The notes under the pieces were generated by a model. The model saw only the letters and a program-made list of their open reading frames with translations. It searched no databases and was not told the DNA's origin. This document shows positions 1 to 64,000 of a stretch of DNA of 64,000 bases, one piece after another. The stretch lies in the sequence record ON528732; one strand, written 5' to 3'. Numbering within the stretch: position 1 is the stretch's first letter; each line of letters opens with the position of its first letter. Source of the stretch: Shigella phage ESh22. A program made the position numbers and the translations under genes.

Positions 1-20
1 TTCATAGGAATCTCCTAATT

Positions 21-98
21 TGGTGTTCCAAGACGGATTCGAACCGTCACTAATACAAGGTTTGAGCTTGCATCCTCTGCCAATTGGGATACTGGAAC
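21..98 (-). tRNA. tRNA, isotype undetermined (anticodon loop reads CAA but D-arm is atypical)
   Basis: Minus-strand T-arm GACGG-TTCGAAT-CCGTC, 7-bp acceptor pairing (GTTCCAG/TTGGAAC), encoded CCA. Confidence 0.6.
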
Positions 99-99
99 T

Positions 100-174
100 T
101 GGTACTCGCTGAAGGACTTGAACCTTCTTCACCAACTTGTAAGGATGGGGCTTTACCATATAAACTAAGCGAGC
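100..174 (-). tRNA. tRNA-Val (anticodon UAC)
   Basis: T-arm GGTTCAAGTCC, acceptor GCTCGCT/AGCGAGT, CCA encoded, loop CTTACAA. Confidence 0.7.
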
Positions 175-268
175 TTTAAAGAGGTCTGAAGTTGTGCCGC
201 TAACTCAACTCCGTGGAATTTGTTACGGTCTTCAGTTGACTCAAGCGGTCTTTCACTTGACCTCAAAT

Positions 269-345
269 TGGTGCTGCTCACAGGACTTGAACCCGCATCT
301 CCATCCTTACAAGGGATGTGTAATAGCCAATTATACGAAAGCAGC
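269..345 (-). tRNA. tRNA-Thr (anticodon UGU)
   Basis: T-arm GGTTCAAGTCC, acceptor GCTGCTT/GAGCAGC, CCA encoded, anticodon stem CATCC/GGATG with loop CTTGTAA. Confidence 0.7.
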
Positions 346-351
346 ATTATT

Positions 352-426
352 TGGAGCATCCAGAGGGAATCGAACCCTCAACCTCAGTTTGGAAGACTGT
401 AATTTTCCCGTTTAAACTATGGATGC
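352..426 (-). tRNA. tRNA-Gly (anticodon UCC)
   Basis: T-arm GGTTCGATTCC, acceptor GCATCCA/TGGATGC, CCA encoded, loop CTTCCAA. Confidence 0.7.
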
Positions 427-432
427 ACTAAT

Positions 433-508
433 TGGTGGAGAAGCAGGGAATTGAACCCTGTACTTAAGTTTGCAAAACTTATGTTTTAACCATGTAAACT
501 ACATCCCC
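433..508 (-). tRNA. tRNA-Ala (anticodon UGC)
   Basis: T-arm GGTTCAATTCC, acceptor GGGGATG/CTTCTCC (one mismatch), CCA encoded, anticodon stem TAAGT/ACTTA with loop TTTGCAA. Confidence 0.65.
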
Positions 509-514
509 GATATT

Positions 515-590
515 TGGTACAGGTGGAGGGAATTGAACCCATCATCTTACTGATTAAGAGTCAGCCGCATAACCATTTTGCTACACCTGC
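515..590 (-). tRNA. tRNA-Lys (anticodon CUU)
   Basis: T-arm GGTTCAATTCC, acceptor GCAGGTG/CACCTGT, CCA encoded, loop CTCTTAA. Confidence 0.7.
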
Positions 591-597
591 ACTAATT

Positions 598-675
598 TGG
601 TGGGAGACAAGGGATTCGAACCCTCAAACACCAACTTCTAAGGATGGTAGGTTTACCAATTACCGTCAATCTCCC
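598..675 (-). tRNA. tRNA, isotype undetermined (loop reads UAG but D-arm is atypical)
   Basis: T-arm GGTTCGAATCC, acceptor GGGAGAT/GTCTCCC, CCA encoded. Confidence 0.6.
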
Positions 676-922
676 ATTAAATCTTTGTAGAGAGCTTCCA
701 AGACTCCAAAGCAACAATGGTATATTATGCCTTGAAAACTCTCTAAAAAGACCTAAACAGTCTTTATATAGTCTTATTCAATCCGGTGACTAGAACCTTT
801 GGAGAGCTTGATACTATCTCTTCTCCGTGACACCTACTAGGTGCTTTATAGTCGTGCCGTGTACGCCAATACACGAGTAAAAACCGAGCTTGTTCGACGA
901 GCGCGGGAATTAAATCTTATTA

Positions 923-1009
923 GGCGGTAAGTAAAGGAGTCGAACCCTCACCGTATCTCTACAGTGGCAACTGTTTTCAAGACAGTTTGGCTACCATTAG
1001 CCGCTACCT
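923..1009 (-). tRNA. Type-II tRNA-like gene, Ser(UGA)-like anticodon arm, weak acceptor pairing; possibly degenerate
   Basis: T-arm GAGGG-TTCGACT-CCTTT, anticodon stem ACTGT/ACAGT with loop CTTGAAA, long variable region, no encoded CCA, only about 5 bp acceptor pairing. Confidence 0.4.
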
Positions 1010-1025
1010 ACCCCTAATGAGACTT

Positions 1026-1108
1026 TGGCATGGGACGGAGGAATCGAACCCCTTTGAGTAAGTTTTGGAGGCTTACGCACATGCCTTAGTGTCTTAACAT
1101 CGTCCCAT
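1026..1108 (-). tRNA. tRNA, 83 nt with extended D region; anticodon uncertain (possibly CCA/Trp)
   Basis: T-arm GGTTCGATTCC, perfect acceptor ATGGGAC/GTCCCAT, CCA encoded. Confidence 0.5.
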
Positions 1109-1268
1109 ACTATAATTCGAAGCTTACCGTATTATCACAACACTGTCAAGCCCCTTCTCAGATTATTTACATGTTCTGGAAAACATGAGATACAGACCAC
1201 CTCCTTATGAGATTGACTCTTTCAAGTCAATGCGGAGACCCATAAAGGTCGTCGTAGTAATCTGCTAA

Positions 1269-1616
1269 CTAATATTTTGCATGTCTTATTCTGTGGCAAT
1301 TTGCACAAAGTAACACACATTTATCAAGTTCATCCTTCAACTCTTTAGAGAATTTTAGGCTTTTCCTTCTACCAATACTAAAATCTTTTTCTGAAGGATT
1401 TAAATGATGAAAGTCATACACTGCCGGATGATACCTTTTACCACAATCGTAACATACACCACCTTTATACTCTATTGCGAGTATCTTTAAGTTTCTCTGT
1501 CTTTCGATTGTTTGCTCATTGACACACTGTTTACAGTATGAATGAGTCATCTTACCATCTTTCATGTAGAAATCATTATCATCCTTGTTCAGTTTACACT
1601 TTATACAAGTTCTCAT
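1269..1616 (-). CDS. HNH homing endonuclease embedded in the tRNA array
   Basis: 115 aa ORF; Cys-rich N-terminus (CxxC, CxxC) and C-terminal HNH-like motif YDFHHLNP...CVLLCANCHRIRH. Confidence 0.6.
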   Translation of the reverse strand: MRTCIKCKLNKDDNDFYMKDGKMTHSYCKQCVNEQTIERQRNLKILAIEYKGGVCYDCGKRYHPAVYDFHHLNPSEKDFSIGRRKSLKFSKELKDELDKCVLLCANCHRIRHAKY

Positions 1617-1631
1617 GATTTCATCCTAAAT

Positions 1632-1707
1632 TGGCACTCCGTATAGGACTCGAACCTATATATGAACTGTTTAGAAGACAGTTGCCTATCCTTTAGACTA
1701 ACGGAGC
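1632..1707 (-). tRNA. tRNA-Arg (anticodon UCU)
   Basis: T-arm GGTTCGAGTCC, acceptor GCTCCGT/ACGGAGT, CCA encoded, anticodon stem ACTGT/ACAGT with loop CTTCTAA. Confidence 0.7.
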
Positions 1708-1984
1708 ATTAACATTTTAAAGAGCACTCATTGCATTTAAGCCAAGCCCCATAAGGGATGCTCTTTAGAATGTTGCCCACTTTATTAATCATACCGTGGG
1801 CTAGTACGCCAAATTCTTTAACAGGGAGTTGGAATACCCTGCTGGTGTTTAGCCTATTAAGCTACTGCCAGAAAAACATTATCGTTTGCATTTATTTTTA
1901 AGTTTTTAAAATAGACGCTACGCTAACGAAAACTAAGGTTATCTTAAAGTGGTCACATCTGAAATGTCAACAACTTTATGAAAT

Positions 1985-2059
1985 TGGTTGTAGGTGAGGG
2001 TATCGAACCCTCTTCTAACGGTTATCAGCCGTTTGCATTACCATTTATGCTAACCCACA
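1985..2059 (-). tRNA. tRNA-Ile (anticodon GAU)
   Basis: T-arm GGTTCGATACC, acceptor TGTGGGT/ACCTACA, CCA encoded, anticodon stem AACGG/CCGTT with loop CTGATAA. Confidence 0.65.
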
Positions 2060-2061
2060 AT

Positions 2062-2138
2062 TGGAGGTTCAGGTGGGAATCGAACCCACATTCATAGGGC
2101 TTATGAGACCCTTGCATTACCTTATCTGCGACTGAACC
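2062..2138 (-). tRNA. tRNA-Met (anticodon CAU; could be elongator Met or Ile2)
   Basis: T-arm GGTTCGATTCC, acceptor GGTTCAG/CTGAACC, CCA encoded, loop CTCATAA. Confidence 0.65.
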
Positions 2139-2142
2139 ATTT

Positions 2143-2218
2143 TGGTAGAAGTGGAGGGATTCGAACCCATCGCCTGTCAGATTAAAAGTCTGCCGCATCA
2201 CCATTCTGCTACACTTCC
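2143..2218 (-). tRNA. tRNA-Lys (anticodon UUU)
   Basis: T-arm GGTTCGAATCC, acceptor GGAAGTG/CACTTCT, CCA encoded, loop CTTTTAA. Confidence 0.7.
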
Positions 2219-2639
2219 ATTAAATCATCTTTGCAGTAACCTACGCAAACCTTGCTAAAGGGTTTGTAGAGTTATCTCTTAGTAAGCTAATCTAGAATCA
2301 TGCTCAAGAGATTCATCGGCACTCATGGGACGATATATTAGCTCCATAAGTCACTGCAAAGAGGATTACCAGACCGTATCATCTTAAGTGCTACCATTAC
2401 ACCAACACGCCGTAACGTGTGAAGGAATCGAACCTTCTCCCTTTCTTTTATAGAGAATTAGATTGTTTAAATTGCTGTAAACGGTCTTCTGTAAATTTGT
2501 TGGAACCAGACCAAGTTTTAAATTTTTCAAATTAATTGGCTTGAAATATTTTTGTTGCTTGCTGAATTTGGTCTTCTGCTCCTTTAAAGAATACTCACAA
2601 GAACTCTTTAAGGGAGGGGCTAAAAAGCCCTCTCAAATT

Positions 2640-2717
2640 TGGCGGTTACGAAGGGATTCGAACCCTCATCATCCTCCGTGACAGGGAGGTATTTTAACCA
2701 GATTAAACTACATAACC
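2640..2717 (-). tRNA. tRNA-Asp (anticodon GUC)
   Basis: T-arm GGTTCGAATCC, acceptor GGTTATG/CGTAACC, CCA encoded, anticodon stem CCTCC/GGAGG with loop CTGTCAC. Confidence 0.75.
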
Positions 2718-2723
2718 TTTATT

Positions 2724-2811
2724 TGGTGCGCCGTGAAGGAGTCGAACCTACCGAGTCGTAATGACAAGCGATTTACAGTCGCCACCGCTTCCATCTACGG
2801 GATAACGACGC
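2724..2811 (-). tRNA. tRNA-Tyr (anticodon GUA), type II
   Basis: 88 nt with long variable arm, T-arm GGTTCGACTCC, acceptor GCGTCGT/ACGGCGC, CCA encoded, loop CTGTAAA. Confidence 0.7.
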
Positions 2812-2821
2812 ATTTAAATTT

Positions 2822-2898
2822 TGGCGGTTAGTCAGGGATTCGAACCCTGTGCCATTCGGTTAACAGCCGACCGCACATGCCTTATGTGCTTCCTAACC
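2822..2898 (-). tRNA. tRNA-Asn (anticodon GUU)
   Basis: T-arm GGTTCGAATCC, acceptor GGTTAGG/ACTAACC, CCA encoded, loop CTGTTAA. Confidence 0.65.
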
Positions 2899-2981
2899 GT
2901 GTTTAACATTACCAGACCGTATTCATTTTAATTTTCCGATAAAATTGTTTTTAAATTGCTGTAAACGGTCTTCTGTAAATT

Positions 2982-3058
2982 TGGAGGCGGGTGTTGGAGT
3001 CGAACCAACCGTTACCATGCTAATGAGACATGTGAGACGCCCTTTCTCTATACCCGCG
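2982..3058 (-). tRNA. tRNA with CAU anticodon (Met, fMet or Ile2); 1-72 mismatch
   Basis: T-arm GGTTCGACTCC, acceptor CGCGGGT/ACCCGCC with unpaired position 1, CCA encoded, loop CTCATTA. Confidence 0.55.
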
Positions 3059-3143
3059 ATTCTTAATGACCAGACCAAGCTTTTTATGTTTTCTATGCGC
3101 GAAAAGTAAAAGTTGTTTGCTGTATTTGGTCTTCTGTCAAATT

Positions 3144-3221
3144 TGGCGTTCCAGAAGGGACTTGAACCCTCAAAACTCCACATTGAAAGTGTGGTGACTT
3201 TACCAATTTGTCTACTGGAAC
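3144..3221 (-). tRNA. tRNA-Glu (anticodon UUC)
   Basis: T-arm GGTTCAAGTCC, perfect acceptor GTTCCAG/CTGGAAC, CCA encoded, anticodon stem CCACA/TGTGG with loop CTTTCAA. Confidence 0.75.
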
Positions 3222-3227
3222 ATAATT

Positions 3228-3307
3228 TGGTCTCCGTTGAAGGATTTGAACCCTCGACCCCTTGCTCCCAAAGCAAGTGCTGCTAAACCAAACTGAGCTA
3301 AACGGAG
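3228..3307 (-). tRNA. tRNA-Pro (anticodon UGG)
   Basis: T-arm GGTTCAAATCC, acceptor CTCCGTT/AACGGAG, CCA encoded, D-arm GCTCAGTTTGG, anticodon stem CTTGC/GCAAG with loop TTTGGGA. Confidence 0.7.
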
Positions 3308-3472
3308 ATAATCTTTTTAAACTCTATGAAACCACTATAACATTATTTTTTAGTGTTTGTCAAGAGGTTTTTTAAAACATTTTGAAAATCTTTTAGAAAA
3401 ACTCTTTTTCGTTTCGATGTAGAACATCTTACAGGGTATCAACAACCTTGTCAATACCCTTTTTAAAACTTT

Positions 3473-4888
3473 TTACCAATCGTAACGTTCAGACATTACT
3501 GCTTTTAGCATTACGCTGATTGGGTCAAACTTCTCACCACCAAGTAGAGCCTTTAATGTAGCTGGAGAGAACCCTGAAACCATTGCTACTCCGTTATCAT
3601 TAATAGACACTTCGCAGTTACCACCACGATTTGCCAGATACCAGAATACCAACTGAGGCATTTCATAACCTGATTCTTCATACTTACGACGAATTGCTTC
3701 GAAGTTAGTATTACCACGCTGACCATCAACAGAGTTAAACTGCATGTCAGAGAAGATGATAAGCTTACGTGGCATTGCATCTTGAGTCAAGTTATTTCTT
3801 TTACCAATTTCAAGAATCCTGTCAAAAGCAGCTTGAAGGTTTGTTGAACCATACTCTACATGTGACATGACCTGAGCCATACGATTCTTCAGAGAGCCAC
3901 TTAGAGTGATAAAGAATGGATTTGTGGAGTAAACCATTAACTCATCTTTAAAACACCCTGTATTGCGTTCTGCGACGTATAACGCCAAAGATACACCAAT
4001 ATCAAGAGCGTCTACAGAACCGTGACGTTCACACGTCATAGAGCCTGATACGTCAGTCATGCAAAGAATGTTTTCACCACCCTTCATCCAGTTTGGCAGT
4101 GCTTTCCATTGCTCATTAGCCACTTCACTACGACCGTACTTCACAGCTTTGGTGATATCATATGGGTAAACAGCACCAGCGTTAATCTTGGTAGTACCCT
4201 CTGTCAGAGCTTTTACATACTCTGCATAACGTTCTCCACCTTTTCGTGTGAACAATTTCTGATAACGTGCAGCAGCCAGTGAAGGAAGCTTGCTGTAATC
4301 AATCTCACCAAACTCATTTGCAGAAATCTTTTGCTCTACGGTATCTGACAGTGCTGATAACATCAGACGATACTCTTTCTGGCTTAGATTTGCAAACTTG
4401 CAGAAACGCTTTACAAAATTCATGTGACGCTTCTTAACTCTTGGCAGCCACTTAGCAGCTAACGCTGAAGTGTTTGGGTCCAACAGTCCTTGCTCAATGT
4501 GCTTGAAAGCATCAGTCTCGTAACGAGTACCTACGAAGATTTTGAAGTCATCATAACGACCTAGTTCAGAAATCTTAGCCATGATACGCAGAACTTGGAA
4601 CTCATCAAGTATGTTGGTTCTGATAGATTCTGATAGGACAGTTCTGAATGCTTTACGTTCTCCCATACCTTCTCGTGCATCTCGCATATGAAGTAAGATT
4701 CGAACCGCTACATCGATATCTTCTCGCAGAGCTTTGTAAAACAGATTTGGTAGAGTCTCTGGGTAGTTACGGCTTGAACCAGCAGCCTTATAAAAGTCTA
4801 CCAAGGCAGACATTGAGGTCAGATGGTTAACAGCACCATTTTCAGTCAAACCAGCATGTAATTTTGCGTGGTTAAATAATTCGCTCAT
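3473..4888 (-). CDS. vWA-domain protein (MIDAS DxSGS motif) with N-terminal helical domain; DUF2828/TROVE-like architecture
   Basis: Track ORF 3473..4957; start moved to ATG at 4888 (MSELFNHAKL). C-terminal motif LCMTDVSGSM typical of vWA MIDAS. Confidence 0.5.
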   Translation of the reverse strand: MSELFNHAKLHAGLTENGAVNHLTSMSALVDFYKAAGSSRNYPETLPNLFYKALREDIDVAVRILLHMRDAREGMGERKAFRTVLSESIRTNILDEFQVLRIMAKISELGRYDDFKIFVGTRYETDAFKHIEQGLLDPNTSALAAKWLPRVKKRHMNFVKRFCKFANLSQKEYRLMLSALSDTVEQKISANEFGEIDYSKLPSLAAARYQKLFTRKGGERYAEYVKALTEGTTKINAGAVYPYDITKAVKYGRSEVANEQWKALPNWMKGGENILCMTDVSGSMTCERHGSVDALDIGVSLALYVAERNTGCFKDELMVYSTNPFFITLSGSLKNRMAQVMSHVEYGSTNLQAAFDRILEIGKRNNLTQDAMPRKLIIFSDMQFNSVDGQRGNTNFEAIRRKYEESGYEMPQLVFWYLANRGGNCEVSINDNGVAMVSGFSPATLKALLGGEKFDPISVMLKAVMSERYDW

Positions 4889-4966
4889 AATACTCTCTCT
4901 TCTCTCATTGTTGTTGATGAGACAGACTCTAAAGTAACCAATAAAGTCTGTCAACACCTTTTTAAA

Positions 4967-5338
4967 TTATTTCTTCAGAGTTGCTACAGCAGAGAACGTT
5001 GGTTTGTTGTCTTGTGGTTTCTCTCCACCCTTTTCACCACCACCTTTAACATCTGCTGCAATTGCTTTCATCTCACCTGCTGAGTGAGTCATGATAGTTT
5101 TACCAGCTTCCATCATCGACTTCAAATTGACTTCATCAGGCTTGAGTCCAAACTCTGCCAGCTTTGTAGCATCCCTTGTAACAATTGCTTCAAATAACTT
5201 TGCAGCAAACTCTGCTGAGTTGTCAATGGTTAGTTGAGCTTTTACAAGAGAACTCTTGTTACGTGAACCTTTTGGTCTCCCAGAAGGGTTACCAGATTGA
5301 CCTTTTTTAAACTGGCCTTTGTTTGTTCTTTTGGTCAT
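4967..5338 (-). CDS. hypothetical protein with GNPxGRPKG motif (DUF5681-like)
   Basis: 123 aa ORF, basic N-terminus KGQSGNPSGRPKGSRN, terminator-free operon partner of the vWA gene. Confidence 0.4.
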   Translation of the reverse strand: MTKRTNKGQFKKGQSGNPSGRPKGSRNKSSLVKAQLTIDNSAEFAAKLFEAIVTRDATKLAEFGLKPDEVNLKSMMEAGKTIMTHSAGEMKAIAADVKGGGEKGGEKPQDNKPTFSAVATLKK

Positions 5339-5589
5339 TCAACCTCCTACTATGAAGACTTCTTAAAAGGCTTTTAAGATAAGAGATAGATATCCAGAAA
5401 GATATCTGTTTAAATAGCCTTTTTAGAAGAGTCTTTTAAGTTATCTTCTAAGTGTTTTATTACACTACATCTTGTCAATCCCCTTGTCAAGTAAAATTTT
5501 TAGGTTGCAATAGTTCTTGACTTGTTGTATGGATTACTGTACCATCTTACTTAAAGCTGTAGGTCTGCTTTATCTACAAAGGAGACTAA

Positions 5590-5751
5590 ATGAGAAAACT
5601 AACAAAGAAGAAAAAGGGTAATAATACCAATCACTGTAAGGAATCAAAACGTGTGGAAGCAATCCACTATACATCCTCTGAAATTGGTTTGTACCTATAT
5701 TTTCAAAATTATAGACGACAAGAGGATTACTTATGTGTAGCTCCCAATTAG
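5590..5751 (+). CDS. small hypothetical protein (53 aa)
   Basis: ATG at 5590 preceded by AAGGAGA Shine-Dalgarno 6 nt upstream; overlaps track ORF 5733..5966. Confidence 0.3.
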   Translation: MRKLTKKKKGNNTNHCKESKRVEAIHYTSSEIGLYLYFQNYRRQEDYLCVAPN

Positions 5752-5959
5752 AAATCACAGATATTATTGATTTGTACCAAACTGCAAAGAGTCATGGGTA
5801 TATAGCTTCGATTGGTAAGAATAAGCACTATGATGCTTTAACTGGTATGTATTTCAGAGCTATCGCTCAATCTAGTGAACAAGTGTTAATGGTTTCTTCC
5901 AGTGAATTTGCTTCATTTCTCTATTGCAGCAAGATTATTAACCGCAGGAGAACAGGTAA

Positions 5960-6550
5960 ATGTTAAACGTGAGTTTTAATTACAACGGTGATGGTTCTGT
6001 ATCAATTACTTCACCGTATTCTGATGACCTTCTAAAAGAATTGGTCAATCAGTGTGAAAGAGGTATGCACTATGTTCCAAGCTCATTTAAGCAGAAGACT
6101 ATTGCAAACAACCTTATGCGTGTGACTGTACAATCCAGAAATCCAGACTACACAATTGATGGTGAAAGCCCATATTCATTAATGGCTCTTGGTGCTAATA
6201 GTGAATTTAAGCTTGTATGTCACGATTCAGAGACATTCTTCAAAGTGTTCTCTAACCTCATCCATAACTCAAAGTATAGTTATGTATCTGGCTCAACATC
6301 ATTCTATCCAGCAAACTACACATGTAATCTTATTGATAATATGAGAGAGCGTGAAAGCATTGCTACAGAGATTTCTTTTGATGTGAACACTTCACCAGAA
6401 TCAACCCCAAGTAATGACTTTGATATGTCGTATGCTTTATCTCTGAGTAAGAAATCTGATTTCATTGATTACGTCAATGGGTTTGGATTTAAGTTGGACG
6501 AGACAATGAATCTCAAAAAACTTAAAAATATGCTTAAGACGATGGCTTAA
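5960..6550 (+). CDS. hypothetical protein
   Basis: 196 aa ORF followed by rho-independent terminator at 6557-6578. Confidence 0.5.
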   Translation: MLNVSFNYNGDGSVSITSPYSDDLLKELVNQCERGMHYVPSSFKQKTIANNLMRVTVQSRNPDYTIDGESPYSLMALGANSEFKLVCHDSETFFKVFSNLIHNSKYSYVSGSTSFYPANYTCNLIDNMRERESIATEISFDVNTSPESTPSNDFDMSYALSLSKKSDFIDYVNGFGFKLDETMNLKKLKNMLKTMA

Positions 6551-6556
6551 GTTTTT

Positions 6557-6578
6557 GGGGCGAAAGCCCCTTTTTATT
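6557..6578 (+). terminator. rho-independent terminator
   Basis: Hairpin GGGGCGAAAGCCCC followed by TTTTTATTT. Confidence 0.6.
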
Positions 6579-6593
6579 TGTTAAGGAAAGATA

Positions 6594-6962
6594 ATGAAGG
6601 CAAAGAGTAAAAAAGACTTTTATTGCTTCCTACAATCTTATGTCCAAAGTGTTCAAGAAGGTGAAAGGTATAATCTTGATGATGTACTTCCGACACCCTT
6701 AACATGGCGTGATAGTAAATGGCCTGAGAAGGATATCAACCCAACTACAGCTACCGTTAAATACATCCCAAAAACTGACCTACCAGATTCTGAAGAGTTA
6801 CTTTATCCGATGTTTCATATTGTTGGTCTAGGGACGTTCTTAATGGACATTCAGTATGTAATGGGAAAGGGTTATAAGATTGAAGGTGTTGTAGTTGGTG
6901 ATGTATCACCTCAACACAAAGGTTATTTCAGACTAAACGCAAGATTAGAGGCTAATAAATGA
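6594..6962 (+). CDS. hypothetical protein, paralogue of the N-terminal domain of the next gene
   Basis: 122 aa; shares EELLYxxx...FxMDxQY block with 6959..7843 product. Confidence 0.5.
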   Translation: MKAKSKKDFYCFLQSYVQSVQEGERYNLDDVLPTPLTWRDSKWPEKDINPTTATVKYIPKTDLPDSEELLYPMFHIVGLGTFLMDIQYVMGKGYKIEGVVVGDVSPQHKGYFRLNARLEANK

Positions 6963-7843
6963 TTAAAGCAAAAACATATCCAGATTTTAAAGAGTTCGTA
7001 AAAGTTTTTATTGCGAATGTTAAAGCTGGTAAGAGATACGACTTCAGAACGTATCAAGAAGCTGTGCTACCACTGACATATAGCTCTCCGTGGCCTGAGT
7101 CAGACATTGCTGAGGTTACCGATTTCAACTACACCCCAAGCTACACAGTTCCATTCTCTGAAGAACTCCTATACTCTGTAGGTGCTCAAATGAGAACTTC
7201 TGACTTCTTCATGGACTTACAATATGCAATTATCAATGGTAAAGACGTTGATACAGTTTATTGTGAATGGCTGGCAAGAGTTAAACCTTTCTCAATGCTG
7301 AATGCTAAACTGATTGATGCAGTTGTGCCACCAGCTATCACTACGCAGCCAACTAACCAAACTGTTAATGAGGGTGGTACTCTAACCTTGACAGTTGTTG
7401 CTACAAATGCAACTGGTTACCAGTGGAAGAAGGGTGCTTCTAACATCTCTGGTGCAACTTCTGCAACATACACTAAAACAAACGTAACCCCTGCTGATGC
7501 TGGGTCTTATACCTGTGTAGTTACTGGTGATGGAGGCACTACAGTTACTTCAAATGCTGCAACGGTCACTGTGAATGCACTTCCTGTAATAACTCAACAG
7601 CCAGCAAACCAAGAAATCACTGAAGGTGACACACTGACTCTTGATATTGTTGCAACCGGAGCTACAGGTTACCAGTGGAAGAAAGATAATGTAGAAATCT
7701 CTGGTGCTACAGCAGCAACCTACACCAAAGAGAATACTACGACTGCTGGTGATGCAGGAAGCTATGTATGTGTAGTTACTGGAGCAGGTGGAAGTGTTAC
7801 TTCAAACCCAGCTACTGTAGTGGTTAACGCAGTAGGAGGTTAA
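6959..7843 (+). CDS. Ig-like domain protein (two tandem Ig-like repeats); possible virion decoration or adhesin
   Basis: 294 aa; C-terminal duplicated blocks QPxNQxxxEGxTLTLxxVATxATGYQWKK...AGSYxCVVTG. Confidence 0.5.
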   Translation: MIKAKTYPDFKEFVKVFIANVKAGKRYDFRTYQEAVLPLTYSSPWPESDIAEVTDFNYTPSYTVPFSEELLYSVGAQMRTSDFFMDLQYAIINGKDVDTVYCEWLARVKPFSMLNAKLIDAVVPPAITTQPTNQTVNEGGTLTLTVVATNATGYQWKKGASNISGATSATYTKTNVTPADAGSYTCVVTGDGGTTVTSNAATVTVNALPVITQQPANQEITEGDTLTLDIVATGATGYQWKKDNVEISGATAATYTKENTTTAGDAGSYVCVVTGAGGSVTSNPATVVVNAVGG

Positions 7844-7845
7844 AA

Positions 7846-8310
7846 ATGCAATTATCCCCTCAAGGATTGGAAGCTATCAAGTTCTTTGAGGGTCTTCGTT
7901 TAGAAGCCTACAAAGACTCTGCTGGTATTCCTACAATTGGTTATGGTACAATCCGTATCAATGGTCAACCTGTCAAGATGGGTATGAAAATCACTGAAGC
8001 CCAAGCTAACAGTTATCTACTTGCTGATGTTGAGAAGTTTGTAGTAGCTGTGAACAAAGCTATCAATGCTCCAACTACCCAGAATGAATTTGACGCACTG
8101 GTTATTGAAACCTACAACATCGGTATTGGGGCTATGAAGGAATCAACCTTCATGAAGCGTCACAATGCTGGTAACAAAGTTGGCTGTGCAGAAGCTATGC
8201 AGTGGTGGAATAAGGTAACCATCAACGGTCAGAAAGTTGCTTCTAAAGGTCTGACAAACAGACGTAGAATGGAAGCGAAGATTTATCTTGACGCGGTATA
8301 TCCAAAGTAA
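7846..8310 (+). CDS. endolysin, GH24 phage lysozyme
   Basis: 154 aa; FEGLRLEAYKDSAGIPTIGYG matches T4/lambda lysozyme catalytic region. Confidence 0.8.
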   Translation: MQLSPQGLEAIKFFEGLRLEAYKDSAGIPTIGYGTIRINGQPVKMGMKITEAQANSYLLADVEKFVVAVNKAINAPTTQNEFDALVIETYNIGIGAMKESTFMKRHNAGNKVGCAEAMQWWNKVTINGQKVASKGLTNRRRMEAKIYLDAVYPK

Positions 8311-8320
8311 TATATTCATA

Positions 8321-8345
8321 GGCTCCTTCGGGAGCCTTTTTTATT
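8321..8345 (+). terminator. rho-independent terminator
   Basis: Hairpin GGCTCCTTCGGGAGCC followed by TTTTTTATTTT. Confidence 0.65.
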
Positions 8346-8361
8346 TTCTAAGGAGAAAACT

Positions 8362-8760
8362 ATGAAACTTTGGGCTGATGATGTTGGTACTTTTAAGTAC
8401 ACAAGAAGCGGTATGAAGGTCAGAGTCTATGGAAGCAAACTTATCACTTACGGAGGTAAGGTTGTCACCAAGTTTATTGTTGAGGTCATTGAGCATTCAC
8501 CTATCACAATGGCTAACAAAGGGTTCTACACAAACGAACTTTATGACGTGAACGATGATGGCCTTTTCTGCTCTCTCGGTGAAAGTTCTTTAGATATTAT
8601 TTCAGAACACCACTTGACAAGAGAACAGTTATCAGGTTACTATAAAACTCTACTTGAGAAACAGAAAGCGATGCACAATCGTGAGGCTATTTACCACAAC
8701 GACCAGTGCAATAAACTTCTGGATAAGATTGAGAAAGCTGAGAGAGGTTATTATGAATAA
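8362..8760 (+). CDS. hypothetical protein
   Basis: 132 aa ORF with AAGGAGA RBS upstream. Confidence 0.5.
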   Translation: MKLWADDVGTFKYTRSGMKVRVYGSKLITYGGKVVTKFIVEVIEHSPITMANKGFYTNELYDVNDDGLFCSLGESSLDIISEHHLTREQLSGYYKTLLEKQKAMHNREAIYHNDQCNKLLDKIEKAERGYYE

Positions 8761-9133
8761 AGAGATTCCAGTAATTGTTGACGTTTCTGCTCATGGAAAC
8801 ATGGGTGAGCAAGAAGCAAATGCAGTTGTGTACCAACATAACGGTGAGTTGCGACTTCGTTTTGTGAAAAGTGGTAGTGTCCTACATCACCGATATAACG
8901 ATGAAGATGGTTGTCCTGTCTTTGGTTGGTGTGGTATTGACTTCCCGAAATATGCCATTTACTACCCAGATGGTCAGGAAGGCTGGACTACCCAATCTAT
9001 CTATGATGAACTGAACGGAGTACCACTTGAAGAAGAACTGCAAGATACCTTACTAACCTTCACCTTTATCAAAGAAGAGAAAGTTGGTGATATTTCTATA
9101 ACAGAAGCGCTGCAAGTGACACAGGTAATCTGA
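8753..9133 (+). CDS. hypothetical protein
   Basis: Track ORF 8654..9133; start moved to ATG at 8753 (MNKEIPV) overlapping upstream stop. Confidence 0.45.
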   Translation: MNKEIPVIVDVSAHGNMGEQEANAVVYQHNGELRLRFVKSGSVLHHRYNDEDGCPVFGWCGIDFPKYAIYYPDGQEGWTTQSIYDELNGVPLEEELQDTLLTFTFIKEEKVGDISITEALQVTQVI

Positions 9134-9134
9134 T

Positions 9135-9428
9135 ATGAGTAGAGTACAGGTTATCTTTCCAATTAATGACTTCAGCTATGAAGCTGATTTTGACCTGTAC
9201 GAAGAACTGACTGATGATGTTATCTGGGGTGTAGTAACAAAGGCCATTAAGAAACTTTATGGTGGCCTTTTAAACCCTAATAACCCGAAGGTATCAACAA
9301 AGCAAGTTTCTGAGCCATACACAAGCTATGATGCTGAAAAGAGTAAGTTTGAGATTACTTGCTATGACCTTCTGATATCTGATAACAAAATCAACTACTT
9401 CTTCGTCAGAGAATATGCAGATGCTTAA
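9135..9428 (+). CDS. hypothetical protein
   Basis: 97 aa ORF in operon. Confidence 0.45.
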   Translation: MSRVQVIFPINDFSYEADFDLYEELTDDVIWGVVTKAIKKLYGGLLNPNNPKVSTKQVSEPYTSYDAEKSKFEITCYDLLISDNKINYFFVREYADA

Positions 9429-9765
9429 GCTCCACATAGTTGTTTATAAGAATTTCGCAGATATACAAGAATCCCTATCATCAAGACTTGATATGTGTCA
9501 GCAAAGATTATTTCTGATGTTAGACATGCTTGACTATAAACAACCTGATAAGCTTGTGTATAAAGATGGTACAGTAATACTGAAAAGTAAAGAATCAGTG
9601 ACCATTTTTGTTAAGCATGATATGCCAGCTAAGAGTATAGGGATGCTTGAGTTCTATATCTACCAATCCACAGGTATGCGTGGTGAGGGTATTAAAATAA
9701 ATTCTATTGAGGTCTTTGAAAAACCGAAGACACCACTTAAAAAGTATTTAGTGAGGAAGCTATAG
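9415..9765 (+). CDS. hypothetical protein
   Basis: 116 aa ORF in operon. Confidence 0.45.
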   Translation: MQMLKLHIVVYKNFADIQESLSSRLDMCQQRLFLMLDMLDYKQPDKLVYKDGTVILKSKESVTIFVKHDMPAKSIGMLEFYIYQSTGMRGEGIKINSIEVFEKPKTPLKKYLVRKL

Positions 9766-9766
9766 T

Positions 9767-10360
9767 ATGAGTGTAAACATTAAAGAAAATGGTGGAGTTG
9801 ACTCTCCACAAGTTGCATTAGTTCAACACTACGGCAATGTTCAGGGTGTGCTTGCTGCGTTCCAGCCAAACATTAACTCACCAGCAAAAATTGCCAAATT
9901 GACTATGGATGTGAACAACATCTCTGCATGTATCATTGAAGATGTGCAGTACTTTAAGTTCTCATCTAAAGAAGTTGATGAAGCACTTCTGAAGTACCGT
10001 TTAGACCTTGAGAAAGACATTAACCACCAAGAGGTTGTGAAACTGTTTGGTGACCTGCATGATATGCTTGATAAAGTTCACAAGCGTACATATTATATGA
10101 ATGGTGGTTCTATTATCACTACGTACACTTCTCCATTCACTAAAGAGGTCATCTTAACAGATGATGAGCAGTTCTTTGTTATGACTGCCTCAAGTTCAGA
10201 TTGGTGGATGAAGAACACAGGTATGAAGACGATTATTGAAGCTATTCGTCAACACATCCCAAACTTCAGCCCTTGGAAGGGTGCTTCTGATGACTTTATA
10301 TCTATCCTTGAAGATGTTCGAAGCAGAAAAAGTACACTACTGCCTAAAAGATATGCTTGA
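9767..10360 (+). CDS. hypothetical protein
   Basis: 197 aa ORF followed by hairpin plus T-run near 10380-10415. Confidence 0.5.
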   Translation: MSVNIKENGGVDSPQVALVQHYGNVQGVLAAFQPNINSPAKIAKLTMDVNNISACIIEDVQYFKFSSKEVDEALLKYRLDLEKDINHQEVVKLFGDLHDMLDKVHKRTYYMNGGSIITTYTSPFTKEVILTDDEQFFVMTASSSDWWMKNTGMKTIIEAIRQHIPNFSPWKGASDDFISILEDVRSRKSTLLPKRYA

Positions 10361-10430
10361 CAGTAATATATAGAATTTTGTATGATGGGAGCTATCGAAA
10401 GGTGGTTCCCTTTTTTATTGGAGATATAAA

Positions 10431-11180
10431 ATGAACAAAGTTAAAGAATCAGACACAATTTTTATATATGTCAAGGAAAACCCATTGCGTAGAGTTGCAG
10501 CTACGGTCACGCATGTCTCTGATAGTGGTGTGGTGTACTTCAGACCTTTGAAAAATATACACTTCAAGCTGTACCCAGATTCTCAAAACCTTGCAGAAGG
10601 ACATTTGTGGGCTGGTAAAGTTTATTCAACTGCTGATATAGAAAATCTGGTATTCACAGGAAGCTTTAGAGACCTCCTTGGTATTGCTTTGGTAGATACT
10701 GGGATTGTTAAAGATGAAGATTATGAAGAGTCTGAAAAGGCAACTTTTGAGGCAACTCCGACTCTGAAGAAAGAGGTAACTCCAAAGGTTAGAGCGATTG
10801 ATGTTACTATTGAGGCTCCTACACACAGACTTGCAGATTTACCTGAGCAAGAGTCTCGATACACAACTAAAGAAGTCGGTCATCAAACTCTGGTTGTAGA
10901 TAATGTCAGAGATTACTTCAAGTATTTCTGTGATGCAAATCCACATAGCCATGCTTGGACTACACCACAAAAGAAATTTGACTCCATGTTGACCAGCACT
11001 TGTGAAGATGCTAAAAAGAATGTGGAAGAGTTAAAAGAAGCAATCAGTGTCACAGACCATGTGGTTAATAAGAATGACATTGAGTACACAGTCAGGATGA
11101 TGTTAAAAGCTGGTTTCACACCTTATCAGATTGCTGAAGAGATTCAAAGGCAATTCTACAACGCAATGGTGACAGAATGA
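10431..11180 (+). CDS. hypothetical protein
   Basis: 249 aa ORF. Confidence 0.5.
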   Translation: MNKVKESDTIFIYVKENPLRRVAATVTHVSDSGVVYFRPLKNIHFKLYPDSQNLAEGHLWAGKVYSTADIENLVFTGSFRDLLGIALVDTGIVKDEDYEESEKATFEATPTLKKEVTPKVRAIDVTIEAPTHRLADLPEQESRYTTKEVGHQTLVVDNVRDYFKYFCDANPHSHAWTTPQKKFDSMLTSTCEDAKKNVEELKEAISVTDHVVNKNDIEYTVRMMLKAGFTPYQIAEEIQRQFYNAMVTE

Positions 11181-11395
11181 AAAAGTTTACAACTCTAGGC
11201 GAATACTGGACGCTCTCTATTTCTGAGCAGTACAGACGAGCCAAGAAGATTAAACAGTGTTATGGCAAGTTTGCCAGAGGTGATATCTTAGTATGTACTG
11301 AAGAATCACTTAAGAACGTTACTCCCAGAGGTAAGACATTCCAGAGAATGATTGACAGAGAGTGGAATGCACGATTAAAGAGGATTGAACAATGA
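11177..11395 (+). CDS. hypothetical protein
   Basis: 72 aa ORF, start overlaps upstream stop. Confidence 0.4.
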   Translation: MKKFTTLGEYWTLSISEQYRRAKKIKQCYGKFARGDILVCTEESLKNVTPRGKTFQRMIDREWNARLKRIEQ

Positions 11396-11898
11396 TTTAT
11401 GAAGATTCAAGAGACCAGATTTCTTATGAGAAGTCAAGACACCATGTATCTTTCAAGATTGTGAAAGCAAACGGTGACGAAGGAACTATTTCACACTTCG
11501 GTGGTGAAAATTGGTTTGGTACAGGATGCTTTGAAGGCTACAGCAGGGAGTATCTGAAAGCTTTCTACAGAGATTTCTCAGCCGACTATAACGAACTTAT
11601 CAATCTGGAAAATAAGCGTAGAAATGCTGAACATAATACTAGAGGTTGGGCAGGAATAGCAATTATGTTATCTGTATTCCTTGCCATGATTTGTGTAATA
11701 TCCTTCAGTGGCATGTACATGCAGGATTTAACGTTTAACCAAGCTGAGAAGAAAATTTATGAGATTTGGTTCTTGTATGTTATCCCTGTAATTGGTATCA
11801 TCCTCTCATGTTGGAGAATGACAACTCACAAGAAGAAGATTGTAGAGTTTGAGAGTAAGTTTGGAGAGGTAAGTAAAGAATGCAACCTAAAATTTTAG
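11392..11898 (+). CDS. hypothetical membrane protein
   Basis: 168 aa; two hydrophobic segments in the C-terminal half. Confidence 0.45.
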   Translation: MIYEDSRDQISYEKSRHHVSFKIVKANGDEGTISHFGGENWFGTGCFEGYSREYLKAFYRDFSADYNELINLENKRRNAEHNTRGWAGIAIMLSVFLAMICVISFSGMYMQDLTFNQAEKKIYEIWFLYVIPVIGIILSCWRMTTHKKKIVEFESKFGEVSKECNLKF

Positions 11899-11968
11899 TA
11901 ATTTGTATCCGCTATGCTATTGCGGAAATGATTAACCAGAAAATCTTAAAAGATATCTCGGAGGATAA

Positions 11969-12178
11969 ATGATTAGAACACCTATCAAGCCTTTTGGCTT
12001 TAACTCTCTGGAAGAGTTCAAAGAATACCTTGAGAAAGGTTTCTATAATGAACAGCCAGTGACAGTAATTAAATCTGACTTGGTACAGCTTGTTGACATT
12101 GCTATTGCAGCAACTGAACCTAAGAAGAAAGAGAAAAAGGCTTCTTCAAAGAAAGATAAAGAATCTGTTGAAGAGTAA
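11969..12178 (+). CDS. hypothetical protein
   Basis: 69 aa ORF, lysine-rich C-terminus. Confidence 0.4.
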   Translation: MIRTPIKPFGFNSLEEFKEYLEKGFYNEQPVTVIKSDLVQLVDIAIAATEPKKKEKKASSKKDKESVEE

Positions 12179-12221
12179 TCTGTCAAGGGGTGTAAAAGCC
12201 CCTGTTTAGAGGTAGCGAAAA

Positions 12222-12665
12222 ATGAAACTGAAGAAATATGAAATTGTGTCTCTTGTCAATTATACAACAAGAGAGCGTGTAGCCCTAGGTACAGTCAGAG
12301 AAATTGACTACAGCCGTTACCCGTTTTCAATAGAACTTGCTAATGATTTCAAAATTGGAGAGGGTGATGATGAAATGTCTTTTAAGTGTGGAGAGATTAT
12401 CACTTTTAATAATGACTTTCTCTACAGAGGTGTAGCTCATGCTGACCATAAAAGCTTTGATATTCAAATTGCCAAGGTTAGTGACAAAGACTTAGGTAAG
12501 TCACCTACATATAATATTCTGCAAGAAGATTTTGAAAAAGAAATCGTAAAAATGTCTATTGAGATTGATAATGCACTAGAACCATTGCTTCCATACTTGA
12601 AATCTGGTAAGTTATCTACTCAAACCCTTTTAAACATTGTTAATGCAAAATTATCTAAAGGTTGA
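12222..12665 (+). CDS. hypothetical protein
   Basis: 147 aa ORF. Confidence 0.45.
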   Translation: MKLKKYEIVSLVNYTTRERVALGTVREIDYSRYPFSIELANDFKIGEGDDEMSFKCGEIITFNNDFLYRGVAHADHKSFDIQIAKVSDKDLGKSPTYNILQEDFEKEIVKMSIEIDNALEPLLPYLKSGKLSTQTLLNIVNAKLSKG

Positions 12666-12964
12666 CTATGACTCCACAATCCAGAGGTGTTAAAGGTATC
12701 CATCCTCCAAAGGGTGGTTGGAAAGATAATACTTTCTATGTTGTTGAAGTTGCTTACAAACCACTTAACATGATTCATAAAGCAATGTTCTACACTGGAT
12801 TCTGTGATGAAAAAGGTGTGCCACAAGGTTATAACTGGCTTATGAATGGTGGTTATGAAGACCTTTGCAGCATCCAAGAGGCTTATTACTTGAAAGCAGT
12901 TGCAGAGTTACCTGAAGAGTTTCAAATTGAGAGAGATGAGGATTGGAACGATGAAGAGTGTTAA
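12662..12964 (+). CDS. hypothetical protein
   Basis: 100 aa ORF. Confidence 0.45.
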   Translation: MTMTPQSRGVKGIHPPKGGWKDNTFYVVEVAYKPLNMIHKAMFYTGFCDEKGVPQGYNWLMNGGYEDLCSIQEAYYLKAVAELPEEFQIERDEDWNDEEC

Positions 12965-13385
12965 AGAGGTAGTACGTAAAGCTCTACTTAACAATGGAAC
13001 TAAAGACGATATGTATAAAGATATCGTTGCAGAATTTGGTTGTTCAAGACATGCTGCAAAGGTTCTTCTACATAGCTTTATCTGGGAGTGTTCAGAAGCT
13101 TACATGCAATCTGTAATAACTGAAGGGCTTGATATGTCTCTACCTGAACGCTTCAAAGAAGAGACTGAAGATAGCTCCATAAAGCTAAACACACTCTATA
13201 TTGTAGAAACCATTGGTACAGGTGAACCAGTAGGTACAATACTTATTGAAAGTGGGTGTAATGGTAAGTTTATTGGTTATGGTGAAGCAAACGCATATAG
13301 TGCATTCTCAACCGCACACTGGATAGTTGAAAATGATGGGTATATTCAGGTCAATGGTAAAAATACTTTCAAACTTAAGATGTGA
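12951..13385 (+). CDS. hypothetical protein
   Basis: Track ORF 12900..13385; start moved to ATG at 12951 overlapping upstream stop. Confidence 0.4.
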   Translation: MKSVKEVVRKALLNNGTKDDMYKDIVAEFGCSRHAAKVLLHSFIWECSEAYMQSVITEGLDMSLPERFKEETEDSSIKLNTLYIVETIGTGEPVGTILIESGCNGKFIGYGEANAYSAFSTAHWIVENDGYIQVNGKNTFKLKM

Positions 13386-14053
13386 TTATGGGACACCTAC
13401 TGAAGAAGAGTTGGAAGAACTTAACAGATATGGTTCCCCATCTGAAGAGGAAGCGGAAGAACTCCGAAGAATGGGAAGCAATTACTAAGAAATGTTTTAA
13501 GGATTTGATAGAGATGGAAAAGTTTGAACTTGAAAGAAAGTATCTGGTACTGAGTCTAGATGATATCAATACATATCTTGATGAAAGTGAGAAGTGGTCT
13601 TTAGAATTACTTGTTAATCGACTTAAGATGGAACGAGAAGACTCAGGTAAAGAGCCACTTGAAGGTATCTTTGTGAATAAATCTTATCCGTTCTATGAAG
13701 AGACTTTGAAGAAGCTTGAGATGTATGTTAAGCAGCAGAACCGTAAAGAAATCTCTATGGCCTCTTTAGGTGGTCAACAGATGCTCTTTGCAGAAGATAT
13801 AAACCCTTCACGAGTTAATAGAGGTGTCTGTATAAAAATCACAGGGAAAGAAGAGTTTCTTTCTAAAGCTGACTTGGAAAGTTTCTGTACAGGGTTTGGT
13901 TCAGTGTTTAACGGGAATCGTTATCACATTCAATGCTTCCCTATCAAGGGTCACACTATAATGTTACAGATACGAGAATCACATAACGGAGACACTCACT
14001 TCTTTCACACGACTATTCCAGCTATTCAGGCTGTTATAGAGAACCTTTGCTAA
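13382..14053 (+). CDS. hypothetical protein
   Basis: 223 aa ORF, last gene of the plus-strand block. Confidence 0.5.
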   Translation: MIMGHLLKKSWKNLTDMVPHLKRKRKNSEEWEAITKKCFKDLIEMEKFELERKYLVLSLDDINTYLDESEKWSLELLVNRLKMEREDSGKEPLEGIFVNKSYPFYEETLKKLEMYVKQQNRKEISMASLGGQQMLFAEDINPSRVNRGVCIKITGKEEFLSKADLESFCTGFGSVFNGNRYHIQCFPIKGHTIMLQIRESHNGDTHFFHTTIPAIQAVIENLC

Positions 14054-15700
14054 GAACTACATAGCCCCTTAATATGGATTCGATAGAATCTATCTCATAG
14101 GGGCTTTTTATTGAGTAAAATTTACGAAATTTATATTTCTTATAAAATTTGGATTCACTCCGTTCATCTTGGGTCACCATGATATGTGATAAAATATCAA
14201 TACCCTCTTCAACAACCTATCTAAGCATACTCTCTATATAGTATTATATAGTATCTATATAGCCTCTTAGTCCCTATCTAGTGAAACTATATAGCCCCTT
14301 CTAAATAGCCCTTTATAAAGCTCTCTAACAAGCCCTCTTCCACACCTATACAATCACCTTCCTAGCTTCTCCATAGCCCCTTAGAAGCCCCTATATCCAT
14401 CTTAATCTCTATGTTAAGGATGATACCCTCTATAGATGGTTCACTAGGGTCAACTAAGCCTCTATATAGACTGTTATATAACACTAAACAGGTATTCCCT
14501 GTAAAGGCTTATCCTACAAGGTCTAACACGTTACTAACAAGATATCTTATAAGCCTGTTATTACCTGTTTTATAGAAGATAGTGTATAGATAGTTATTCA
14601 GTTCTATAAAATTTTTATAAAATAGACTAGGTAGGTCACTTTTTAGGTTCTTGGGAGTATCTGAAAAATATCTACAAAGGGTGTATATCTGCTTGGTAGC
14701 CCTTAACAGCCCTGTAACATCCCCTTTGCAGTTTTTTAAAATATCATTAACAATTTCTTTACAACTCTAACAAGTCTCTAACAAGTCTCCATAGTTCTTA
14801 ACAATCCCTTAATAGTTCTAACAAGGATGTAACAAGAGTTTAACAGTTCTTACAAGGGTCTAACAAACTACTAACAAGTCCCTAACATGTTAAATTTAAA
14901 AGTTATTTTGTTAAGATTATTAACAAGTGTCTATTAAGTTCTTAACATGTTTAACAGTTTATTAACATGGTCACTACCTCTTGGTCTATAGTTCCCTATC
15001 CCTCTCAGTGATTCTCTAAACAGCCCTCTTAAAAGCCCTGTATAGCTCTATGTAGCCTCTTCTAAGGTTCTTCCTAGTATCTATACCCCAATTACCTGTA
15101 TAGCTCTTTATAGCCCTTTACAGGGGCTTATATAGGTACTTCAAAGAGCCTAACAAGGTTGTAACGTAGTCTTAACAGAGATTTAACAAGGTGCTAACAA
15201 GTTGCTAATAAGCATAACTATGTAGGGATTGTTAAGATTTTGTTAAAGAAATGTTAAGGGGGCTAGCTTTTACGATACTTTTACGTAACTCTTAAGTAAC
15301 TTCATAGCCCCTATAACATACTTCATAACCACTATCAAGCCCCTGTTTAACTATTCACAAGATACTAACGAGATAATAAAGCTTATACCCCTTATAAGAT
15401 TCTTTTAAGGCTCTAGAAAGCTCTATAAAGGGCTTTTAAGAAGTGGTTAATATGATTGCTTAAGATGAGATGATAAGCCCGTATAGAGCGTTATAGAGCG
15501 TTATAGAGATTGCCCTTCCCTTTCGGGTTATGGGCTTATATTTAAGGGAAAAGTTAGTTGATTTGATAAGAGGTTATAGAGTAAGCTATAGAGTTATTAC
15601 TCTAAATGTCTTACAAGGTTCTGGGAAGGGATTTAGTTAGACGTAAAAAAGCCCCATTGAAGGGGCTTGTATAGGGTCTGGGGCTATTTGCCCCGTTGCG
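14054..15700. repeat. ORF-free, repeat-rich, strand-skewed non-coding region (short degenerate repeats TAACAAG, ATAGCCCCT; tandem 10-mer x3 at 15481-15512)
   Basis: No ORF of 60 aa or more in any frame; stop-codon-dense; flanked by convergent transcription units. Confidence 0.6.
15645..15668 (-). terminator. rho-independent terminator ending the minus-strand early block
   Basis: Minus-strand hairpin GCCCCTTCAATGGGGC followed by TTTTTT. Confidence 0.6.
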
Positions 15701-15708
15701 GCGTCTTG

Positions 15709-15957
15709 TTAGTTGCGGCCTTCTTTATCGTAATAGATAGAGATAAGAGAATCGCCCCAATAGTAAGATGAAACGCCATTTGCTAAAATCTCGTCTTTCG
15801 TTTCTTTCCAGAACCATTCAGCAGGGTTGTATTCTTTCACAGTTGCTTTCAGACACATATCAACCATATCAAAAGCGTTTCCAGTGTTTACCATGTCAAA
15901 CTTAACGTCCAGAGCATAAAAACCAAAATTGTTAACAGTTGCGCGGATAGTTGCCAT
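15709..15957 (-). CDS. hypothetical early protein
   Basis: 82 aa ORF; conserved CCTAAACTGGAGA leader immediately upstream. Confidence 0.5.
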   Translation of the reverse strand: MATIRATVNNFGFYALDVKFDMVNTGNAFDMVDMCLKATVKEYNPAEWFWKETKDEILANGVSSYYWGDSLISIYYDKEGRN

Positions 15958-15999
15958 TTTTAGAATCTCCAGTTTAGGATTATTGTTTATTGAGTCTCT

Positions 16000-16028
16000 A
16001 TAGTAGGGGCTTTGAAGCCCCTTGTCAA
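16000..16028 (-). promoter_or_regulatory. sigma70-like promoter with GC palindrome in spacer
   Basis: Minus strand TTGACA, 17-nt spacer AGGGGCTTCAAAGCCCC, TACTAT, followed by conserved leader with GGAGA RBS. Confidence 0.55.
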
Positions 16029-16032
16029 TACT

Positions 16033-16209
16033 TTAAATCACTTTCTTGTAAGAATTGCCGGAAATGATGTAGTTAGTAACTGAATGATTTAACAAGTCTG
16101 TACCAGTGATGACTACCATTTCTTCATTTTTCTTTTCTTCATGCTCTTTTTTCATTTCTTCCCAACGTTTAGCACCAAATTTTGCAATCATACGCTGTTC
16201 AAAATTCAT
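16033..16209 (-). CDS. small hypothetical protein (about 58 aa)
   Basis: ORF below track size cut-off, preceded by the conserved leader at 16210-16232. Confidence 0.35.
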   Translation of the reverse strand: MNFEQRMIAKFGAKRWEEMKKEHEEKKNEEMVVITGTDLLNHSVTNYIISGNSYKKVI

Positions 16210-16269
16210 CTTTTAAGTCTCCAGTTTAGGATTATGGGGAAGGTCATTCCCTCCCCGTTGATAAGTACT

Positions 16270-16797
16270 TTAAATGTTTGCTATCGTGTCGTCAAGTGAA
16301 TTTTCTAAGTTTTTTAAAGATTGTTCGTAAAGTCGAATTGACCTGTTCAATGCCTCGCCTAACGTTACTTTAAAAATAGTTGTTGGGTAGTCACTTGTAA
16401 ATAGATTTTCTACTTCATAGAGCGCATGTTGATGATTACCCGTCCCCATAGCATACATCCCCGTATGGTGGATTGCAATAAAAAGATTAAGAGACTTGAT
16501 AGAACGCTCATAAGCCATTTTATAGCGGTTTAGCTCGTTTTTAGTGGCTTTTATAGCCATTTCGTGAATCTCTGCAACGATAGCCATATAGTCTGGCAGA
16601 ATGACCGCTATGGCTTTCATAAAGTTGTTAGCTGTTACCATTTGCTGATTTGGGCGATGGATGTAATACTTCTTGTCTTCCCCTTTTGTGATAACTGCAA
16701 ACAACTTATCTTTAAGGGTAAATTCGAAAGTGTCTTTCACAGGTTTTTTCATTACATCTTTTGAGCGGATAGCATTGATTGCATTGAACTTATTCAT
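16270..16797 (-). CDS. hypothetical early protein
   Basis: 175 aa ORF preceded by conserved leader. Confidence 0.5.
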   Translation of the reverse strand: MNKFNAINAIRSKDVMKKPVKDTFEFTLKDKLFAVITKGEDKKYYIHRPNQQMVTANNFMKAIAVILPDYMAIVAEIHEMAIKATKNELNRYKMAYERSIKSLNLFIAIHHTGMYAMGTGNHQHALYEVENLFTSDYPTTIFKVTLGEALNRSIRLYEQSLKNLENSLDDTIANI

Positions 16798-16848
16798 CTT
16801 TGAAGTCTCCAGTTTAGGATTGTTGGTAAAGCTCTTTATCTGGGGCTT

Positions 16849-16877
16849 ATCTTATCGAACTATAAACCCCATGTAAA
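16849..16877 (-). promoter_or_regulatory. sigma70-like promoter, TTTACA-N17-TAAGAT, palindrome-containing spacer
   Basis: Minus strand TTTACA..GGGG..CCCC..TAAGAT upstream of conserved leader for gene 16270..16797. Confidence 0.5.
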
Positions 16878-16883
16878 GCACTT

Positions 16884-17081
16884 TTAGTAAATCTCATCAA
16901 ATAAATTATTGATTGCAAAAATAGCATTTTCTTTGAATCCTTGGCTATTGCTATCATCACAAAACATAACTTTACCATTGTATGTGATTTTTAATGATAC
17001 CTTTGAACCTTCAACATTCAAAGAATAAGATACACCTTTTAAACACCACAAAGTAGAAAGTTTTTGCATCAATGATAACAT
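16884..17081 (-). CDS. hypothetical early protein
   Basis: 65 aa ORF preceded by conserved leader. Confidence 0.45.
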   Translation of the reverse strand: MLSLMQKLSTLWCLKGVSYSLNVEGSKVSLKITYNGKVMFCDDSNSQGFKENAIFAINNLFDEIY

Positions 17082-17147
17082 TTTAGAATCTCCAGTTTAG
17101 GATTTTATCAGGTTGGGAGGTTTTATTCCCTCCCGTTGATGAGTACT

Positions 17148-17267
17148 TTACTTGTTTTGATTTGCCTTTGCAAGCTTTTTATCAAAGATTTTATCATCTA
17201 TTTCGCTGGCTATTAAGAGTAGGAAAGGGGTCACTACTGAGAATACCATCATATACAAAATAATCAT
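17148..17267 (-). CDS. small hydrophobic peptide (39 aa)
   Basis: ATG directly after conserved leader at 17270-17292; single predicted TM segment. Confidence 0.35.
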   Translation of the reverse strand: MIILYMMVFSVVTPFLLLIASEIDDKIFDKKLAKANQNK

Positions 17268-17452
17268 TTTTGAATCTCCAGTTTAGGAAGTTAACCGACT
17301 GAGAGAACTATAGAGAATCTTTGAAGCAATTGCAAGGCTTATCTATAAAGAATCTTTTAAGTGAATCCTTTTAGATAAACCCCCTCGAACAAATGTACTA
17401 TTGTCAAGGGGTAAAGTCAACAGTTTTTTCAAAGTATTTTGTAAGTTACTGA

Positions 17453-17794
17453 TTAGCTTATAAAGATTTTTTCAGGCTTGACATAGGTCATTTTTTGGTC
17501 TTTGAGTAAATCACTCCAGATTAAAGCGGCAATGTGACCATAGCCGGATTCACGTAATATCTTCATTGTGTTAACTTTTGTTTCAAATCGTGTTGCATAG
17601 TATTCACTGTTTAAGGTTGTTTTATTTCCTTCTTTGTCAGTGTGAACTATACGCATCACATGAAACGGGCTAACATCCTCGCCGCGATTCCATTGCTCAA
17701 AGTATTTTAGGCACTGTAAAGGCGACACTTTATCACTTACTTTTGTAGACCAAGATGAATTTTCTTTATCAGTAATTATGGTTACATGTGCCAT
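17453..17794 (-). CDS. hypothetical early protein
   Basis: 113 aa ORF preceded by conserved leader. Confidence 0.5.
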   Translation of the reverse strand: MAHVTIITDKENSSWSTKVSDKVSPLQCLKYFEQWNRGEDVSPFHVMRIVHTDKEGNKTTLNSEYYATRFETKVNTMKILRESGYGHIAALIWSDLLKDQKMTYVKPEKIFIS

Positions 17795-17841
17795 TTTCAG
17801 ATTCTCCAGTTTAGGAAGTGGGCTTGATAGATACTGTAACT

Positions 17842-17991
17842 TTACTTAATACGGTTTACAATAGATTTTTTCTTTAAATGTAGTTTTTCTGCTTTTTTCA
17901 TGGTTTTTACTAGTAACATCATGATAAATGAGAAAATCATCTCTGAGAATACAGGGTTGTTAAAAACTGTCTCAATAGTATGCGTCATCAT
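17842..17991 (-). CDS. small hydrophobic peptide (about 49 aa)
   Basis: ATG directly after conserved leader at 17991-18012. Confidence 0.3.
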   Translation of the reverse strand: MMTHTIETVFNNPVFSEMIFSFIMMLLVKTMKKAEKLHLKKKSIVNRIK

Positions 17992-18065
17992 TTGAATCTC
18001 CAGTTTAGGAAAGCTCTTTATCTGGGGCTTATAGTAGCAAGGTTTAAAGCCCCATGTAAAGTACT

Positions 18066-18302
18066 TTATTTGTAAATCTCTAAAAATTCATCTTCATTAA
18101 CGTTTTCGTAGTATTCTGTGCTTTCGTCTTCACCTTGTAAGACATAACAGTCCATTATAGACGATTTCGGGTAGTCCTGTCTAGCAATATTGAAAGCCTC
18201 TACTGCATTTTGTTTAGTGCCTTCGAAAGATTCCATAATGCCATAATGACAATTATTTGCACCAGAGCAAACGGCAAGCATGAGATAGATAGTCGTTAAC
18301 AT
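18066..18302 (-). CDS. hypothetical early protein
   Basis: 78 aa ORF. Confidence 0.45.
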   Translation of the reverse strand: MLTTIYLMLAVCSGANNCHYGIMESFEGTKQNAVEAFNIARQDYPKSSIMDCYVLQGEDESTEYYENVNEDEFLEIYK

Positions 18303-18365
18303 GATTTAAACCCCTTGTAAGCCCCTATACAGGGCTTTTGAATGTTGTTAGTGTGATTATATGGT

Positions 18366-18923
18366 TTACGCTAAAACGTCGCTTACAGTGCTTTCTGTGA
18401 TGTTAGATTGTAAGTTGTCGCACAAATCACAAAACACGTTATTCATCTCATCGCTACGTTGAATCATTACAGCAATGTTATGTAATTCATCAGGTACATA
18501 GCCAAGATTTCTATTGTTTAAGTTAGGTACAAAGAACGGCGCATACATAGCATTAAAATCAGTTGTGTAAATCTTTTTAATCCAAGATTTATCAAAGTGT
18601 TCTGTAAAGCTTGCAACGTCGCTCATATTCTCACAACTCCAGTCATCTTGTAATTCATCCTCTGGAATGTCAAGTTCCAAGATAACTATTTTTTGTGATT
18701 TCATCTGGAAAGCTGCTGTAATGCTTGCGCTATCAAGAGCATTTCGGATACCCTCATCAGTGATTTGTTCTGCGTCCATATCTTCTACATCATAGAACTT
18801 GCTAACAGGGTAAACATAAAAACACCCATCACTATCTGAGCAATTCCAAGCCCCTGAAGGTTTTTCTCCACCACTTAGCAGGTTTACAAAGTTTTCTTGA
18901 GTAGTTCCGTGAAAGCATTTCAT
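18366..18923 (-). CDS. hypothetical early protein
   Basis: 185 aa ORF preceded by conserved leader. Confidence 0.5.
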   Translation of the reverse strand: MKCFHGTTQENFVNLLSGGEKPSGAWNCSDSDGCFYVYPVSKFYDVEDMDAEQITDEGIRNALDSASITAAFQMKSQKIVILELDIPEDELQDDWSCENMSDVASFTEHFDKSWIKKIYTTDFNAMYAPFFVPNLNNRNLGYVPDELHNIAVMIQRSDEMNNVFCDLCDNLQSNITESTVSDVLA

Positions 18924-19010
18924 TTTATAATCTCCAGTTTAGGATTATTGGGGCTTGCTTGCCCGTTGATGAGTACTTTAATATATCTAAAAATCAGTGT
19001 CAAACGTTTT

Positions 19011-19412
19011 TTAAAGTTCTGCGTAAATTGTATCGCAGATATCTTGAAAATCTTGCTTTTCTAAATTACGTTGTAACCACGTTGCAAAGAAATCAGCAAT
19101 TGCAAAGTTAGCATCAAACTCAACAGATAGCCACACTTTAACAGCAAATCGAAACATTTTCAAGTCTAATTCTTTATTAAGAACTTTTGACTTTGAAAGC
19201 ATATCAGCCATTTCATATTGTGCGCCGTCAAGTGTAACACCCTGTGCAACATTTGCAAGTGAATCTCTGATGTTTTCTACGTCTAAAATTACGCCTTGAA
19301 CTTTACCGATAATGCTATGTAAAACCTCATCCGGTGCGGTTGACGTGATAGCATTAATGCGGTTAACGGTCAAACGTGCTTTCAGAATAGCGATATCACG
19401 ATTAGTAGTCAT
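19011..19412 (-). CDS. hypothetical early protein
   Basis: 133 aa ORF preceded by conserved leader. Confidence 0.5.
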   Translation of the reverse strand: MTTNRDIAILKARLTVNRINAITSTAPDEVLHSIIGKVQGVILDVENIRDSLANVAQGVTLDGAQYEMADMLSKSKVLNKELDLKMFRFAVKVWLSVEFDANFAIADFFATWLQRNLEKQDFQDICDTIYAEL

Positions 19413-19498
19413 TTTTGAATCTCCAGTTTAGGTTATTGGGTAAATCTCTTTATCTGGGGCTATCTTATCAACCTGATAACCCCATGTAAAGCAATTTA

Positions 19499-19771
19499 TT
19501 AGACTAAATACAACTTTTTACCATTAACAATAATGTAACTTACACCACTATTGCTATAAACATCTTGATAAATTCTGCGTAACTTGCCTAAATAGCGTAC
19601 TTTCCAAGATGTAGGAATTTTCTTTCCATATCCTGTAGCTGTTTTTTGTAAACCTACTATTTGCCAATCTAATAAATGTTGCTCCGCTTTCAAGTCTTCA
19701 AAGTTTAATACACCATCTATATAGTGCTTTAAAGTTACGTTTAAAGTTCTGCCATTATTAGTTGTATACAT
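19499..19771 (-). CDS. hypothetical early protein
   Basis: 90 aa ORF preceded by conserved leader. Confidence 0.5.
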   Translation of the reverse strand: MYTTNNGRTLNVTLKHYIDGVLNFEDLKAEQHLLDWQIVGLQKTATGYGKKIPTSWKVRYLGKLRRIYQDVYSNSGVSYIIVNGKKLYLV

Positions 19772-19857
19772 TTTCAGATTCTCCAGTTTAGGATTGTTGG
19801 GGCTTCTATCTTGCCCCGTTGATGAGTACTTTACTTGTTTTGATTTGCCTTTGCAAG

Positions 19858-20184
19858 CTATTTTTTGCGTTTATTAATTTCTTGTGTAATAACCGGATAA
19901 TATTCTTTTAAATCAGTAGCTTGAATAGCATTTAGCAACGCATTGTAATCATTAACAAGCTCAAAGTTACCGGATAAAACATCACTGATTTGATAAGTGT
20001 CTGCCTTAAACCTGAAGCCCATCTCTAAACGCTGTAATTGTTCCACGCTTAAACGCTCTAGGAAGCTGCTTACAAGGTTTATTTTAACTTTCCTTGTGAT
20101 AGCCTTATCTGCATAATCTGAGGCTTGATAGGCTTTATACAGCGCCACAATTGAAATCAGAATTGCAATACCAGAAAGTAACAT
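19858..20184 (-). CDS. hypothetical membrane protein
   Basis: Track ORF 19858..20241; start moved to ATG at 20184 with GGGAAGG RBS; N-terminal TM segment. Confidence 0.4.
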   Translation of the reverse strand: MLLSGIAILISIVALYKAYQASDYADKAITRKVKINLVSSFLERLSVEQLQRLEMGFRFKADTYQISDVLSGNFELVNDYNALLNAIQATDLKEYYPVITQEINKRKK

Positions 20185-20185
20185 T

Positions 20186-20476
20186 TTAAACCTTCCCAAC
20201 GTGTGATAATCTACCAGTGTGACTAATTTCATATGAATCAATCATATCAGCTTTTGATTTTACTGCTGATTTGCTAGTATTATCATAAATGTCAACCTGA
20301 AGCAATGGCTTGCCATGTTCTTTTTGAAAGTTCCAAATACAGATTAAAACTTCTTTCTTGTTAATCTTCCCATGATACCACTCTATAACACCCTGTGAAC
20401 GTCTATGAGATTCTACAAAAGAAATGTTTTGTAGTAATTGGCTTAACTTTGAGCGTACATTAGCAGGAATTTTCAT
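20186..20476 (-). CDS. hypothetical early protein
   Basis: 96 aa ORF preceded by conserved leader. Confidence 0.5.
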   Translation of the reverse strand: MKIPANVRSKLSQLLQNISFVESHRRSQGVIEWYHGKINKKEVLICIWNFQKEHGKPLLQVDIYDNTSKSAVKSKADMIDSYEISHTGRLSHVGKV

Positions 20477-20560
20477 TTTAGATACTCCAGTTTAGGATTG
20501 TTGGTAAAGCTCTTTATCTGGGGCTATCTTATCAGCCTGATAACCCCATGTAAAGTACTT

Positions 20561-21073
20561 TTAGATATTAAAGATATTCATCACACTATCTTTTAAATCT
20601 TCCAAGCGCTCTAAAACTTCCTCTTCAGCACCTGAATTACTCACTTCCTCTTTTAAGCGTGAATCTAAATCTTCCCCGTCAAGATAGCACCAATCGAAAC
20701 CATACGCAAGAGAAAAACTATTTAGAACCGTGTTCCCTTCTGAGTCAATCACTGAGGCGTATAGAATGTAGCTATTTGCCCCTAAATCCCTTTCTAGTTC
20801 ATCTTGTAAGCTCTTGTAAGCGGCTAATGATGGGTTATCCCTTCCCTGTTTTGCGTAATCACTGGCAAGCTGTGAAAGCGCATAGTGCATAGGAATTGCA
20901 TATTTGTAGCCGTTACGTTCTGAGTTTTTAACTTTGATTGTAACTCCTCCTTTATGCTCATCAGTGAATTGCCAGTTATCCACACAATGGGAAGGCTCAT
21001 AAACATTCATTGCTTCAAAGATGATAGTAAATTTTTCTTTTTGAACTTCAAAGGTGCTTTCGACTGATTTCAT
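20561..21073 (-). CDS. hypothetical early protein, acidic C-terminus
   Basis: 170 aa ORF preceded by conserved leader. Confidence 0.5.
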   Translation of the reverse strand: MKSVESTFEVQKEKFTIIFEAMNVYEPSHCVDNWQFTDEHKGGVTIKVKNSERNGYKYAIPMHYALSQLASDYAKQGRDNPSLAAYKSLQDELERDLGANSYILYASVIDSEGNTVLNSFSLAYGFDWCYLDGEDLDSRLKEEVSNSGAEEEVLERLEDLKDSVMNIFNI

Positions 21074-21159
21074 TTTTTGAATTTCCAGTTTAGGATTGTT
21101 GGTAAAGCTCTTTATCTGGGGCTTATACTATCGACTTATAAACCCCATGTAAAGTACTT

Positions 21160-21417
21160 TTAGATTAAATTGCCAATTAATGCTAAGTGCATTTTGTAAC
21201 CCTGTTTTGTAAACACGTTAGTGTTACCGATAGTTTTTACACCTTTAAACATATTGCAAGAGCTATGTTTGAGAGTTAATTTTTTGTCTGTCTTTACGCC
21301 CCATCTTACAGCAGAATCTTTTCCGTTGTCAACCACTTTACCATTTAATTTTTTAGCAGTTGCACGAGCATCATCACGGGATTTTGCAGTAATTACGATG
21401 TTTTTAATGGTAGCCAT
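21160..21417 (-). CDS. hypothetical early protein
   Basis: 85 aa ORF preceded by conserved leader. Confidence 0.5.
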   Translation of the reverse strand: MATIKNIVITAKSRDDARATAKKLNGKVVDNGKDSAVRWGVKTDKKLTLKHSSCNMFKGVKTIGNTNVFTKQGYKMHLALIGNLI

Positions 21418-21504
21418 TTTTAGAATCTCCAGTTTAGGTTAGTGATAAAATTCTTTATCTGGGGCTTATACTAGCAACTCATAAACCCCATGTAAAGCAC
21501 TTTA

Positions 21505-21888
21505 TTAGTTAATTTTGAAATCTGTTACATACCCATCACTACCAATCATTTGAGATACGCCAGCTTTTTCGACATTGTAACCCATATTAGCAAGATGATA
21601 GATTGCATCCTCATAACCATAAGTGCCACCCTGATAGCGGCGTTTATCACAACGGATTAACGTTTTACCACGTGCAGCCAGTGCATTGATGATGGCTTTT
21701 TCTCCTGAGAGTGTATCATCTAACATTGTAACGGTGTAGTGGTTTATCTTGTTACCGTTTACATCATACTTAAAATTGTATGCGTGTACAACAATTATTT
21801 TGCCTTTGAATTGCTCATTCATGGAATTTTCCAGAGCATCGCGAAAGTTTTCTTTCTTGATAAACTTTGGCATATAGTATTTTTTCAT
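21505..21888 (-). CDS. hypothetical early protein
   Basis: 127 aa ORF preceded by conserved leader. Confidence 0.5.
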   Translation of the reverse strand: MKKYYMPKFIKKENFRDALENSMNEQFKGKIIVVHAYNFKYDVNGNKINHYTVTMLDDTLSGEKAIINALAARGKTLIRCDKRRYQGGTYGYEDAIYHLANMGYNVEKAGVSQMIGSDGYVTDFKIN

Positions 21889-21976
21889 TTTAGATTCTCC
21901 AGTTTAGGATTGTTTAGTGATAAAGTTCTTTATCTGGGGCTTAAGATACTACCTTTTAAACCCCATGTGAAGCACT

Positions 21977-22138
21977 TTATGCAATAATTTTTATAAAATC
22001 TTTCATGGTTATTTTGTCGCCATTTGTTAGGGCTATGCAGTCATTACCCATCACTGACTTGTAAAGATAGAAAACTTTTCCCGTTTTAGGGTAGCCGTCT
22101 AAATCCTTGTAACGTATTACATTGCTTTCTTTAATCAT
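21977..22138 (-). CDS. small hypothetical protein (53 aa)
   Basis: ORF below track size cut-off; weak RBS. Confidence 0.25.
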   Translation of the reverse strand: MIKESNVIRYKDLDGYPKTGKVFYLYKSVMGNDCIALTNGDKITMKDFIKIIA

Positions 22139-22150
22139 TGTCAAGCCCTT

Positions 22151-22357
22151 TTAAACGTCATAGTAGTAAACTGCTGTATGTCTTGTAAACTGTCTTGTGT
22201 GATTTGTCAAATAACAATCCGACCTGATTGATGTATCAACATACTTGTCATAATCCTTTTCGGATATTCTCTGCCATACATCACAAATAAGCATAAAGAA
22301 ACGGCGCTTTTTAGTCTTGTTATTGTCTACAATCATCAATTGGCGTTGATATAACAT
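22151..22357 (-). CDS. hypothetical early protein
   Basis: 68 aa ORF preceded by conserved leader at 22360-22382. Confidence 0.45.
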   Translation of the reverse strand: MLYQRQLMIVDNNKTKKRRFFMLICDVWQRISEKDYDKYVDTSIRSDCYLTNHTRQFTRHTAVYYYDV

Positions 22358-22544
22358 TTTAGAATCTCCAGTTTAGGATTGTTGGGATTGCTTCCCGTTG
22401 ATGCAAATACTATAAGACTGGTTTTTTAGAGTCAAGCAAATTTTTAAAAATATTTTTGGCATGTTGTGAATGAAACGGGCGCGTACACATAGCACTAAAC
22501 AGAAAACTAGTCAAGAATTATTTTTTAATCCGCTACAAATTTTT

Positions 22545-22800
22545 CTCTTGACTTTTGGGAGGAAGGGGAGTAAGAGGGGGTGGTGGGGCTGGCTGGCTAT
22601 ATCTGGCTACCTGCACAAATTGAAAATGAATTTTCTTGCCCGACCTGATTTTTCTCTGCACAATTTTGAAATGAAAAAGCTCTTTGGAGTTCACCTGCAC
22701 AAATTGAAAATGAATTTTCCCTTTGGAGTTGACTTTGATTTCACTCTACAGATTTCTTTATAGACCTTTATCTGCACGATTTTGAAATGAAAAAGCCCTC
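22545..22800. repeat. G-rich tract followed by four copies of a 22-26 bp iteron-like repeat
   Basis: CCTGCACAAATTGAAAATGAATTTTC at 22610-22635 and 22697-22722; related CTGCACAATTTTGAAATGAAAAAGC at 22647-22673 and 22771-22797. Confidence 0.6.
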
Positions 22801-22862
22801 CTTACCTTGTGTTTGCAAGAACAAGAAAGGCTTACTCTATTGTGAATACTTTACAAAGTTAC

Positions 22863-23657
22863 TTAGTTACGTGCTTCAACAAAGCTAAAACGTTTATCAG
22901 AGATAATCTTATCAGCTTCTTCATGGTCTTGTGCAAGAAGGTAAACACTTGCATTGTCACCAAATGTTACTGCTCTCAAGCAGTGGTCGTGTAACGGGTG
23001 GGTAACTTGAGCGTTACTCAGAGAGTACTTCTCAACCGGAGGGTTACTTTTATGCACCTTACCCTTCCGTTTTACCCGTAGTGTAACTTGATTATCCTTC
23101 ACAACTGCGACACCATCAAAGTGTTGAGGTTCACTGTAGTTGTTCCAACCAACTATGTTATTGGTTAGTCGTCTGTGCATTGTTTCTTCATAGACATAAA
23201 GGTAAACGTCTACATCTTTCATTGTCTGGTTAATGATTGAAGTAACTGCAAAGATATCCAGACCACCAATCCCTGCACAAATCATTGGAAGACCAACCTT
23301 CTTAAGCTGGTTTACTTTGCAGTAGTTGTTAAGACGCTGCAAAGCTGCTTCTAAGGCATTGTAACGTGCATCTTTACCAGTGATAACCTGAGTGTATAGG
23401 TTAGCAATTCGACCCTGCTTGAAACGTGCTACAGAGATATTGCCAAGCATAAGATGTACAGGTTTATGGTTCTCACCACCAACTGTCTCATAAACTTCAG
23501 CGTCAGTCTCATAAGCTTTTGGGTAGCGTTTTGAGATTGTTGCTGCAATACCTGCACCCATCAAGTTCATGCAGTTGCATCCGTGACCAATGATATCAAA
23601 CTTCTGGTTATCAAAGGCTTCAAAGATATCACCTTTAATGATTTTTACAATGCCCAT
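22863..23657 (-). CDS. macro-domain protein, TARG1/DarG-like (candidate ADP-ribose hydrolase)
   Basis: 264 aa; KGDIFEA...DIIGHGCNCMNLMGAGIAATI and VGLPMICAGIGGLDIF recalled as TARG1-type macro-domain motifs; extra C-terminal region of about 110 aa. Confidence 0.6.
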   Translation of the reverse strand: MGIVKIIKGDIFEAFDNQKFDIIGHGCNCMNLMGAGIAATISKRYPKAYETDAEVYETVGGENHKPVHLMLGNISVARFKQGRIANLYTQVITGKDARYNALEAALQRLNNYCKVNQLKKVGLPMICAGIGGLDIFAVTSIINQTMKDVDVYLYVYEETMHRRLTNNIVGWNNYSEPQHFDGVAVVKDNQVTLRVKRKGKVHKSNPPVEKYSLSNAQVTHPLHDHCLRAVTFGDNASVYLLAQDHEEADKIISDKRFSFVEARN

Positions 23658-23658
23658 G

Positions 23659-23859
23659 TTACCATTTCTCCCACGATTCTTTATCTTCAGAAGGTTTTAC
23701 ACGTTGCCCTTCATGGTCTACCCAGATTCCACCACAACCTTCACAGAGTGTTGGCATAGCATAACCAGCTTTGAAATCTTCTTCAGTGATAAGACCTTTC
23801 AAGTCTCCTGTATCTCGTCCAAACATTTCAATAGAGCAATCTTTGCAGAAATCAGCCAT
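23659..23859 (-). CDS. small zinc-ribbon protein
   Basis: 66 aa; CKDC...CEGCGG cysteine pairs. Confidence 0.45.
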   Translation of the reverse strand: MADFCKDCSIEMFGRDTGDLKGLITEEDFKAGYAMPTLCEGCGGIWVDHEGQRVKPSEDKESWEKW

Positions 23860-24106
23860 TTGAAATTACCTCTTGGAAGAAAACATCATTGTAAGTTTTA
23901 TATTGGCGTTGTTTGTACTCTCCCAATGACTCACTCAGGTACTTGCCTACGTAATGTTTGAAATCACCATCTTTGAAATGTCTATGCCCTAACACAGAAC
24001 CTTCACAAATCTTTGCGCTAAATGGAATTACTTCTCGGCGACCTACAAAGATTGCACCACCAAGTGCTTTTCTAGTCTTCTTACAGCGTGTGATTATTGC
24101 TTTCAT
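23852..24106 (-). CDS. hypothetical protein
   Basis: 84 aa ORF. Confidence 0.4.
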   Translation of the reverse strand: MKAIITRCKKTRKALGGAIFVGRREVIPFSAKICEGSVLGHRHFKDGDFKHYVGKYLSESLGEYKQRQYKTYNDVFFQEVISNG

Positions 24107-24407
24107 ACATCACCTTTTCAGTTAGTTGATACAAGTCTACATGTTCAATTCCAACAATGTCAATACCAATTTTAGCGTAACGCTCTTTGATATCATTATC
24201 GTTCATCCAAACGAGACACCAATGATTTCTAACAGACTCTTCAAGCTTATGTACACAATCTTGGAATGTTGGGGTATCACCTCTTGTACCAATCATGGCG
24301 ATTACACCATATAGAAACTCACCATTGCCATATGTCACTTGGGCTACACCAATATCTTTCTCATTATCTGAGAATACGGCTACAATGGTTTTACCATTAA
24401 GTTCCAT
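24081..24407 (-). CDS. hypothetical protein
   Basis: 108 aa ORF. Confidence 0.45.
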   Translation of the reverse strand: MELNGKTIVAVFSDNEKDIGVAQVTYGNGEFLYGVIAMIGTRGDTPTFQDCVHKLEESVRNHWCLVWMNDNDIKERYAKIGIDIVGIEHVDLYQLTEKVMYESNNHTL

Positions 24408-24567
24408 TAGAGATTACCTCTTTAATTTGTTGTAAGATTGCTTCTGAAGCTTCTTCCCATAAGGTAGAGTTTTCAATTGAATCTTTAACCTGTGCAATAC
24501 CAATATTAAAACGGGTATCACCATACTCTTCAATCAAGTTAAGAAGCTTCTGTTTGTCCACAATCAT
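24397..24567 (-). CDS. small hypothetical protein (56 aa)
   Basis: ORF below track cut-off, ATG 3 nt after upstream stop. Confidence 0.3.
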   Translation of the reverse strand: MIVDKQKLLNLIEEYGDTRFNIGIAQVKDSIENSTLWEEASEAILQQIKEVISNGT

Positions 24568-24833
24568 TCCCTCGTTTTTAACGTTGCGTAGATTTCTTTG
24601 GAATCTTCACCGAACCAGATATAGTGATTCTCTTTGATTTCAGGATGGTTGTCAACACGAATCTTACATTCTCTTCCAACATGTTTTAACTGTGCCGTGA
24701 TTCCCTGTATGAATAGGTGACACATGATATCATCCATGATTGTTGGTAAGAAGTCAATTCTCATGTAAGTGTTGCTTGGTCTTGGGAGTAGTAGATAACC
24801 TTCTACATAGAACGTTTCATTCTTCTCTGTCAT
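24564..24833 (-). CDS. hypothetical protein
   Basis: 89 aa ORF. Confidence 0.45.
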   Translation of the reverse strand: MTEKNETFYVEGYLLLPRPSNTYMRIDFLPTIMDDIMCHLFIQGITAQLKHVGRECKIRVDNHPEIKENHYIWFGEDSKEIYATLKTRE

Positions 24834-25099
24834 TGCTGCTTATTCCCTAACAAAATCATATCAATCAAATTGTTTGCCTTGATAGCACATTCATAGAATC
24901 CATCACGATAAAACTCCATAGCACTAGCAAGGTCTTCACCCTTAGTACCTTTGACAGTGTACCTAGTTTCTTCCTGAGTGTACTTGTCACTCTCACTTAC
25001 TTGGGAGTTTTTGAAGGTACTGTTCACCTTGTTCATTGAACACCCTGACATAAGACTCAGTAGCACAAATATTAAGAAACTCTGTCTTAGTTTTTTCAT
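24830..25099 (-). CDS. o-spanin-like outer-membrane lipoprotein
   Basis: 89 aa; signal peptide with lipobox LMSGC; start lies inside the i-spanin-like gene in another frame. Confidence 0.5.
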   Translation of the reverse strand: MKKLRQSFLIFVLLSLMSGCSMNKVNSTFKNSQVSESDKYTQEETRYTVKGTKGEDLASAMEFYRDGFYECAIKANNLIDMILLGNKQQ

Positions 25100-25340
25100 A
25101 AGTTAATACCTCTTTTGTGTGTTTGTTTTTAGCAAGCACATCTTTCAAATCGTTTTTGTAATTAGCGCTAAGGTTTGCTAAACCTTCTTGGTAAGCATCC
25201 TTAGCAACACTAACCAATCTCTGATTAGTCAACTCTTTCTCGTTAACTTGGCTGGTCTTGTAAGTATAACCTCCCCAAGCACCAACACCTAACAGAAACA
25301 TGATTACAAAAGCAGCTTGACAAAATTCTTTAAATGTCAT
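24993..25340 (-). CDS. i-spanin-like inner-membrane protein
   Basis: 115 aa; N-terminal TM segment then charged helical periplasmic part; overlaps lipoprotein gene. Confidence 0.5.
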   Translation of the reverse strand: MTFKEFCQAAFVIMFLLGVGAWGGYTYKTSQVNEKELTNQRLVSVAKDAYQEGLANLSANYKNDLKDVLAKNKHTKEVLTYEKTKTEFLNICATESYVRVFNEQGEQYLQKLPSK

Positions 25341-25357
25341 TTAACTTCTCCTAGAAA

Positions 25358-25383
25358 TGAAAAAGGCTCCCGAAGGAGCCTCT
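25358..25383 (-). terminator. rho-independent terminator
   Basis: Minus-strand hairpin GAGGCTCCTTCGGGAGCC followed by TTTTT. Confidence 0.6.
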
Positions 25384-25392
25384 ATATTAACC

Positions 25393-25857
25393 TTAACCTA
25401 GAACTTTAGCAAGCACATTTGCAGCCATTGTTGAGGCTTTAGCAGCAGCGTTAACCCCAGCTTTAATGGTGCTGTCCTTGATAGCTGATACCGTTGCAGC
25501 ATCAGTAAACAGATAAGTGGTAGTCTTTTCACCACTTGTGAAGGAAAGCATAAGAGCAGTTTCCAGATTGAAGGAACGGTATGGTGCTCCCTGTTTTACA
25601 ATCCCTGCTGCACCAAGTTCTGAAGCCATACCCATATCATAGATGGTCATCAGATTTTCTTTGTGGGCAGTTGTAGAACCAACACCTTTAACGTGTTTAG
25701 AAACATTCAGCAGAGCACGATACTCACGAATTTCTCCGTCAGCTTTGACGTTTACTGCTCGGAAGATTTTACCTTCAAAGTTGTCTTTGATGATACGACG
25801 AACAACTTCAGATTTGTTTCCGGTTGCATCGATAGCTACTGTGATAATATTTTGCAT
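25393..25857 (-). CDS. hypothetical protein
   Basis: 154 aa ORF followed by terminator. Confidence 0.5.
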   Translation of the reverse strand: MQNIITVAIDATGNKSEVVRRIIKDNFEGKIFRAVNVKADGEIREYRALLNVSKHVKGVGSTTAHKENLMTIYDMGMASELGAAGIVKQGAPYRSFNLETALMLSFTSGEKTTTYLFTDAATVSAIKDSTIKAGVNAAAKASTMAANVLAKVLG

Positions 25858-25868
25858 GGTTTTATCTC

Positions 25869-26564
25869 TCAGTTTTTAACTAACATTGTTTTAATGTGTG
25901 GAAGGATTCTTTCGACCTTTGCCACGTTCTTTACTGTATCTTCTATAAAGCATACTACATCATAGTAAGGTAGAATGCAAGACTGAAGCATACGAACTTT
26001 CAAACTTTCTGCACTAATCTCATTGTCACCGAATCCACGCATAAATAGTAGGAAGTCACTGTCTGTGTTCTCATTCAGGAAGAGATGTGTAACCACTCTT
26101 TGTGATTCACCACGAGCAGTTAAGAATCCTATATCAGCATTCTGTGAGATTCCACATAGGATGTTAAAAACATAAGTTGGTTTAGCCCTGTGAGAGTCTA
26201 CCAAGTTTGTGTACTGTGAGTAAGTACCATCATCTAACAAGGTTGCATTAAGACTTTTGTCAAAGCTTGTAAGAACTCCGTCAATATCTGCCAGAACCAT
26301 TTTACGTTTTGCTTCTAAGTCTTTTGCAACTAAGATGAGGCTGTTACGATTTACATACACAGTCTTACCAGTTAGCAAATCTTGACAAGGAATCTTTGTC
26401 ATCGTTGAGTGAAAATCTTCAAAACGACACACAACATATCTTGCTGTATCTGCAAAGTCAGCTTTAACAGTTTCTGACCAGCTTGCAGAACTGATATCTA
26501 AATCCAAAGGTTTGATATCATAAGCATGACACAGCACCTTATCAAATTGTTTTGATTCGCTCAT
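25869..26564 (-). CDS. HAD-superfamily hydrolase-like protein (candidate nucleotide phosphatase)
   Basis: 231 aa; DxDGxLT motif (VLADIDGVLT) after an N-terminal extension of about 85 aa. Confidence 0.4.
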   Translation of the reverse strand: MSESKQFDKVLCHAYDIKPLDLDISSASWSETVKADFADTARYVVCRFEDFHSTMTKIPCQDLLTGKTVYVNRNSLILVAKDLEAKRKMVLADIDGVLTSFDKSLNATLLDDGTYSQYTNLVDSHRAKPTYVFNILCGISQNADIGFLTARGESQRVVTHLFLNENTDSDFLLFMRGFGDNEISAESLKVRMLQSCILPYYDVVCFIEDTVKNVAKVERILPHIKTMLVKN

Positions 26565-27090
26565 ATTTTACCTTTTTAATGTTTGTTGCAAACTCACATT
26601 GAGCAAGCAGTTGCATGTTATTGTACACGTCTTGAGAGTATTGTCTAGCCTTTGGAATCTTATATTTGTAACCAGCATTATAAGATGCTAAGACACGCTT
26701 CATAGAATACTTTCCATTTGGGTGACCATGTACATTTGTCCAGAAAAGAAGTTCCTTGTGAGCCTCTTTAGCTGAGTAATGGAAATCACTGATAAGCTTT
26801 CTCTTTGCAACGTTAGGTGAAATCTTGTTACGCTTTACAACAGTCTTCAAATGATTCTGGAACACTCCATAATCGTGAGTCTTTTTATTAACAACCTTGA
26901 CACCTAATTGTGACTCTTGTAAGGCTATAGCTGCTAATGGGATTCCCCAACCTTGTCCCATCTCTTTCTCGCCATAATTGTAAGCCTTTAACATGTTAAC
27001 TTTCTGGCTAATTGTTAGTTCTGGACAATCTGACGCTGTAGCAACCTGTGCTGTTAATAATAAGCACAAACCTAAAATGAATTTCTTCAT
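26542..27090 (-). CDS. secreted lytic transglycosylase (SLT domain)
   Basis: Track ORF 26542..27114; start moved to ATG at 27090 with AGGAGA RBS; signal peptide; ALQESQ catalytic motif, YNAGY. Confidence 0.6.
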   Translation of the reverse strand: MKKFILGLCLLLTAQVATASDCPELTISQKVNMLKAYNYGEKEMGQGWGIPLAAIALQESQLGVKVVNKKTHDYGVFQNHLKTVVKRNKISPNVAKRKLISDFHYSAKEAHKELLFWTNVHGHPNGKYSMKRVLASYNAGYKYKIPKARQYSQDVYNNMQLLAQCEFATNIKKVKYERIKTI

Positions 27091-27151
27091 TGGGTCTCCT
27101 ATTTTGTTAAACATGCAGACAATTATACACCATCCTGCACATTTTTCAAAT

Positions 27152-27176
27152 AAAAAAGGCTGCCGAAGCAGCCCTT
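27152..27176 (-). terminator. rho-independent terminator after rIIB-like gene
   Basis: Minus-strand hairpin GGGCTGCTTCGGCAGCC followed by TTTTTTATTT. Confidence 0.6.
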
Positions 27177-27191
27177 TAGGATTCTTACTAA

Positions 27192-28301
27192 TTAAACTTC
27201 ACGTTTACGCTGAGAAATCAGTTCACCAGCAGTACCTACAACTACGTGTAGTGCTTCTGAACCATCCCACTCTTTAACAACTTCACGACGGCCATTCACG
27301 ATTGCTGCTACTTCATAACGGGAAGCTCGCATTTTCATATCTTGGTAATCAGTTGGTACTGATACAACATCTCGTGGGTGTACACGAACTTTCAGGATGG
27401 TATCTCCAGAGAAGCTTGTTACATAATCCCAAGCACCAACATGAAGACCCTGAGAGCAAGTTACGTTACGGTTATTATCAACCATCCAACGTGGCATCTC
27501 TACAATGTTACCCAAATCATTAGGAACCTTGCAAGTACGAGAGTCAAACAGTTTACCACCACGGCTAGTTACTTTCTTCCAACCAATAATGTAACCTTCT
27601 TCGTCAATCTCAACGTCAAGATGTGATACGAATCCCCAAAGTTGTTCTACAGAATCTTTGGATGGGTTCTCCATCAGCTTCTCGAAGAACGCTAATAGAT
27701 GGGTAAATCCTTCATCACCATTCTTCATCATGGTCAGGATACGGTCTACCAGAGTTGAACGCATCTGAACAGCACCGTAGTACAGGTTATCACCCTTGAT
27801 AGTGATAGCACCCTGAGTGAAGTTCTCAATAGACTTACGGATATTCATAAGGTCAAATGCTTTCTTGTACTCACCTGAAACGACTGCTACTTTGATTTCT
27901 GCAAAGTTTGGATGAGTTGATTCAACAATCTCAGACTCTGCACCGAAAGTCATGATAACAGAATCACCAGTAATCATGTACTCAATCTTGCTGTTACTTT
28001 GCATTGCATCATGTAGAGCATTTACTGGTTCGGCTTTGACTTCTTCTTTCTTAACAGCTTTTACAACAGTAGTCTTGGAAGTTGCTTTCTTAGAAGTCTT
28101 AGCAGCTTTTGCAATAGACTTCAGAGTTTTGGCTAGTTTAGCTGGAGCCTTATCCAGAGTTGCTTGGTGACGTTCTACAGCACGACCAACAGAACGAGTT
28201 GAAGTTTTGTAACGATTTGCAATGGCAGTCTTGGTCAGTTTACCTTCCATTACCAGTGCATAGATTTCTGCGTCGATTTGTGCTTTAGTTTTAGTAGTCA
28301 T
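27192..28301 (-). CDS. rIIB: rIIB-like protein
   Basis: 369 aa; lies immediately downstream of the rIIA-like gene in the T4-type order; no motif-level support of its own. Confidence 0.45.
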   Translation of the reverse strand: MTTKTKAQIDAEIYALVMEGKLTKTAIANRYKTSTRSVGRAVERHQATLDKAPAKLAKTLKSIAKAAKTSKKATSKTTVVKAVKKEEVKAEPVNALHDAMQSNSKIEYMITGDSVIMTFGAESEIVESTHPNFAEIKVAVVSGEYKKAFDLMNIRKSIENFTQGAITIKGDNLYYGAVQMRSTLVDRILTMMKNGDEGFTHLLAFFEKLMENPSKDSVEQLWGFVSHLDVEIDEEGYIIGWKKVTSRGGKLFDSRTCKVPNDLGNIVEMPRWMVDNNRNVTCSQGLHVGAWDYVTSFSGDTILKVRVHPRDVVSVPTDYQDMKMRASRYEVAAIVNGRREVVKEWDGSEALHVVVGTAGELISQRKREV

Positions 28302-28336
28302 CTTAATATCTCTCTTTAGTTAATTAACAGTTTCGT

Positions 28337-28365
28337 ATTCTAAGGGGCTTTTCAGCCCCTGTCAA
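28337..28365 (-). promoter_or_regulatory. sigma70-like promoter TTGACA-N17-TAGAAT with GGGGCTGAAAAGCCCC palindrome in the spacer
   Basis: Minus strand TTGACA, AGGGGCTGAAAAGCCCCT, TAGAAT about 30 nt upstream of rIIB-like start. Confidence 0.5.
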
Positions 28366-28371
28366 ACTCTT

Positions 28372-30741
28372 TTAAGACCAAGAATTAGTATCTTCTGGGA
28401 TGTGCTTAACATCAAACCCTAAGAACTTACCAACCTCAACAGGTGATACTTTATTCCAGTCTAAGTTAGAAAGCAAGAAGTTTTCTGTGCGACGATGCTC
28501 AAAATACTTCTCAATTTTCCTTTTAAGACGGCTCTTAGCTTTGTCAAGAGACTGTCTCATCTTAGTCTTAGGCCGCATTGCTTTACGTAAGGACTCCAGA
28601 ACACTGCTAGTACCCTCATAAGCAATAGTCCCAGCAGAGTAAGCCAAACGTCCAAACATTGCTTCTACAGCGTCTTCGTTACCTTCTAAGAACATCGTAA
28701 ATTTGATATCCTTGGAGTAAACATAACCTTTAGACTTCTTCTTATTATTAAACGTAAATTCACGAGAAATAATATGTTTATCAGTCAGGTCACACTTATT
28801 TGCAGCCCACTGGTAAATCATGTGACGATGGTAATCTACCCAATGAGAACTGTCAACATAATCTTTGAAGACTTGTTCAGTTACTTCAATCCAGTCTTCC
28901 GGTACTTTCTTCCAGTTTGCTTTACGGAAGACATACACAGACTGCCCAGTTAACTCTGTCACGAGTTTAGCAGCAGTCTCTGGAGAACATGAGAACAAGC
29001 CACCAATTACTTCATCACTTTGTGCTTTGATGTAAAGTTGTGGTTCTTCAATCTCATCAAAGTTCTCTTTAACTTCTGAGTAACCTACTTGGTCATCATT
29101 GAAGACAAAAGCTTTGTAGAGTTTAACAACTCCACGAGTAATTGTACGTTTCTCGTAATGGTGCTCTTTAGATGACATATTGTGAACACTTAGCAGACTC
29201 TTATCAAGCATGTGTAGCGTTACAAACGCATCAAATTGTTCCTGACTGTTAAACAGGAATGCAATACCATTGTAGCGACGGAAGTTTGACTCTTCTTGTT
29301 CACGGTCACGGCAAGCACCACGAATAATCTGATTCTTACCAGTTGTCTTTTCAGTACCATTCTTGTTTCGACGGTCATTGATAAGGAACAGGTAATTGCT
29401 CAACTTATCTTTACTCATTGCACCGAAGATACTAAACATTGCAGAGTCTTGTGTATGCGTGGCTGAAGTTGCACGAATACGATTCTCAAGACTGCTGTAT
29501 TTGTAGTATGCAACAGGTTCATACAAGTTACCGATATTAGGAACCTGATTACCATCTTTGTCAAGACGGAAGTTACCATTCTCATCTTTTAAGAAGGATG
29601 GTGAACCATCAGTCTCAGCCAATTGACCACGGCGAATACCCAAAAGTTTACGTTCAAGGTCTGCTAAGTTCTGACCTTGCCACTCTAACTTATCATTAAC
29701 GTGATAGAATATTTCACGAGCATTCTTCCTCATATCATCATAAGCTTGTGCAGCGTCAATCAACGTGGGTTTGTCTGCAACCTCTTTAATAACATCCTCA
29801 ACAATAGTTGAAGTAATCTTTTTAACTGCTTCAACAATTTTGTTTTTGGTAGTGTCGTTCATCTGCAATGCTTCACGAGATGCAGCAATAGCCACTGAAC
29901 CAATCGGCATGTAGATGTTTACAAGGTCTACAGAACTACGGAAGAACTGAGGCAGAACCGTTGTAAATTCTGAACCAAGTAATTCACCCATTTCAACAGG
30001 GTATGCAATATTCCCCATTACAACGTTGAAGTGAACACTGTTATTGTTTGAGCGCCAACCCTCTTTGTATTTCATTGCATCATAAACACCATCTTCACGA
30101 GAGATTGAAGTCATTGCTGCAAGAATATCGAAGAACTCAATGTTGCAATCTGGTTTAACTTTAAAGTATGAGAATACATTACTTGCTTCTTCTTGGAACT
30201 TAGAAATGCGACTCTCAGAGACTGCTACTCGAACTGCTAAACCATTTGGTTCAGTTGTTGGGTTAGTAGTCAGTTTAGTAACTTGAGGAATACCATTCTC
30301 AAGATATACAGAGTACTTGTTAACAACACCATCAACGTAGCTTGATACAGTGAATGATTGAGCAATTGCAAACGGTGACTTTGAACCGATACCCATAGCA
30401 CCGATGTAGTCATTTGAGTCATTCTTTGTTGACTCTCCGTAGGTCATGTAAAGTTTCATTACTTTATCATGGGTCAATCCAGTACCAAAGTCTCGAACTT
30501 CAAAGTACGGCTCAAAACGAGTTGGTAAGTGAACCAAGAAAGGTTTATCACTATTACCTGAATCAATGTGAGCATCTACTGCGTTACAGGATAACTCACG
30601 AATTACAGCACGTTCTTTGTAGGTGTATACACCAGAACTCAGAAGACTAAACATTTCAGGTGTCATCTTAATCTGAGCTTGAGAAGTTTCTAAAGTGTCT
30701 GAACTTTTGATAATCTCTGCGTGGTCATTTACCATACGCAT
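28372..30741 (-). CDS. rIIA: rIIA-like protein with N-terminal GHKL ATPase domain
   Basis: 789 aa; GHKL N-box RELSCNAVDAH, G1 RDFGTGL, G2 IGAMGIGSKSPF, recalled as matching T4 rIIA N-terminus. Confidence 0.65.
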   Translation of the reverse strand: MRMVNDHAEIIKSSDTLETSQAQIKMTPEMFSLLSSGVYTYKERAVIRELSCNAVDAHIDSGNSDKPFLVHLPTRFEPYFEVRDFGTGLTHDKVMKLYMTYGESTKNDSNDYIGAMGIGSKSPFAIAQSFTVSSYVDGVVNKYSVYLENGIPQVTKLTTNPTTEPNGLAVRVAVSESRISKFQEEASNVFSYFKVKPDCNIEFFDILAAMTSISREDGVYDAMKYKEGWRSNNNSVHFNVVMGNIAYPVEMGELLGSEFTTVLPQFFRSSVDLVNIYMPIGSVAIAASREALQMNDTTKNKIVEAVKKITSTIVEDVIKEVADKPTLIDAAQAYDDMRKNAREIFYHVNDKLEWQGQNLADLERKLLGIRRGQLAETDGSPSFLKDENGNFRLDKDGNQVPNIGNLYEPVAYYKYSSLENRIRATSATHTQDSAMFSIFGAMSKDKLSNYLFLINDRRNKNGTEKTTGKNQIIRGACRDREQEESNFRRYNGIAFLFNSQEQFDAFVTLHMLDKSLLSVHNMSSKEHHYEKRTITRGVVKLYKAFVFNDDQVGYSEVKENFDEIEEPQLYIKAQSDEVIGGLFSCSPETAAKLVTELTGQSVYVFRKANWKKVPEDWIEVTEQVFKDYVDSSHWVDYHRHMIYQWAANKCDLTDKHIISREFTFNNKKKSKGYVYSKDIKFTMFLEGNEDAVEAMFGRLAYSAGTIAYEGTSSVLESLRKAMRPKTKMRQSLDKAKSRLKRKIEKYFEHRRTENFLLSNLDWNKVSPVEVGKFLGFDVKHIPEDTNSWS

Positions 30742-30804
30742 AACAGGATTCCTCTTTGTTGTTTGGTGAGGTAACTATATTCTTTTATAGATACCTCTGT
30801 CAAG

Positions 30805-30984
30805 TTACTTTTTAAATTTCTTTCCAGTTCCGTTACAGTAAGGGCAACAATGCCCAATACCAGCTATTCCAGAACCTTCACACTCATTACATGGTTCAGT
30901 CTCTGCAAAGTACTTGCAAAGCAATACTGCAATAGCAACAATACAACCAAGTGATAAGATAATCTCTAACCAATAACCTTGCAT
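30805..30984 (-). CDS. small membrane protein with DnaJ-like Cys-rich zinc-finger motif
   Basis: 59 aa ORF below track cut-off; TM segment then CNECEGSG...CCPYCNGTG. Confidence 0.35.
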   Translation of the reverse strand: MQGYWLEIILSLGCIVAIAVLLCKYFAETEPCNECEGSGIAGIGHCCPYCNGTGKKFKK

Positions 30985-31301
30985 ACATTCTCTCCTACAG
31001 TTTTGAACAGGATAAAGCTTCTGTCATGAACGATGCTTGAAGAGACTGCAAAATTATCTTCAAGGATTCTTTTGTTCGGATTATAGAAGTGTTCACAGAA
31101 CAGGTCAAGGGCTTCTTGGTGATTTTGTGGAAGACCTTTGATGTAAACCTTCAAAGTAATCGTTGTATGAATCTCAGAAGCAAGTTGAGTCTGAGCTTCC
31201 TGCATAATCTTGTTAACAAACTTATAACCATCTTCAGTACATTTGATGTTTTCCCAACGTTCTTCTAAGATAAGGTTGATATTCATCTGCTTAATTTTCA
31301 T
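30966..31301 (-). CDS. hypothetical protein
   Basis: 111 aa ORF. Confidence 0.45.
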   Translation of the reverse strand: MKIKQMNINLILEERWENIKCTEDGYKFVNKIMQEAQTQLASEIHTTITLKVYIKGLPQNHQEALDLFCEHFYNPNKRILEDNFAVSSSIVHDRSFILFKTVGENVCKVIG

Positions 31302-31316
31302 AGCATTCTCCAGAAA

Positions 31317-31342
31317 TTAAAAAGGCTCCCGTAGGAGCCTCT
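31317..31342 (-). terminator. rho-independent terminator after NAMPT-like gene
   Basis: Minus-strand hairpin GGCTCCTACGGGAGCC followed by TTTTT. Confidence 0.6.
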
Positions 31343-31354
31343 TATAATACTCAG

Positions 31355-33181
31355 TTAGAGTTGTTTGTCAATGTTATTTCGAACATCACGAAGGTTTACA
31401 TAACCATATGGTTGAGAGTTGCTAAACACCAACTTCAAAGCACATTCTGGATTATCCAGTACACCTTCAAACTCTGCAAAGCCAAAGCCGTCTACAGCTT
31501 CCAGTTTATCACCGTCACACATAGGAACTACACCACCAAAAGCAGACTTCTTAAGACCACTGTCAGTTTTAGGGTCTTTTGCCAGCATGATTTCTTCACC
31601 GTCCATCTGAGCAAGAGTAGCCTTGACAGCAAATGCAAAGGTATCACGAGTCAGGTACTGGTAAGTGTATGAACCAACACCAAAGACCACGTTAGAGCTT
31701 GCAAAACCTTTGTCAGCAAGACGACCAAGAATCTCATTAGCTCGCTCAAGGGTGATAGAATCACCATAGATTAAACCGATGTGCTCATCCAGTACTTTGT
31801 AACCTTTACTGTTCACACGACCACCAAAGATGTTGTAGAGAGTTGGGATAGCCCCATCAATCTCTGCTGTCAGCATACGCTTAACAACAATATTTCCGGT
31901 CTTATTAAAATCTTTCAAGTTAACTGTTTCAGCAGTTTCAAAATCTTCTTTATCAACAACTAACTCATAACCTTCAGAGATAAGCCATGCAGCAAACCCA
32001 TAACCCATATCCTGCAACTCACAATACTGAATAAGATTCAGGAGTTTATCATTGTTCGGTGCAATTTCTTTCATATGTTTGTAGAACATACTCTTGGCAT
32101 TTTCCCACTCAACAGCACGATAACCAGCAACAATGTGAATGGGGTCTCCAGAGTCTGGACGTATTACCAGTTTACCTTCACGCTTCAGGATAACTTCACG
32201 GAGTTCTGGGAGAATCTCTGTAACAGTACGCCAGAAGTTGTAAGTATCTGAAACAACACTTGCAATACCAGTTGGATATACGTCTACCAGTAAATGCTCA
32301 AAGGTTTTAACCTCACCACGCCAACGTTTTGCATCCAGCAAGCTATCAGACTGCATGATGTACTGTGAATGAATATCTTCCTCTGACAAGTCTTTCATAT
32401 TCCATGAAATGTTTGCGCACATCACAGAGTGTTCAGTAGCTGGTACAGAGTTGCCGATATCACTTACTTCCATAAACTGACCATAAGCACGTTTAGCAGT
32501 GTAGACAGCAGGGAAGCTGTCAGTACCTTTAAAGCTTGTCAGGTGACCTACAGCGTTAAAAGCATCATCTGTAAAGCCTGACATACCACGCATTGCAAAA
32601 TCATGACACTGCCAAGGTAAATGGAAGTCATTATCACAGGTTACATCAGCCCATTGCTTACAGATGCGTTTGTAGTGTAATGCAATAGTGGCAATCGTAG
32701 AAGCTTTCCAAATTTCAGCAGAGAAAGCATCTTCCAGATATCCAGCTACCCAATGGAAGCCCTCTACAGTATTCTTGAAGATAATCATTGGAACACGCAT
32801 TGGAACCACTGTACCCTCTTCTACAGAGTAGACTTCGACTGGCAGATAGCCTAAATCGTGAAGTTCTTCCCAATGCTCACGACCAATCGCATCTGCACCG
32901 AGAACACCGTTCATGATTTCTAAGATTTCGTCAACAACTTCTTTCTTATCTCGTTCAAAGAAGGTAGCATTCCAGTGGTCTACTAAGTAATCTTTAACGA
33001 AACGTTGAATACCAAAAGCAACTACACCGTCAATATCAAGTGGAGTGTTAAACCACTTATCACCACGAGGTGTAAGATTTAGCATCAGATACTGTGTAGC
33101 ACTTGGGTACTGGTAGATATGGCCAGCTTTGTAAGCATCCGCATTAAGACCTGCTGGTACTGCATAAACTGATTTAGACAT
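31355..33181 (-). CDS. NAMPT-family phosphoribosyltransferase homologue; candidate Namat of a NARP1-type NAD+ reconstitution pathway, or canonical NadV
   Basis: Track ORF starts at TTG 33223; ATG at 33181 preferred. Aligns by eye to NAMPT blocks: DAYKAGHIYQYP, HDFAMRGMS...SFKGTDS, SVPATEHS, SVVSDTYN, IRPDSGDP, YGDS. Confidence 0.7.
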   Translation of the reverse strand: MSKSVYAVPAGLNADAYKAGHIYQYPSATQYLMLNLTPRGDKWFNTPLDIDGVVAFGIQRFVKDYLVDHWNATFFERDKKEVVDEILEIMNGVLGADAIGREHWEELHDLGYLPVEVYSVEEGTVVPMRVPMIIFKNTVEGFHWVAGYLEDAFSAEIWKASTIATIALHYKRICKQWADVTCDNDFHLPWQCHDFAMRGMSGFTDDAFNAVGHLTSFKGTDSFPAVYTAKRAYGQFMEVSDIGNSVPATEHSVMCANISWNMKDLSEEDIHSQYIMQSDSLLDAKRWRGEVKTFEHLLVDVYPTGIASVVSDTYNFWRTVTEILPELREVILKREGKLVIRPDSGDPIHIVAGYRAVEWENAKSMFYKHMKEIAPNNDKLLNLIQYCELQDMGYGFAAWLISEGYELVVDKEDFETAETVNLKDFNKTGNIVVKRMLTAEIDGAIPTLYNIFGGRVNSKGYKVLDEHIGLIYGDSITLERANEILGRLADKGFASSNVVFGVGSYTYQYLTRDTFAFAVKATLAQMDGEEIMLAKDPKTDSGLKKSAFGGVVPMCDGDKLEAVDGFGFAEFEGVLDNPECALKLVFSNSQPYGYVNLRDVRNNIDKQL

Positions 33182-33229
33182 AATTTTATCTCTCTCAATA
33201 GTGGGGCTTTTCAGCCCCTTCAAAGTTTA

Positions 33230-34111
33230 TTACTCAATGTTTGCTACAGTTACTTGTGAGAACTGATTCAGACCACGGTCTTCAGCATCCCCTAGCGAGT
33301 TTGTAGTGTAGATATGGTCAATGCCATTGTCAAGAAGATTTTCAACACCTTTTGAGAAAATCCCATGAGTTACATAAAGTTCTACACGGCTTGCACCAGC
33401 TTCACGAAGATGTTTTGCAGCTTCTACAAAGGTACGACCACCATCACAGATATCATCGAGAATCATGACAGCTTTACCAGTTAAGTCTACATCATCAAGG
33501 ATTCGCATACCAGTGATTTCACCAGTTTTCAGATTACGAATCTTAGCCATTGTGATATATGGCTTATCAACCTCTTTAGCAGCCTCTTCAGTCTTCTTGG
33601 CTGCACCTGCATCTGGAGCCACTAAGAAATCAATACGTGGGTCACTTGCAAAGTGTACTGCTGCTTCTTTCTGGGGCAGGTTATGGAAGCACTTAAACAA
33701 GTTCTCTGCTACGTTGCTGTGAGTATCTAAAGCACATACTGCATCAAACTCCATAGCATTTACCAGATTTGCAAAGACTTTCAATGCTGCTGCATCACCT
33801 TTAAACATGTGACGGTCATAACGAGCATTTGGTAAGAAGCCAAATACAGCAGTCTTCATAGTTGATTTCTGAGGAATTAGTTTGTCAATAGCTTCTTTCG
33901 CCAGAGCTAAAGCAAACAGAGTATCTTTGTCGTAACCCTGTACAGTGAGGATTACATTCTCAATCTGGGAAGCATTCTGTTCAGCATAGGCTACTAGGTC
34001 TTCTGAGAAGTTACCACCAATTTCTCCAGACGGAAACTGGATAATGTTGAACTCTTCTTGGTGAGCACCTTTTTTACGTGAGTGTAACAGTACACTAATA
34101 ATAGTTTTCAT
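33230..34111 (-). CDS. ribose-phosphate pyrophosphokinase (Prs) homologue; candidate Adps of a NARP1-type pathway
   Basis: 293 aa; PRPP-binding-type motif ILDDICDGGRT and VAPDAGAAKK; directly upstream of the NAMPT-like gene on the same strand. Confidence 0.65.
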   Translation of the reverse strand: MKTIISVLLHSRKKGAHQEEFNIIQFPSGEIGGNFSEDLVAYAEQNASQIENVILTVQGYDKDTLFALALAKEAIDKLIPQKSTMKTAVFGFLPNARYDRHMFKGDAAALKVFANLVNAMEFDAVCALDTHSNVAENLFKCFHNLPQKEAAVHFASDPRIDFLVAPDAGAAKKTEEAAKEVDKPYITMAKIRNLKTGEITGMRILDDVDLTGKAVMILDDICDGGRTFVEAAKHLREAGASRVELYVTHGIFSKGVENLLDNGIDHIYTTNSLGDAEDRGLNQFSQVTVANIE

Positions 34112-34123
34112 ATTTAATATCTC

Positions 34124-34417
34124 TCAATCAAAAGTTACAAAGGTTACAGCCATAGCTGTTTTGCATTTCTTTGGGTCTACAGTATGATAAATCACTAAAC
34201 AGTTACCTGTACCGTCTGGAACTGGTTTTGTCCAAGTGCGTTCAATGTTTGGCTCTCCAAACTCTTTGTAGTAGCCATTAGATTGATGGTCTACCATCTC
34301 AAGTGCAAGGGCATCTGGAACGTGACCACGTATCATGTACATTTCACAACCGTTACCACCTTCACTAATAAGTTCTTTGATTTCCCATTGTTCTCTAGCC
34401 ATTATAAGTCGCCTCAT
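34124..34417 (-). CDS. hypothetical protein
   Basis: 97 aa ORF. Confidence 0.45.
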   Translation of the reverse strand: MRRLIMAREQWEIKELISEGGNGCEMYMIRGHVPDALALEMVDHQSNGYYKEFGEPNIERTWTKPVPDGTGNCLVIYHTVDPKKCKTAMAVTFVTFD

Positions 34418-34910
34418 AAACAGTCTCGAACTTCAACAAGAGAGATATTGCCAGAACTGCATATTCCTTGTCAAGCATTGGTGGCATATTATTTTTAATA
34501 TATTCTTTTTGTTCTGCATAGGTCATCTTAGGGGCTTCTAGAAGCTTCTCTCCTTGCTTCTGGTTATCAAGTTGAGTCTGGATAAACCAGTTAGAGCAAT
34601 GGTGCTCCCCACCCTTTGTAACGGGCTTATGGTGGCCTAATGTGAAAGATTGCTTACCAGAGTAACGGCAAAGCTTGTTAAGAGTAGCTATAGTGTTCTT
34701 TACAACACAGTACTCATAGAGGTTGTCAATAGTGTAGTGAGGGTAATATGCAAAGAGGGAACTATCACGGTACTTCCCACGATTCCAAAGAACCATGTGA
34801 TTAGAGTTTGAAGGGTCATATTGGTGAGACTCAATGAACTCTTGACGCTCATCAAAATCAAGACGTAAAACAGACATTGCAGCAGCACGTTTAAGGTTTG
34901 CGTAGTACAT
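34395..34910 (-). CDS. HNH endonuclease-like protein
   Basis: 171 aa; motif GHHKPVTKGGEHHCSNWFIQTQLDNQ. Confidence 0.4.
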   Translation of the reverse strand: MYYANLKRAAAMSVLRLDFDERQEFIESHQYDPSNSNHMVLWNRGKYRDSSLFAYYPHYTIDNLYEYCVVKNTIATLNKLCRYSGKQSFTLGHHKPVTKGGEHHCSNWFIQTQLDNQKQGEKLLEAPKMTYAEQKEYIKNNMPPMLDKEYAVLAISLLLKFETVYEATYNG

Positions 34911-34923
34911 GATTTCTCCAAAA

Positions 34924-34950
34924 TAAAAAGGGAACCTTTTACAGTTCCCT
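34924..34950 (-). terminator. rho-independent terminator
   Basis: Minus-strand hairpin GGGAACTGTAAAAGGTTCCC followed by TTTTTATTT. Confidence 0.55.
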
Positions 34951-34962
34951 AATCATATACTT

Positions 34963-35274
34963 TTACTGTGTGACTTTCAACACTTTGAAGAAACCTTCTT
35001 CACCGATGTTGCTTGTAACGTAATCTGTAGGTTTGATTGAATGGTTCAGACATACAATCTTCTTAGCTTTCTTGTCATAAGTCAGCTTAAGTTGTTTTAC
35101 CTCTTTGTCACTAGCTAGTGACTCATTGTACATCTTTACAGCTTTCTTAAACGGGATATATTCACCACCAAAAGCTAGAAAACCTGTGCCACAATAATGT
35201 GCATTATATTTCTCAACCATAAATTGGCACAGAACTGCAATCTGAATCTTACGAGTGTTATAAATCTTTTCCAT
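34963..35274 (-). CDS. hypothetical protein
   Basis: 103 aa ORF. Confidence 0.45.
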   Translation of the reverse strand: MEKIYNTRKIQIAVLCQFMVEKYNAHYCGTGFLAFGGEYIPFKKAVKMYNESLASDKEVKQLKLTYDKKAKKIVCLNHSIKPTDYVTSNIGEEGFFKVLKVTQ

Positions 35275-35286
35275 GTTGGGTATCCC

Positions 35287-35559
35287 TTATTTGCTACGTT
35301 TACGGTTGCGAGCTTTTTTAGCTGCACGTTTAATTGCTGCTGCACCAGACTGACGGTGAGCTTGCTTCTTACCACCTTTACCACGTCCAACGTGAATGTA
35401 AGGCTGCTGTTCAATCTGGCTTGCAAGAACCTGTGCAACTGCTGAAGCATCTACACCGACCTGCTTACCTGTCATAGAAACAATTGCTGCTGCTTTTGCC
35501 AGTGCCGCTAAGAAACCCGCTTTCATGTTACTAAAAATTCCCATTTTAATCTCTCTCAT
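35287..35559 (-). CDS. small basic protein
   Basis: 90 aa; Lys/Arg-rich C-terminus. Confidence 0.4.
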   Translation of the reverse strand: MREIKMGIFSNMKAGFLAALAKAAAIVSMTGKQVGVDASAVAQVLASQIEQQPYIHVGRGKGGKKQAHRQSGAAAIKRAAKKARNRKRSK

Positions 35560-35880
35560 TTAAAGTTTAATACAGAACTTATTAAGTTCTTCTTCAGTAA
35601 CTGCGACAACTTTATCATCAACACGTAAGTTTGTCGCGTAAAAATTTGAGAAATGTGCTTTGTATTTTACTTTAAATACTCCAGCATCCTCAATACATTT
35701 CAATGCTTCCATACCAGTGGAGTCAAACAGACTTTTAGTATAGACTTTCCACTCTTCAAGGGTTTCTGGATTTACTTTGTAGCTACCAAATAGTGACATG
35801 TTACAGTACGACATAACAAACTCACCGCGTTTGAATCCACCGCTACTCTGCTCTCCATTGACAGTCACCTTGCCAGCCAT
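35560..35880 (-). CDS. hypothetical protein
   Basis: Track ORF 35560..35961; start moved to ATG at 35880 with GGAGAA RBS to reduce overlap with nrdG. Confidence 0.4.
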   Translation of the reverse strand: MAGKVTVNGEQSSGGFKRGEFVMSYCNMSLFGSYKVNPETLEEWKVYTKSLFDSTGMEALKCIEDAGVFKVKYKAHFSNFYATNLRVDDKVVAVTEEELNKFCIKL

Positions 35881-36328
35881 ATTCTTTTCTCCACAAGTTT
35901 TGGTTGTCTGAACCACGATACGGTTTATTCGTTGGTTTAGAAGCATCATACTTACCATCAATCACTACGTCAACATATTTCATCACCTCTTCATTGATTT
36001 TTTCATGAAGCTGAAAGCCTGTCCAAAGCCATATAGACTTTTCTGGGTAAACAGTTTTAATACGTTTACATATGTTGGTGACTTCTTGAATGTTTCTCTC
36101 ATCCAGAGGCTCTCCACCAAGTATTGACAGCCCACTAATAGCATTATCATTCATTAGCTGCATAATGCCATAAAGGTTTGCGTAAGTAAACTCTTTTCCT
36201 GCATTAAACTTCCAAGATTCCCTGTTAAAGCAACCCTCACAGTGGTGTCGGCATCCAGCTACAAAAAGACTGACACGAGCACCTTCACCGTTAGCTGTAT
36301 CAAATTTTCGTATTTCCATGTAATTCAT
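35843..36328 (-). CDS. nrdG: anaerobic ribonucleotide reductase activating protein (radical SAM)
   Basis: 161 aa; CxxxCxxC cluster motif GCRHHCEGC; adjacent to nrdD. Confidence 0.75.
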   Translation of the reverse strand: MNYMEIRKFDTANGEGARVSLFVAGCRHHCEGCFNRESWKFNAGKEFTYANLYGIMQLMNDNAISGLSILGGEPLDERNIQEVTNICKRIKTVYPEKSIWLWTGFQLHEKINEEVMKYVDVVIDGKYDASKPTNKPYRGSDNQNLWRKEYGWQGDCQWRAE

Positions 36329-36735
36329 TAAATCACCTCAAAATCTACCTTCTCATATTTAACAACATACTCTTCACAGTGTTCTTTGATGAAGTCTGTT
36401 AGCAATTCATCTTCCTGTGCTCTTGTTATTAAAGCTACGTATTTGGGATTCATGATTTGCTGGTGGCTGTGAATCTCGAAGCAACCTACATCTGTACCAT
36501 CGTCATCAGACCAAGTACCGTGAAGGACTACAACTAACCCGTCAAGTTCTTGAGGAAGTTGTAGATTGGAATCAATAGCATCTGCAAAGACCTCTGAAGT
36601 AATCAAGCACTCTGCTGAGATGTAGAAAGTGCTTCCACGACGATGTTCTTTAGAAGAACTCCCAAACTCAAGAGCATACTCTACTAAGAACTCTTTCATA
36701 TCTTTAGTTAGTTTTATCATTTTTATTTCCTGCAA
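36328..36735 (-). CDS. hypothetical protein
   Basis: 135 aa ORF between nrdD and nrdG. Confidence 0.45.
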   Translation of the reverse strand: MQEIKMIKLTKDMKEFLVEYALEFGSSSKEHRRGSTFYISAECLITSEVFADAIDSNLQLPQELDGLVVVLHGTWSDDDGTDVGCFEIHSHQQIMNPKYVALITRAQEDELLTDFIKEHCEEYVVKYEKVDFEVI

Positions 36736-36814
36736 AGTGTGTGTAAAGTAATCCTAAACAGAATCCTAGTGTAGTCGAACCTATTAGTGTTATCAATAAA
36801 AATTCTTTTATCAT

Positions 36815-37072
36815 TTAGTACCACCATATTGACTGATTGTTATCACAAGTATACAAGTACTCTGTACCAGTTTGTGGGACTAGGATTGTTGTATTCCCTG
36901 CCTGAACTGACACATAATAAGTGTACTCTCTACTCTGTGAAGTTTGTTGACAGTGGTTTGCCTCCATCCAGATAGAAGTGTGATAAGCATAGTATGCAGC
37001 ATAACCTATCATAGCTACTAAGAGAATGCCAATAACCCACATCCAAAAGTTATGCCAGAAGTCATAACTCAT
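36815..37072 (-). CDS. hypothetical membrane protein
   Basis: 85 aa; hydrophobic N-terminal segment. Confidence 0.4.
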   Translation of the reverse strand: MSYDFWHNFWMWVIGILLVAMIGYAAYYAYHTSIWMEANHCQQTSQSREYTYYVSVQAGNTTILVPQTGTEYLYTCDNNQSIWWY

Positions 37073-37251
37073 GGTGTTACCTCTTGATAGACTTTCCAGA
37101 ACTCACCTGTTAACTTCTCATCGTACCAAGTGCCATTTGAAGTCTGCCAAGAGACTACATAGCCATTGTCAAGAATGTATTTCAGTTTTGCTTCAAGAGT
37201 TGTGCCACCAACTTTACCAACAAACAGGTAGACTTTCCCAACTTCCAACAT
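37069..37251 (-). CDS. hypothetical protein
   Basis: 60 aa ORF. Confidence 0.35.
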   Translation of the reverse strand: MLEVGKVYLFVGKVGGTTLEAKLKYILDNGYVVSWQTSNGTWYDEKLTGEFWKVYQEVTP

Positions 37252-37265
37252 TTTATTCTCTCCAA

Positions 37266-37304
37266 TAAAAAAGGTAGTGCAAGCCTATCAAGACCTACAC
37301 TACC
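37266..37304 (-). terminator. rho-independent terminator after nrdD
   Basis: Minus-strand hairpin GGTAGTG...CACTACC followed by TTTTTT. Confidence 0.55.
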
Positions 37305-37315
37305 TTGTCAATTAC

Positions 37316-39460
37316 TTACATAGATTTTCTGTCTTTAATCTCTGCAATTTTTGCATCGTTCATTCTTGAGGTTCCCTTGATTTTAGTCCAACCAAGATAC
37401 CCACAAACACGGTTAATAACAGAGATATCATGTGAGTGACACTTAGGACATTCTTCAACATCTGCACTTGGACGGTGACCACAATTTTCACAGATTGCTA
37501 AGTCAAAGTTAACACCTTGATAGAAGCCCTTACCCATACCCCTTGTAACACATGCTTCAATAGCTTTATGATTCTCTGGGTTAGCAATACGAACATATTG
37601 AATATGCCCTCCATTGCAGGAATGGAAGAAAGGTTCTTCTAAGTCTTGCTTCTCAAATGGTGTAATATCTGCTGCTACGTTCATGTGGAAGCTGTTTGTA
37701 AAGTACTCTTTATCGGAGACACCTTTAATAACTCCAAACATGTGACGAAACTGCTTCAATTGCGTACCACAAAGGCTCTCAGCAGGTGTACCATAAAGGG
37801 CATATAAGAATCCATCTTCTTGCTTAAACTGCTCCAGCTTGGTGTTTAGGTGCTCCATAACTTGATGTGCAATACCTTCTGAAGATGACTCATGAAGTCT
37901 ACCTTCTCCAGCCAAAACAGAAAGCTCATCTAGTGCGGTAACACCAAAAGAAGCTGTGAAGGATTTCACAGTATCCCAACCAATCTTGTCAGTTGGTTTC
38001 TTATGACCTTTGTACAGTCCACCTTGAGTAAACGCCAGAGGGTTAGAACTTGCTGGCATGTTAGCAATCATTTCATAACGCTTCTGGTGGAATGCTCGAA
38101 TCATTTCAAGGTACTTGTCAATCTCTTCAAAGAAATCAAGTTGATTCTCCTTAGCATACTGATAAATCATTGGCAAGTTCAGTGAGACAGCACCAATGTT
38201 AGCACGTCCTACATAGAACTCTCCACCATCTTCATCAAGGTATGGTGACAGATAAGCCCTGCAACCCATCGGTGAAATCACTTTACCCGAGCGTTTAAAA
38301 GCATCTGCTGCAGCACCATGACCAGATACACTCAGGAAGTCTGGGTACATTGCTTTAGAGCAACACTCAATAGCTTTTCCATAAAGTTGACCTTGCCAGA
38401 TATCCAGAGAGTGTCTTTTCTCATCATAGATATATACCAGTTTAGGGAATACTACTGGTTTCTTGGCTTTACCTTGACCATTCATACGAACATCCAAGAT
38501 AGTCTTAGCAATCATATATTGTAGACGGTTATCATGATTTGATATATCTGGTTCAAGTAATCCAAATGTTAAAGTTGTAAAAGCAAAGTCACCACGACTG
38601 CAAGGGACAGTGTTAAGTTTCATCTCAAGGGATTGAAAGCCCTGAGTTAACTCAATTTGTAACTGGTTCTTGACATAGTGGTAAATCTTGTCTTGAGGGA
38701 TTCCATAAGCAATAGCCATTTCCTCATGATACTTCTGAGACTTCTTAGCATATGGTACTAAAATCTTATCAATCTCTGGGATAGTGAATCCACCAAATTG
38801 CTGTGCAGTTGCTGATAGAACAACGTCACCGATAACCTGTAAAGCTGACAGAACAGACTTTGGTTCACAGTATTCAATACCAGACATTTCAAAGCCACCT
38901 TCCAAGACTTTGCCAATATCAAATAAGCAACAGTTGATTCCACCAAATACCAAGTCTCTTAGGTCGTGAATGTAGATAAATCCATCTTCAATAGCTCTTA
39001 TTTCTTCTGGTGTTAAGTGATACTGTTTAAAGATTTCTTTTGTCAGGTATCCACGAATAATAGAACCCTTTGTAGAGATTAAGCTACTGTCAAAGTTAGC
39101 ATTCTCACGGTCACCTAAGAAGAGAGTGTCTTTAGTCTTCTGATACAGATAATCCCAATTCTGTGCCACCTCTTTACGGTAGTTACGATACGTTGAGTAT
39201 GACTCATAAATCTCATGGTTAGTGACAGCCAGAGCACCTTCTACAATACTGTGAATGTCATCTACAGAGATTAGTAAAGCATTCTGATTAGATGCCTTTG
39301 CAAGAATCCTCTTGAAAGCTGCTTCTAAAGCATGGATAACTTCTAGTGGAAGTTCTTTGTAGCCAACACGATTAGCTGATTTCTCAACGGCTGTCAAGAT
39401 TTTGTTAATATCTGGTTTTTCCAGTGAGCCGTTCTTTTTGATAATTTGTACTTTAACCAT
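37316..39460 (-). CDS. nrdD: anaerobic ribonucleoside-triphosphate reductase
   Basis: 714 aa; N-terminal ATP-cone, C-terminal Cys cluster and glycyl-radical motif RVCGYLG. Confidence 0.85.
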   Translation of the reverse strand: MVKVQIIKKNGSLEKPDINKILTAVEKSANRVGYKELPLEVIHALEAAFKRILAKASNQNALLISVDDIHSIVEGALAVTNHEIYESYSTYRNYRKEVAQNWDYLYQKTKDTLFLGDRENANFDSSLISTKGSIIRGYLTKEIFKQYHLTPEEIRAIEDGFIYIHDLRDLVFGGINCCLFDIGKVLEGGFEMSGIEYCEPKSVLSALQVIGDVVLSATAQQFGGFTIPEIDKILVPYAKKSQKYHEEMAIAYGIPQDKIYHYVKNQLQIELTQGFQSLEMKLNTVPCSRGDFAFTTLTFGLLEPDISNHDNRLQYMIAKTILDVRMNGQGKAKKPVVFPKLVYIYDEKRHSLDIWQGQLYGKAIECCSKAMYPDFLSVSGHGAAADAFKRSGKVISPMGCRAYLSPYLDEDGGEFYVGRANIGAVSLNLPMIYQYAKENQLDFFEEIDKYLEMIRAFHQKRYEMIANMPASSNPLAFTQGGLYKGHKKPTDKIGWDTVKSFTASFGVTALDELSVLAGEGRLHESSSEGIAHQVMEHLNTKLEQFKQEDGFLYALYGTPAESLCGTQLKQFRHMFGVIKGVSDKEYFTNSFHMNVAADITPFEKQDLEEPFFHSCNGGHIQYVRIANPENHKAIEACVTRGMGKGFYQGVNFDLAICENCGHRPSADVEECPKCHSHDISVINRVCGYLGWTKIKGTSRMNDAKIAEIKDRKSM

Positions 39461-39473
39461 TCTAACTCCTGAT

Positions 39474-39498
39474 ATGAAAAAGGTCTCCGAAGAGACCC
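39474..39498 (-). promoter_or_regulatory. conserved hairpin GGTCTCTTCGGAGACC upstream of nrdD (terminator or attenuator)
   Basis: Same stem-loop as at 43598-43622 upstream of nrdA, each about 15-20 nt before the start codon. Confidence 0.5.
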
Positions 39499-39503
39499 TT
39501 ATT

Positions 39504-39710
39504 TTAATTTTTGTTTAAGAGATTATCAAGGAAGTTTTTAACCTTGGTACTCCATCCAAACTGAATGTCTAGAATTTCAATGATTAGCCATACTAGCATA
39601 AACCCGAACATTAAACCTTGTTTAAAGTCAATGAACATGTTCAGCAAGAAAATTACCCAGAGAAGCATAGGAGCATCTTCTTTGAAGCCTTTAAAGATTT
39701 TATCCAGCAT
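39504..39710 (-). CDS. small membrane protein
   Basis: 68 aa; two hydrophobic segments. Confidence 0.4.
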   Translation of the reverse strand: MLDKIFKGFKEDAPMLLWVIFLLNMFIDFKQGLMFGFMLVWLIIEILDIQFGWSTKVKNFLDNLLNKN

Positions 39711-39945
39711 TATTCACCTCTGCCATGAAGTTTTGTAAAGTACCTACAGGAGTTAAAACTGTATCTTCCGTTTTCATGATGAACGGCATTTGACGAACTG
39801 GCATTTTTGCAATGCCCATCAAATCTTGGAGTTCATAGTCTTTGCCAAGCATTCTTACAATGTGGTCAATCCCACGAGCTTGAGCAAAATTCTTTGCGGT
39901 TACACACTGAGGGCAACCGTCTTTTGAATAAATTACATAAGTCAT
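39700..39945 (-). CDS. glutaredoxin-like protein
   Basis: 81 aa; CPQC active-site motif near N-terminus; located between nrdB and nrdD. Confidence 0.65.
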   Translation of the reverse strand: MTYVIYSKDGCPQCVTAKNFAQARGIDHIVRMLGKDYELQDLMGIAKMPVRQMPFIMKTEDTVLTPVGTLQNFMAEVNNAG

Positions 39946-41018
39946 TAAGGAACCTCTAAAAATCCTGAAGATAAATCATCTACAACTGTGTTAAGCAAGT
40001 AAGCACCATTTTGCTGTTCTTGGTTAGCATTTTGCTCTTTGTCGATTTCCATCTTCTTAATCATGTAAGCAAGTGGAGCTTCTTTAGGAGCTACGAAATC
40101 TCTTGGGATTCCAAACATATCATACAGCGGTGCAGCATTATAGTAAACCCATTCGTGAAGAAGTTTTGTGTTTAAACCTACAACTGCTCGACCTTCAGAG
40201 AAGATATAGTAAGACCACTTCTCTTCACATTCAACAACTTCGTCCAGAATAACTTTAATCTCTGGCATAATCTGTCTGAATGCTTCCTGCCAGTTCTCAT
40301 CCTTCAGAGTTTCTTTCAACACTTCGATATCAATTTTGGTGTGAATAATTTCATCAAGCATAATCTTTTGAACAGCTTGTGCAATACCTTGGAACTTATC
40401 TTGTGCATCCAGTGCAAAAGTACATGCAAAAGATGCCATGAAGGAAATGCCTTCCAAAGCAGTCACTGCAAAGAGAGCCTTTAAGATTGCCTTATGGAAA
40501 TGTAAAGGGTCTTTATCTGTCAGTTCCTGACGAACGTAACTTAAACGATAGTTGATACCTTCGTCAAGTAGTTCTTGTAAAGTTCTGTTCACTGTCTTCA
40601 GACGGTCTTGAACAGCAACGTTATTGTTAATCTCATCAAGGATTGTTTCAGGATTCTTGATACACTGACGAACAATCTCAGAATAAGTTAAAGCATGAAG
40701 GTTCTCAATTTCAGATTGCTTCATGATTGCAGTTGCATAAATGTCATCAGAGATAAACGGTGCAAAAGCGAATGCTAAACTCTTGGCAACTTGGGTATCT
40801 GCTTCCCATTGCCATTTAAGAATTTCAAGCATAACCCCAGACATTGACTGAGGGACACTCTCAAAGTCTAAGCGTGATTGCTCAAATGGAAATTCCTCTT
40901 CAGACCAGTCTTGAGCTTTCTGCTGCTTATACAGTTCAAAGATTTTTGGATAGTATTTATTAAGTGAATCAAAAGTCTTACGTTCTTCACCTAAGAAGAT
41001 TGGATGTGAATTAATCAT
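39945..41018 (-). CDS. nrdB: ribonucleotide reductase small (beta) subunit
   Basis: 357 aa; R2-like helical fold with conserved Glu/His-containing helices; adjacent to nrdA. Confidence 0.75.
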   Translation of the reverse strand: MINSHPIFLGEERKTFDSLNKYYPKIFELYKQQKAQDWSEEEFPFEQSRLDFESVPQSMSGVMLEILKWQWEADTQVAKSLAFAFAPFISDDIYATAIMKQSEIENLHALTYSEIVRQCIKNPETILDEINNNVAVQDRLKTVNRTLQELLDEGINYRLSYVRQELTDKDPLHFHKAILKALFAVTALEGISFMASFACTFALDAQDKFQGIAQAVQKIMLDEIIHTKIDIEVLKETLKDENWQEAFRQIMPEIKVILDEVVECEEKWSYYIFSEGRAVVGLNTKLLHEWVYYNAAPLYDMFGIPRDFVAPKEAPLAYMIKKMEIDKEQNANQEQQNGAYLLNTVVDDLSSGFLEVP

Positions 41019-41290
41019 TCTGGTAATTTTCCTGTTCTGAACATATCTCTCGCAGCTTGTCTTGTAAGGACTAGCCAGTTTTCCATATTAAATAACTCAG
41101 GTGCTCTAACATATTCTTTGCCGCCATTAAAGCAGTCAATATATCTCACACATTTCTTCCAAGAATCATCATCCTGCTTTACCATTACCTCTGTACTGGC
41201 AACATAGTAAAGTGTATTTCTTGGCTTATACATCAGATAAACAGATTTGCCTTCTGCTTTATTTCTTGCGGATTCTATTAAGTCTATCAT
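41015..41290 (-). CDS. hypothetical protein
   Basis: Track ORF 41015..41401; start moved to ATG at 41290 with GGAGAG RBS. Confidence 0.4.
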   Translation of the reverse strand: MIDLIESARNKAEGKSVYLMYKPRNTLYYVASTEVMVKQDDDSWKKCVRYIDCFNGGKEYVRAPELFNMENWLVLTRQAARDMFRTGKLPE

Positions 41291-41345
41291 AGACTCTCCA
41301 AAGTTAATTTTAGAGGGTCTTTTACGACCCTCATAGTTATTGAAA

Positions 41346-43580
41346 CTAAACACCACAACCTTCACAGTAAGTATCTTGTAGTGCTGACTTACCAACACCA
41401 ATACGACTGTTAAGGTAATACATGGTTTTCATACCAACTGAGTTAGCATAAATCATGTACTTCAGAGCTTGCTCTAATGATACCTTCTTAGACTTCGAGT
41501 AGTCAACATAGAAATCTGAAGAGATAGCTTGACCAGTGAATTTTTGAACAATTGCATAGCAATCAATCATATCAAATGTGTCAATATCCCAAGCAATTTC
41601 ATAGACATACTTCAACTCTTCGTAGTCTGGTACGATAAACAGTACGTTACCAGTTGCAGACTTTTTAGTTAAAATAAAGTCACGGATTGGGTACAAGCCA
41701 TTTGTCGTATTAGTTGCTAGTGAAGAACTCTCGTTAGGCATGTAAGCTTCTAATACAGAGTTTCGGATTCCACCATTTTCTTTGATACGTTGTGCTAAGT
41801 CATCCCAATCATATCTTAGTTTTGCATCATGTTTTTCATCAATCTTCTTGTTAGCTGTCTTAGTTGGAACCCAACCATCAGGGTACTTAGTAAACTTCAT
41901 GTACTCAGGTACACCACGCTCTTTAGACAGTCTCAGTGAAGCCTCATGCAGATAGAATGAGTGCATCTCTGCAAGTTCATGTAGCTTCGTTTTACCAGCC
42001 CTTGAAGAGTAGTTCACGTAGTTCTTTGCAAGGTAATGAGCCACATTTGTAAGGCCAATCCCAACAGAGCGACGTTTCTGTACATGGTTACACATCGACG
42101 GATACGGGTAATCCATAAGGTCAATAACGGAGTCAACCATTGCAAGAGCATAATAAGCAACGTCAGCGTATTCATCTTCTGAAATTCTCCCTGCAACCAA
42201 ACTAGCTAGGAAGCAAAGAGCTACTTCACCATCTTCTTTAGCAGCATTGTAGCTGTAAAGGTCTGTCTCTTTCTCAAATCCATAAACTGGCAATATAATT
42301 TCCATGCACAGGTTAGACATTTTCAAAGGTTCTTTGAACGGCGTATGTGTGTTTGCGTTGTTCGTAAAGAACGGATAAACACGACCAGTTGCATAACGTT
42401 GCTGGATAAACAACTTAGCAATCTCACGAGCTTTTACTCGTTTATGTTTAACACCAGTGTGAACCGCATGTCCAACAGCCATTGCAAACTCATCTGCACT
42501 TGCTGTATAGAACATATCATACAATTTTGGAGCGTCCTTGTAAGAGAACAGTAGCCAATCTGTATCGTACTGCACACATTGCCAGAAGTAATCGTTTGTT
42601 CCAAATGAGTAATCCATCTCATTAATACGCTTTGAAGTAACCGTTGTAGGGTGCTTCAGACGAAGTAAATCTTCAATCTGAGGGTCAAGAGCAGTGTAGA
42701 AGTTGTTCGCTGAACCACCTCGACTCTTTTGTTTATTAGCCTCTACAGCAGCACGTACAAGCTTATAATAAGGGAGTTTCCCCATATGCTCAATGGTATT
42801 CTGACGAATCCCGTCACCAATCGTTCTGGTCTCCATAAGCATACCAATACCAGCTTGCTTTGTAGTCATATCATAAGCTACCTTTGTAGCAATACCAAGT
42901 GATTCAGCGGTATCGTTAGCTTTAATCAAGCAGCATGAAGCATAACCTGACTTAGTAGCTCTCAAACCATTCAGGTAAGGAGTTGGAGCATTAATTTTCA
43001 AGTCTGACAGATAAGTATACAGCTTGATAACATCCTCTAAGCGACGGTGCTTAGGCTGTCTCTCAAAGGCTTTCATAGCCATTCCCATAAACATAAACTG
43101 AGGTGACTCAAAGAGTTGTCCAGTTTTAATGTCACGGATTCCGTACTTGTCACGGAACTGTTTCAGTACTGCATAACCATATGAGATATCTTTTGAGTGA
43201 ACGATGAAGCCTTGAAGGTATTCTAACTCTTCTCGTGAGTAATCCATCTTCTCCCATAAACCTGACTCTTCCATATTCTTAACAAATACGTAAAGATTTG
43301 GAACTTTAGTGAATCCACCAAAAGCTTCTTTATAGATAATACCTAACAGAAGTCGTCCAGCCATGTCAGAGTATTCTTGACTTTGCTTATCAATACAAAC
43401 GTCAATCATAGCTTGGTGCATCTCTTTAGTGGTGCAACCTTCATAGACACGTTTCATAGCTTCCATTGTAACTTCTGACCAGATAATACCTCGTTTGTCA
43501 GCCCATGAAGCCCACTTATTCAAACGTTCAGGCTCGAATGTTACAACGTTTCCGTTAGATTTGCGAATAGTTTTAATCAT
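41346..43580 (-). CDS. nrdA: ribonucleotide reductase large (alpha) subunit, class Ia
   Basis: 744 aa; N-terminal ATP-cone (VVTFEPERLNKW), C-terminal Cys pair CEGCGV. Confidence 0.85.
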   Translation of the reverse strand: MIKTIRKSNGNVVTFEPERLNKWASWADKRGIIWSEVTMEAMKRVYEGCTTKEMHQAMIDVCIDKQSQEYSDMAGRLLLGIIYKEAFGGFTKVPNLYVFVKNMEESGLWEKMDYSREELEYLQGFIVHSKDISYGYAVLKQFRDKYGIRDIKTGQLFESPQFMFMGMAMKAFERQPKHRRLEDVIKLYTYLSDLKINAPTPYLNGLRATKSGYASCCLIKANDTAESLGIATKVAYDMTTKQAGIGMLMETRTIGDGIRQNTIEHMGKLPYYKLVRAAVEANKQKSRGGSANNFYTALDPQIEDLLRLKHPTTVTSKRINEMDYSFGTNDYFWQCVQYDTDWLLFSYKDAPKLYDMFYTASADEFAMAVGHAVHTGVKHKRVKAREIAKLFIQQRYATGRVYPFFTNNANTHTPFKEPLKMSNLCMEIILPVYGFEKETDLYSYNAAKEDGEVALCFLASLVAGRISEDEYADVAYYALAMVDSVIDLMDYPYPSMCNHVQKRRSVGIGLTNVAHYLAKNYVNYSSRAGKTKLHELAEMHSFYLHEASLRLSKERGVPEYMKFTKYPDGWVPTKTANKKIDEKHDAKLRYDWDDLAQRIKENGGIRNSVLEAYMPNESSSLATNTTNGLYPIRDFILTKKSATGNVLFIVPDYEELKYVYEIAWDIDTFDMIDCYAIVQKFTGQAISSDFYVDYSKSKKVSLEQALKYMIYANSVGMKTMYYLNSRIGVGKSALQDTYCEGCGV

Positions 43581-43597
43581 TATTTGAATCCTACAGG

Positions 43598-43622
43598 TGA
43601 AAAGGGTCTCCGAAGAGACCCC
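43598..43622 (-). promoter_or_regulatory. conserved hairpin GGGTCTCTTCGGAGACCC upstream of nrdA
   Basis: Identical stem-loop to 39474-39498. Confidence 0.5.
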
Positions 43623-43629
43623 TTAGAGA

Positions 43630-43965
43630 TTAAATGCTAAAAATCTTTTGATTATCCCAGAGTTCGTAGAATCTTTGAGATACTTTGGTAATTGAGCCTT
43701 TAGACATTGCATTGCAATACCAGCTACCATATTGGTCACTGAAGATTCTTTCAAGTTTTTCATGGATATTGTCATCAATCCTTGCAATTGAAAAGTTACC
43801 ACGAACTTTAGAAACAACACGACCAAACTTAATATCACTACGACCTTTGCAATCTTCTGTATACATTACAAAGTCACCGAAGTGGAGTGGTTCTCCATAT
43901 TTGTCAACACCTAGTTCTACACCAGATTTAACATCTTCAATAGTCAACTTTTTAGCTTTAGACAT
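43630..43965 (-). CDS. hypothetical protein
   Basis: 111 aa ORF. Confidence 0.45.
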   Translation of the reverse strand: MSKAKKLTIEDVKSGVELGVDKYGEPLHFGDFVMYTEDCKGRSDIKFGRVVSKVRGNFSIARIDDNIHEKLERIFSDQYGSWYCNAMSKGSITKVSQRFYELWDNQKIFSI

Positions 43966-44281
43966 GGTATCTATCCAGATTTCGTTTTAAATAAGTCCAC
44001 TGCTCATCTGTGCGTTCTACACCAATAAACAGAGGAGCTACAACTACTTGACCATAAGTATTTCTGTGCTGACAAATCTCATAAGAGAACTTTTTATCAA
44101 TGTTAAAGCCATATTTGTACAGGACAGCTTTAAGAACTTGTTCGTTATCCAGAAGTGTATCTGGAGTTTCACCATATTTCGCTAACAGTGAATCATTCAT
44201 GAATACTGTCATAGAAATATTATAGTTTGAGAAATGGCTCTCCTGAGCCACCTCTGCTTTATTAGTGTTCTGTGAATCCAT
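43958..44281 (-). CDS. hypothetical protein
   Basis: 107 aa ORF. Confidence 0.45.
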   Translation of the reverse strand: MDSQNTNKAEVAQESHFSNYNISMTVFMNDSLLAKYGETPDTLLDNEQVLKAVLYKYGFNIDKKFSYEICQHRNTYGQVVVAPLFIGVERTDEQWTYLKRNLDRYHV

Positions 44282-45017
44282 TATAACCTACCCCTTTTAA
44301 CCAATTCTTCAGGTTATTTGCATCATAGTTCAACTTCGGGTATGAGGTCGTATGGAACTTCTCACCATCGTAGTAAACGATATCTGCAACCCACAAGTCA
44401 TTATCTCTACAGAAATCTCTATCAGCTTTAGAACTGATTGGAGTAATTTCTGTGAAGTTATCTACACCAAGGCTTCTCAGACTTCCTAGTAAGCCCTGAC
44501 AGATAACACATGTGTCAGATACTACCACGAATAACTCTTTAGATTCAACCTCTGCGATAAACTCTGCAAGCTGAACTTTTGGGAGATTAGACTGCTTCAT
44601 AATCTTACCATCTGATTTACGTACTACTGCAAACCACTCTTTACCTTCAACCATTGACGGGCGTAGATAGCATTCATCACCAGTACGTTTCTCAATGTCA
44701 AACATACGTTGTACAGCTTCTTGATAGTTATCTGTATATTTCAGGTTGTTATTCTGGCAAACAGCTTCCATAGCACCATCGTGGTCATGCTGTGACAAGA
44801 ATACCAAACCATCTAAAACATACTGCAAATCAGCCTGAGCATCAAGGGTTTCAACAGGGTCTTTTGCTTCAACTGCTGACACTAACTCTTTAGCTTCTTC
44901 CAACATACAAAGAGATTGACTCTTCAGTGATTCCCAATATTCAGGGCTGTATAGAACCTTTGGAGTATTACCACAACGAAGATTCCAATTTACTACGGAT
45001 TCTCTGGAATTAAACAT
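44262..45017 (-). CDS. hypothetical protein with CxxC motif
   Basis: 251 aa; CVICQG in C-terminal half. Confidence 0.45.
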   Translation of the reverse strand: MFNSRESVVNWNLRCGNTPKVLYSPEYWESLKSQSLCMLEEAKELVSAVEAKDPVETLDAQADLQYVLDGLVFLSQHDHDGAMEAVCQNNNLKYTDNYQEAVQRMFDIEKRTGDECYLRPSMVEGKEWFAVVRKSDGKIMKQSNLPKVQLAEFIAEVESKELFVVVSDTCVICQGLLGSLRSLGVDNFTEITPISSKADRDFCRDNDLWVADIVYYDGEKFHTTSYPKLNYDANNLKNWLKGVGYNGFTEH

Positions 45018-45226
45018 TAAACCTCCTGAAACAATTCCTGTTTAGACAAAATATAATCCAGACGGGCTTTCAGTTCAACACGTTTGTTAATCAGGTGCTG
45101 AATTTGAGACTCCAGAGCATCCATCTCTGTTTCAGTGGCTTCTTTAGCCTTTGCAATAACCGTCTTCAGATTATCCAAGCCAGCTTCGATTTTAGCTTGA
45201 TGGTCGTGCTTGATAGATTTAAACAT
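45017..45226 (-). CDS. hypothetical coiled-coil protein
   Basis: 69 aa ORF. Confidence 0.4.
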   Translation of the reverse strand: MFKSIKHDHQAKIEAGLDNLKTVIAKAKEATETEMDALESQIQHLINKRVELKARLDYILSKQELFQEV

Positions 45227-45731
45227 GATTTTCTCTCTCGTTAAGCTTCATGATTTTGTTAATACGTTTCTCAGCTTCTTCATAAGTTTCTTTTGTAAGG
45301 AACTTGATAGCTGCAATATTGGCATTGTAGAAGAGTCTGAGTTTCGAGTCAATCCTTTTTGTCATAACATCGAACTTATGTTGGAGATTTGCTTCTCCGT
45401 AGACTAATCCACCTCGTGTATAATAGGTTTGCACAATGTAGAAGTCAAACTCTTTCATACCAAAAGCTTCAATATCTTTCTTAATGTACTCAGAAGAAGT
45501 CTGGTAAACCATCCAGTCACTCTCTTTGGTGACAACCTTACGTCTGGTCTTTCCAGCAACCTTCTTCTTAGTGATACTATTGAACTGTTTTTTACCCAAA
45601 TAGTACTGACCAGTCTTTTTGCAGTAGACTAGATAAACGAAGCCAAAGTACTTTGCAGGGTCAATTTCACCACATAATGATACCCAATGTCCGTAAGTAG
45701 GGCAATTACCAAAACCTTTAATCTTTATCAT
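45219..45731 (-). CDS. GIY-YIG-like homing endonuclease (tentative)
   Basis: 170 aa; FVYLVY...GQYYLGKK resembles GIY-YIG motif. Confidence 0.35.
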   Translation of the reverse strand: MIKIKGFGNCPTYGHWVSLCGEIDPAKYFGFVYLVYCKKTGQYYLGKKQFNSITKKKVAGKTRRKVVTKESDWMVYQTSSEYIKKDIEAFGMKEFDFYIVQTYYTRGGLVYGEANLQHKFDVMTKRIDSKLRLFYNANIAAIKFLTKETYEEAEKRINKIMKLNERENHV

Positions 45732-46264
45732 TCATAAGTTTCTCCGTGATTTGCAAACTCTCTATGGAGTTCTTCTCTTTTCTTTCTAACAACATTTTCA
45801 GCCTCAGCTACAGAATCAAACAGTCCGAGGTGATAGCAAACTTTATTATGTTTAACCTGCGCAACCCATCTGCATCTTTGCTTGTGGTAATAGACACCCT
45901 TCACACCAGACTTGTTGTCTTTCCTCTTAGTTGCGTTGCAGTTATTATCTGACCTGCTGCACTCTCTTAAATTGTCGAACCAGTTTTCGTGCCTAATACC
46001 GTTCTTATGGTCAACTAATTTAGGTAGGTAACCTTTTATGTATAAAAATGCTAACCTGTGTGCTGCGTACCTTTTACCAAAAAGTTTTATATAAACATAG
46101 CCGCTATGGTGTTTAACTCCAGCTACAGAGCCAGCTTTAGCCTTACCAGTTCTATCTACTAACCAAGTAAAGACCCCTGTTTCGGGGTCATAGTGTAGGT
46201 ATTCTTTAAGAATCTGCTGAGTTAACATTTGGTGTCCACCCATACTTATCAAAAGTGAAATCAT
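45728..46264 (-). CDS. HNH homing endonuclease with AP2 DNA-binding domain
   Basis: 178 aa; VDHKNGIRHENWFDNLRECSRSDNNCN plus AP2-like SGVKGVYYHKQRCRWVAQV; start may be a downstream ATG. Confidence 0.6.
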   Translation of the reverse strand: MISLLISMGGHQMLTQQILKEYLHYDPETGVFTWLVDRTGKAKAGSVAGVKHHSGYVYIKLFGKRYAAHRLAFLYIKGYLPKLVDHKNGIRHENWFDNLRECSRSDNNCNATKRKDNKSGVKGVYYHKQRCRWVAQVKHNKVCYHLGLFDSVAEAENVVRKKREELHREFANHGETYE

Positions 46265-47252
46265 CTTTCTTGTTTCTTTCCTGATAGGCTAAGAAGAAGT
46301 GTTGCTGCATTAACTCTAAAGGTGTTCTGGTAATTGTCTGGCCATCCCATGAAACATAAGTATAAGAGTCTTTCTTAGCGTAGAGTTCGTAAATTGCATC
46401 AAGACATTCTTTATAAGTGGTTTTACCTTCAAGAGCTTTCATTACTGCAACTTTACCAGCACCTTTTAAACCAAAGTAGTTATCTGCATTATCACCAGCG
46501 ACAGCTTGGTAGCAGAGGAATTTAAATCCCACTCCGACCGCCTTCTTAGCTTTTGGTGTAGATTTTATTGGACAATCCCAAATCTCACCAACGTTATTAT
46601 CAGCAATAAAAATCAATGGGTTTTTCTCATAAGTCATATCAATGCAATAAGTACCTTCAGCTTGACGAAGGTCTTTGTCAATACTCATGAGGGCAGCTTT
46701 TTTACCCATCTTCTCAGCTTTCGCAATAACGATAGAGTCAGCTTCAAATCCATCAAGAATCAGCTTAAACTCAGGTCGTGACAGAAGATACTCACGACAA
46801 GCAACTAGGTGCGTAGGTGTCACCGCTTCTTTTCTGTTACCTTGATATTGGTGTTCAAGACCTTTGATATCCTTGTGTTTGTGAACACCTTTCTCAGTAA
46901 GGTAACCCATCCATTTTCGCTCTTTACCAACGACTTTCAACCACTCCTGAAGAACCTGCTGAGTCGCCATAATAGCTTCTTTTTCACTCTTGGCTTCCTT
47001 CCAAGTCTGTCTTTCCCATTCATCTTCATCAAAGTCAAGTCCAAGTTCCTCTGTAAGAACTCTCTGGTCAGCTAACCATTGTGAAGATAACTTAGCACTA
47101 TCAAAGTCATCAGACTCTTCAGCGGTAAGTTTATTCACATACTTGTACTTTGCTTTTTCAACTACACAAGCACCCTTGTAAGCAATGCTGTCTGCGTCAA
47201 TGAAGACGTGTGTAACGCTTTCTGGGAGCTTTGTAAGTGTATACTGATTCAT
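46206..47252 (-). CDS. 5'-3' exonuclease / flap endonuclease
   Basis: 348 aa; H3TH-type motif VAGDNADNYFGLKGAGKVAV and N-terminal acidic pocket HVFIDADSIAY. Confidence 0.65.
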   Translation of the reverse strand: MNQYTLTKLPESVTHVFIDADSIAYKGACVVEKAKYKYVNKLTAEESDDFDSAKLSSQWLADQRVLTEELGLDFDEDEWERQTWKEAKSEKEAIMATQQVLQEWLKVVGKERKWMGYLTEKGVHKHKDIKGLEHQYQGNRKEAVTPTHLVACREYLLSRPEFKLILDGFEADSIVIAKAEKMGKKAALMSIDKDLRQAEGTYCIDMTYEKNPLIFIADNNVGEIWDCPIKSTPKAKKAVGVGFKFLCYQAVAGDNADNYFGLKGAGKVAVMKALEGKTTYKECLDAIYELYAKKDSYTYVSWDGQTITRTPLELMQQHFFLAYQERNKKDDFTFDKYGWTPNVNSADS

Positions 47253-47263
47253 TGTACCTCCAT

Positions 47264-47296
47264 ACGAAAAAGCCCTATACGTTCTGTACAGGGCTT
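47264..47296 (-). terminator. rho-independent terminator
   Basis: Minus-strand hairpin AGCCCTGTACAGAACGTATAGGGCT followed by TTTTT. Confidence 0.55.
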
Positions 47297-47314
47297 TGTA
47301 GTAACTACTGAGAA

Positions 47315-48160
47315 TTAATCTTCAGTATCGAAATCATCATCATCATCCGGTGTTGGTAGGTCGTCATCGTCATCACCACCTTTATCATCATCAGAATCTT
47401 TTGCATCTTCTTCAGAGATTTCACCGTTGTCTTCAACACCTGCGAGACCAAGCAGTGCCAGTTCGTCTTCATCAAGTTCAGTCTCGGTTGCACCACCAGT
47501 ACCACCAGTGTATGGAACCAGAGTATCAATGATAAACTGCTCCTGAATTGGCTTAGTCAGAACGTTACCTTCGAAGGTGTAGAAGTGAGTCGAAAGAATC
47601 ACACTACCAAAAGAACCATTACCGACTGCAATATCTGGACAGACAACATCGTAAGTCTTGTCATCGTCATGCTTGTCAGATTTTGCTGCCTTAATTTTCT
47701 TCATAGGTTGCTTAACCGCAACACGTTTACCGTTCAGTTCTTCAACCAGCATCACAGGAAAACTCTGTTTTGCTGACCATACAGCACCATCTTTGTAAGC
47801 TGCTGAACGGCTAACCTTCAGGATGTAATAAGTGTCAGCTTCGAATGGAGGCTCACAACCAAACTTCTCTTCAAAGTCATCTGCATCAACAGTCTCTGTA
47901 GTGACCTTATCCCAACCATCTGGATTTTTTTTAGACTTGGTGAACTCTTTAAAGAGCTTGTTACCGTCTTTTGCCAGAATTGAAACGCTGTAATTACAGT
48001 CTTTGCCTGGGAAATGTTTGTCTACAGACTTGCCCTTCTGAGGGCGTGGAATAGTATTCAGGTAGTAGAACCAAACATCTTTCAGCAGGTAACGATAAGT
48101 TTCAAGTTCTTTACCGTTGTATTTTTCTACCGGAGATTTCATTTTAACAACTTTAGACAT
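47315..48160 (-). CDS. single-stranded DNA-binding protein-like, acidic C-terminal tail
   Basis: 281 aa; extreme acidic tail ending DDDDDFDTED; position between primase-helicase and exonuclease. Confidence 0.45.
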   Translation of the reverse strand: MSKVVKMKSPVEKYNGKELETYRYLLKDVWFYYLNTIPRPQKGKSVDKHFPGKDCNYSVSILAKDGNKLFKEFTKSKKNPDGWDKVTTETVDADDFEEKFGCEPPFEADTYYILKVSRSAAYKDGAVWSAKQSFPVMLVEELNGKRVAVKQPMKKIKAAKSDKHDDDKTYDVVCPDIAVGNGSFGSVILSTHFYTFEGNVLTKPIQEQFIIDTLVPYTGGTGGATETELDEDELALLGLAGVEDNGEISEEDAKDSDDDKGGDDDDDLPTPDDDDDFDTED

Positions 48161-48247
48161 TTTAATACCTCTTTCTCAAATTAACTATCAATTCAAATCT
48201 TATTGGGAGTACAATCTTACATGCTTCATACCCCCATGTCAAACATT

Positions 48248-48385
48248 TTAAGCAGCTTTCTTGGCAGCTTTACGAGCAGTCTTACCAGTGCGAACTCGCT
48301 TCGTTTCGTAATGTTCAGCAGACTTACCAGCAGTTGCTTTCAGGGAATCACCAAATACTGCTTCAAATGCTTTAGAGTGTTTCAT
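48248..48385 (-). CDS. small basic protein (45 aa)
   Basis: ORF below track cut-off with GGAG RBS. Confidence 0.3.
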   Translation of the reverse strand: MKHSKAFEAVFGDSLKATAGKSAEHYETKRVRTGKTARKAAKKAA

Positions 48386-48666
48386 TTTGTGCTCCGATAT
48401 ATTTCATATTCAAATGTTTTTAAAGTCAAGGTAAAAAGATAAATTGTTTCAGCTTTGTCAATTGACAGTGCAAACAAGTCTTTATCTTCACGGCTTTCAT
48501 GTTCATAAGTAACATCATGCCCCTTGTTGATTAGTACTTTAGCGAACTCTTCAATCTTAGTCAAGCAATCTTTTGCAAATTTTTTAGTGCTATTTTCTGA
48601 ATAGAAGGGCGTGATGCCCTCCTTCAGATAACTATCAGTCAGTTTCAAACGGGCAGTCATCATCAC
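48382..48666 (-). CDS. hypothetical protein
   Basis: Track ORF 48382..48927 overlaps primase 3' end; start moved to internal ATG at 48666. Confidence 0.3.
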   Translation of the reverse strand: MMMTARLKLTDSYLKEGITPFYSENSTKKFAKDCLTKIEEFAKVLINKGHDVTYEHESREDKDLFALSIDKAETIYLFTLTLKTFEYEIYRSTK

Positions 48667-50665
48667 CATCCTCATTGATTGCAGGAGGAATTGTAGAACT
48701 CTGACGTTGCTCTTGAGTATACAACTCTCCAGTGTCACGGTCAAATGCTTCATCTTCATAGTGTGGCATGGTATCATCGTAATGGTCTTCAGCATCACCA
48801 ATACCATACTGCTGACGGATATTCTCTGCTGCACCATCAATATCAACACCACAACCAGCAGCCTTGATAAGACGGCCTGTTTCTGGATTATACCAAGTGT
48901 GACCAGCAATACCAGTGGATTTACCATGACGACGACATTTAGTTAACTTGATTTTTGTCAAGTTTTTCTTAACAGGGTCTGGGTCAACCTTGTTGCGCAT
49001 TAACAAAATGTTGTTCATAGAAATCTGGAAGTATGCACCAGAACCCTTGATATCTTCTTCAGAGATATCTCCACCTTCAGAGTTAGCTTTCTGACCACCT
49101 GCACTCTTACGAACGTGACAGACGTTTACCTGAGCATACTGATAACGCTTGCAACGACGCAACAGTTCAGACAGGACTTCTTCTTCGTCAGTATCAGAGC
49201 GTGACAAAGCCAATGTAATTGGGTCAAGGATGATAATCTTACAATCAAGACTATTAACAAGATAGTCAACAAATTCTAGCAAGTTGTCTTGGTCAATTGC
49301 CCCTTGATGGTCTACGATGTGAATACGACGACCTTTTGACAAATCCGCATGTGCTCCTTTTAGCTCATCCCAATCTCGCTCATCGTAAGGAATCTCTGAA
49401 ATCTGCTTACTTAGATGGATTGCACAGAGCATTTCCATAAGTTCTTCGTAAGTATCTTCTACAGGAATTACACCAATGTTGTACTCAGTATCTTTCCATG
49501 CTGTATAAATCATTTCACGAGTATAGGCAGATTTACCAACAGATGACGGTGCAGCCAGTGTAGTGATTTCGCCTAACCCATAACCACCATAAGTTAACTT
49601 GTTCAAATCCCCGAAAGATTCTGGAAAAGGAATCAAAGGAATCTGACCACGATTCTTCATTGCTTCGAAACCATCTGCAAAGTTCTTAATACCAGCAGGG
49701 CAGTAACGAGGTGCATTATAGATTCTCTGCTTAAACCCTTCTAAGACTGTATCTTTGTCTTTAAAGAATTTAGTCCACCACTCACTAAGGTCTTTGACAC
49801 CTTCAGGGTACTGGAACAGTCGAACCTTTTCAATAGGAAGGATACCAGCAGCTTCCTTAGTTACCTTGGCACCTGCTTCATCGTTGTCGAAGCAAAGGTA
49901 AATCTCATCAAAGGATGTGATGTACTGATAATTCTCCTTGATAGACTTAACGTTTGCACCAGATGGGACAGATACGTGACAGTAGTTCTTTCTACGTGAC
50001 TTATCCTTAATTGCCAAAGAAGTCATATAGACTGCTGTAGCACACTCCATCTCACCTTCCCAGATGAATAAGCGATTACCACCTTCAGGTGCAATCCATG
50101 AACCGAACATAGCCAGTTCACCTTTGATATCACCTACACCACCTGAGAAGTCTTTTAACTTACCACGAAGCTGTTCTTTAGGGTGGTCATCAGGGTATTT
50201 GTGACGAACTCGATAACCAACATGCTTCAATTTCCCATCTTCATCCTTCTTATAAGTTGGATAGAAATGAGCGTCAATATCTCCATTCTCATCTACGTCA
50301 ACTTTAATACCAAGACGTTCTAAAACCTTTGCAGGAATCTTCCTGTCTTTTAAATCCATTGCTTCGAGGTTTTCTTTAACATCATCTAAATCCATACCAC
50401 GAAACTTACGATTTTTACTATCAGAACCTGTAGACATTGTGCTAACAATTTGACCTTTATCAAAATCCCACTCTGGAAAACCTTTACCACAACTAAAACA
50501 AGTCATTGAATATGAGTCGTCGTCGTGATGATAAATTGAACCTGCATCTGAAGAATCACATTTAGGACATGCACAATGTCCTACAAATTGACCAGCTTCT
50601 TTTAATTTTCTTGGTTTAGCCATTGACACCTCTACGACGCAGTTCTGCTTTAAGACCATTCTCAA
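48635..50665 (-). CDS. DNA primase-helicase (T7 gp4-like)
   Basis: 676 aa; N-terminal zinc ribbon CPKCDSS...CFSCG, central TOPRIM region, DnaB-type Walker A AAPSSVGKS. Confidence 0.8.
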   Translation of the reverse strand: MRMVLKQNCVVEVSMAKPRKLKEAGQFVGHCACPKCDSSDAGSIYHHDDDSYSMTCFSCGKGFPEWDFDKGQIVSTMSTGSDSKNRKFRGMDLDDVKENLEAMDLKDRKIPAKVLERLGIKVDVDENGDIDAHFYPTYKKDEDGKLKHVGYRVRHKYPDDHPKEQLRGKLKDFSGGVGDIKGELAMFGSWIAPEGGNRLFIWEGEMECATAVYMTSLAIKDKSRRKNYCHVSVPSGANVKSIKENYQYITSFDEIYLCFDNDEAGAKVTKEAAGILPIEKVRLFQYPEGVKDLSEWWTKFFKDKDTVLEGFKQRIYNAPRYCPAGIKNFADGFEAMKNRGQIPLIPFPESFGDLNKLTYGGYGLGEITTLAAPSSVGKSAYTREMIYTAWKDTEYNIGVIPVEDTYEELMEMLCAIHLSKQISEIPYDERDWDELKGAHADLSKGRRIHIVDHQGAIDQDNLLEFVDYLVNSLDCKIIILDPITLALSRSDTDEEEVLSELLRRCKRYQYAQVNVCHVRKSAGGQKANSEGGDISEEDIKGSGAYFQISMNNILLMRNKVDPDPVKKNLTKIKLTKCRRHGKSTGIAGHTWYNPETGRLIKAAGCGVDIDGAAENIRQQYGIGDAEDHYDDTMPHYEDEAFDRDTGELYTQEQRQSSTIPPAINEDGDDDCPFETD

Positions 50666-50813
50666 TCTTATCTAATTCATGAATTTCTTCTGCAATCTCT
50701 TTCCGACGAGAAGCGACCCTTTCAAGTCGCTCCATCATTACTTCTTTAGAAAGAGATGAGAGTTCTACACTACGGTGGTCAACAACTTTCAAGTTATTAT
50801 CTCTCATCTTCAA
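50616..50813 (-). CDS. hypothetical protein
   Basis: 65 aa ORF overlapping primase start. Confidence 0.3.
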   Translation of the reverse strand: MKMRDNNLKVVDHRSVELSSLSKEVMMERLERVASRRKEIAEEIHELDKIENGLKAELRRRGVNG

Positions 50814-50820
50814 TATCTCT

Positions 50821-51558
50821 CTATTTTATGATGACTTTCAGTTTATCTGCAAGTTCATCTATTGTTCCGTTGTTCTGAATAATATCTCTTTCGAAGCGTG
50901 TAGAGATACCTTTTTCAGAATGGTGTGAAGCAACCTGCTCAATACCATTTCTGGTCACTTCGATGATTTGACTATTATAGCTCTTGATAAATTCCGCTTC
51001 AATATCAAACCTCAAATCACAAATTAGGATTACTGGAATGTGGCCTTTTCTTTCTGTTTCACCATAAAACTTTTCTATTCTTTCTGCAAGGTCAATAATC
51101 CAGAAACGCTCCCCAAGGATTTTACGAATAACCTCACTACCCCAAACTTGTTGGATTTGTCGTGAAGAGAAGATGTATTCATTCCTGAAACCCATCCTTG
51201 TCAAGAGAGTCGGTTTAGCAACCTTCTTCAGTTCTTTGATAAGTCTGTCTGTGATTTCACCACAAAGTTTCTCATCATTATGTATACCTTTATCTTTCAA
51301 GTGTCTGAAGAAAGAATATTTAACGTTACTATGCACATTTGAGAATGTTAAGTCAAATTTCTGAGGTTTCTCTTTGGTGTCGCCATACAAGTCTTGCCAA
51401 TCTAAGTCAAAGATATCTCCAGCAGTTGCTTTAAGATTATCTGCGAACGCAAAGACTTTAACAGTGTAGCCTTCTTCAATCAAGTGGTTCTTAACGATGG
51501 TGCAGGAAGTATCTTTACCAGAACGTGCCTTACCAGTGAATGCAATAATACTCTTCAT
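50821..51558 (-). CDS. deoxynucleoside monophosphate kinase
   Basis: Track ORF 50821..51588; start moved to ATG at 51558; P-loop FTGKARSGKDT. Confidence 0.6.
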   Translation of the reverse strand: MKSIIAFTGKARSGKDTSCTIVKNHLIEEGYTVKVFAFADNLKATAGDIFDLDWQDLYGDTKEKPQKFDLTFSNVHSNVKYSFFRHLKDKGIHNDEKLCGEITDRLIKELKKVAKPTLLTRMGFRNEYIFSSRQIQQVWGSEVIRKILGERFWIIDLAERIEKFYGETERKGHIPVILICDLRFDIEAEFIKSYNSQIIEVTRNGIEQVASHHSEKGISTRFERDIIQNNGTIDELADKLKVIIK

Positions 51559-51616
51559 AATATACCTCTCATAATAAAAAGCCCCCAATTAAGGAGGCTT
51601 GGGGAAAACAATTGTA

Positions 51617-52420
51617 TTAGTGAATCTGGTTAGAGTCCAGTTTTTCTTTTTCAGAGATAGCCTGAAGAGTCTCAACAAACTCATCACCGAAGTGGATAGC
51701 AATTTTCTCTTGGAGTACTGCTGCACCAGTCTGCATAATGACTTCGCGTAGTGCTTCACCACTTACATCACCAGCAATCTGTTCAACAAACTCGATAGGT
51801 GCATCAATCAGTTGAGCGACTTCAAACAGAGCGTGGATACCCATTACAGTGATGATTGATGGGACCAATGCGGTAAGTTTAACCTGAATCTCATCAAGTC
51901 CATGTTCAGCTTCACGCGCAACAACCTCTTTAAGTTGCTCACTAGTAAGGGCCACCATCTCCAGCACTCGCTCAAAGATATCTACGAATCCCCAATCAAG
52001 TTGTTCATAGCGTGGAAGTTTATCTTGAACACGCTTCTCAAGAACAGCCATAACACTTGCAATTGAGTTGATAATCAGTTCAAAGGTAGCATCTTCAGAG
52101 AAGTTAAGGATTCCTTCTTTCTCTTCCTCAGAAAGAACTTTGAAGTCACCAGTCTGCATGTTGTCAAAGATATAACCAGCAAAGGCATCTACACCAACCG
52201 CTACAGATGCCAGAGCTAGTTTACGGTCACTTAGAAGGAGTTTAACTTGCGAGCGAAACGATGACTCATCAGAGATATCTCCATTAACCTGATATGATTC
52301 AGGCATTACCTTGGAACTAAATGTGTTGCTACGCATTACAATAGCAAGACTTTCAATTGTATTGAGCATAAAGTTGCTATCAATACCTTTTGAGGACAGC
52401 ATTTCATTTACAGTAGTCAT
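51617..52420 (-). CDS. hypothetical protein
   Basis: 267 aa ORF. Confidence 0.5.
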   Translation of the reverse strand: MTTVNEMLSSKGIDSNFMLNTIESLAIVMRSNTFSSKVMPESYQVNGDISDESSFRSQVKLLLSDRKLALASVAVGVDAFAGYIFDNMQTGDFKVLSEEEKEGILNFSEDATFELIINSIASVMAVLEKRVQDKLPRYEQLDWGFVDIFERVLEMVALTSEQLKEVVAREAEHGLDEIQVKLTALVPSIITVMGIHALFEVAQLIDAPIEFVEQIAGDVSGEALREVIMQTGAAVLQEKIAIHFGDEFVETLQAISEKEKLDSNQIH

Positions 52421-52421
52421 A

Positions 52422-52844
52422 TTAATTCTCTCTTATTTTGTTAATAGTTAGTCGTGATAATCTTAAGCTTTCTTGTGAAGAGAAGTCAAGTCCTTTTTCA
52501 GACCTTGGGAAGTAATTCCTGTCCCATGTATTCTCTGCATCCTGAAGCAGTTGTGATAGACTATCTAAATCCGTTCCATTTTGCAACTTATTTTTTAAGG
52601 TATCTATCAAAAAGATAGTATCTTTTGCTTTACGTCTTTCTGAAGATATCTCTTTCATGTGCTCAAAGACTGAACACTTCATCTTATCGTCGTACCCTTC
52701 TGACAACTCTATCTCATGCTGCACATCAACCATACGTCGATGATGGAAAGCATATTCCTTCTGTGCTTCTAAGTCAAGCCTTTCAAGTTTCTCTAAAGCA
52801 TCAATGAAGTTTTGTATATCTGGGTGAATGTACATCCTCTGCAT
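52422..52844 (-). CDS. hypothetical protein
   Basis: 140 aa ORF. Confidence 0.5.
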   Translation of the reverse strand: MQRMYIHPDIQNFIDALEKLERLDLEAQKEYAFHHRRMVDVQHEIELSEGYDDKMKCSVFEHMKEISSERRKAKDTIFLIDTLKNKLQNGTDLDSLSQLLQDAENTWDRNYFPRSEKGLDFSSQESLRLSRLTINKIREN

Positions 52845-53103
52845 AATTGCCTCTACTAAGTTTCTATAAAGATTTTAATCTCTTATCTTTACGTATTCTA
52901 TACGTATAACTTTAAAGCTTTTAAAAGACTATTAAAAATCTTTTAAGGGTTTTAAAGAATCTGTATAGTTAACCTGTAAAGAGAGTCTATTAAGATAAAA
53001 CCCACTCCGCAAAGATTAACACCTTGTCAAGTGCTTTGTCAACTTGCTTTTTCATAAAAATTGGAGTAGGGTATTAAGCAGTATGATTTGAGAGGGAGTT
53101 AAA

Positions 53104-55803
53104 ATGAACAATGTAGATTTTGAGAACTTACATTTGGTTGGTGATACAGAAACTGACGGGTTGCTGCTTGAGTTTACAAAAGCTCACGTTATGGCATTCG
53201 CAGATTACAAAGATGATAGTGATGAACCTGCTGTGTGGGTTTTCACTGATGAGCCTATCCTTGGTCACAAGTATACAAAATACATCAAAGGTGGTTTGCG
53301 TGAAGGTGTGGAGTTTGCATTGAAAGCCAAACGCCTTTGTATCCACAATGGTCTTGGTTATGACTGGTGGGTGTTCAACCATATTGCACCTGACCTGTGG
53401 AACTTTGATAATCCTAAGTGTAAACCTTGGAGTGACTTCTTTCAGGATTCACTTATCCAATCTCGTGTGCAGTGGATGGATAGACCTACACCAAAAGGCT
53501 ACAAGGGTGCTCATGGCTTGGCTGCATGGGGTGCTCGTGTCGGTGTTCGTAAACCAGAGATTGAAGAGTGGGGTGTGTGGAACGCTGATATTCTTAACCG
53601 TGTTGTTGAGGATATTCGAATCAACGCCAAAGCAAAACGTGCTATGGATAATGAATACCTTAAGCTTAAGAAGTGTGGTGTAGATACTTACGAAACCTAC
53701 ATGCGAGCTAAAGAGACTTCTTTCTGGATGAGTCAACAAGCTATTAATGGTTGGAAAGCTAACATTGACCTTATGAAGTCCTGTGTAGAAGAACTGGATA
53801 AGATGACTTCTGAGTTAGCCTCTGAAGTTGAACCGTTCCTACCTCCGACTATTAAGACGAAAGGTAAAGTAACTGGTGAAGAGTTTGCCAAGGCATGGAA
53901 TGAGTATGTTGAAACATTTGGTCATGTAGATGGTTTGAAACGTATCACAAAGTATCCAAAGACAAAGTATCGTGAGCAGATGCGTGAAGGGGAACTGAAG
54001 ACGTACCCTATCAAGCCATATGGGAAACCAACTACAAAGATTTTCAACATTGAGAAACGTAATTGCTACACTCCAACTAACACTGTCACTGGCGAAGAGT
54101 ACAGGGAAGGTTTTGTAGCAATGAAAGATGCTCGTGCAATCTGCAATGAGTTGAATGCTAAGGTTGGCAAGAAGTGTAAGGATTGGAAGCCAGTTAAGAC
54201 AGTTAAAACTGTGAAGTACTACAATAACCACGTAGTAAATCACTTTGAAATGGAGTCAAGCCGTTACACAGGTCTTGTTGATGCACCTTATACACCAATT
54301 GAGTTTGAAGTTTCACGTATGACTCAAGTTGCAGTGGTGAAGGAATACTTGAAATCTGTTGGCTGGATTCCTGATGATTGGAACTACAAAAAGGATTCTG
54401 ATAACCGTCCAATCAAGGTATGCCGCTTCAAAGATAATAAGAAGATGATTCGTAAACATCCTAAGTGGGATGAGATGGTTGAACGTTGTGGATTGAACTA
54501 CATTGAGCATGAAGGGGTTCATTACATTGAGTATAACTGGTCTGTTAGGAAGTACACAGATTTGCTTGAGCCTTGCTTGATTCGTACTTCACCTAAACTT
54601 ACTGAATCTTCTTATGACACCATTGAAGGTGAACTTGGACAAAAGATTGCGAAGTACTATACTTTGATGCACCGACGTAGAACTATTGAGAACTCAAAAG
54701 ATGACGAGAAAGGTTGGTTAAACCAGATTCGTCCAGATGGTCGCTTGAGTGCTGGTGCAATGGTGTTTGGTACTTCAACTGGTCGTATGACACAGTATGG
54801 TATTGTGAACGTACCTTCTGGGGCTGCTGTTTACGGGGAACCAATGAGGGCAGTCTGGATTTGTGAAGAAGGAACCAACGTAGTATCCGTTGATATGAAC
54901 TCTGCACAGCTTGTGTTACTGTGTAACTTTATGGGTGATAAAGAGTTCACCAAAGCAGTAACAGAAGGTAAGGAAGAAATTGAGTTTATTCGTCAAGAAG
55001 ATGGTCGCTATTACTGCAAACACTTCGACGAATACCTTAACCCAGAAGTTGACAAGTATCTGCGTTATGACTCTGAAAACGACTTGTACGTAGTCTATTC
55101 AGGCACTGATGCTCACACACTGAACAGTATTTACTTCAGCTTGAATGATGAGCAGGATATCTTGACTTGTCGTATGACTCAGGATGAGAATCTTCTCCAT
55201 GAGATTAGTAAGGGTCGTAAGAAAGCTAAGAACGGTATCTATGCACTGCTGTTCGGTGCGGGTGATGAGAAGTTTGCTAAGACCATCAAAGCTTCAACTA
55301 CTCAAGAAGGTGCATTGACTAAGCAGACTTACTTTGTTCGTTTGCCGAAGATTAAGAAACTGATTGATAACTTAGAAGCTGACTTTAAAGCAACTAAGAA
55401 AGCTCTTGAAGAGGTCTTTGGTAAAACTGCTGCAATTGCTAAAGGTGGATTTGTTCAGGTTGCTGGGGCGTGGTTGTGGTGTAAATCTCCACACAAACTC
55501 TTGAACTATCTGTTGATGGGTTCAGAAGCACAAGTTCAGAATGAAGCAATCAACCTTGCTTGTCGTCGTATGATTGATGAAGGTTTGATGAAACTAAATG
55601 GTCGTAAGCCAGCTATCGGTGCTCGTTTACTTTGTGCTTACCACGACGAAACAAGCTGGGAATGTCCAGAAAGCATGACAGCAGAAGTTAAGGCAGTAAC
55701 TGACTGGTATTATGGTCAAGCTTCTAAAAACTTGGGACTGAAGAAGGATACTTTGGTAACGGGTACTGGTAAGGTTGGTAAATCGTGGCTTGAAGTCCAC
55801 TAA
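53104..55803 (+). CDS. DNA polymerase, family A, with 3'-5' exonuclease domain
   Basis: 899 aa; Exo I VGDTETDG, motif B KKAKNGIYALLFGAG, motif C CAYHDETSWE. Confidence 0.85.
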   Translation: MNNVDFENLHLVGDTETDGLLLEFTKAHVMAFADYKDDSDEPAVWVFTDEPILGHKYTKYIKGGLREGVEFALKAKRLCIHNGLGYDWWVFNHIAPDLWNFDNPKCKPWSDFFQDSLIQSRVQWMDRPTPKGYKGAHGLAAWGARVGVRKPEIEEWGVWNADILNRVVEDIRINAKAKRAMDNEYLKLKKCGVDTYETYMRAKETSFWMSQQAINGWKANIDLMKSCVEELDKMTSELASEVEPFLPPTIKTKGKVTGEEFAKAWNEYVETFGHVDGLKRITKYPKTKYREQMREGELKTYPIKPYGKPTTKIFNIEKRNCYTPTNTVTGEEYREGFVAMKDARAICNELNAKVGKKCKDWKPVKTVKTVKYYNNHVVNHFEMESSRYTGLVDAPYTPIEFEVSRMTQVAVVKEYLKSVGWIPDDWNYKKDSDNRPIKVCRFKDNKKMIRKHPKWDEMVERCGLNYIEHEGVHYIEYNWSVRKYTDLLEPCLIRTSPKLTESSYDTIEGELGQKIAKYYTLMHRRRTIENSKDDEKGWLNQIRPDGRLSAGAMVFGTSTGRMTQYGIVNVPSGAAVYGEPMRAVWICEEGTNVVSVDMNSAQLVLLCNFMGDKEFTKAVTEGKEEIEFIRQEDGRYYCKHFDEYLNPEVDKYLRYDSENDLYVVYSGTDAHTLNSIYFSLNDEQDILTCRMTQDENLLHEISKGRKKAKNGIYALLFGAGDEKFAKTIKASTTQEGALTKQTYFVRLPKIKKLIDNLEADFKATKKALEEVFGKTAAIAKGGFVQVAGAWLWCKSPHKLLNYLLMGSEAQVQNEAINLACRRMIDEGLMKLNGRKPAIGARLLCAYHDETSWECPESMTAEVKAVTDWYYGQASKNLGLKKDTLVTGTGKVGKSWLEVH

Positions 55804-55864
55804 TAGTGTTGACAAGGTGCTCATGGAAGAGTACCATATACTCTATATTGTATAGGAGACTTGT

Positions 55865-56065
55865 ATGACTATTTCAGAAATTGAAGTTCAACTGCAATGT
55901 GCTGGATATTCTCAAAGTGAGATTGAGGCTATGTGCATCATCATTTGCAGTAGCCATAAGCACCTCAAGCTTTCTAATGAAAATCTTTTCAAGGTTGATA
56001 TTTTTATCGCTGGGGGCAAGATTATCAAGGATAAGACAGGCTACCTTAAAGGTGAACGTCTATGA
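55865..56065 (+). CDS. hypothetical protein
   Basis: 66 aa ORF. Confidence 0.4.
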   Translation: MTISEIEVQLQCAGYSQSEIEAMCIIICSSHKHLKLSNENLFKVDIFIAGGKIIKDKTGYLKGERL

Positions 56066-56274
56066 GCCACCGTGGAAGAACCCATCTCGCCATGATGCAA
56101 GGTGCTTCAAAAGATACTATCAAGAATCGGAAGAAAACTCTTTTTGACAGAATGAATAGACTCATTGATAATGCGAGCCTACCTAACTCTGAAAAGGTTT
56201 TCTTGAAAGGGAATCTGAAGAGTATTGCACAGGAACTTATTGACATTGAATTTTGGAGAAATCAAAATGAGTAA
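56062..56274 (+). CDS. hypothetical protein
   Basis: 70 aa ORF. Confidence 0.4.
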   Translation: MSHRGRTHLAMMQGASKDTIKNRKKTLFDRMNRLIDNASLPNSEKVFLKGNLKSIAQELIDIEFWRNQNE

Positions 56275-56515
56275 AGAGCAAGAAGCAATAGATATCTTTA
56301 AAAATGACGATAAGTCAATAGCTTATATCTCAGAAGCTTGGTGCAGAGGGCTAGGTTATGACTGGTATCTTTTCCTATGTGCTAAAAAGGATGTTAAACC
56401 AGTTGATGAAACCAGATTCAAAGAACTGTATAATATCTGTCAAGAAGGTTATGAAGAACATTACGAAGGTTCTTTGAATCCTGTAAATTCAAAAGCTTCA
56501 GATTTATTTTATTGA
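56267..56515 (+). CDS. hypothetical protein
   Basis: Track ORF 56225..56515; start moved to ATG at 56267. Confidence 0.4.
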   Translation: MSKEQEAIDIFKNDDKSIAYISEAWCRGLGYDWYLFLCAKKDVKPVDETRFKELYNICQEGYEEHYEGSLNPVNSKASDLFY

Positions 56516-56525
56516 GAGGTTTGAA

Positions 56526-56771
56526 ATGTTAAAATTATTGATACCAGCTTTAGTAGTCCTACTGGTTGGATGTAACCCTTCTTATGAGAATAAGGATGCT
56601 TCTTACAGACTTCCTCCAGAAATGCAAGACTGCAAGATTTATAAACTTAATGGTGATGCCATTAGCAGGGATGTTATTGTAGTTCGCTGCCCAAATTCTC
56701 AGACTACAACTTCTTACAAGTATGGAAAGAATAGTCAGTCACACACCACAGTTTTTGATGGAGGATATTGA
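56526..56771 (+). CDS. small lipoprotein
   Basis: 81 aa; signal peptide with lipobox LVGC. Confidence 0.45.
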   Translation: MLKLLIPALVVLLVGCNPSYENKDASYRLPPEMQDCKIYKLNGDAISRDVIVVRCPNSQTTTSYKYGKNSQSHTTVFDGGY

Positions 56772-56772
56772 T

Positions 56773-56979
56773 ATGCAGGTTCTGGTAAACTTTATCTATA
56801 AGTATGAAAACATCTTCAGCACTATGACTGAAGGTCAACGCAATCCAGTTATCCCACGAGAAGGGGAGACTGTTGAGATTAATGATTGGAACCACAGAGT
56901 TGCAGAGGTCAAGCATAAACTTAAAGATGATTATGACCACCAAGTTGTAAATGTGTATTTAGAAGGTAAGTGGCAATGA
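56773..56979 (+). CDS. hypothetical protein
   Basis: Track ORF 56722..56979; start moved to ATG at 56773. Confidence 0.4.
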   Translation: MQVLVNFIYKYENIFSTMTEGQRNPVIPREGETVEINDWNHRVAEVKHKLKDDYDHQVVNVYLEGKWQ

Positions 56980-57070
56980 GAATCTTACATATCATCTCTG
57001 AAGATTTTGGAGGGTGCTCTTGGCACTCATTTTTCACAAAAGGTTGTCTAGCTTGTGAGGCACGTAATAA

Positions 57071-58171
57071 ATGACAATTCTGTACAAACAAAATAAAGAT
57101 GGTTCTTTCAACGTCTGGTCATGTGTTGCTGTAGGTGATAAAGTCGTCACAACTTATGGTAAAGAAAATGGCAAGATGATGTTTGAAGAGTACACAGCAG
57201 AATCTAAGAACATCGGTAAGAAGAATGAGCGTAATGCTGAACAGCAAGCTCTCTTTGAAGTTTCTGCAAAGTACAAGAAGCAAGTAGACCGTAAAGGTTA
57301 TGCTTACACAAAGTCTGAAGCAGAGAACGTTGAAAAGGTTGGTGTACAGCTTGCTCACGATGCTGTAAAGATTAGTCACGCAAAATACCTGAAGTTCCCT
57401 GCTGACGCTCAACCTAAACTTGATGGTGTTCGTTGCAGGATTTCAAGAGATGTTGATACAGTAAGCTTCACGGCTTATTCTCGTGAAAACACTGTTTATA
57501 ATGTACCAGCAGAGCTAATCCCAGATTTGTTCCTAATGCTGAAGTGTCACCCACAAGTTGAAGATTTTGATGGTGAGATTTACGCTCATGGTTGGGACTT
57601 AGAGGATATTGTATCCATGATTAAGAATACTGACAATCCAGACCGTCACCTTCTTAAGTTCTACTGGTATGATATCTGTGATAATACCAAGACTTGGCCT
57701 GAGCGTCGTGAAGTTATTGACAATTCACCTCTTGTTGAACTTGGTGAAGCTTGCAGGGTTGTTCCTGTACAGACTATCCGTGTTAATTCTTGGGAAGAGT
57801 TCGACAAAGCACATGATAATTGGGTTAAGCTGAAGTTTGAAGGGGCAATGTACCGTTCAATCTCCCCAGAATCCTTCTATGAGTGTGGTCACCGTTCTTA
57901 CTTCCTGATTAAACACAAGAAGATGCACACTCAGGAGTTTAAAGTCACTGGTGTGAAGACTGACAAACGGGGTCATGGTAAGTTCGTTGTAGAGACTCTT
58001 CCTAACGTCTTTGTAGATGTTTCATGGAAAACTACCCATGAGAAGAAGAAGTATCTTGCTGAACATCCTGAAGAGTTTATCGGTAAACCTCTGACGGTTC
58101 AGTTCCAGAAGATGACTCGTAAGGGGTCTTTACAGTTCCCTGTTGGGCTTGTTATTAGAGATTATGAGTGA
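57071..58171 (+). CDS. ATP-dependent DNA ligase
   Basis: 366 aa; adenylation motif I KLDGVRC; size similar to T7-type ligase. Confidence 0.7.
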   Translation: MTILYKQNKDGSFNVWSCVAVGDKVVTTYGKENGKMMFEEYTAESKNIGKKNERNAEQQALFEVSAKYKKQVDRKGYAYTKSEAENVEKVGVQLAHDAVKISHAKYLKFPADAQPKLDGVRCRISRDVDTVSFTAYSRENTVYNVPAELIPDLFLMLKCHPQVEDFDGEIYAHGWDLEDIVSMIKNTDNPDRHLLKFYWYDICDNTKTWPERREVIDNSPLVELGEACRVVPVQTIRVNSWEEFDKAHDNWVKLKFEGAMYRSISPESFYECGHRSYFLIKHKKMHTQEFKVTGVKTDKRGHGKFVVETLPNVFVDVSWKTTHEKKKYLAEHPEEFIGKPLTVQFQKMTRKGSLQFPVGLVIRDYE

Positions 58172-58328
58172 TTACACTATGGGGATTGCAATTGCAGTAG
58201 TGATTATCGGTATCTTATTTTTCTCTTGGTTATACATGTAGAAAGTTGTTGACATGAGATTCTTAGTGGGTATACTAGCAATATACAAGATATTATATAG
58301 GAACCCACTAGTTAGTTTGGAGGTAATT

Positions 58329-58709
58329 ATGAAAAAGCTTGCACTATGTCTCTTTGCAGTACTAAGCTTCAATGCTTATGCGGTTATGCCAAATATGGAC
58401 TACGGTAAAGTTAAACTGGAGTCTTGTGAGCTTTCTCAAAAGATTGTTTCTAAGTCTGGAGAGTTAACTAAACCAATCACTCAAGAAACTTTTCAGGAAA
58501 TGACAGACCGTACAACTGACCTCATCTACCACACTATGGGTGGTTACTACAACGATGTGGCTGATATGATGGTTTCTGAGAATATTGATGTGCTAAGTTC
58601 TGAACAGATTTCTGAAACTAAAGCTGTAGAAGAACGTGTTACACAGTCTGTTTTAGATGGGTTTGAGTACTTTATCATTAACCGTCACTGCATGGGTCTG
58701 CCACAATGA
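58329..58709 (+). CDS. secreted hypothetical protein
   Basis: Track ORF 58254..58709; start moved to ATG at 58329 with GGAGG RBS; signal peptide MKKLALCLFAVLSFNAYA. Confidence 0.45.
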   Translation: MKKLALCLFAVLSFNAYAVMPNMDYGKVKLESCELSQKIVSKSGELTKPITQETFQEMTDRTTDLIYHTMGGYYNDVADMMVSENIDVLSSEQISETKAVEERVTQSVLDGFEYFIINRHCMGLPQ

Positions 58710-58909
58710 AAAAGAACATCTGTAGAATCGACTATGGTGAAGTTGTTGACGACGATGGAGTAGTTATTTACAGAGTTTGGGCTAAGGATTTTAATACAGT
58801 TGTAGAGGCTCTAGACCACTTCGTCAACGGGACTCGTGAGAATGTAAGAGCAACCAGTATAGATTCCTTAATAGACACTTCGCGTAAACGGAGGAAGAAG
58901 GATGAATAA
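58706..58909 (+). CDS. hypothetical protein
   Basis: 67 aa ORF. Confidence 0.4.
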   Translation: MKKNICRIDYGEVVDDDGVVIYRVWAKDFNTVVEALDHFVNGTRENVRATSIDSLIDTSRKRRKKDE

Positions 58910-59201
58910 AGTCTTCGACCCTTATGCACCCCAAGATGATTGGGAAGCTGATAGAGAGTCTGAAATGGAAGCATACATAGCTGGAATGGATGTGGATGAG
59001 ATGAAGTTCTATATCTCTGAGAAACTACACATTCACATGAAAAGAAACAATCTATCACAAGTTCAGGTAGCAAAGATTTGTGAGATTTCTCAAGCAAGAG
59101 TTTCAAACATCTTAAACGGTAGCGGTAAAGTTTCTCTTGACTACATGATTAGTGTTTGTGATAAACTTGGTTTAAACTTCAACTTAAGTAAGGCAGATTG
59201 A
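58902..59201 (+). CDS. helix-turn-helix DNA-binding protein
   Basis: 99 aa; HTH-like LSQVQVAKICEISQARVSNILNG. Confidence 0.5.
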   Translation: MNKVFDPYAPQDDWEADRESEMEAYIAGMDVDEMKFYISEKLHIHMKRNNLSQVQVAKICEISQARVSNILNGSGKVSLDYMISVCDKLGLNFNLSKAD

Positions 59202-59563
59202 TTATGAAACGTAAGAATGCAATTTTCAACGACAACTTTGCACTTGGTTTCTACGGGAAACCGACGAGTGCTGAGAAGTCATTTGGTGAAGAACTCTTGG
59301 GAGTCCTGAAGCAGATGTATCAAGAAGGAAGAATCAAGCATACTGAGAAGAGGCGTATTGCTGGTTATATGACAATTGGCTCCGCTATCTCTAACATTAA
59401 GCTTGAGACAACTTGTGCTCATGATGTTCGTAACAAGTTCATCAAAGAACTGGTTGGCAATATTGATGGTGTATCTGTTAAGGCTATCTGGCTAAATGTT
59501 GATGGGACTAACTACACCACGTTCACCTTTAAAAATGAGGATATTAAATGTCTCTTCCCGTAA
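59198..59563 (+). CDS. hypothetical protein
   Basis: 121 aa ORF. Confidence 0.45.
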   Translation: MIMKRKNAIFNDNFALGFYGKPTSAEKSFGEELLGVLKQMYQEGRIKHTEKRRIAGYMTIGSAISNIKLETTCAHDVRNKFIKELVGNIDGVSVKAIWLNVDGTNYTTFTFKNEDIKCLFP

Positions 59564-60051
59564 AACTGAACTTGTACTTTGGATACAATGTATTACAAGA
59601 TTGTATTCTAAGCCTCCCTAAATCAGATTATCGTGCTGATTTAGGTTCTGTGAAACGTGCTGCTCACTTCAACAACGTGATTTTTGGTCTCCAGAGTCTT
59701 TATCGTTGGCTTGAAGAAGACGGTCGCCTTAACGAGTACCTTCATAACCTAAAGATTGCCAGAGAGAAAGGTCAAATGGGTTATGAGCTTCTTCCAAGAC
59801 TCTACAAAGTTGGTAGTGTTAGTGAGCAACGTTGGAATGAGCAAGCTGTTGAGAGCTATAAGAGAGCCAATATAACTATTGGTACAAGAGCTTGGAAGGA
59901 ATATGACGCTCTGCGTGAAATTATCTATCAAACAGTTGGTAAGAGAGTCTCTCAAGGTCTTTCTTATGACCAAAAGATTGACTGGAAGACTCAGAAGTGT
60001 ATAAAATTCTTCAAGTTTGATAATGACAAAAACACCTTTGTAGAGGTATGA
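59548..60051 (+). CDS. hypothetical protein
   Basis: 167 aa ORF. Confidence 0.45.
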   Translation: MSLPVKLNLYFGYNVLQDCILSLPKSDYRADLGSVKRAAHFNNVIFGLQSLYRWLEEDGRLNEYLHNLKIAREKGQMGYELLPRLYKVGSVSEQRWNEQAVESYKRANITIGTRAWKEYDALREIIYQTVGKRVSQGLSYDQKIDWKTQKCIKFFKFDNDKNTFVEV

Positions 60052-60052
60052 C

Positions 60053-60574
60053 ATGCAAAAGATTGGAATCAACTTACTGCTCCCAGAAGCATCAATGTTG
60101 AGAGGTATTATCACCACTCACCTTGAAACCAAAAAGTCACAAGAAGGTGAAATACTGATTAAAACAAACTATGATGCAGGAACTATTGAGTTGGTTGATG
60201 AAGATACTGGGGACTCACTTTGTATTCTTCCTGCTCATCTGTTCGCAACTGAGTTCAGAGATGCTAAATCAATCTCTGTAAAGACTGAAGCAAGCATTGA
60301 CTTGTATGAAGGGACTCAGTACCCTAAATCCTTCAAAGCTCTTTTGAACATCTTCATAGATGATATCAGAGAGGTTGTGAAGCCATACATAGGCCGACAT
60401 GTAGTTAACGCAACCTGTGAAAACAATTATTACATTCGCTTAGTAGGTGACTTAGGTTCTATGGACTTCCTAAGCTTTATACCCAAGCACTTTGAAGATT
60501 TCTTATCAAGTGAGTGTGATGATTTAGACTTCGTAGTTGATATCCAGCAAACTTTTAAGGTAAACAAAAAATGA
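60053..60574 (+). CDS. hypothetical protein
   Basis: 173 aa ORF. Confidence 0.45.
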   Translation: MQKIGINLLLPEASMLRGIITTHLETKKSQEGEILIKTNYDAGTIELVDEDTGDSLCILPAHLFATEFRDAKSISVKTEASIDLYEGTQYPKSFKALLNIFIDDIREVVKPYIGRHVVNATCENNYYIRLVGDLGSMDFLSFIPKHFEDFLSSECDDLDFVVDIQQTFKVNKK

Positions 60575-60843
60575 AACTTTTTGAGAAGTTTGAGCAATGC
60601 TACAACCAAGATGGTGAACCTCTAAAATGCCCCCATTGTGGGGGTACAAATTTCCAAGGTGAGATTACAGAGATTGTGGCAGGGAACGTAGCAGAAGAGT
60701 ACACACGTTGCACTGATTGTGACAACATCATCTCTTTCTGGGCTTATGGCAGTTATCAACCACAACCACGCTTAGTATTCCATCCAGTAAAAACTGTGAA
60801 GAATATTGCTAACTGGTTTATTGTAAAAGGGTTCACACAATGA
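60571..60843 (+). CDS. small zinc-ribbon protein
   Basis: 90 aa; CPHCGG...CTDCD. Confidence 0.45.
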   Translation: MKLFEKFEQCYNQDGEPLKCPHCGGTNFQGEITEIVAGNVAEEYTRCTDCDNIISFWAYGSYQPQPRLVFHPVKTVKNIANWFIVKGFTQ

Positions 60844-61385
60844 TTAAATTGGTTTTTGCAAACGGTCTTAACGGGGAGTTTGGTTGCCCCTCTGGTATGC
60901 CTTGGCCTCGTAATAAGCAAGATATGCAAGAGTTCAAGAGGATTACTACAGGTCAATTGGTAGTTATGGGTAATGACACTTTCAAGAGTCTTGGAAGTAA
61001 ACCTTTACCAGACCGTGATAATCTTGTTCTGACAAACTCATTACCGTATGAAGGTATAGATTTTGGTAGAGAAGATGTAATGTTTGCTAAGGTTCACCCA
61101 GACGCTTTTGGGGCATTCTTAAAACATCTGGATAGTAGTATTGAGCAAGATGTTTGTATAATTGGTGGAGCAGGTATTCTTATCCAAGCTTTACCATATG
61201 CAGATGCAATTTGTCAAACATATATCCGTGAAGTGACTGAAGAAGCAACTGTTAAGCTGCCTTATAAGGGTTTCTTTGAGCACTTGTATGACGAGTCAAC
61301 TTTTGCTAGAATACAGTCAAAACCGTCGAAAGATGACAGCGTTGTATTCAACATTTATGTTCCACAAGTAAGAGGACGTTTCTAA
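60840..61385 (+). CDS. folA: dihydrofolate reductase
   Basis: 181 aa; N-terminal LVFANGLNGEFGCPSGMPWP and LVVMGNDTF typical of DHFR. Confidence 0.75.
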   Translation: MIKLVFANGLNGEFGCPSGMPWPRNKQDMQEFKRITTGQLVVMGNDTFKSLGSKPLPDRDNLVLTNSLPYEGIDFGREDVMFAKVHPDAFGAFLKHLDSSIEQDVCIIGGAGILIQALPYADAICQTYIREVTEEATVKLPYKGFFEHLYDESTFARIQSKPSKDDSVVFNIYVPQVRGRF

Positions 61386-61386
61386 T

Positions 61387-62286
61387 ATGTCACAAGCAGA
61401 TGTAAGCTACAAAGGGATTCTCAACCATGTTCTTTCTGTTGGTGAAGAACGTAAAACCAGAACTGGAAAGGTTATTACAACGTTTGCACCTCCAGAGTTT
61501 CGTTTTGACATGCGTAGTGGTTTCCCATTAATTACTTCAAAGCAAACCTTCATGCGTCAAGTTTTAGGTGAAGCATTGTGGTTTTTGAATGGTGAAAACA
61601 AGTTGGGTGATTTACGCTACAGAACTTGGGGAGAGAACGATGGAGAGCGTTGGACTATCTGGACAGATGATTTTGAACGTTGGTTAAAGACAACCTATGC
61701 AACTGAAAATGATTGGTTGGAAGACGCAGGTGGGCGAATCTATGGTGTCCAATGGAGGTCTTTTGAGGGGCATGGTGGGGTTGTCGTTGACCAGTTGAGT
61801 AATCTTGTGGATAAGATGAAAAAGTCTCCTACAGACCGTTACATGCTGGTTAACGCATGGAATGCAGCAGATATCTCAAGCAACTCTATGGCATTAGCAC
61901 CTTGTCATGTTCTTTTCCAGATTTATATCTCGAATACTGGAGAGGTTGACTTGAAATGGTATCAACGTTCATGTGATACGTTCTTAGGTTTACCATTTAA
62001 CATTGCTTCTTATGGGTTTATCTTGCAAGTTCTTTGTAAGATGACAGGATTAACTCCACGTTATCTTGTTGGTACTTTTGGTGATACCCAGATTTATCTG
62101 AACCATATGCAGCAAGTTTATCAGTTGTTAGGTAACGAAGATTACCCAGCACCTAAGTTTGAGATTGATGTTGAGTTAAACAGTATTGATGACCTGAAGC
62201 ACTTAACAGCAAGTGACTTTATAGGTGGTTTGAAAGATTACCGACATGCTGGTAAGATTGAAGCTCCCTTGTCAGTAGGTAAGTAG
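61387..62286 (+). CDS. thyA: thymidylate synthase
   Basis: 299 aa; active-site block ALAPCHVLFQ, C-terminal DTQIYLNH. Confidence 0.85.
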   Translation: MSQADVSYKGILNHVLSVGEERKTRTGKVITTFAPPEFRFDMRSGFPLITSKQTFMRQVLGEALWFLNGENKLGDLRYRTWGENDGERWTIWTDDFERWLKTTYATENDWLEDAGGRIYGVQWRSFEGHGGVVVDQLSNLVDKMKKSPTDRYMLVNAWNAADISSNSMALAPCHVLFQIYISNTGEVDLKWYQRSCDTFLGLPFNIASYGFILQVLCKMTGLTPRYLVGTFGDTQIYLNHMQQVYQLLGNEDYPAPKFEIDVELNSIDDLKHLTASDFIGGLKDYRHAGKIEAPLSVGK

Positions 62287-62289
62287 ATA

Positions 62290-62318
62290 CAAAAAAGGCT
62301 CCTTTTTACGGGAGCCTT
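62290..62318. terminator. bidirectional rho-independent terminator
   Basis: Hairpin AAGGCTCC..GGGAGCCTT flanked by A-run and T-run between convergent genes. Confidence 0.6.
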
Positions 62319-62322
62319 AGCA

Positions 62323-62697
62323 TTATTTCTTTTTAACATTCTGTGTATTTTGTTCGGTAATTGCTTGTAAAGCTGATACAGACTGTGCTAAGTTGTTCAC
62401 ACTATCTGAGAATTTATCAAGGGTTTTGGTCAACTTAGCGTTTTCCCCTTTAACGTTCTCTAACTGCACTTTCTGGTTTTCCATCCCTAACTGAAGGAGT
62501 TTCATATCAGACTGTAAATCACGAATAGCTGAATAGTTACCTTTTGAGTAACCATCCAACTGTTGTAACTTTGTGTTGATAGAAACTTCTTGCTTTCCAT
62601 CAGAGACCTGCATCGTAGTGTACATACCAATTACACTGAAAATACCTACAACAATTGCGCCAATGTTGTTCTTAAAAGCCTCTTCAATCCACTTCAT
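62323..62697 (-). CDS. membrane-anchored coiled-coil protein
   Basis: 124 aa; N-terminal TM segment then heptad-like region. Confidence 0.45.
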   Translation of the reverse strand: MKWIEEAFKNNIGAIVVGIFSVIGMYTTMQVSDGKQEVSINTKLQQLDGYSKGNYSAIRDLQSDMKLLQLGMENQKVQLENVKGENAKLTKTLDKFSDSVNNLAQSVSALQAITEQNTQNVKKK

Positions 62698-62891
62698 TAT
62701 TTTTCACCCTTAAAAGCCTTTTCCAAGGTATCTACAAATTCATCATCAATAGGTGTGTCTGTTTTACTCGCAAGGTATCTTGCAAGCTTGAAGAACACTT
62801 TTTCAATCATGTATTCGCTAAGAAGAGAAAGTAGAAGCTTCCAGAAGAATGCCCCAAGATTTTTCAAGAGGATTGCTAGAATGGTTGGCAT
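62697..62891 (-). CDS. small membrane protein
   Basis: 64 aa; N-terminal hydrophobic segment. Confidence 0.4.
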   Translation of the reverse strand: MPTILAILLKNLGAFFWKLLLSLLSEYMIEKVFFKLARYLASKTDTPIDDEFVDTLEKAFKGEK

Positions 62892-62977
62892 TTAATCACC
62901 TTACTTCTTAAGCCAAGATGGTGAGAATACCTACTAAGAAATATTAACACCATCTTGACAGTTAGTCAACAAGGTAA

Positions 62978-63940
62978 TTATGCAGTTCTTACCCAAGCCA
63001 TTAGTTTAATGTAAGTGTTAAGAACACTGAATGCTGCACCAGAACCAGTCGCACCAGTGTCACCACTGAATGTGTGGTTGTGTCCACCAATGCCTACACC
63101 GTGAGCATGAGCACCTACCCAACTTGTTCTACCTGTCCAAGTTCTGGAAGCATAGAAGTTAACTGGCGCACCATAAGTGAAGTTAGAACCTGTCCAGCTA
63201 TGCAAACCTTGGCTACCACTCATTGCAAAAGCACCGTCTGCAACGTAGAACGAGTTATTATCACTTCTAAACCATCCAAAGTTACCAGAGATTTCCATAT
63301 TACCTCTGTCATGGTCGTGAGCACCCTGACCATCTGTGTACTTAGTTCCATAGTCAAACCAAGAAGTTGTCCCAGAGAAGCCGTGAGTGTGTGCAGGGAT
63401 GTGACCAACACTTAATGCAACCGTATCAGCACCACCAAGACCTTTCACATCAGAGCCATTTTCAGAACCAATCCTAATAGTTCTGTTTGCACCCTCAGTT
63501 AAGTAAGTCCAAGTAGTGCCTGGGAAAGCTGTATTTGGGTTGACATTAGAAGCAAAGAACGTCACAATACCAACTGGATACACTTTCTTAAGGTCTGTAG
63601 CATCAGTTACAGCGGAAGCAATACGTTGGTCTACTTCAGCCTTGGTGTAAGCACCAAGTTCAGAAGGTGTAGGCTTAGCCTTATCTGTATAGATTTTAGT
63701 CCAAAACTCTTCAAAACCAACACTATCCCTTGCTGTTCTATAGTAGATTCCACCATTTTTGTATTCGAACCTAAGCTGTGCAGAAGGTGTAGATGCACCA
63801 ATTCCAAGGTGCATTTGGTAAACTAAGTGAGATGAACCACCACTTGCACTTGTAACATTGTACAAACCTGTTTTTGCATCCCAAGCAACACCTGTGCCAT
63901 CACCTACTTCTGTTCCAGTTCCAGATACACCAGACAACAT
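62978..63940 (-). CDS. tail fibre-like protein (tail-collar-type C-terminal domain); N-terminus may extend past the window edge
   Basis: 320 aa; Gly/Ser/Thr-rich with repeated HTHG/HAHG motifs. Confidence 0.5.
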   Translation of the reverse strand: MLSGVSGTGTEVGDGTGVAWDAKTGLYNVTSASGGSSHLVYQMHLGIGASTPSAQLRFEYKNGGIYYRTARDSVGFEEFWTKIYTDKAKPTPSELGAYTKAEVDQRIASAVTDATDLKKVYPVGIVTFFASNVNPNTAFPGTTWTYLTEGANRTIRIGSENGSDVKGLGGADTVALSVGHIPAHTHGFSGTTSWFDYGTKYTDGQGAHDHDRGNMEISGNFGWFRSDNNSFYVADGAFAMSGSQGLHSWTGSNFTYGAPVNFYASRTWTGRTSWVGAHAHGVGIGGHNHTFSGDTGATGSGAAFSVLNTYIKLMAWVRTA

Positions 63941-64000
63941 ATATCTTGAGTTTGCAGCAGATTGTGTGTAGTATCTTGAGTCAAAGTTTGACCAATCGCT

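What the first reader, a model, noticed from the sequence alone, without database searches (positions are those of the whole stretch)
15961..22400. Fifteen-copy promoter and leader cassette driving the small early genes
The plus-strand motif CTCCAGTTTAGG (one copy reads TTTCCAGTTTAGG) occurs 15 times (near 15967, 16218, 16807, 17090, 17276, 17804, 17998, 18932, 19421, 19781, 20485, 21083, 21427, 21897, 22366), always ending within about 10 nt of a minus-strand start codon. On the minus strand it reads CCTAAACTGGAGA-N6-ATG, giving a shared RBS and 5' leader. Upstream of most copies is a sigma70-like promoter (TTGACA or TTTACA, 17-18 nt spacer, TAnnAT-like -10) whose spacer contains a GC palindrome (GGGGCT..AGCCCC); a second variant has CAACGGG..CCC. 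This degree of leader conservation suggests co-regulation, possibly with an operator or RNA structure.
Basis: seen in the sequence. Interest (0 to 1): 0.6.

Follow-up and report, generated by a model that had tools for sequence, protein, structure and literature searches.

The report
Repeated promoter–hairpin–leader cassettes before early genes
In this Felix O1-like phage, 15 small early genes of unknown function each sit behind a repeated unit holding a host-type promoter, usually an RNA hairpin, and an identical ribosome-binding leader; this looks like the same kind of cassette already described in T4-like phages, and relatives appear to swap genes at these units.

Summary
CTCCAGTTTAGG occurs 15 times (0.33 expected), all on one strand, and each copy ends 6-9 nt before a minus-strand ATG. 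The window is a Felix O1-like phage (Ounavirinae, nearest Mooglevirus).

All 15 copies have a -35/N17-18/-10 pair upstream.
- Seven "type A" cassettes place the whole promoter inside a 54-56-nt, roughly 21-bp hairpin. Folding z-scores, compensatory changes and sense-strand G·U pairs support this hairpin.
- Five "type B" cassettes place a small GGG..CCC hairpin just after the -10.
- One has the hairpin inside the spacer, and two have none.

The 13-nt leader is near-invariant in 114 cassettes from nine phages and is absent from the window's other 93 genes.

Relatives differ by whole cassette+ORF units, and two junctions are chimeric cassettes.

The closest known system is the PeSL cassettes of T4-like phages. 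No sequence similarity outside Ounavirinae was found. The leader was already reported as an "SAS-like" 26-bp repeat in phage Mordin, and the hairpin repeat was listed for Felix O1, neither with a function.

Promoter, hairpin and recombination activities are inferred, not measured.

The parts
22355..22435 (-). Cassette 1, type B, before the 68-aa ORF (ATG 22357). TTGACT 22435-22430, N17, TAGTAT 22412-22407, hairpin GGGAAGCAATCCC 22396-22384, leader 22377-22366.
21886..21977 (-). Cassette 2, type A, before the 127-aa ORF. TTCACA 21971-21966, N17, TATCTT 21948-21943, extended hairpin 21977-21923, leader 21908-21897.
   Evidence: (dG -21.9, z -2.7)
21415..21502 (-). Cassette 3, type A, before the 85-aa ORF. 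TTTACA 21496-21491, N17, TAGTAT 21473-21468, hairpin 21502-21448, leader 21438-21427.
   Evidence: (dG -23.5, z -3.2)
21071..21159 (-). Cassette 4, type A, before the 170-aa ORF. TTTACA 21153-21148, N17, TAGTAT 21130-21125, hairpin 21159-21105, leader 21094-21083. This is the one variant copy: the SD reads GGAA.
   Evidence: (dG -25.5, z -5.6)
20474..20560 (-). Cassette 5, type A, before the 96-aa ORF. TTTACA 20554-20549, N17, TAAGAT 20531-20526, hairpin 20560-20507, leader 20496-20485.
   Evidence: (dG -26.8, z -4.3)
19769..19856 (-). Cassette 6, type B, before the 90-aa ORF. TTGCAA 19856-19851, N17, TAAAGT 19833-19828, hairpin GGGGCAAGATAGAAGCCCC 19817-19799, leader 19792-19781.
19410..19496 (-). 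Cassette 7, type A, before the 133-aa ORF. TTTACA 19490-19485, N17, TAAGAT 19467-19462, hairpin 19496-19443 (the U-A variant of the outer stem), leader 19432-19421.
   Evidence: (dG -24.5, z -4.4)
18921..19003 (-). Cassette 8, type B, before the 185-aa ORF. TTGACA 19003-18998, N17, TAAAGT 18980-18975, hairpin 18964-18950, leader 18943-18932. It is chimeric relative to the G-R and R-H junctions of phage HP1.
17989..18066 (-). Cassette 9, type A with a shortened leader, before the 49-aa ORF. TTTACA 18060-18055, N18, TACTAT 18036-18031, hairpin 18066-18011, leader 18009-17998.
   Evidence: (dG -23.2, z -3.8)
17792..17861 (-). Cassette 10, no GC hairpin, before the 113-aa ORF. TTGTAA 17861-17856, N17, TACAGT 17838-17833, leader 17815-17804.
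17265..17335 (-). Cassette 11, no GC hairpin in the cassette itself, before the 39-aa ORF. TTGCAA 17335-17330, N17, TATAGT 17312-17307, leader 17287-17276.
17079..17173 (-). Cassette 12, type B, before the 65-aa ORF. TTGCAA 17173-17168 lies inside the upstream ORF. N17, then TAAAGT 17150-17145, whose first three bases TAA are the upstream stop codon. Hairpin 17134-17115, leader 17101-17090.
   Evidence: (z -2.8)
16795..16883 (-). Cassette 13, type A, before the 175-aa ORF. TTTACA 16877-16872, N17, TAAGAT 16854-16849, hairpin 16883-16829, leader 16818-16807.
   Evidence: (dG -24.8, z -4.3)
16207..16295 (-). Cassette 14, type B, before the 58-aa ORF. TTGACG 16295-16290 lies inside the upstream ORF. 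N17, then TAAAGT 16272-16267 (TAA is the upstream stop). Hairpin GGGGAGGGAATGACCTTCCCC 16256-16236, leader 16230-16219.
   Evidence: (z -2.6)
15955..16028 (-). Cassette 15, with the hairpin wholly in the spacer, before the 82-aa ORF. TTGACA 16028-16023, spacer containing GGGGCTTCAAAGCCCC 16021-16006, TACTAT 16005-16000, leader 15978-15967.
   Evidence: (z -2.8)
15649..15668 (-). The only canonical intrinsic terminator of the array (AAGCCCCTTCAATGGGGCTT followed by TTTTTT), downstream of the last ORF.

Best explanation
The region is a variable (hyperplastic) array of small early genes of a Felix O1-like phage. Nearly every ORF is an autonomous expression module preceded by a conserved cassette of about 70-95 nt.

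(1) Promoter. A promoter of the host sigma-70 type drives each ORF. This is inferred from sequence conservation and from RT-PCR timing in Felix O1.

(2) GC-rich stem-loop acting in sense-strand RNA. In type A it is an interrupted hairpin of about 21 bp holding the -35 in its 5' arm, the -10 in its loop and 3' arm, and the predicted start site in its 3' arm. It can therefore form only in transcripts reading through from the upstream gene. There it probably attenuates or terminates transcription, or serves as a processing or 3'-stabilising site. [quoted passage not shown] That the structure exists is supported; what it does is inferred.

(3) Leader. An invariant leader, CCTAAACTGGAGA-N5-8-ATG, gives every ORF the same ribosome-binding context.

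(4) Recombination. Because the cassettes repeat along the array, they act as recombination sites. ORFs are gained, lost, moved and re-paired with other promoters at these sites. This is supported by comparison of relatives; the mechanism is inferred.

Overall this is the counterpart in Ounavirinae of the promoter-early stem-loop (PeSL) cassettes of T4-like phages.
For: Motif: 15 copies against 0.33 expected, all on one strand, each 6-9 nt from an ATG.

Promoter.
- All 15 copies have a -35/N17-18/-10 pair.
- Among 58 parsed type A copies from 10 phages, the -35 is TTTACA in 53 and the spacer is 17 nt (46) or 18 nt (12). The alignment shows the T, A and final T of TAnnnT as invariant while the middle and the neighbouring loop positions vary.
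- Felix O1 genes 16 and 20, directly downstream of type A repeats, peak at 5 min.

Structure.
- Type A intergenic regions fold at -22 to -27 kcal/mol with z-scores of -2.7 to -5.6.
- RNAalifold independently predicts the same three-part stem.
- 99.6% of cells are paired, against 96.2±0.5 in shuffles (0 of 500 reach it) and 36-65% when partners are slid.
- Compensatory changes: outer stem G-C to U-A in 8 unique copies; inner stem G-C to U-A in Erwinia phage SunLIRen; apical inner-stem positions 7-9.
- Sense RNA is more stable than antisense in 28 of 30 sequences.

Leader: about 2 bits per position across 13 nt in 114 cassettes of all types, and absent from the window's 93 non-array genes.

Shuffling.
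- The 15 proteins fall into 15 unrelated families. Relatives differ by whole cassette+ORF units, and the same ORF family sits behind A, B or other cassette types in different phages.
- 51 of 60 blastn alignment ends fall in the 21% of the array that is intergenic.
- Two junctions are chimeric.

Gene content: the ten largest array proteins match only PHROG families of unknown function and have no significant Pfam domain.

The PeSL description in PMC2839356 matches the anatomy point by point.
Against: - No transcription start, termination or processing data exist for any Ounavirinae cassette in the literature I could search.
- The hairpins lack a U-tract, so they are not canonical intrinsic terminators.
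- Covariation rests on few independent events. The U-A outer-stem class is largely one lineage of positional orthologues, and the statistics are not corrected for phylogeny.
- Alignment ends would cluster at gene borders to some extent even without cassette-mediated recombination.
- Two cassettes have no hairpin, so the stem-loop is not obligatory.
- The strict invariance of CCTAAACT upstream of GGAG is not explained by pairing with 16S rRNA (only GGAG is complementary, from my own knowledge of the 16S 3' end). It may reflect a trans-acting factor.
Confidence: 0.68

Rival explanations
1. The invariant leader is the functionally central part. It is a 'start-associated sequence' recognised by a dedicated trans-acting factor, either a phage or host protein or an RNA. 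That factor switches translation or mRNA decay of the whole early ORF set on or off together, as T4 RegA and RegB do. The promoter and hairpin parts are secondary.
For: - Thirteen positions are near-invariant in 114 cassettes regardless of promoter type, and the motif is absent from all 93 other genes in the window.
- Only GGAG can pair with 16S rRNA (own knowledge of the 16S 3' end).
- The leader is lineage-specific. Erwinia relatives carry CCCTTAyAAAGGAATC in the same place in all their cassettes, as expected if it co-evolves with a factor.
- The authors of the Mordin genome note and of the cluster K SAS paper considered the same idea.
Against: - No RegA or RegB Pfam family was found among 52 ORFs of 85-270 aa in the window. 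About 23 kb of the genome and the smaller ORFs were not scanned.
- Uniformity within a genome can equally come from recombination or gene conversion between cassettes, which is documented here.
- This idea is not exclusive of the best explanation.
Confidence: 0.25
2. The type A hairpin is specifically a host RNase III processing site, like those between the early genes of T7. It would cut read-through transcripts into monocistronic mRNAs. The upstream mRNA would keep a 3' hairpin, and the downstream mRNA would gain a 5' end close to the promoter's own start site.
For: - It is an interrupted double-stranded stem of about 21 bp (5 + 5 + 10-11 bp, with 1x1 and 2x2 internal loops) between cistrons. 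This is about the length RNase III needs (own knowledge of T7 early-region sites).
- There is no U-tract, which argues against simple intrinsic termination.
- The structure is specific to the sense strand.
Against: - There are no cleavage data, and I did not evaluate RNase III sequence determinants.
- PeSL stem-loops in RB49 and phi1 behaved as terminators in reporter assays (PMC2839356).
- Type B hairpins are too short (4-8 bp) to be RNase III substrates.
Confidence: 0.25
3. The inverted repeats act in DNA as operators. Two copies of the palindrome TAAAGnnCTTTA flank the type A promoter core, at the -35 and at +1, and bind a phage repressor that shuts off early transcription. The Cro/C1-type HTH protein encoded at 58902-59201 would be a candidate.
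For: - Both flanks of type A contain the self-complementary motif TAAAG-NN-CTTTA, overlapping the -35 and the start region.
- The window encodes an HTH_3 protein.
- For cluster K ESAS inverted repeats, DNA binding was the preferred reading.
Against: - In the U-A class, the flanks become TAAATTGCTTTA and TAAAGAGATTTA. Each flank loses its own symmetry while complementarity between the two flanks is kept.
- The conserved G·U positions would be A·C mismatches on the other strand, and the sense strand folds about 3.5 kcal/mol better.
- Half-sites 7 bp apart are unusual for HTH dimers (own knowledge).
Confidence: 0.1
4. The repeats are non-functional remnants of tandem gene duplication, or a selfish miniature repeat that spread through intergenic gaps.
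For: Many copies are clustered in one region of each genome, with some near-identical copies within a genome.
Against: - The 15 downstream proteins fall into 15 unrelated families.
- Orientation is strict, and the distance to the ATG is fixed.
- The TAnnnT positions are conserved within a variable loop.
- The cassettes are conserved across four genera, including Erwinia phages, with compensatory changes.
Confidence: 0.04

Closest known systems
PeSL (promoter-early stem-loop) cassettes of T4-like phages RB49/phi1, PST/T4 and nt-1/KVP40 (Arbiol et al. 2010, PMC2839356; Comeau et al. 2014, PMC4122927)
   Same: - It is a composite intergenic unit of about 100 bp: upstream stop codon, sigma-70-like -35/-10, a stem-loop that is often GGGG..CCCC, then SD and start codon.
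- The stem-loop sits in different positions relative to the boxes: in the spacer, overlapping the -10, or downstream of the -10.
- The stems contain G·T pairs.
- The cassettes are concentrated in variable regions in front of ORFans.
- Indels and replacements between close relatives are bounded by the cassettes, with chimeric cassettes at the junctions.
   Different: - It occurs in a different phage subfamily (Ounavirinae). blastn hits came only from Ounavirinae-type phages and none from T4-like phages, so it is an analogue, not a detectable homologue.
- Here a 13-nt leader including the SD is essentially invariant.
- Type A is an extended hairpin of about 21 bp that encloses the whole promoter, which the text I read does not describe for PeSLs.
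- Promoter activity, terminator activity and mini-circle formation were shown experimentally for PeSLs but not here.
Start-associated sequences (SAS) and extended SAS of cluster K mycobacteriophages (Pope et al. 2011, PMC3203893)
   Same: - A short asymmetric repeat in one orientation, with 11-19 copies per genome.
- It lies a few nt upstream of ATG starts, contains the SD core plus conserved positions not explained by rRNA pairing, and is confined to non-structural genes with long intergenic gaps.
- About half the copies carry an upstream inverted repeat.
- The Mordin genome note (PMC4611695) drew this parallel for the very motif studied here.
   Different: - The consensus is unrelated (GGGATAGGAGCCC), and the host and phage group are different.
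- ESAS inverted repeats showed no support for RNA pairing and were read as DNA-binding sites. Here covariation and G·U pairs support an RNA hairpin.
- The cassettes here carry obvious sigma-70 promoters.
Published sightings of this same element: the 57-bp and 39-bp direct repeats of Felix O1 (Whichard et al. 2010, PMC3185647) and the 26-bp repeat CCAACAATCCTAAACTGGAGAATCTA of Citrobacter phage Mordin (Guan et al. 2015, PMC4611695)
   Same: The Felix O1 57-bp repeat CTTTACATGGGGCTTAAAAGTCTGTAAAGTAAGCCCCAGATAAAGAGCTTTACCACT is a type A cassette. The 39-bp repeat is a type B-like promoter. The Mordin repeat is the leader.
   Different: Those papers list the repeats without recognising the promoter or the composite architecture. 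The Felix O1 paper says other promoters could not be found, and the Mordin note says the role is unknown. They do not mention the extended hairpin or the recombination pattern.
RNase III processing hairpins between the early genes of phage T7 (own knowledge)
   Same: Interrupted hairpins of about 20 bp, without U-tracts, sit in the intergenic gaps of a host-RNAP-transcribed early region.
   Different: T7 has promoters only at the start of its early operon, whereas here every gene also has its own promoter. Cleavage is untested.

Membership tests
PeSL cassettes (T4-like phages) | [quoted passage not shown] | tested here: met
   All 15 copies have -35/N17-18/-10. Twelve score 9-10 of 12 consensus positions in the scan, and three (ATG 19771, 17794, 17081) were found only by the looser pattern. 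In type A copies from 10 phages the -35 is TTTACA in 53 of 58, and TAnnnT is invariant in the alignment.
PeSL cassettes (T4-like phages) | Stable stem-loop, often polyG..polyC, placed variably relative to the -35 and -10 boxes | tested here: met
   13 of 15 cassettes have a GGG(G)..CCC(C) stem-loop: straddling the spacer and -10 (7), downstream of the -10 (5), or wholly in the spacer (1). Supported by folding z-scores and covariation.
PeSL cassettes (T4-like phages) | Bounded by the upstream gene's stop codon / AT-rich stretch and by the SD + start codon of the downstream gene; about 100 bp | tested here: met
   Type A runs from the stop codon (TAA is part of the outer stem) to the ATG, about 90 nt. 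In type B the upstream stop TAA is the start of the -10.
PeSL cassettes (T4-like phages) | Concentrated in hyperplastic regions next to ORFs without known function | tested here: met
   All copies lie in 15.9-22.4 kb and none elsewhere in the 64 kb. Gene content is variable among 9 relatives. The ten largest proteins match only PHROGs of unknown function and have no significant Pfam domain.
PeSL cassettes (T4-like phages) | Differences between related phages arise by recombination between cassettes (indels/replacements bounded by cassettes, chimeric cassettes) | tested here: met
   Differences are whole cassette+ORF indels, one ORF is translocated, and the same ORF sits behind different cassette types. 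51 of 60 alignment ends fall in cassettes, which make up 21% of the bases. The KMM4 K-N junction and the window's G-H junction are chimeras. The analysis is not corrected for phylogeny.
PeSL cassettes (T4-like phages) | Experimentally shown promoter and terminator activity; mini-circle formation | not testable with these tools
   The only indirect evidence is the early RT-PCR signal for Felix O1 genes 16 and 20.
PeSL cassettes (T4-like phages) | Sequence relatedness to the RB49/phi1 cassettes | tested here: not met
   Sensitive blastn with type A and B cassettes hit 287 and 184 phage records. All are Ounavirinae-type phages of enterobacteria and Erwinia, apart from a few oddly labelled records. 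None is T4-like. So it works like a PeSL but is not a detectable homologue.
SAS/ESAS (cluster K mycobacteriophages) | Short asymmetric repeat, 11-19 copies per genome, one orientation, a few nt upstream of (mostly ATG) start codons, containing the SD core | tested here: met
   15 copies in the window and 10-15 in each of eight enterobacterial relatives (5 in the 12-kb Felix O1 stretch examined). All are on one strand, with GGAG 6-9 nt from an ATG.
SAS/ESAS (cluster K mycobacteriophages) | Conserved positions that 16S rRNA pairing cannot explain | tested here: inconclusive
   CCTAAACT is as conserved as GGAG. Only GGAG is complementary to the 16S 3' end, judged by eye from my own knowledge, with no energy calculation.
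SAS/ESAS (cluster K mycobacteriophages) | Upstream 17-bp imperfect inverted repeats whose variation does not support RNA pairing | tested here: not met
   Here the variation supports pairing.
SAS/ESAS (cluster K mycobacteriophages) | Consensus GGGATAGGAGCCC | tested here: not met
   The leader is CCTAAACTGGAGA.
Intrinsic (Rho-independent) terminator | GC-rich hairpin immediately followed by a U-tract | tested here: not met
   The scan reports no cassette hairpin on the coding strand. Only 15649-15668 at the end of the array qualifies. Type A hairpins are followed by AGAUAAAG or ACCAACAA.
RNase III processing site (T7 early-region type) | About 20 bp of interrupted double-stranded RNA in an intercistronic hairpin | tested here: met
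   Type A only: 5 + 5 + 10-11 bp with small internal loops. Cleavage itself cannot be tested here.

The most novel reading that the evidence does not exclude
The type A element is a dual-use device. Read in DNA, it is a promoter. Read in RNA from upstream, the same 55 nt fold into a roughly 21-bp hairpin that is cut or terminates transcription, so read-through and newly initiated mRNAs get the same standard leader. That invariant, lineage-specific 13-nt leader is the target of a dedicated, still unidentified trans-acting regulator that controls the whole early ORFan set at once.
Probability: 0.2. Interest if true: 0.6.

Novelty: new member of a known kind. Interest (0 to 1): 0.4.

Why it matters
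- Felix O1-like phages are widely used for Salmonella typing, biocontrol and therapy, yet their early transcription is undescribed. The 2010 genome paper stated that promoters and temporal control were unknown.
- Recognising these cassettes gives a testable map of about 15 early promoters and leaders per genome.
- It suggests how this subfamily gains, loses and rewires its early ORFs of unknown function, which could include host-takeover or anti-defence genes.
- It points to natural 'plug-in' sites and portable promoter/RBS parts for engineering these phages.
- It extends the PeSL idea of modular shuffling beyond T4-like phages and links it to the unexplained 'start-associated sequences' of mycobacteriophages.

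Tried and rejected
- Rfam search of the region at E≤1: no match.
- Search for a RegA/RegB-type regulator that could target the GGAG leader. Pfam scan of 52 mid-size ORFs found none, only one HTH_3 protein.
- Looked for the cassettes outside Ounavirinae by sensitive blastn: none found.
- Literature search for transcriptomics or promoter mapping in Felix O1-like phages: none found. The wV8 paper does not mention promoters, and the phiEa21-4 paper is not held.
- The MAFFT alignment of the inner stem was out of register for the AGCCCC-versus-AAGCCCC indel class. I replaced it with counting anchored on the GGGG and CCCC ends.
- I first read AGATAAAGAGCTTTA as a local palindrome or mini-hairpin. I rejected that because the loop would be only 2 nt and because it pairs with the 5' flank instead.
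- The 'two palindromic operators' reading was weakened by the compensatory pattern.
- Nearest-neighbour analysis for concerted evolution: most cassettes are closest to their positional orthologue (84 of 114 uniquely). Only 6 are closest to a same-genome paralogue alone (5 more tie), so homogenisation within a genome is occasional, not pervasive.
- I did not fetch RB49 to compare its PeSL sequences directly.

Full report
**Observation.** The 12-mer CTCCAGTTTAGG occurs 14 times exactly and once with one mismatch. All copies are on the + strand between 15967 and 22377, against 0.33 expected from shuffles. On the minus strand it reads CCTAAACTGGAG, and GGAG ends 6-9 nt before an ATG that opens an ORF of 39-185 aa. 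Three further ORFs in the array lack the motif. The motif and the two longer cassette signatures (CCCCAGATAAAG and AYTYATCAACGGG) occur nowhere else in the 64-kb window as part of a cassette.

**What the genome is.** The region is 97% identical to Citrobacter phage BSwM KMM4 and 94% identical to Shigella phage SFPB (Ounavirinae, Mooglevirus). It matches 248 Felix O1-like phage records. In records with determined ends, the array lies next to the genome terminus. The 570-bp terminal repeat of phage HP1 aligns to about 14.7-15.3 kb of the window, just beyond the last array gene.

**Anatomy.** The conserved unit is far longer than 12 nt.
- Type A (7 copies): stop codon, AAGTRC, TTTACA, N17-18, TAnnnT, A(A)GCCCC, AGATAAAGAGCTTTACC, a short variable stretch, CCTAAACTGGAGA, N5-8, ATG.
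- Type B (5 copies): TTGACA-like -35, N17, TAAAGT or TAGTAT, AYTYATCAAC, a small GGG..CCC hairpin, AACAAT, then the same leader. In two of them the upstream stop codon TAA is the start of the -10, and the -35 lies inside the upstream ORF.
- One cassette (ATG 15957) has GGGGCTTCAAAGCCCC wholly within the spacer.
- Two cassettes have a promoter and leader but no GC hairpin.

**Promoter evidence.** All 15 copies carry a -35/-10 pair with a 17-18 nt spacer. Twelve score 9-10 of 12 consensus positions in the scan. I collected 126 cassettes from the window and nine relatives in three genera. Among 58 parsed type A copies, the -35 is TTTACA in 53 and the spacer is 17 nt (46) or 18 nt (12). In the alignment of 37 unique copies, the first two bases and the last base of the -10 never vary, while its middle and the neighbouring loop positions do. 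That is the signature of a -10 element, not of a structural constraint. The Felix O1 genome paper lists a 57-bp repeat, which is a type A cassette, between genes 15/16 and 19/20. It reports genes 16 and 20 among those maximally expressed 5 min after infection (PMC3185647). No start sites have been mapped.

**Hairpin evidence.** Folding the intergenic regions showed that type A is an extended hairpin.
- AAAGU pairs with GCUUU.
- CUUUA, which overlaps the -35, pairs with UAAAG of AGAUAAAG.
- U-GGGGUUUAUA pairs with UAUAAGCCCC-A.

Together this gives about 21 bp with 1x1 and 2x2 internal loops, ΔG of -22 to -27 kcal/mol, and z-scores of -2.7 to -5.6. RNAalifold on 30 unique sequences from ten phages predicts the same three-part stem. 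On that alignment 99.6% of cells pair, against 96.2±0.5 in shuffles (0 of 500 reach it) and 36-65% with slid partners.

Compensatory changes are present:
- an outer-stem pair is G-C in 28 and U-A in 8 unique flank combinations, with 4 mismatches;
- an inner-stem G-C becomes U-A in Erwinia phage SunLIRen (GGTG..CACC);
- the apical inner-stem positions switch among U-A, A-U and C-G.

Two conserved G·U pairs make the sense-strand RNA more stable than the antisense in 28 of 30 cases (-20.5 versus -17.0 kcal/mol). In the U-A class, each flank loses its own palindromic symmetry while complementarity between the two flanks is kept. This favours one long hairpin over two DNA operators.

The covariation rests on few independent events and is not corrected for phylogeny.

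The predicted type A start site lies in the 3' arm, so the full hairpin can form only in transcripts coming from the upstream gene. There is no U-tract, so it is not a canonical terminator. The only canonical terminator follows the last gene, at 15649-15668. Type B hairpins are short (4-8 bp), vary in sequence but not in position, and would sit at the 5' end of their own transcripts.

**Leader evidence.** Thirteen positions (CCTAAACTGGAGA) carry about 2 bits each in 114 cassettes, whatever the promoter type. None of the window's 93 other genes has this leader; their SDs are varied. Erwinia relatives carry a different but equally uniform leader, CCCTTAyAAAGGAATC, in the same place. Only GGAG is complementary to the 16S 3' end (own knowledge). 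The cause of the extra conservation is therefore open: a translational context, a trans-acting factor, or homogenisation by recombination. No RegA/RegB-type family was found among 52 mid-size ORFs.

**Recombination evidence.**
- The 15 downstream proteins belong to 15 unrelated families.
- Relatives differ by presence or absence of whole cassette+ORF units.
- One ORF (65 aa) sits at three different positions in three phages.
- The same ORF family lies behind type A, type B or other cassettes in different phages.
- Of 60 blastn alignment ends inside the array, 51 fall in the intergenic cassettes, which make up 21% of the bases. Some clustering at gene borders is expected in any case.
- Two junctions are chimeras. 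KMM4's K-N cassette matches the window's K-L cassette on its 5' side (59/91 against 42/91) and the window's M-N cassette on its 3' side (64/72 against 43/74). The window's G-H cassette equals the 5' part of HP1's G-R cassette joined to the leader part of HP1's R-H cassette.
- Most cassettes are still closest to their positional orthologue, so exchange is occasional.

**Comparison with known systems.**
- The anatomy and the genomic behaviour match the PeSL cassettes of T4-like phages feature by feature (PMC2839356, PMC4122927).
- No sequence similarity outside Ounavirinae was found (287 and 184 records).
- Rfam has no matching family.
- The leader was already reported in Citrobacter phage Mordin as a 26-bp repeat 'reminiscent of start-associated sequences', role unknown (PMC4611695).
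- The SAS/ESAS of cluster K mycobacteriophages share the position and copy number, but not the sequence and not the RNA-pairing support (PMC3203893).

**Verdict.** The element is best filed as a new, Ounavirinae-wide member of the PeSL kind, and parts of it have been noted in print before. Two things appear to be new, as far as the literature I could search shows: the promoter-enclosing extended hairpin with covariation, and the documented cassette-bounded gene shuffling. All functional steps remain to be shown experimentally: promoter use, the fate of the hairpin RNA, the role of the leader, and the recombination mechanism.

Noticed in passing
window 14100-15700: An ORF-poor stretch just beyond the array. 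Window 14695-15772 aligns at 84% to HP1 locus 1-1106, whose first 570 bp are the annotated terminal repeat. The physical genome end therefore probably lies near 14.7-15.3 kb, inside the window, and the early array is transcribed towards it.
   Followed up: partly
window 17268-17452 (minus strand): An unusually long (185-nt) intergenic gap upstream of cassette 11. It folds into two strong hairpins (ΔG -39.5 kcal/mol, z -4.0). Part of it (GATTCTTTATAGATAAGC) is conserved upstream of the corresponding promoter in relatives. There is no Rfam match.
   Followed up: partly
window 22400-22860: A gap of about 450 nt between the macro-domain gene and the first array gene. It contains an imperfect direct repeat, TTCATTT(T)CAA(A)(A)TTGTGCAG, twice, plus a third GTGCAG. 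The 97-aa + strand ORF there looks spurious.
   Followed up: no
window 58902-59201 (+): A 99-aa protein with a Cro/C1-type HTH_3 domain (E 4e-7) in a virulent phage. It is a candidate transcription regulator whose target is unknown.
   Followed up: no
window 21-3307 (minus strand): A cluster of 18 tRNA genes, including two tRNA-Met.
   Followed up: no
window 45219-46264 (minus strand): Two adjacent putative homing endonuclease genes: a SegE-like GIY-YIG (E 3e-25) and an HNH_3 + AP2 domain protein.
   Followed up: no
window 21083-21094: The single variant leader copy changes the SD from GGAG to GGAA in front of the 170-aa ORF. All nine relatives examined have GGAG at the orthologous cassette.
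   Followed up: partly
L001 (Moogle) cassette before the 98-aa ORF; L004 (EcSzw-2): Moogle has one type A copy that combines the U-type 5' flank (AAATTG) with the C-type 3' flank (GAGCTTT), giving a U×C mismatch, as expected from a crossover inside the hairpin. Separately, the EcSzw-2 record (UNVERIFIED) has Ns inside several cassettes. Two records labelled Staphylococcus and Campylobacter phage appear among the Ounavirinae hits, probably through mislabelling.
   Followed up: no
L010 (Erwinia phage SunLIRen) 5900-12700: The Erwinia relatives have a homologous array with further architectures. For example, in TTGACA-N18-TAAAAT the -10 is the loop of an AGGGG..CCCCU hairpin. They also have their own uniform leader, CCCTTAyAAAGGAATCAAAA.
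   Followed up: partly

Follow-up and report, generated by a model that had tools for sequence, protein, structure and literature searches.

What is the role of four direct repeats that lie between a macro-domain gene and a block of small early genes in a Felix-O1-like phage? The question arises in a 64,000-nucleotide stretch of Shigella phage ESh22 (record ON528732), here called the window, which belongs to a Mooglevirus-like phage of the Ounavirinae. Over positions 22300-22900 it is 98.7% identical to Shigella phage ESh21 (Mooglevirus) and about 80% identical to some 180 Felix-O1-like phages. A non-coding control region of 505 bp (22358-22862) separates the macro-domain gene (22863-23657, minus strand, Pfam Macro) from the first small early gene (22151-22357, minus strand). 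An initial annotation had put the repeats past the macro-domain gene and ahead of the first early promoter, which holds true since both neighboring genes are encoded on the minus strand. Read in gene direction, the order is macro gene, terminator, four repeats, C-rich tract, promoters and first small gene.

All four copies face one direction and lie on the minus strand: R1 (22773-22796, GGGCTTTTT-TCATTT-CAAAATC-GTGCA), R2 (22696-22719, GGGAAAAT-TCATTT-TCAATTT-GTGCA), R3 (22657-22680, GAGCTTTT-TCATTT-CAAAATT-GTGCA) and R4 (22612-22635, AAGAAAAT-TCATTT-TCAATTT-GTGCA). R2 and R4 are identical over 27 nt (ACCTGCACAAATTGAAAATGAATTTTC, at 22693-22719 and 22609-22635), and the related pair, R3 and R1, occupies 27 nt each at 22654-22680 and 22770-22796. 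The two identical and two related copies described earlier are thus all present, with one member of the identical pair displaced by 3-4 nt from its true position (22693-22719) and one related copy, noted at 22647-22673, shifted by 7 nt. The breaks written into the shared core “CTGCACAA-TTGAAA-ATGAA” are unnecessary, since the two repeat types are of equal length and differ by substitutions only, without gaps. The gene-strand consensus is a purine-rich block ending in G, followed by N-W5-TCATTT-N7-GTGCA, where the five bases 5' of TCATTT form a T-tract in R1 and R3 and an A-tract in R2 and R4. Each site is asymmetric, not palindromic, spans about 24-30 bp, and contains three conserved blocks (the purine-rich block ending in G at -6, TCATTT and GTGCA) that are spaced by about one helical turn. 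The start-to-start spacings in the window are 45, 39 and 77 bp.

The four-repeat array is real and beyond chance. A 20-mer query with at most 3 mismatches gave 3 matches against 0.02 expected, a 24-mer query 3 against 0.00, and the bipartite core TCATTT-N7-GTGC occurs five times in the 64 kb against 0.1 expected, with four of the five inside the array. Elsewhere in the window, and in the 24 kb of the closest genome that extend beyond it, the bipartite motif is matched only at chance level, a fifth site excepted. Comparable repeats are missing where gene clusters diverge, at two junctions in the window, and the site is absent from the 5,426 E. coli genomes searched. No other non-coding element that we found in the window is as conserved.

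On the macro-gene side the array adjoins an intrinsic terminator (22794-22832, minus strand; hairpin AAGCC...GGAGGGCT followed by TTTT), the homologue of Felix O1 t13, which is entered in Table 2 of the Felix O1 paper (PMC3185647). The T-tract of this terminator (22791-22794) runs directly into R1. A simple terminator scan missed it because its loop and bulge are too long for the scan; an RNAalifold consensus retains the t13-type hairpin across 15 genomes. On the other side a predicted antisense promoter, P(+), faces the array on the plus strand (22548-22576), with TTGACT at 22548-22553, a 17-nt spacer and TAAGAG at 22571-22576. Its hexamers and 17-nt spacing are kept among relatives while the spacer sequence changes, the -10 being TAGCCT or TAGTCT on the alternative allele of this segment; Erwinia phages have TTGAC(G/C)-18-TATACT at this place, and the Hafnia phage and the divergent contig L178 have no recognizable P(+). 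The predicted promoter P1 lies on the minus strand (22486-22514; TTGACT at 22514-22509, a 17-nt spacer and the extended -10 TGcTATGTG at 22494-22486) and is divergent to P(+), the two -35 hexamers being 33 bp apart. Identity in 16 genomes is 94% for the block that extends from AAAAGTCAAG to the P1 -35. Alignment of relatives revealed a second short motif, GAGAAAAATTTGTAGCG (22531-22547, minus strand), of which a related copy, AAGAAATCTGTAGAG, lies between R1 and R2 (22744-22758); two adjacent copies follow the last repeat in Hafnia, and Erwinia has the similar AGAAAGATTCCTGTAAAT.

A promoter scan placed a further promoter, P2, at 22407-22435 on the minus strand (TTGACT-17-TAGTAT). It is of the same type as the modules of the early block, where about 19 small genes run on the minus strand from 22357 down to about 15700 (~7 kb, vs ~4 kb in Felix O1) and each gene is preceded by a near-identical cassette with a promoter and a ribosome-binding site, in which the sigma-70 promoter is followed by CCTAAACTGGAGATTCTAAAATG. 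Some of the early-block promoters carry a GC hairpin within the spacer, reminiscent of the “promoter-early stem-loop” cassettes of T4. Among 18 early-block proteins scanned there was no significant Pfam match and one lone match below the cut-off. A cluster of 18 tRNA genes occupies window positions 21-3307 (minus strand).

Comparison with relatives indicates that the array is a fixture of the subfamily. In Felixouna-, Moogle-, Susp- and Kolesnikvirus, as well as a Hafnia phage and a divergent IMG/VR contig, three to five copies of one orientation occupy this syntenic position. In Felix O1, typing phage 1, SUSP2, Moogle, Erwinia M7 (Kolesnikvirus) and Hafnia Zyzzx the array comes after the macro-gene terminator and ahead of the first early promoter, and many IMG/VR contigs show the same arrangement. 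The earlier description of an iteron-like array is supported, the copies being non-coding and of one orientation, and the array is strongly conserved at a single syntenic position across the subfamily. The divergent 88-kb IMG/VR contig L178 has five copies, two of them degenerate, and natural variants with three copies are found in BPS17L1, finno and the genome L043. Spacings are nearly fixed within a genus: phages of Escherichia, Salmonella and Citrobacter have 73-77, 39-41 and 45 bp, those of Erwinia 37, 37 and 39 bp.

Among 16 distinct genomes the mean pairwise identity is 99.4% in the core blocks, 78% in N7, 73% in the spacers between repeats and 59% in the adjacent tract. Since the core is at 99.4% and the spacers at 73%, selection acts on the core; on the evidence of the alignments, the array is a phylogenetic footprint, with purifying selection in the core but not in the spacers. 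A logo built from 69 distinct copies shows essentially no variation in TCATTT and GTGC, and N7 is A/T-rich yet variable there. Also strongly conserved are two positions outside the search pattern, A at +17, present in 66 of the 69 copies, and G at -6, present in 61.

The array is missing from three metagenomic contigs of distant relatives (L217, L219 and L220, from Logan/NCBI) that keep the two-domain macro protein, and is therefore not indispensable to the genome architecture. In these array-less relatives a strong promoter (TTGACA-17-TAGTAT in L219) directly follows the macro gene and is succeeded by a conserved gene whose product has 94-95 residues. No fold match was obtained for the extra C-terminal domain of the macro protein, and this domain occurs without the array as well. 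A scan of IMG/VR with a loose pattern returned mostly chance matches, and a two-copy scan of IMG/VR outside the Ounavirinae returned nearly exclusively coding tandem repeats that are unrelated, such as TCATTTGCTAATGGTGC (Ser-Phe-Ala-Asn-Gly-Ala). The same two-copy scan yielded one non-coding look-alike, on the 10-kb contig L154.

The G-rich run reported near the repeats does exist, as GGGAGGAAGGGGAGTAAGAGGGGGTGGTGGGGCTGG at 22557-22592 on the plus strand (C-rich on the gene strand), and in this phage it fits a pattern of four G3+ runs separated by N1-7. Its inclusion in one unit with the repeats is unsupported. The tract belongs to a variable segment of ~55 bp (window 22557-22611) that has two unrelated alleles among Felixounaviruses, one C-rich on the gene strand and the other GGTGGGTGCAGGTAGGGATGTCGCCATTTCTCACAAGGCTACC; about half of the Felixounaviruses carry the allele that is not G-rich, and the tract is short in Erwinia and barely present in Hafnia. 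Allele and first downstream gene do not strictly go together, a sign of recombination within the control region. With an identity of 59% the tract is not conserved, so that no reading that depends on it (for example a G-quadruplex, Rho-loading site or R-loop) can account for the conserved feature. At the position of this segment L178 has about ten TTAACA units (in the 5610-5760 region, between the array and the first early promoter) and Hafnia phage Zyzzx (L009) four CTTTACA units, both of them resembling the units of the terminal repeat.

The fifth match to the core lies outside the array, at 27137-27153 on the minus strand (TTATTT-GAAAAAT-GTGC, of the form TTATTT-N7-GTGCAG). Its first bases belong to the rIIB terminator's T-tract, and it overlaps, at -38 to -20, the -35 and spacer of a sigma-70 promoter (TATAAT, 27122-27127). 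This promoter serves the gene at 26542-27090, which encodes a secreted Vs.1-like protein (ORF3 in Felix O1). The site is kept in four genera in all, including Felix O1, Moogle and SUSP2, and its layout is the arrangement that would be expected of a transcription-factor operator.

Previously published expression data from Felix O1 bear on both loci. The RT-PCR amplicon called “ORF14”, which extends from just upstream of R4 into the C-rich tract, reaches its maximum at 25 min, and so does ORF3, the gene that the fifth site precedes; the maximum of ORF13 and ORF16, on either side of the amplicon, is at 5 min (PMC3185647, Table 3 and Supplementary Tables 1 and 3). The RT-PCR was not strand-specific, and as the lower “ORF14” primer covers the -10 of the predicted P(+), the RNA that was detected is not the predicted P(+) transcript.

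From these results we tentatively favor the hypothesis that the array serves as a set of docking sites for a single protein, which would recognize the DNA sequence and affect transcription at this boundary. The hypothesis draws on several lines of evidence: the invariant blocks lie about one turn apart with an A/T-rich spacer between them, orientation is constant and position fixed, the motif is restricted to the array locus and one promoter-overlapping site, and the associated RNAs show middle-phase timing. The putative binder would most likely be phage-encoded. The 505-bp control region places its sites between the terminator of the rIIA...macro-domain operon upstream and the predicted divergent P(+)/P1 pair downstream, a pair at the head of the ~7-kb terminal block of small early (“host-takeover”-type) genes. 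Occupancy of the sites could tune transcription at this boundary, either by blocking or modulating read-through at the terminator that abuts R1, or through control of the adjacent promoters, for example at the early-to-middle switch.

As in an operator array, the core is conserved and the flanks and spacers vary freely (0.994 vs 0.78 for N7 and 0.73 for the spacers), and the sites lie at or beside promoters, the array next to predicted P(+) and P1 and the fifth site on the rIIB-ORF3 promoter. Some features count against an operator. The sites lie 100-300 bp from P1 and not over it, and successive sites are out of helical phase; non-phased spacing is unusual for cooperative operators. The alternative offered by the initial annotation, binding of a regulator at multiple sites, fits better than its first suggestion, a replication origin, but no cognate protein was found. 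An XRE-type protein at 58902-59201, annotated as “transcriptional regulator” in Felix O1, has the only Pfam HTH domain among the proteins scanned and is a candidate binder only by default. XRE-type HTH proteins normally bind palindromes, and the asymmetry of the sites disfavors this one.

Two known regulatory systems offer partial parallels. The C1 repressor of P1 binds 17-bp asymmetric operators that are scattered over the genome. The sites described here are likewise asymmetric and of 17-20 bp, with a cluster at one locus and an isolated copy that overlaps a promoter; unlike C1 operators, the clustered sites lie off the promoters, and the phage is virulent. Middle promoters of T4 combine a MotA box at -30 with a sigma-70 -10 element, and the fifth site is similar in that its motif lies at -38 to -20 relative to a TATAAT promoter, and the gene concerned peaks at 25 min in Felix O1. 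A Hafnia variant of the repeat, GTGCTTAT, resembles the MotA box, TGCTTtA. Most copies in the array, however, have no -10 at a fixed distance, and the Felix O1 paper reports no MotA- or AsiA-like genes and states that the control of temporal transcription is unknown (PMC3185647).

The main rival to protein-binding sites for transcription is a replication origin, in which the repeats would be iterons for a phage initiator, transcription from the divergent promoters would activate or prime replication, and G-rich RNA would aid R-loop formation in this phage. We regard it as the weaker of the two and as unlikely. Iteron origins are well known from lambda ori (four O-protein sites), P1 oriR, iteron plasmids and T4 oriE, and the array resembles them in having three to five direct repeats of ~20 bp, all facing one way, in non-coding DNA close to promoters. 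At least three direct repeats of ~17-22 bp in one orientation are what an iteron array calls for, and the window, apart from the terminal repeat, has no other such array. The promoters immediately adjoin the array, and between P1 and P2, about 130 bp off, there is a conserved stretch rich in A/T, CAAAAATATTTTTAAAA. The phage encodes a T7-like primase-helicase and a family-A DNA polymerase; known origins of such replisomes are coupled to promoters, as in T7 phi1.1A/B and T4 oriF and oriG.

Several other expectations of an origin were not borne out, and the array has no specific support as one. The GC-skew analysis proposed in the initial annotation showed no inflection at 22.6 kb, where cumulative skew runs straight through and tracks gene orientation. 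No perfect DnaA or IHF sites are present, with one-mismatch matches at chance counts, and in place of an unwinding element there is only the short conserved A/T stretch between P1 and P2. Unlike those of iteron origins, the spacings are long, irregular and unphased: neither 37-45 bp (3.5 to 4.3 turns) nor 73-77 bp is a multiple of the helical turn (~10.5-11 bp). No initiator gene was recognized nearby, the neighbors having no significant Pfam match except for the Macro domain, although one of them may be an initiator without a recognizable domain. Natural three-copy variants and array-less relatives also count against an origin, and the version that depends on an R-loop needs a G-rich segment that about half of the Felixounaviruses lack. 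No report of a replication origin in Felix O1 and its relatives was found in the literature searched.

Rather improbable, in our judgment, is an element that works at the level of RNA, with four copies in a read-through transcript or in antisense RNA from P(+) that would bind an RNA-binding protein and serve as a sponge, a processing signal or an antitermination signal. A conserved predicted antisense promoter does read into the array, the region is transcribed in Felix O1 with kinetics unlike those of its neighbors, and both R1 and the fifth site start exactly in the U-tracts of terminators. However, beyond the terminator hairpin there is no conserved secondary structure or covariation on either strand, and searches of Rfam gave no family, the matches being at chance level (E of 0.47 or higher). 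The RNA detected in Felix O1, moreover, is not the P(+) product, and this promoter is not recognizable in Hafnia or L178. Invariant blocks one turn apart with an A/T-rich spacer would also be more typical of recognition of duplex DNA.

A functionless relic, made of duplicated pieces of terminator tails and promoter junctions left behind by cassette recombination, is in our view less probable still. The left half of the T-tract-type repeats (TTTTTCATTT) resembles a generic terminator tail that is common to several terminators of these phages (Felix O1 t2, t5 and t13; window 25361), and hence part of the similarity, the fifth site included, could be due to common descent and not to a shared binder, which also counts against the protein-binding reading. 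The fifth site is a terminator-promoter junction of the same layout, and the early block is made of recombining promoter cassettes. Against a relic, the core is conserved at 99.4% and the sequence between copies at 73%, the copies are retained in six lineages whose flanks are otherwise unalignable, and orientation is constant and copy number nearly so.

Only a small chance is given to the array as a boundary element of the terminal early block, either as a dock that would halt or time DNA entry, by analogy with the injection stop signal (iss) of T5, or as the seed of a silencing that would spread after the early phase. In T5 the iss is an extensive untranslated region of repeats that borders the first-step-transfer DNA on its inner side (Davison, bioRxiv 10.1101/866236), and the array is likewise conserved, repeat-rich, untranslated and located at the inner boundary of a terminal early-gene block. 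In contrast, the iss, part of a 10-kb terminal repeat, combines eight DnaA boxes with inverted repeats and palindromes (bioRxiv 10.1101/866236), while the array has direct repeats only (inverted-repeat matches fall outside it), has no DnaA boxes and lies outside the terminal repeat. Its distance from the terminus also varies between phages, from about 4.6 kb in Felix O1 to about 7.4-8 kb here (about 9% of the genome). The literature searched contains no report of two-step injection in Felix-O1-like phages.

That the array is a packaging or terminus signal, marking the genome end or a terminase recognition site, is very improbable. Short direct terminal repeats are known in Felix-like phages (PMC4837284, PMC8303462), and two records break within the control region with overlaps of 377 bp (KhF1) and 74 bp (TH10). 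The terminal repeat of UAB_Phi87, established at 608 bp by Bal31 digestion and run-off sequencing (PMC4837284, Fig. S1) and aligned here as a 590-nt text copy, maps to window 14693-15255, to Felix O1 12779-13341 and to the end of the Erwinia M7 record. It lies 7.4 kb from the array, which is therefore not the genome end. The KhF1 overlap, furthermore, is just 89.7% identical and looks like an assembly artefact. Two gene blocks converge at the 14693-15255 segment, which contains some 20 short repeats (CTTGTTA(G/A) / CTGTTAAG type), most of them oriented alike, and is likely to be a terminase or end-recognition region.

Some anomalous records also touch this region. Those of KhF1 (KT184313.1, L004/L005) and TH10 (MT446388.1, L006/L007) start and end within the control region, and their breaks are probably assembly break points rather than true termini. 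The 147-kb record of “Staphylococcus phage SA1” (GU169904.1) contains this Felix-O1-like region at 82.5% identity, which suggests a chimeric or contaminated assembly.

Equally little credence is due to a small protein encoded across the repeats, namely ORF14/gp14 in Felix O1 and FO1a or a plus-strand ORF in Moogle and ESh21. Several genomes do have annotated open frames, of 55-110 codons, and two spacings of Felix-like genomes, 39 and 45 bp, are divisible by three. The initial annotation had named a conserved small protein in relatives as the finding that would overturn its proposal, and the comparison speaks against such a protein on both strands: the plus-strand frames of the repeats are 0,0,2,2 in Moogle, 0,0,1,2 in Erwinia and 0,2,0 in Hafnia, and those of the gene strand are equally inconsistent. 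Since the frames differ between genera, the array is non-coding. No start codon, stop or ribosome-binding site is conserved, the position of Felix O1 ORF14 corresponds to a GTG inside the repeat core, and the ends of the ORFs differ between the alleles of the variable segment. RefSeq has dropped ORF14, and the Felix O1 paper lists no homologues of it (PMC3185647). The small ORFs that databases place over the array (ORF14/gp14 and the plus-strand “hypothetical proteins”) are probably wrong and artefacts of gene callers.

Several other candidates were set aside. Intrinsic curvature or phased A-tracts found no support, AA/TT periodicity being at the 32nd-80th percentile and predicted curvature at the 36th-89th in the windows tested, with wedge parameters after Bolshoy et al. 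1991. Chi sites, like DnaA and IHF sites, are at chance level. Inspection by eye gave no convincing consensus match for CRP, Fur, Fis, OmpR, marbox, sigma-54 or sigma-E. The repeats are not sigma-70 promoters themselves, as they have no -10 at a fixed distance, and a TATAxx at +9 follows R1 and R4 in only some genomes.

In conclusion, the array is new as a locus, and its kind, an iteron- or operator-like array of sites, is known. The Felix O1 paper lists other direct repeats and t13, and not the array (PMC3185647); neither the genome paper of UAB_Phi87 (PMC4837284) nor the other literature searched describes it. The essentiality study of Bas63, in the part available, gives scores at the level of genes and nothing on intergenic regions. 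The array is notable mainly for its conservation across the subfamily, nearly invariant from phages of Escherichia, Salmonella and Citrobacter to those of Erwinia and Hafnia, and for the factor that it implies. Felix O1 and its relatives are classic typing phages that are widely used in biocontrol and therapy, and for phage engineering the array is a spot to avoid or to exploit. Its four copies of TCATTT-N7-GTGCA constitute a defined DNA bait for a regulator or an initiator, at a locus that marks the junction of the rII/macro operon and the early host-takeover block.

Follow-up and report, generated by a model that had tools for sequence, protein, structure and literature searches.

A T4-type rIIA–rIIB pair with a probable anti-exclusion role in a Felix-O1-like Shigella phage

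What are the two adjacent genes that resemble the rII locus of phage T4 in Shigella phage ESh22, and what would they do in a genome whose replication genes are not of the T4 type? The DNA analysed here is a stretch of 64,000 nucleotides (record ON528732), referred to below as the window. The initial annotation had proposed that a 789-aa protein matches T4 rIIA, that the 369-aa gene following it reproduces the T4 rIIA–rIIB order, and that the pair adds to the counter-defence content of the window. Both genes are open reading frames with an ATG start, rIIA (28372..30741, minus strand) lying upstream of rIIB (27192..28301, minus strand) as in T4, with a spacer of 70 bp between them. The proposed order is thus confirmed, and the strand can now be added to it.

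The identity of both proteins was addressed by PHROG profile searches. For the 789-aa protein, the top family is phrog_612 'RIIA' (E=8.9e-181), with protein residues 1-767 matching profile positions 1-712 of 725, and T4 rIIA itself carries this label. BLASTP against T4 rIIA gives 26% identity over residues 24-664 (~640 residues, E=9e-42). The top family of the 369-aa protein is phrog_609 'RIIB' (E=3.9e-86), which is also the label of T4 rIIB; its residues 11-331 align with residues 13-303 of the 312 of T4 rIIB at 37% identity (E=1e-57), and its homologues carry PF26926. Both proteins are thus assigned by sequence similarity as full-length orthologues of their T4 counterparts, in agreement with what had been proposed. 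Their dN/dS values (0.12-0.14 for rIIA, 0.09-0.16 for rIIB) indicate purifying selection on each gene.

The window DNA is 99.9% identical to that of Shigella phage ESh21 (Ounavirinae, Mooglevirus), a record which already labels the two genes 'rIIA lysis inhibitor' and 'putative rII lysis inhibitor'. The pair is found at a coverage of at least 80% in 242 phage records, nearly all of them annotated rIIA/rIIB. More broadly, rIIA relatives occur in 2925 phage records and rIIB relatives in 2906, with the same host spread. The pair had been correctly recognised, but it is already known and ordinary, a long-known landmark of Felix-O1-like phages that was in the literature by 2015 and is annotated in hundreds of genomes of this group. 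The replication genes expected from the initial annotation are also present in the window, namely a family-A polymerase (53104-55803, plus strand) and a Toprim+DnaB_C fusion corresponding to a primase-helicase (48635-50665, minus strand). An ATP-dependent ligase is encoded as well (57071-58171, plus strand). Finding an rII pair beside such a non-T4 replication module is no surprise, this being the standard, long-annotated Felix-O1-like layout.

In T4 (Tevenvirinae), rIIA and rIIB form the classic locus needed to grow on λ RexAB lysogens. The window pair shares with it the PHROG families 612 and 609, the gene order and orientation and the GHKL motifs of rIIA, and the helix-turn-helix and C-terminal core of rIIB can be aligned. 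The differences are a sequence identity of only 26% for rIIA and 37% for rIIB, a rIIA that is 64 aa longer and a rIIB that is 57 aa longer than in T4, the extra length of rIIB coming mainly from its expanded Lys/Ala-rich linker. The genomic setting also differs: the ~86-kb genome of the window phage is of the Felix-O1 type and combines a family-A polymerase with a primase-helicase fusion, in contrast with the T4-type replication genes. Membrane association has been reported for both T4 rII proteins. In the window, neither rIIA nor rIIB contains a hydrophobic segment of transmembrane grade (maximum KD19 of 1.29 and 0.77, respectively), and any action on the membrane would therefore be peripheral or indirect.

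Functional insights come from closer relatives. Escherichia phage phiSUSP1 (Ounavirinae, Suspvirus) differs from the window phage in genus and host, and its rIIA and rIIB are 82% and 87% identical to the window proteins, within an identical local synteny (NAMPT, small ORFs, rIIA, rIIB, hypothetical, PNK). When either phiSUSP1 gene is knocked down by CRISPRi-ART, the phage plates less well on cells carrying λ RexAB; in a set of five phages to which phiSUSP1 belongs, infection is unimpaired by rIIA/rIIB knockdown without Rex, and a defect is observed only with RexAB (PMC11879866), as is likewise the case for T4 rII insertions. The pair of Bas63 (Escherichia phage JohannRWettstein, Felixounavirus) is more divergent from that of the window than the phiSUSP1 pair, g84 being 65% identical to rIIA and g85 72% identical to rIIB, and the order of the genes is unchanged all the way from Prs/NAMPT to the spanins. 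Deletion of g84 or g85 reduces plating on QatABCD cells 10^4-10^5-fold, according to a preprint that puts forward a speculative mechanism (bioRxiv 10.1101/2024.10.10.617714). The homology to T4 of >80% given in this preprint conflicts with the T4 identity of 26-37% measured for close relatives of Bas63.

The counter-defence reading is thus supported by orthologues acting against two different systems, and a T4-type rII pair with an anti-exclusion role is very probably the best explanation of the locus as a whole. A plausible scenario is that rIIA and rIIB would be made early from putative host-type promoters and would act together, with rIIB the partner of a rIIA that would serve as an ATP-driven clamp or remodeller. 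The two could thereby keep abortive-infection systems from bringing down the membrane potential and the energy supply until replication of the phage is complete. Such a function may have a cost, as suggested by phage T6, the RIIB of which triggers a Lysobacter gasdermin system (PMC10312443): rIIB could be sensed by other defences, for example a CARD-gasdermin system. As for the Shigella host of the window phage, it may be devoid of any Rex or Qat system.

A different role was considered, in which the pair would mainly set lysis timing, delaying holin-mediated lysis rather than countering defences. The 'RIIA/RIIB lysis inhibitor' labels found in PHROG and GenBank point in this direction, but this wording is historical for rII genes. 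In T4, the rapid-lysis phenotype of rII mutants varies with the host, whereas true lysis inhibition requires rI and the holin. The local context is also suggestive, since genes for a spanin pair and for a secreted SLT-like protein are found 0.1-2 kb downstream of the rII pair, and a lysis-regulating role has been proposed in one genome paper (PMC7925395). This role nevertheless looks very unlikely in view of the normal infection seen in five phages after rIIA/rIIB knockdown when Rex is not there (PMC11879866), which T4 insertions reproduce.

Somewhat more doubtful still is a reading where rIIB would be a transcription factor tuning phage expression to host physiology and rIIA a general Hsp90-type chaperone, evasion of defences being only a by-product.

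The GHKL (Bergerat-fold) ATPase domain of rIIA covers residues 45-163 (30253..30609, minus strand), as detected by Pfam HATPase_c_3 with 26.2 bits, barely over the cut-off of 25. The three motifs listed in the initial annotation are all found, RELSCNAVDAH at residue 48, RDFGTGL at 83 and IGAMGIGSKSPF at 113, and the N-box (ExxxNxxD), G1 (DxGxG) and G2 (GxxGxG) motifs are intact. Across 73 homologues, no variation is seen at residues E49, N53, D56, D84, G86, G114, G117, G119 and K121. The features of an Hsp90-type site can be recognised in rIIA, with its catalytic Glu, Mg-binding Asn, adenine-binding Asp and Gly-rich lid. By its motifs and structural model, rIIA has an intact Hsp90-like GHKL ATP-binding site; for this as for any rIIA, we infer ATP hydrolysis from the conserved residues.

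The predicted structure of rIIA (mean pLDDT 86.2) was compared with the PDB using Foldseek, and the best 50 matches all belong to the Hsp90 family (lowest E=6.8e-16). Hsp90 proteins (TRAP1, HtpG) are thus the closest solved fold, with a common Bergerat ATP-binding fold, and the alignments span 550-740 columns, extending past the ATPase N-domain, which is an argument for a chaperone. At the sequence level, Hsp90 was reached only with a profile of rIIA homologues, in which TRAP1 emerged at E=6.6e-5 with RELISNGSDA opposite RELSCNAvD; searching PDB sequences with the single sequence of either rIIA or rIIB gave nothing useful. However, the TM-scores are only 0.26-0.30 and the sequence identity 9-16%, and rIIA reaches 44.3 bits with the NCBIfam HSP90 model, the cut-off of which is 455, over residues 30-134 only. 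Membership in the Hsp90 family was thus rejected, because rIIA falls far short of it and matches T4 rIIA over its full length. To our knowledge, no chaperone function has been described for rIIA.

The predicted structure of rIIB (mean pLDDT 85.8) suggests a three-part architecture, in which a disordered Lys/Ala-rich linker joins an N-terminal helix-turn-helix (HTH) domain to a conserved α/β body. The HTH domain (residues 6-50; 28152..28286, minus strand) is confidently predicted and of the σ-region-4/LuxR/DeoR type, which is an argument for a transcription factor. It is followed by the linker (residues 54-92; 28026..28142, minus strand), predicted to be disordered with a pLDDT <50. The segment of residues 46-100 contains 13 Lys and 12 Ala in 55 positions, and most of the gap in the BLASTP alignment with T4 rIIB falls within this Lys/Ala segment. 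The most conserved core spans residues ~200-335 (27297..27704, minus strand), with a pLDDT >90, and contains all the invariant residues, G236, K242, R271, C282, G285, H287, P309 and V313, near-invariant columns being also confined to it. No significant relative of this core was found among solved structures, and the profile of rIIB homologues yields nothing below E=0.14 against PDB sequences. This architecture, with a body of α/β type that has no solved relative, is the only new detail brought by the present analysis.

A classification of rIIB as a specific transcription factor has been published by Iyer et al. (PMC7824862). The conservation of rIIB is, however, concentrated in the C-terminal body and not in the HTH. 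Neither a general chaperone nor a factor tuning phage expression fits easily with the loss of either gene having no phenotype when no defence system is present (PMC11879866).

The last alternative places the 789-aa protein in a different GHKL family (MutL, histidine kinase or a MORC/TmtA-type defence ATPase), its position next to the 369-aa gene being a coincidence. It draws on the generic nature of the single Pfam match and on a weak PADLOC match to TmtA (E=1.4e-7). It is effectively refuted by the full-length phrog_612 and T4 rIIA matches, together with a pairing with rIIB that stays constant in thousands of phages, which leaves it a negligible probability. The TmtA match links rIIA residues 20-134 to positions 19-127 of a profile of 1302, limited to the common GHKL ATP-binding core, and a defence-system identity was rejected on this ground. 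No MutL transducer or C-terminal, HisKA or S5-fold domain was detected in rIIA with Pfam and NCBIfam at E-values up to 1; with Hsp90 proteins as the best 50 structural matches, MutL and histidine kinase were discarded as well.

Felix-O1-like phages serve in the biocontrol of Salmonella, Shigella and E. coli. In such phages, the rII pair predicts tolerance of abortive infection of the Rex or Qat type, and may also predict sensitivity to RIIB-sensing systems. The confident models of the two proteins could guide mutagenesis, on the Hsp90-like rIIA as well as on the orphan-fold body of rIIB with its invariant Lys, Arg, Cys and His. This value belongs to the whole family, with nothing special to the window.

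Another observation concerns the profile of PHROG 609, which has 1055 positions and is matched by rIIA at 31-312 and by rIIB at 756-1046. No rIIA–rIIB fusion was found among the top homologues of either protein, and the layout of the profile hints at natural fusions of the two.

Possible expression signals can be read around the pair. A Shine-Dalgarno sequence, AAAGAGGAA, lies ahead of rIIA. Putative σ70-like promoters, each a consensus match at 11 of 12 positions, precede rIIA (TTGACA-18-TATAGT; 30774..30803, minus strand) and occupy the rIIA–rIIB spacer (TTGACA-17-TAGAAT; 28337..28365, minus strand), the scan of the region giving 19 promoter calls where 11.9 are expected by chance. A GGGGCT-GAAA-AGCCCC hairpin sits inside the spacer of the second one. 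Downstream of the pair, 15 bp past the rIIB stop, a hairpin with a 10-bp stem followed by a T run (27154..27177, minus strand) resembles an intrinsic terminator.

Both ORFs reported in the initial annotation exist, on the minus strand: rIIA (789 aa) runs from its ATG start at 30741 down to 28372, and rIIB (369 aa) from its ATG start at 28301 down to 27192. A spacer of 70 bp separates them and each is preceded by a purine-rich Shine-Dalgarno sequence. Profile searches confirm the proposed T4-type pair, whose identity as rIIA/rIIB is near certain. rIIA matches PHROG 612 'RIIA' over residues 1-767 (E=8.9e-181) and rIIB matches PHROG 609 'RIIB' (E=3.9e-86), the families that also label rIIA and rIIB in a T4 record. 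By BLASTP, identity to the T4 proteins is 26% for rIIA (residues 24-664, E=9e-42) and 37% for rIIB (residues 11-331, E=1e-57), the latter alignment covering T4 rIIB (312 aa) from residue 13 to residue 303. Pfam returns for rIIA the generic HATPase_c_3 alone (residues 45-163, 26.2 bits versus a cut-off of 25). For rIIB, the dedicated family PF26926, which is carried by its homologues in a large protein collection, is not listed in the local Pfam scan.

Around the pair, a region of 6 kb matches Shigella phage ESh21 (ON528731.1, Ounavirinae, Mooglevirus) at 99.9% identity, the four bases that differ across the pair being all in rIIB. The ESh21 record labels the genes 'rIIA lysis inhibitor' and 'putative rII lysis inhibitor'. 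DNA identity falls to about 82-84% in the next relatives, namely the Sf13/Sf17 Shigella phages, Citrobacter phages and phiSUSP1. In 242 phage records the pair query is covered to 80% or more, and nearly all of these are annotated as rIIA/rIIB, many starting at rIIA. Relatives of rIIA occur in 2925 phage records and those of rIIB in 2906, with the same host distribution. The dN/dS values of both genes, measured against phiSUSP1 and the Felixounavirus Bas63 (JohannRWettstein), are 0.09-0.16. The finding is correct and its interpretation supported; since the pair is already known and annotated, its interest is low.

The three GHKL motifs quoted for rIIA are found at residues 48, 83 and 113. Across 73 aligned homologues, the invariant residues of this Bergerat fold include E49, N53 and D56 in the N-box, D84 and G86 in G1, and G114, G117, G119 and K121 in the G2/lid region. 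A second invariant cluster comprises G243, Y247, G281, R289 and E290. By analogy with the Arg/Lys of GHKL transducer domains, R289, in the second domain, could touch the γ-phosphate. The AlphaFold2 model of rIIA is confident (mean pLDDT 86.2) except over the first 15 residues and the presumed ATP lid (102-115). All 50 top Foldseek matches in the PDB belong to the Hsp90 family (TRAP1, HtpG, Hsp90, GRP94), the best with E=6.8e-16, over 550-740 aligned columns and with TM-scores of only 0.26-0.30. The rIIA-family sequence profile likewise retrieves TRAP1 (E=6.6e-5), RELSCNAvD being aligned with RELISNGSDA, and the NCBIfam Hsp90 model gives 44 bits, far under its 455-bit cut-off. Because of these results, the GHKL domain is Hsp90-like, neither MutL- nor kinase-like, the alternatives named in the initial annotation, and rIIA itself is no Hsp90, an assignment rejected on the bit score and the TM-scores. 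Membership of a different GHKL family is excluded by the domain and profile searches together with the T4 rIIA BLASTP match.

In the rIIB model (mean pLDDT 85.8), a predicted three-helix N-terminal domain (6-50) of helix-turn-helix type is joined through a disordered segment (54-92) to a well-ordered α/β body. Of the 55 residues at 46-100, spanning the disordered segment, 13 are Lys and 12 Ala. The invariant residues all lie in the body (G236, K242, R271, C282, G285, H287, P309 and V313), for which structure and profile searches revealed no significant relative among solved structures. Neither rIIA nor rIIB has a hydrophobic stretch of transmembrane grade.

The counter-defence reading of the pair is supported by tests on orthologues. 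Bas63 g84 and g85 are 65% and 72% identical to rIIA and rIIB, with the same gene order from Prs/NAMPT to the spanins. When either gene was deleted, Bas63 plated 10^4-10^5-fold less efficiently on QatABCD cells, a defect that complementation repaired for the most part (bioRxiv 10.1101/2024.10.10.617714). The phiSUSP1 proteins, from a Suspvirus of the Ounavirinae, are 82% and 87% identical, with shared local synteny, and knockdown of either one reduces plating on λ RexAB hosts (PMC11879866). RexA is a DNA-binding protein, partner of the membrane protein RexB (PMC11077077). Loss of rIIB lets T6 escape a Lysobacter CARD-gasdermin system, which is activated by RIIB expression alone (PMC10312443). 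By analogy, a counter-defence function is likely in ESh22. The pair would form an early-expressed module keeping Rex- and Qat-kind abortive-infection systems from shutting the cell down; we infer that rIIA acts as an ATP-driven, Hsp90-like clamp, with rIIB as its partner. A transcription factor role for rIIB with rIIA as a chaperone (PMC7824862) agrees with both folds, but does not fit the conditional phenotype. The lysis inhibitor of the database label, a historical one, is contradicted by the lack of phenotype on Rex-free hosts (PMC11879866).

As for expression of this putative counter-defence module, consensus matches point to σ70 promoter-like sites just upstream of rIIA (30803-30774, minus strand) and inside the spacer (28365-28337, minus strand), each with 11/12 consensus positions, and to a GC-rich hairpin (10 bp) that carries a T run and follows the rIIB stop (27177-27154, minus strand). 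In the 28337-28365 site, the 17-nt spacer consists of a GC-rich hairpin (GGGGCT-GAAA-AGCCCC), which no T run follows. An attenuator at the rIIA/rIIB junction is one possible role for it, an element for RNA processing or stability another.

The replication context had been described correctly: the window holds a family-A polymerase (53104-55803, plus strand) and a Toprim/DnaB_C fusion (48635-50665, minus strand), as well as an ATP-dependent ligase (57071-58171, plus strand). An rII pair beside such genes is the normal Felix-O1-type layout, and is thus expected for the subfamily. Just upstream of the pair, on the minus strand, 31355-33223 encodes a nicotinamide phosphoribosyltransferase (phrog_448, E=1.3e-195) and 33230-34111 a protein of the ribose-phosphate pyrophosphokinase family (phrog_619, E=7e-98). 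Bas63 g80 and g79, which occupy the same positions, are co-essential counters of Sir2-HerA according to PhageMaP (bioRxiv 10.1101/2024.10.10.617714), and by analogy 31355-34111 is likely an NAD+-reconstitution counter-defence module. Directly upstream of rIIA, a 59-aa ORF (30805-30984, minus strand, phrog_3931) combines one strongly hydrophobic N-terminal segment (KD19 2.55) with two CxxCxGxG motifs (CNECEGSG and CPYCNGTG), resembling in sequence a DnaJ-type zinc finger on a membrane anchor; the Bas63 gene at this position is annotated 'putative membrane protein'.

On the other side of the pair, a 190-aa protein with a signal-like hydrophobic N-terminus (26542-27114, minus strand, phrog_600) matches the SLT lytic transglycosylases below threshold (20.8 bits versus a cut-off of 21.3, E=2.9e-4); in the ESh21 record the start of this gene is placed 7 codons further downstream. 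A spanin pair occupies 24830-25340 (minus strand), with an Rz-like i-spanin (24993-25340, phrog_1152, E=4.8e-36) and an overlapping ORF with a lipoprotein-like signal (LMSGC; 24830-25099). Bas63 has an annotated o-spanin at the matching position.

The window nrdD (37316-39460) is a single uninterrupted ORF of 714 aa, whereas Bas63 nrdD (anaerobic ribonucleotide reductase, record positions 6631-9517) is a joined CDS split by a homing-endonuclease insertion, with bas63_0068 inside. By coordinate arithmetic, the linear ESh21 record would begin near window position 48027. The window would thus extend about 16 kb beyond that start, and the source assembly would on this basis be permuted relative to ON528731.1. 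With up to 3 mismatches allowed, and 0 copies expected by chance, the 26-bp 'start-associated' repeat CCAACAATCCTAAACTGGAGAATCTA of Citrobacter phage Mordin was found eight times at 15961-22385 (minus strand), among small hypothetical genes. A cluster of 18 tRNA genes (21-3307, minus strand), including two each of tRNA-Met, tRNA-Leu and tRNA-Lys, is of a kind typical of Felix-O1-like phages.
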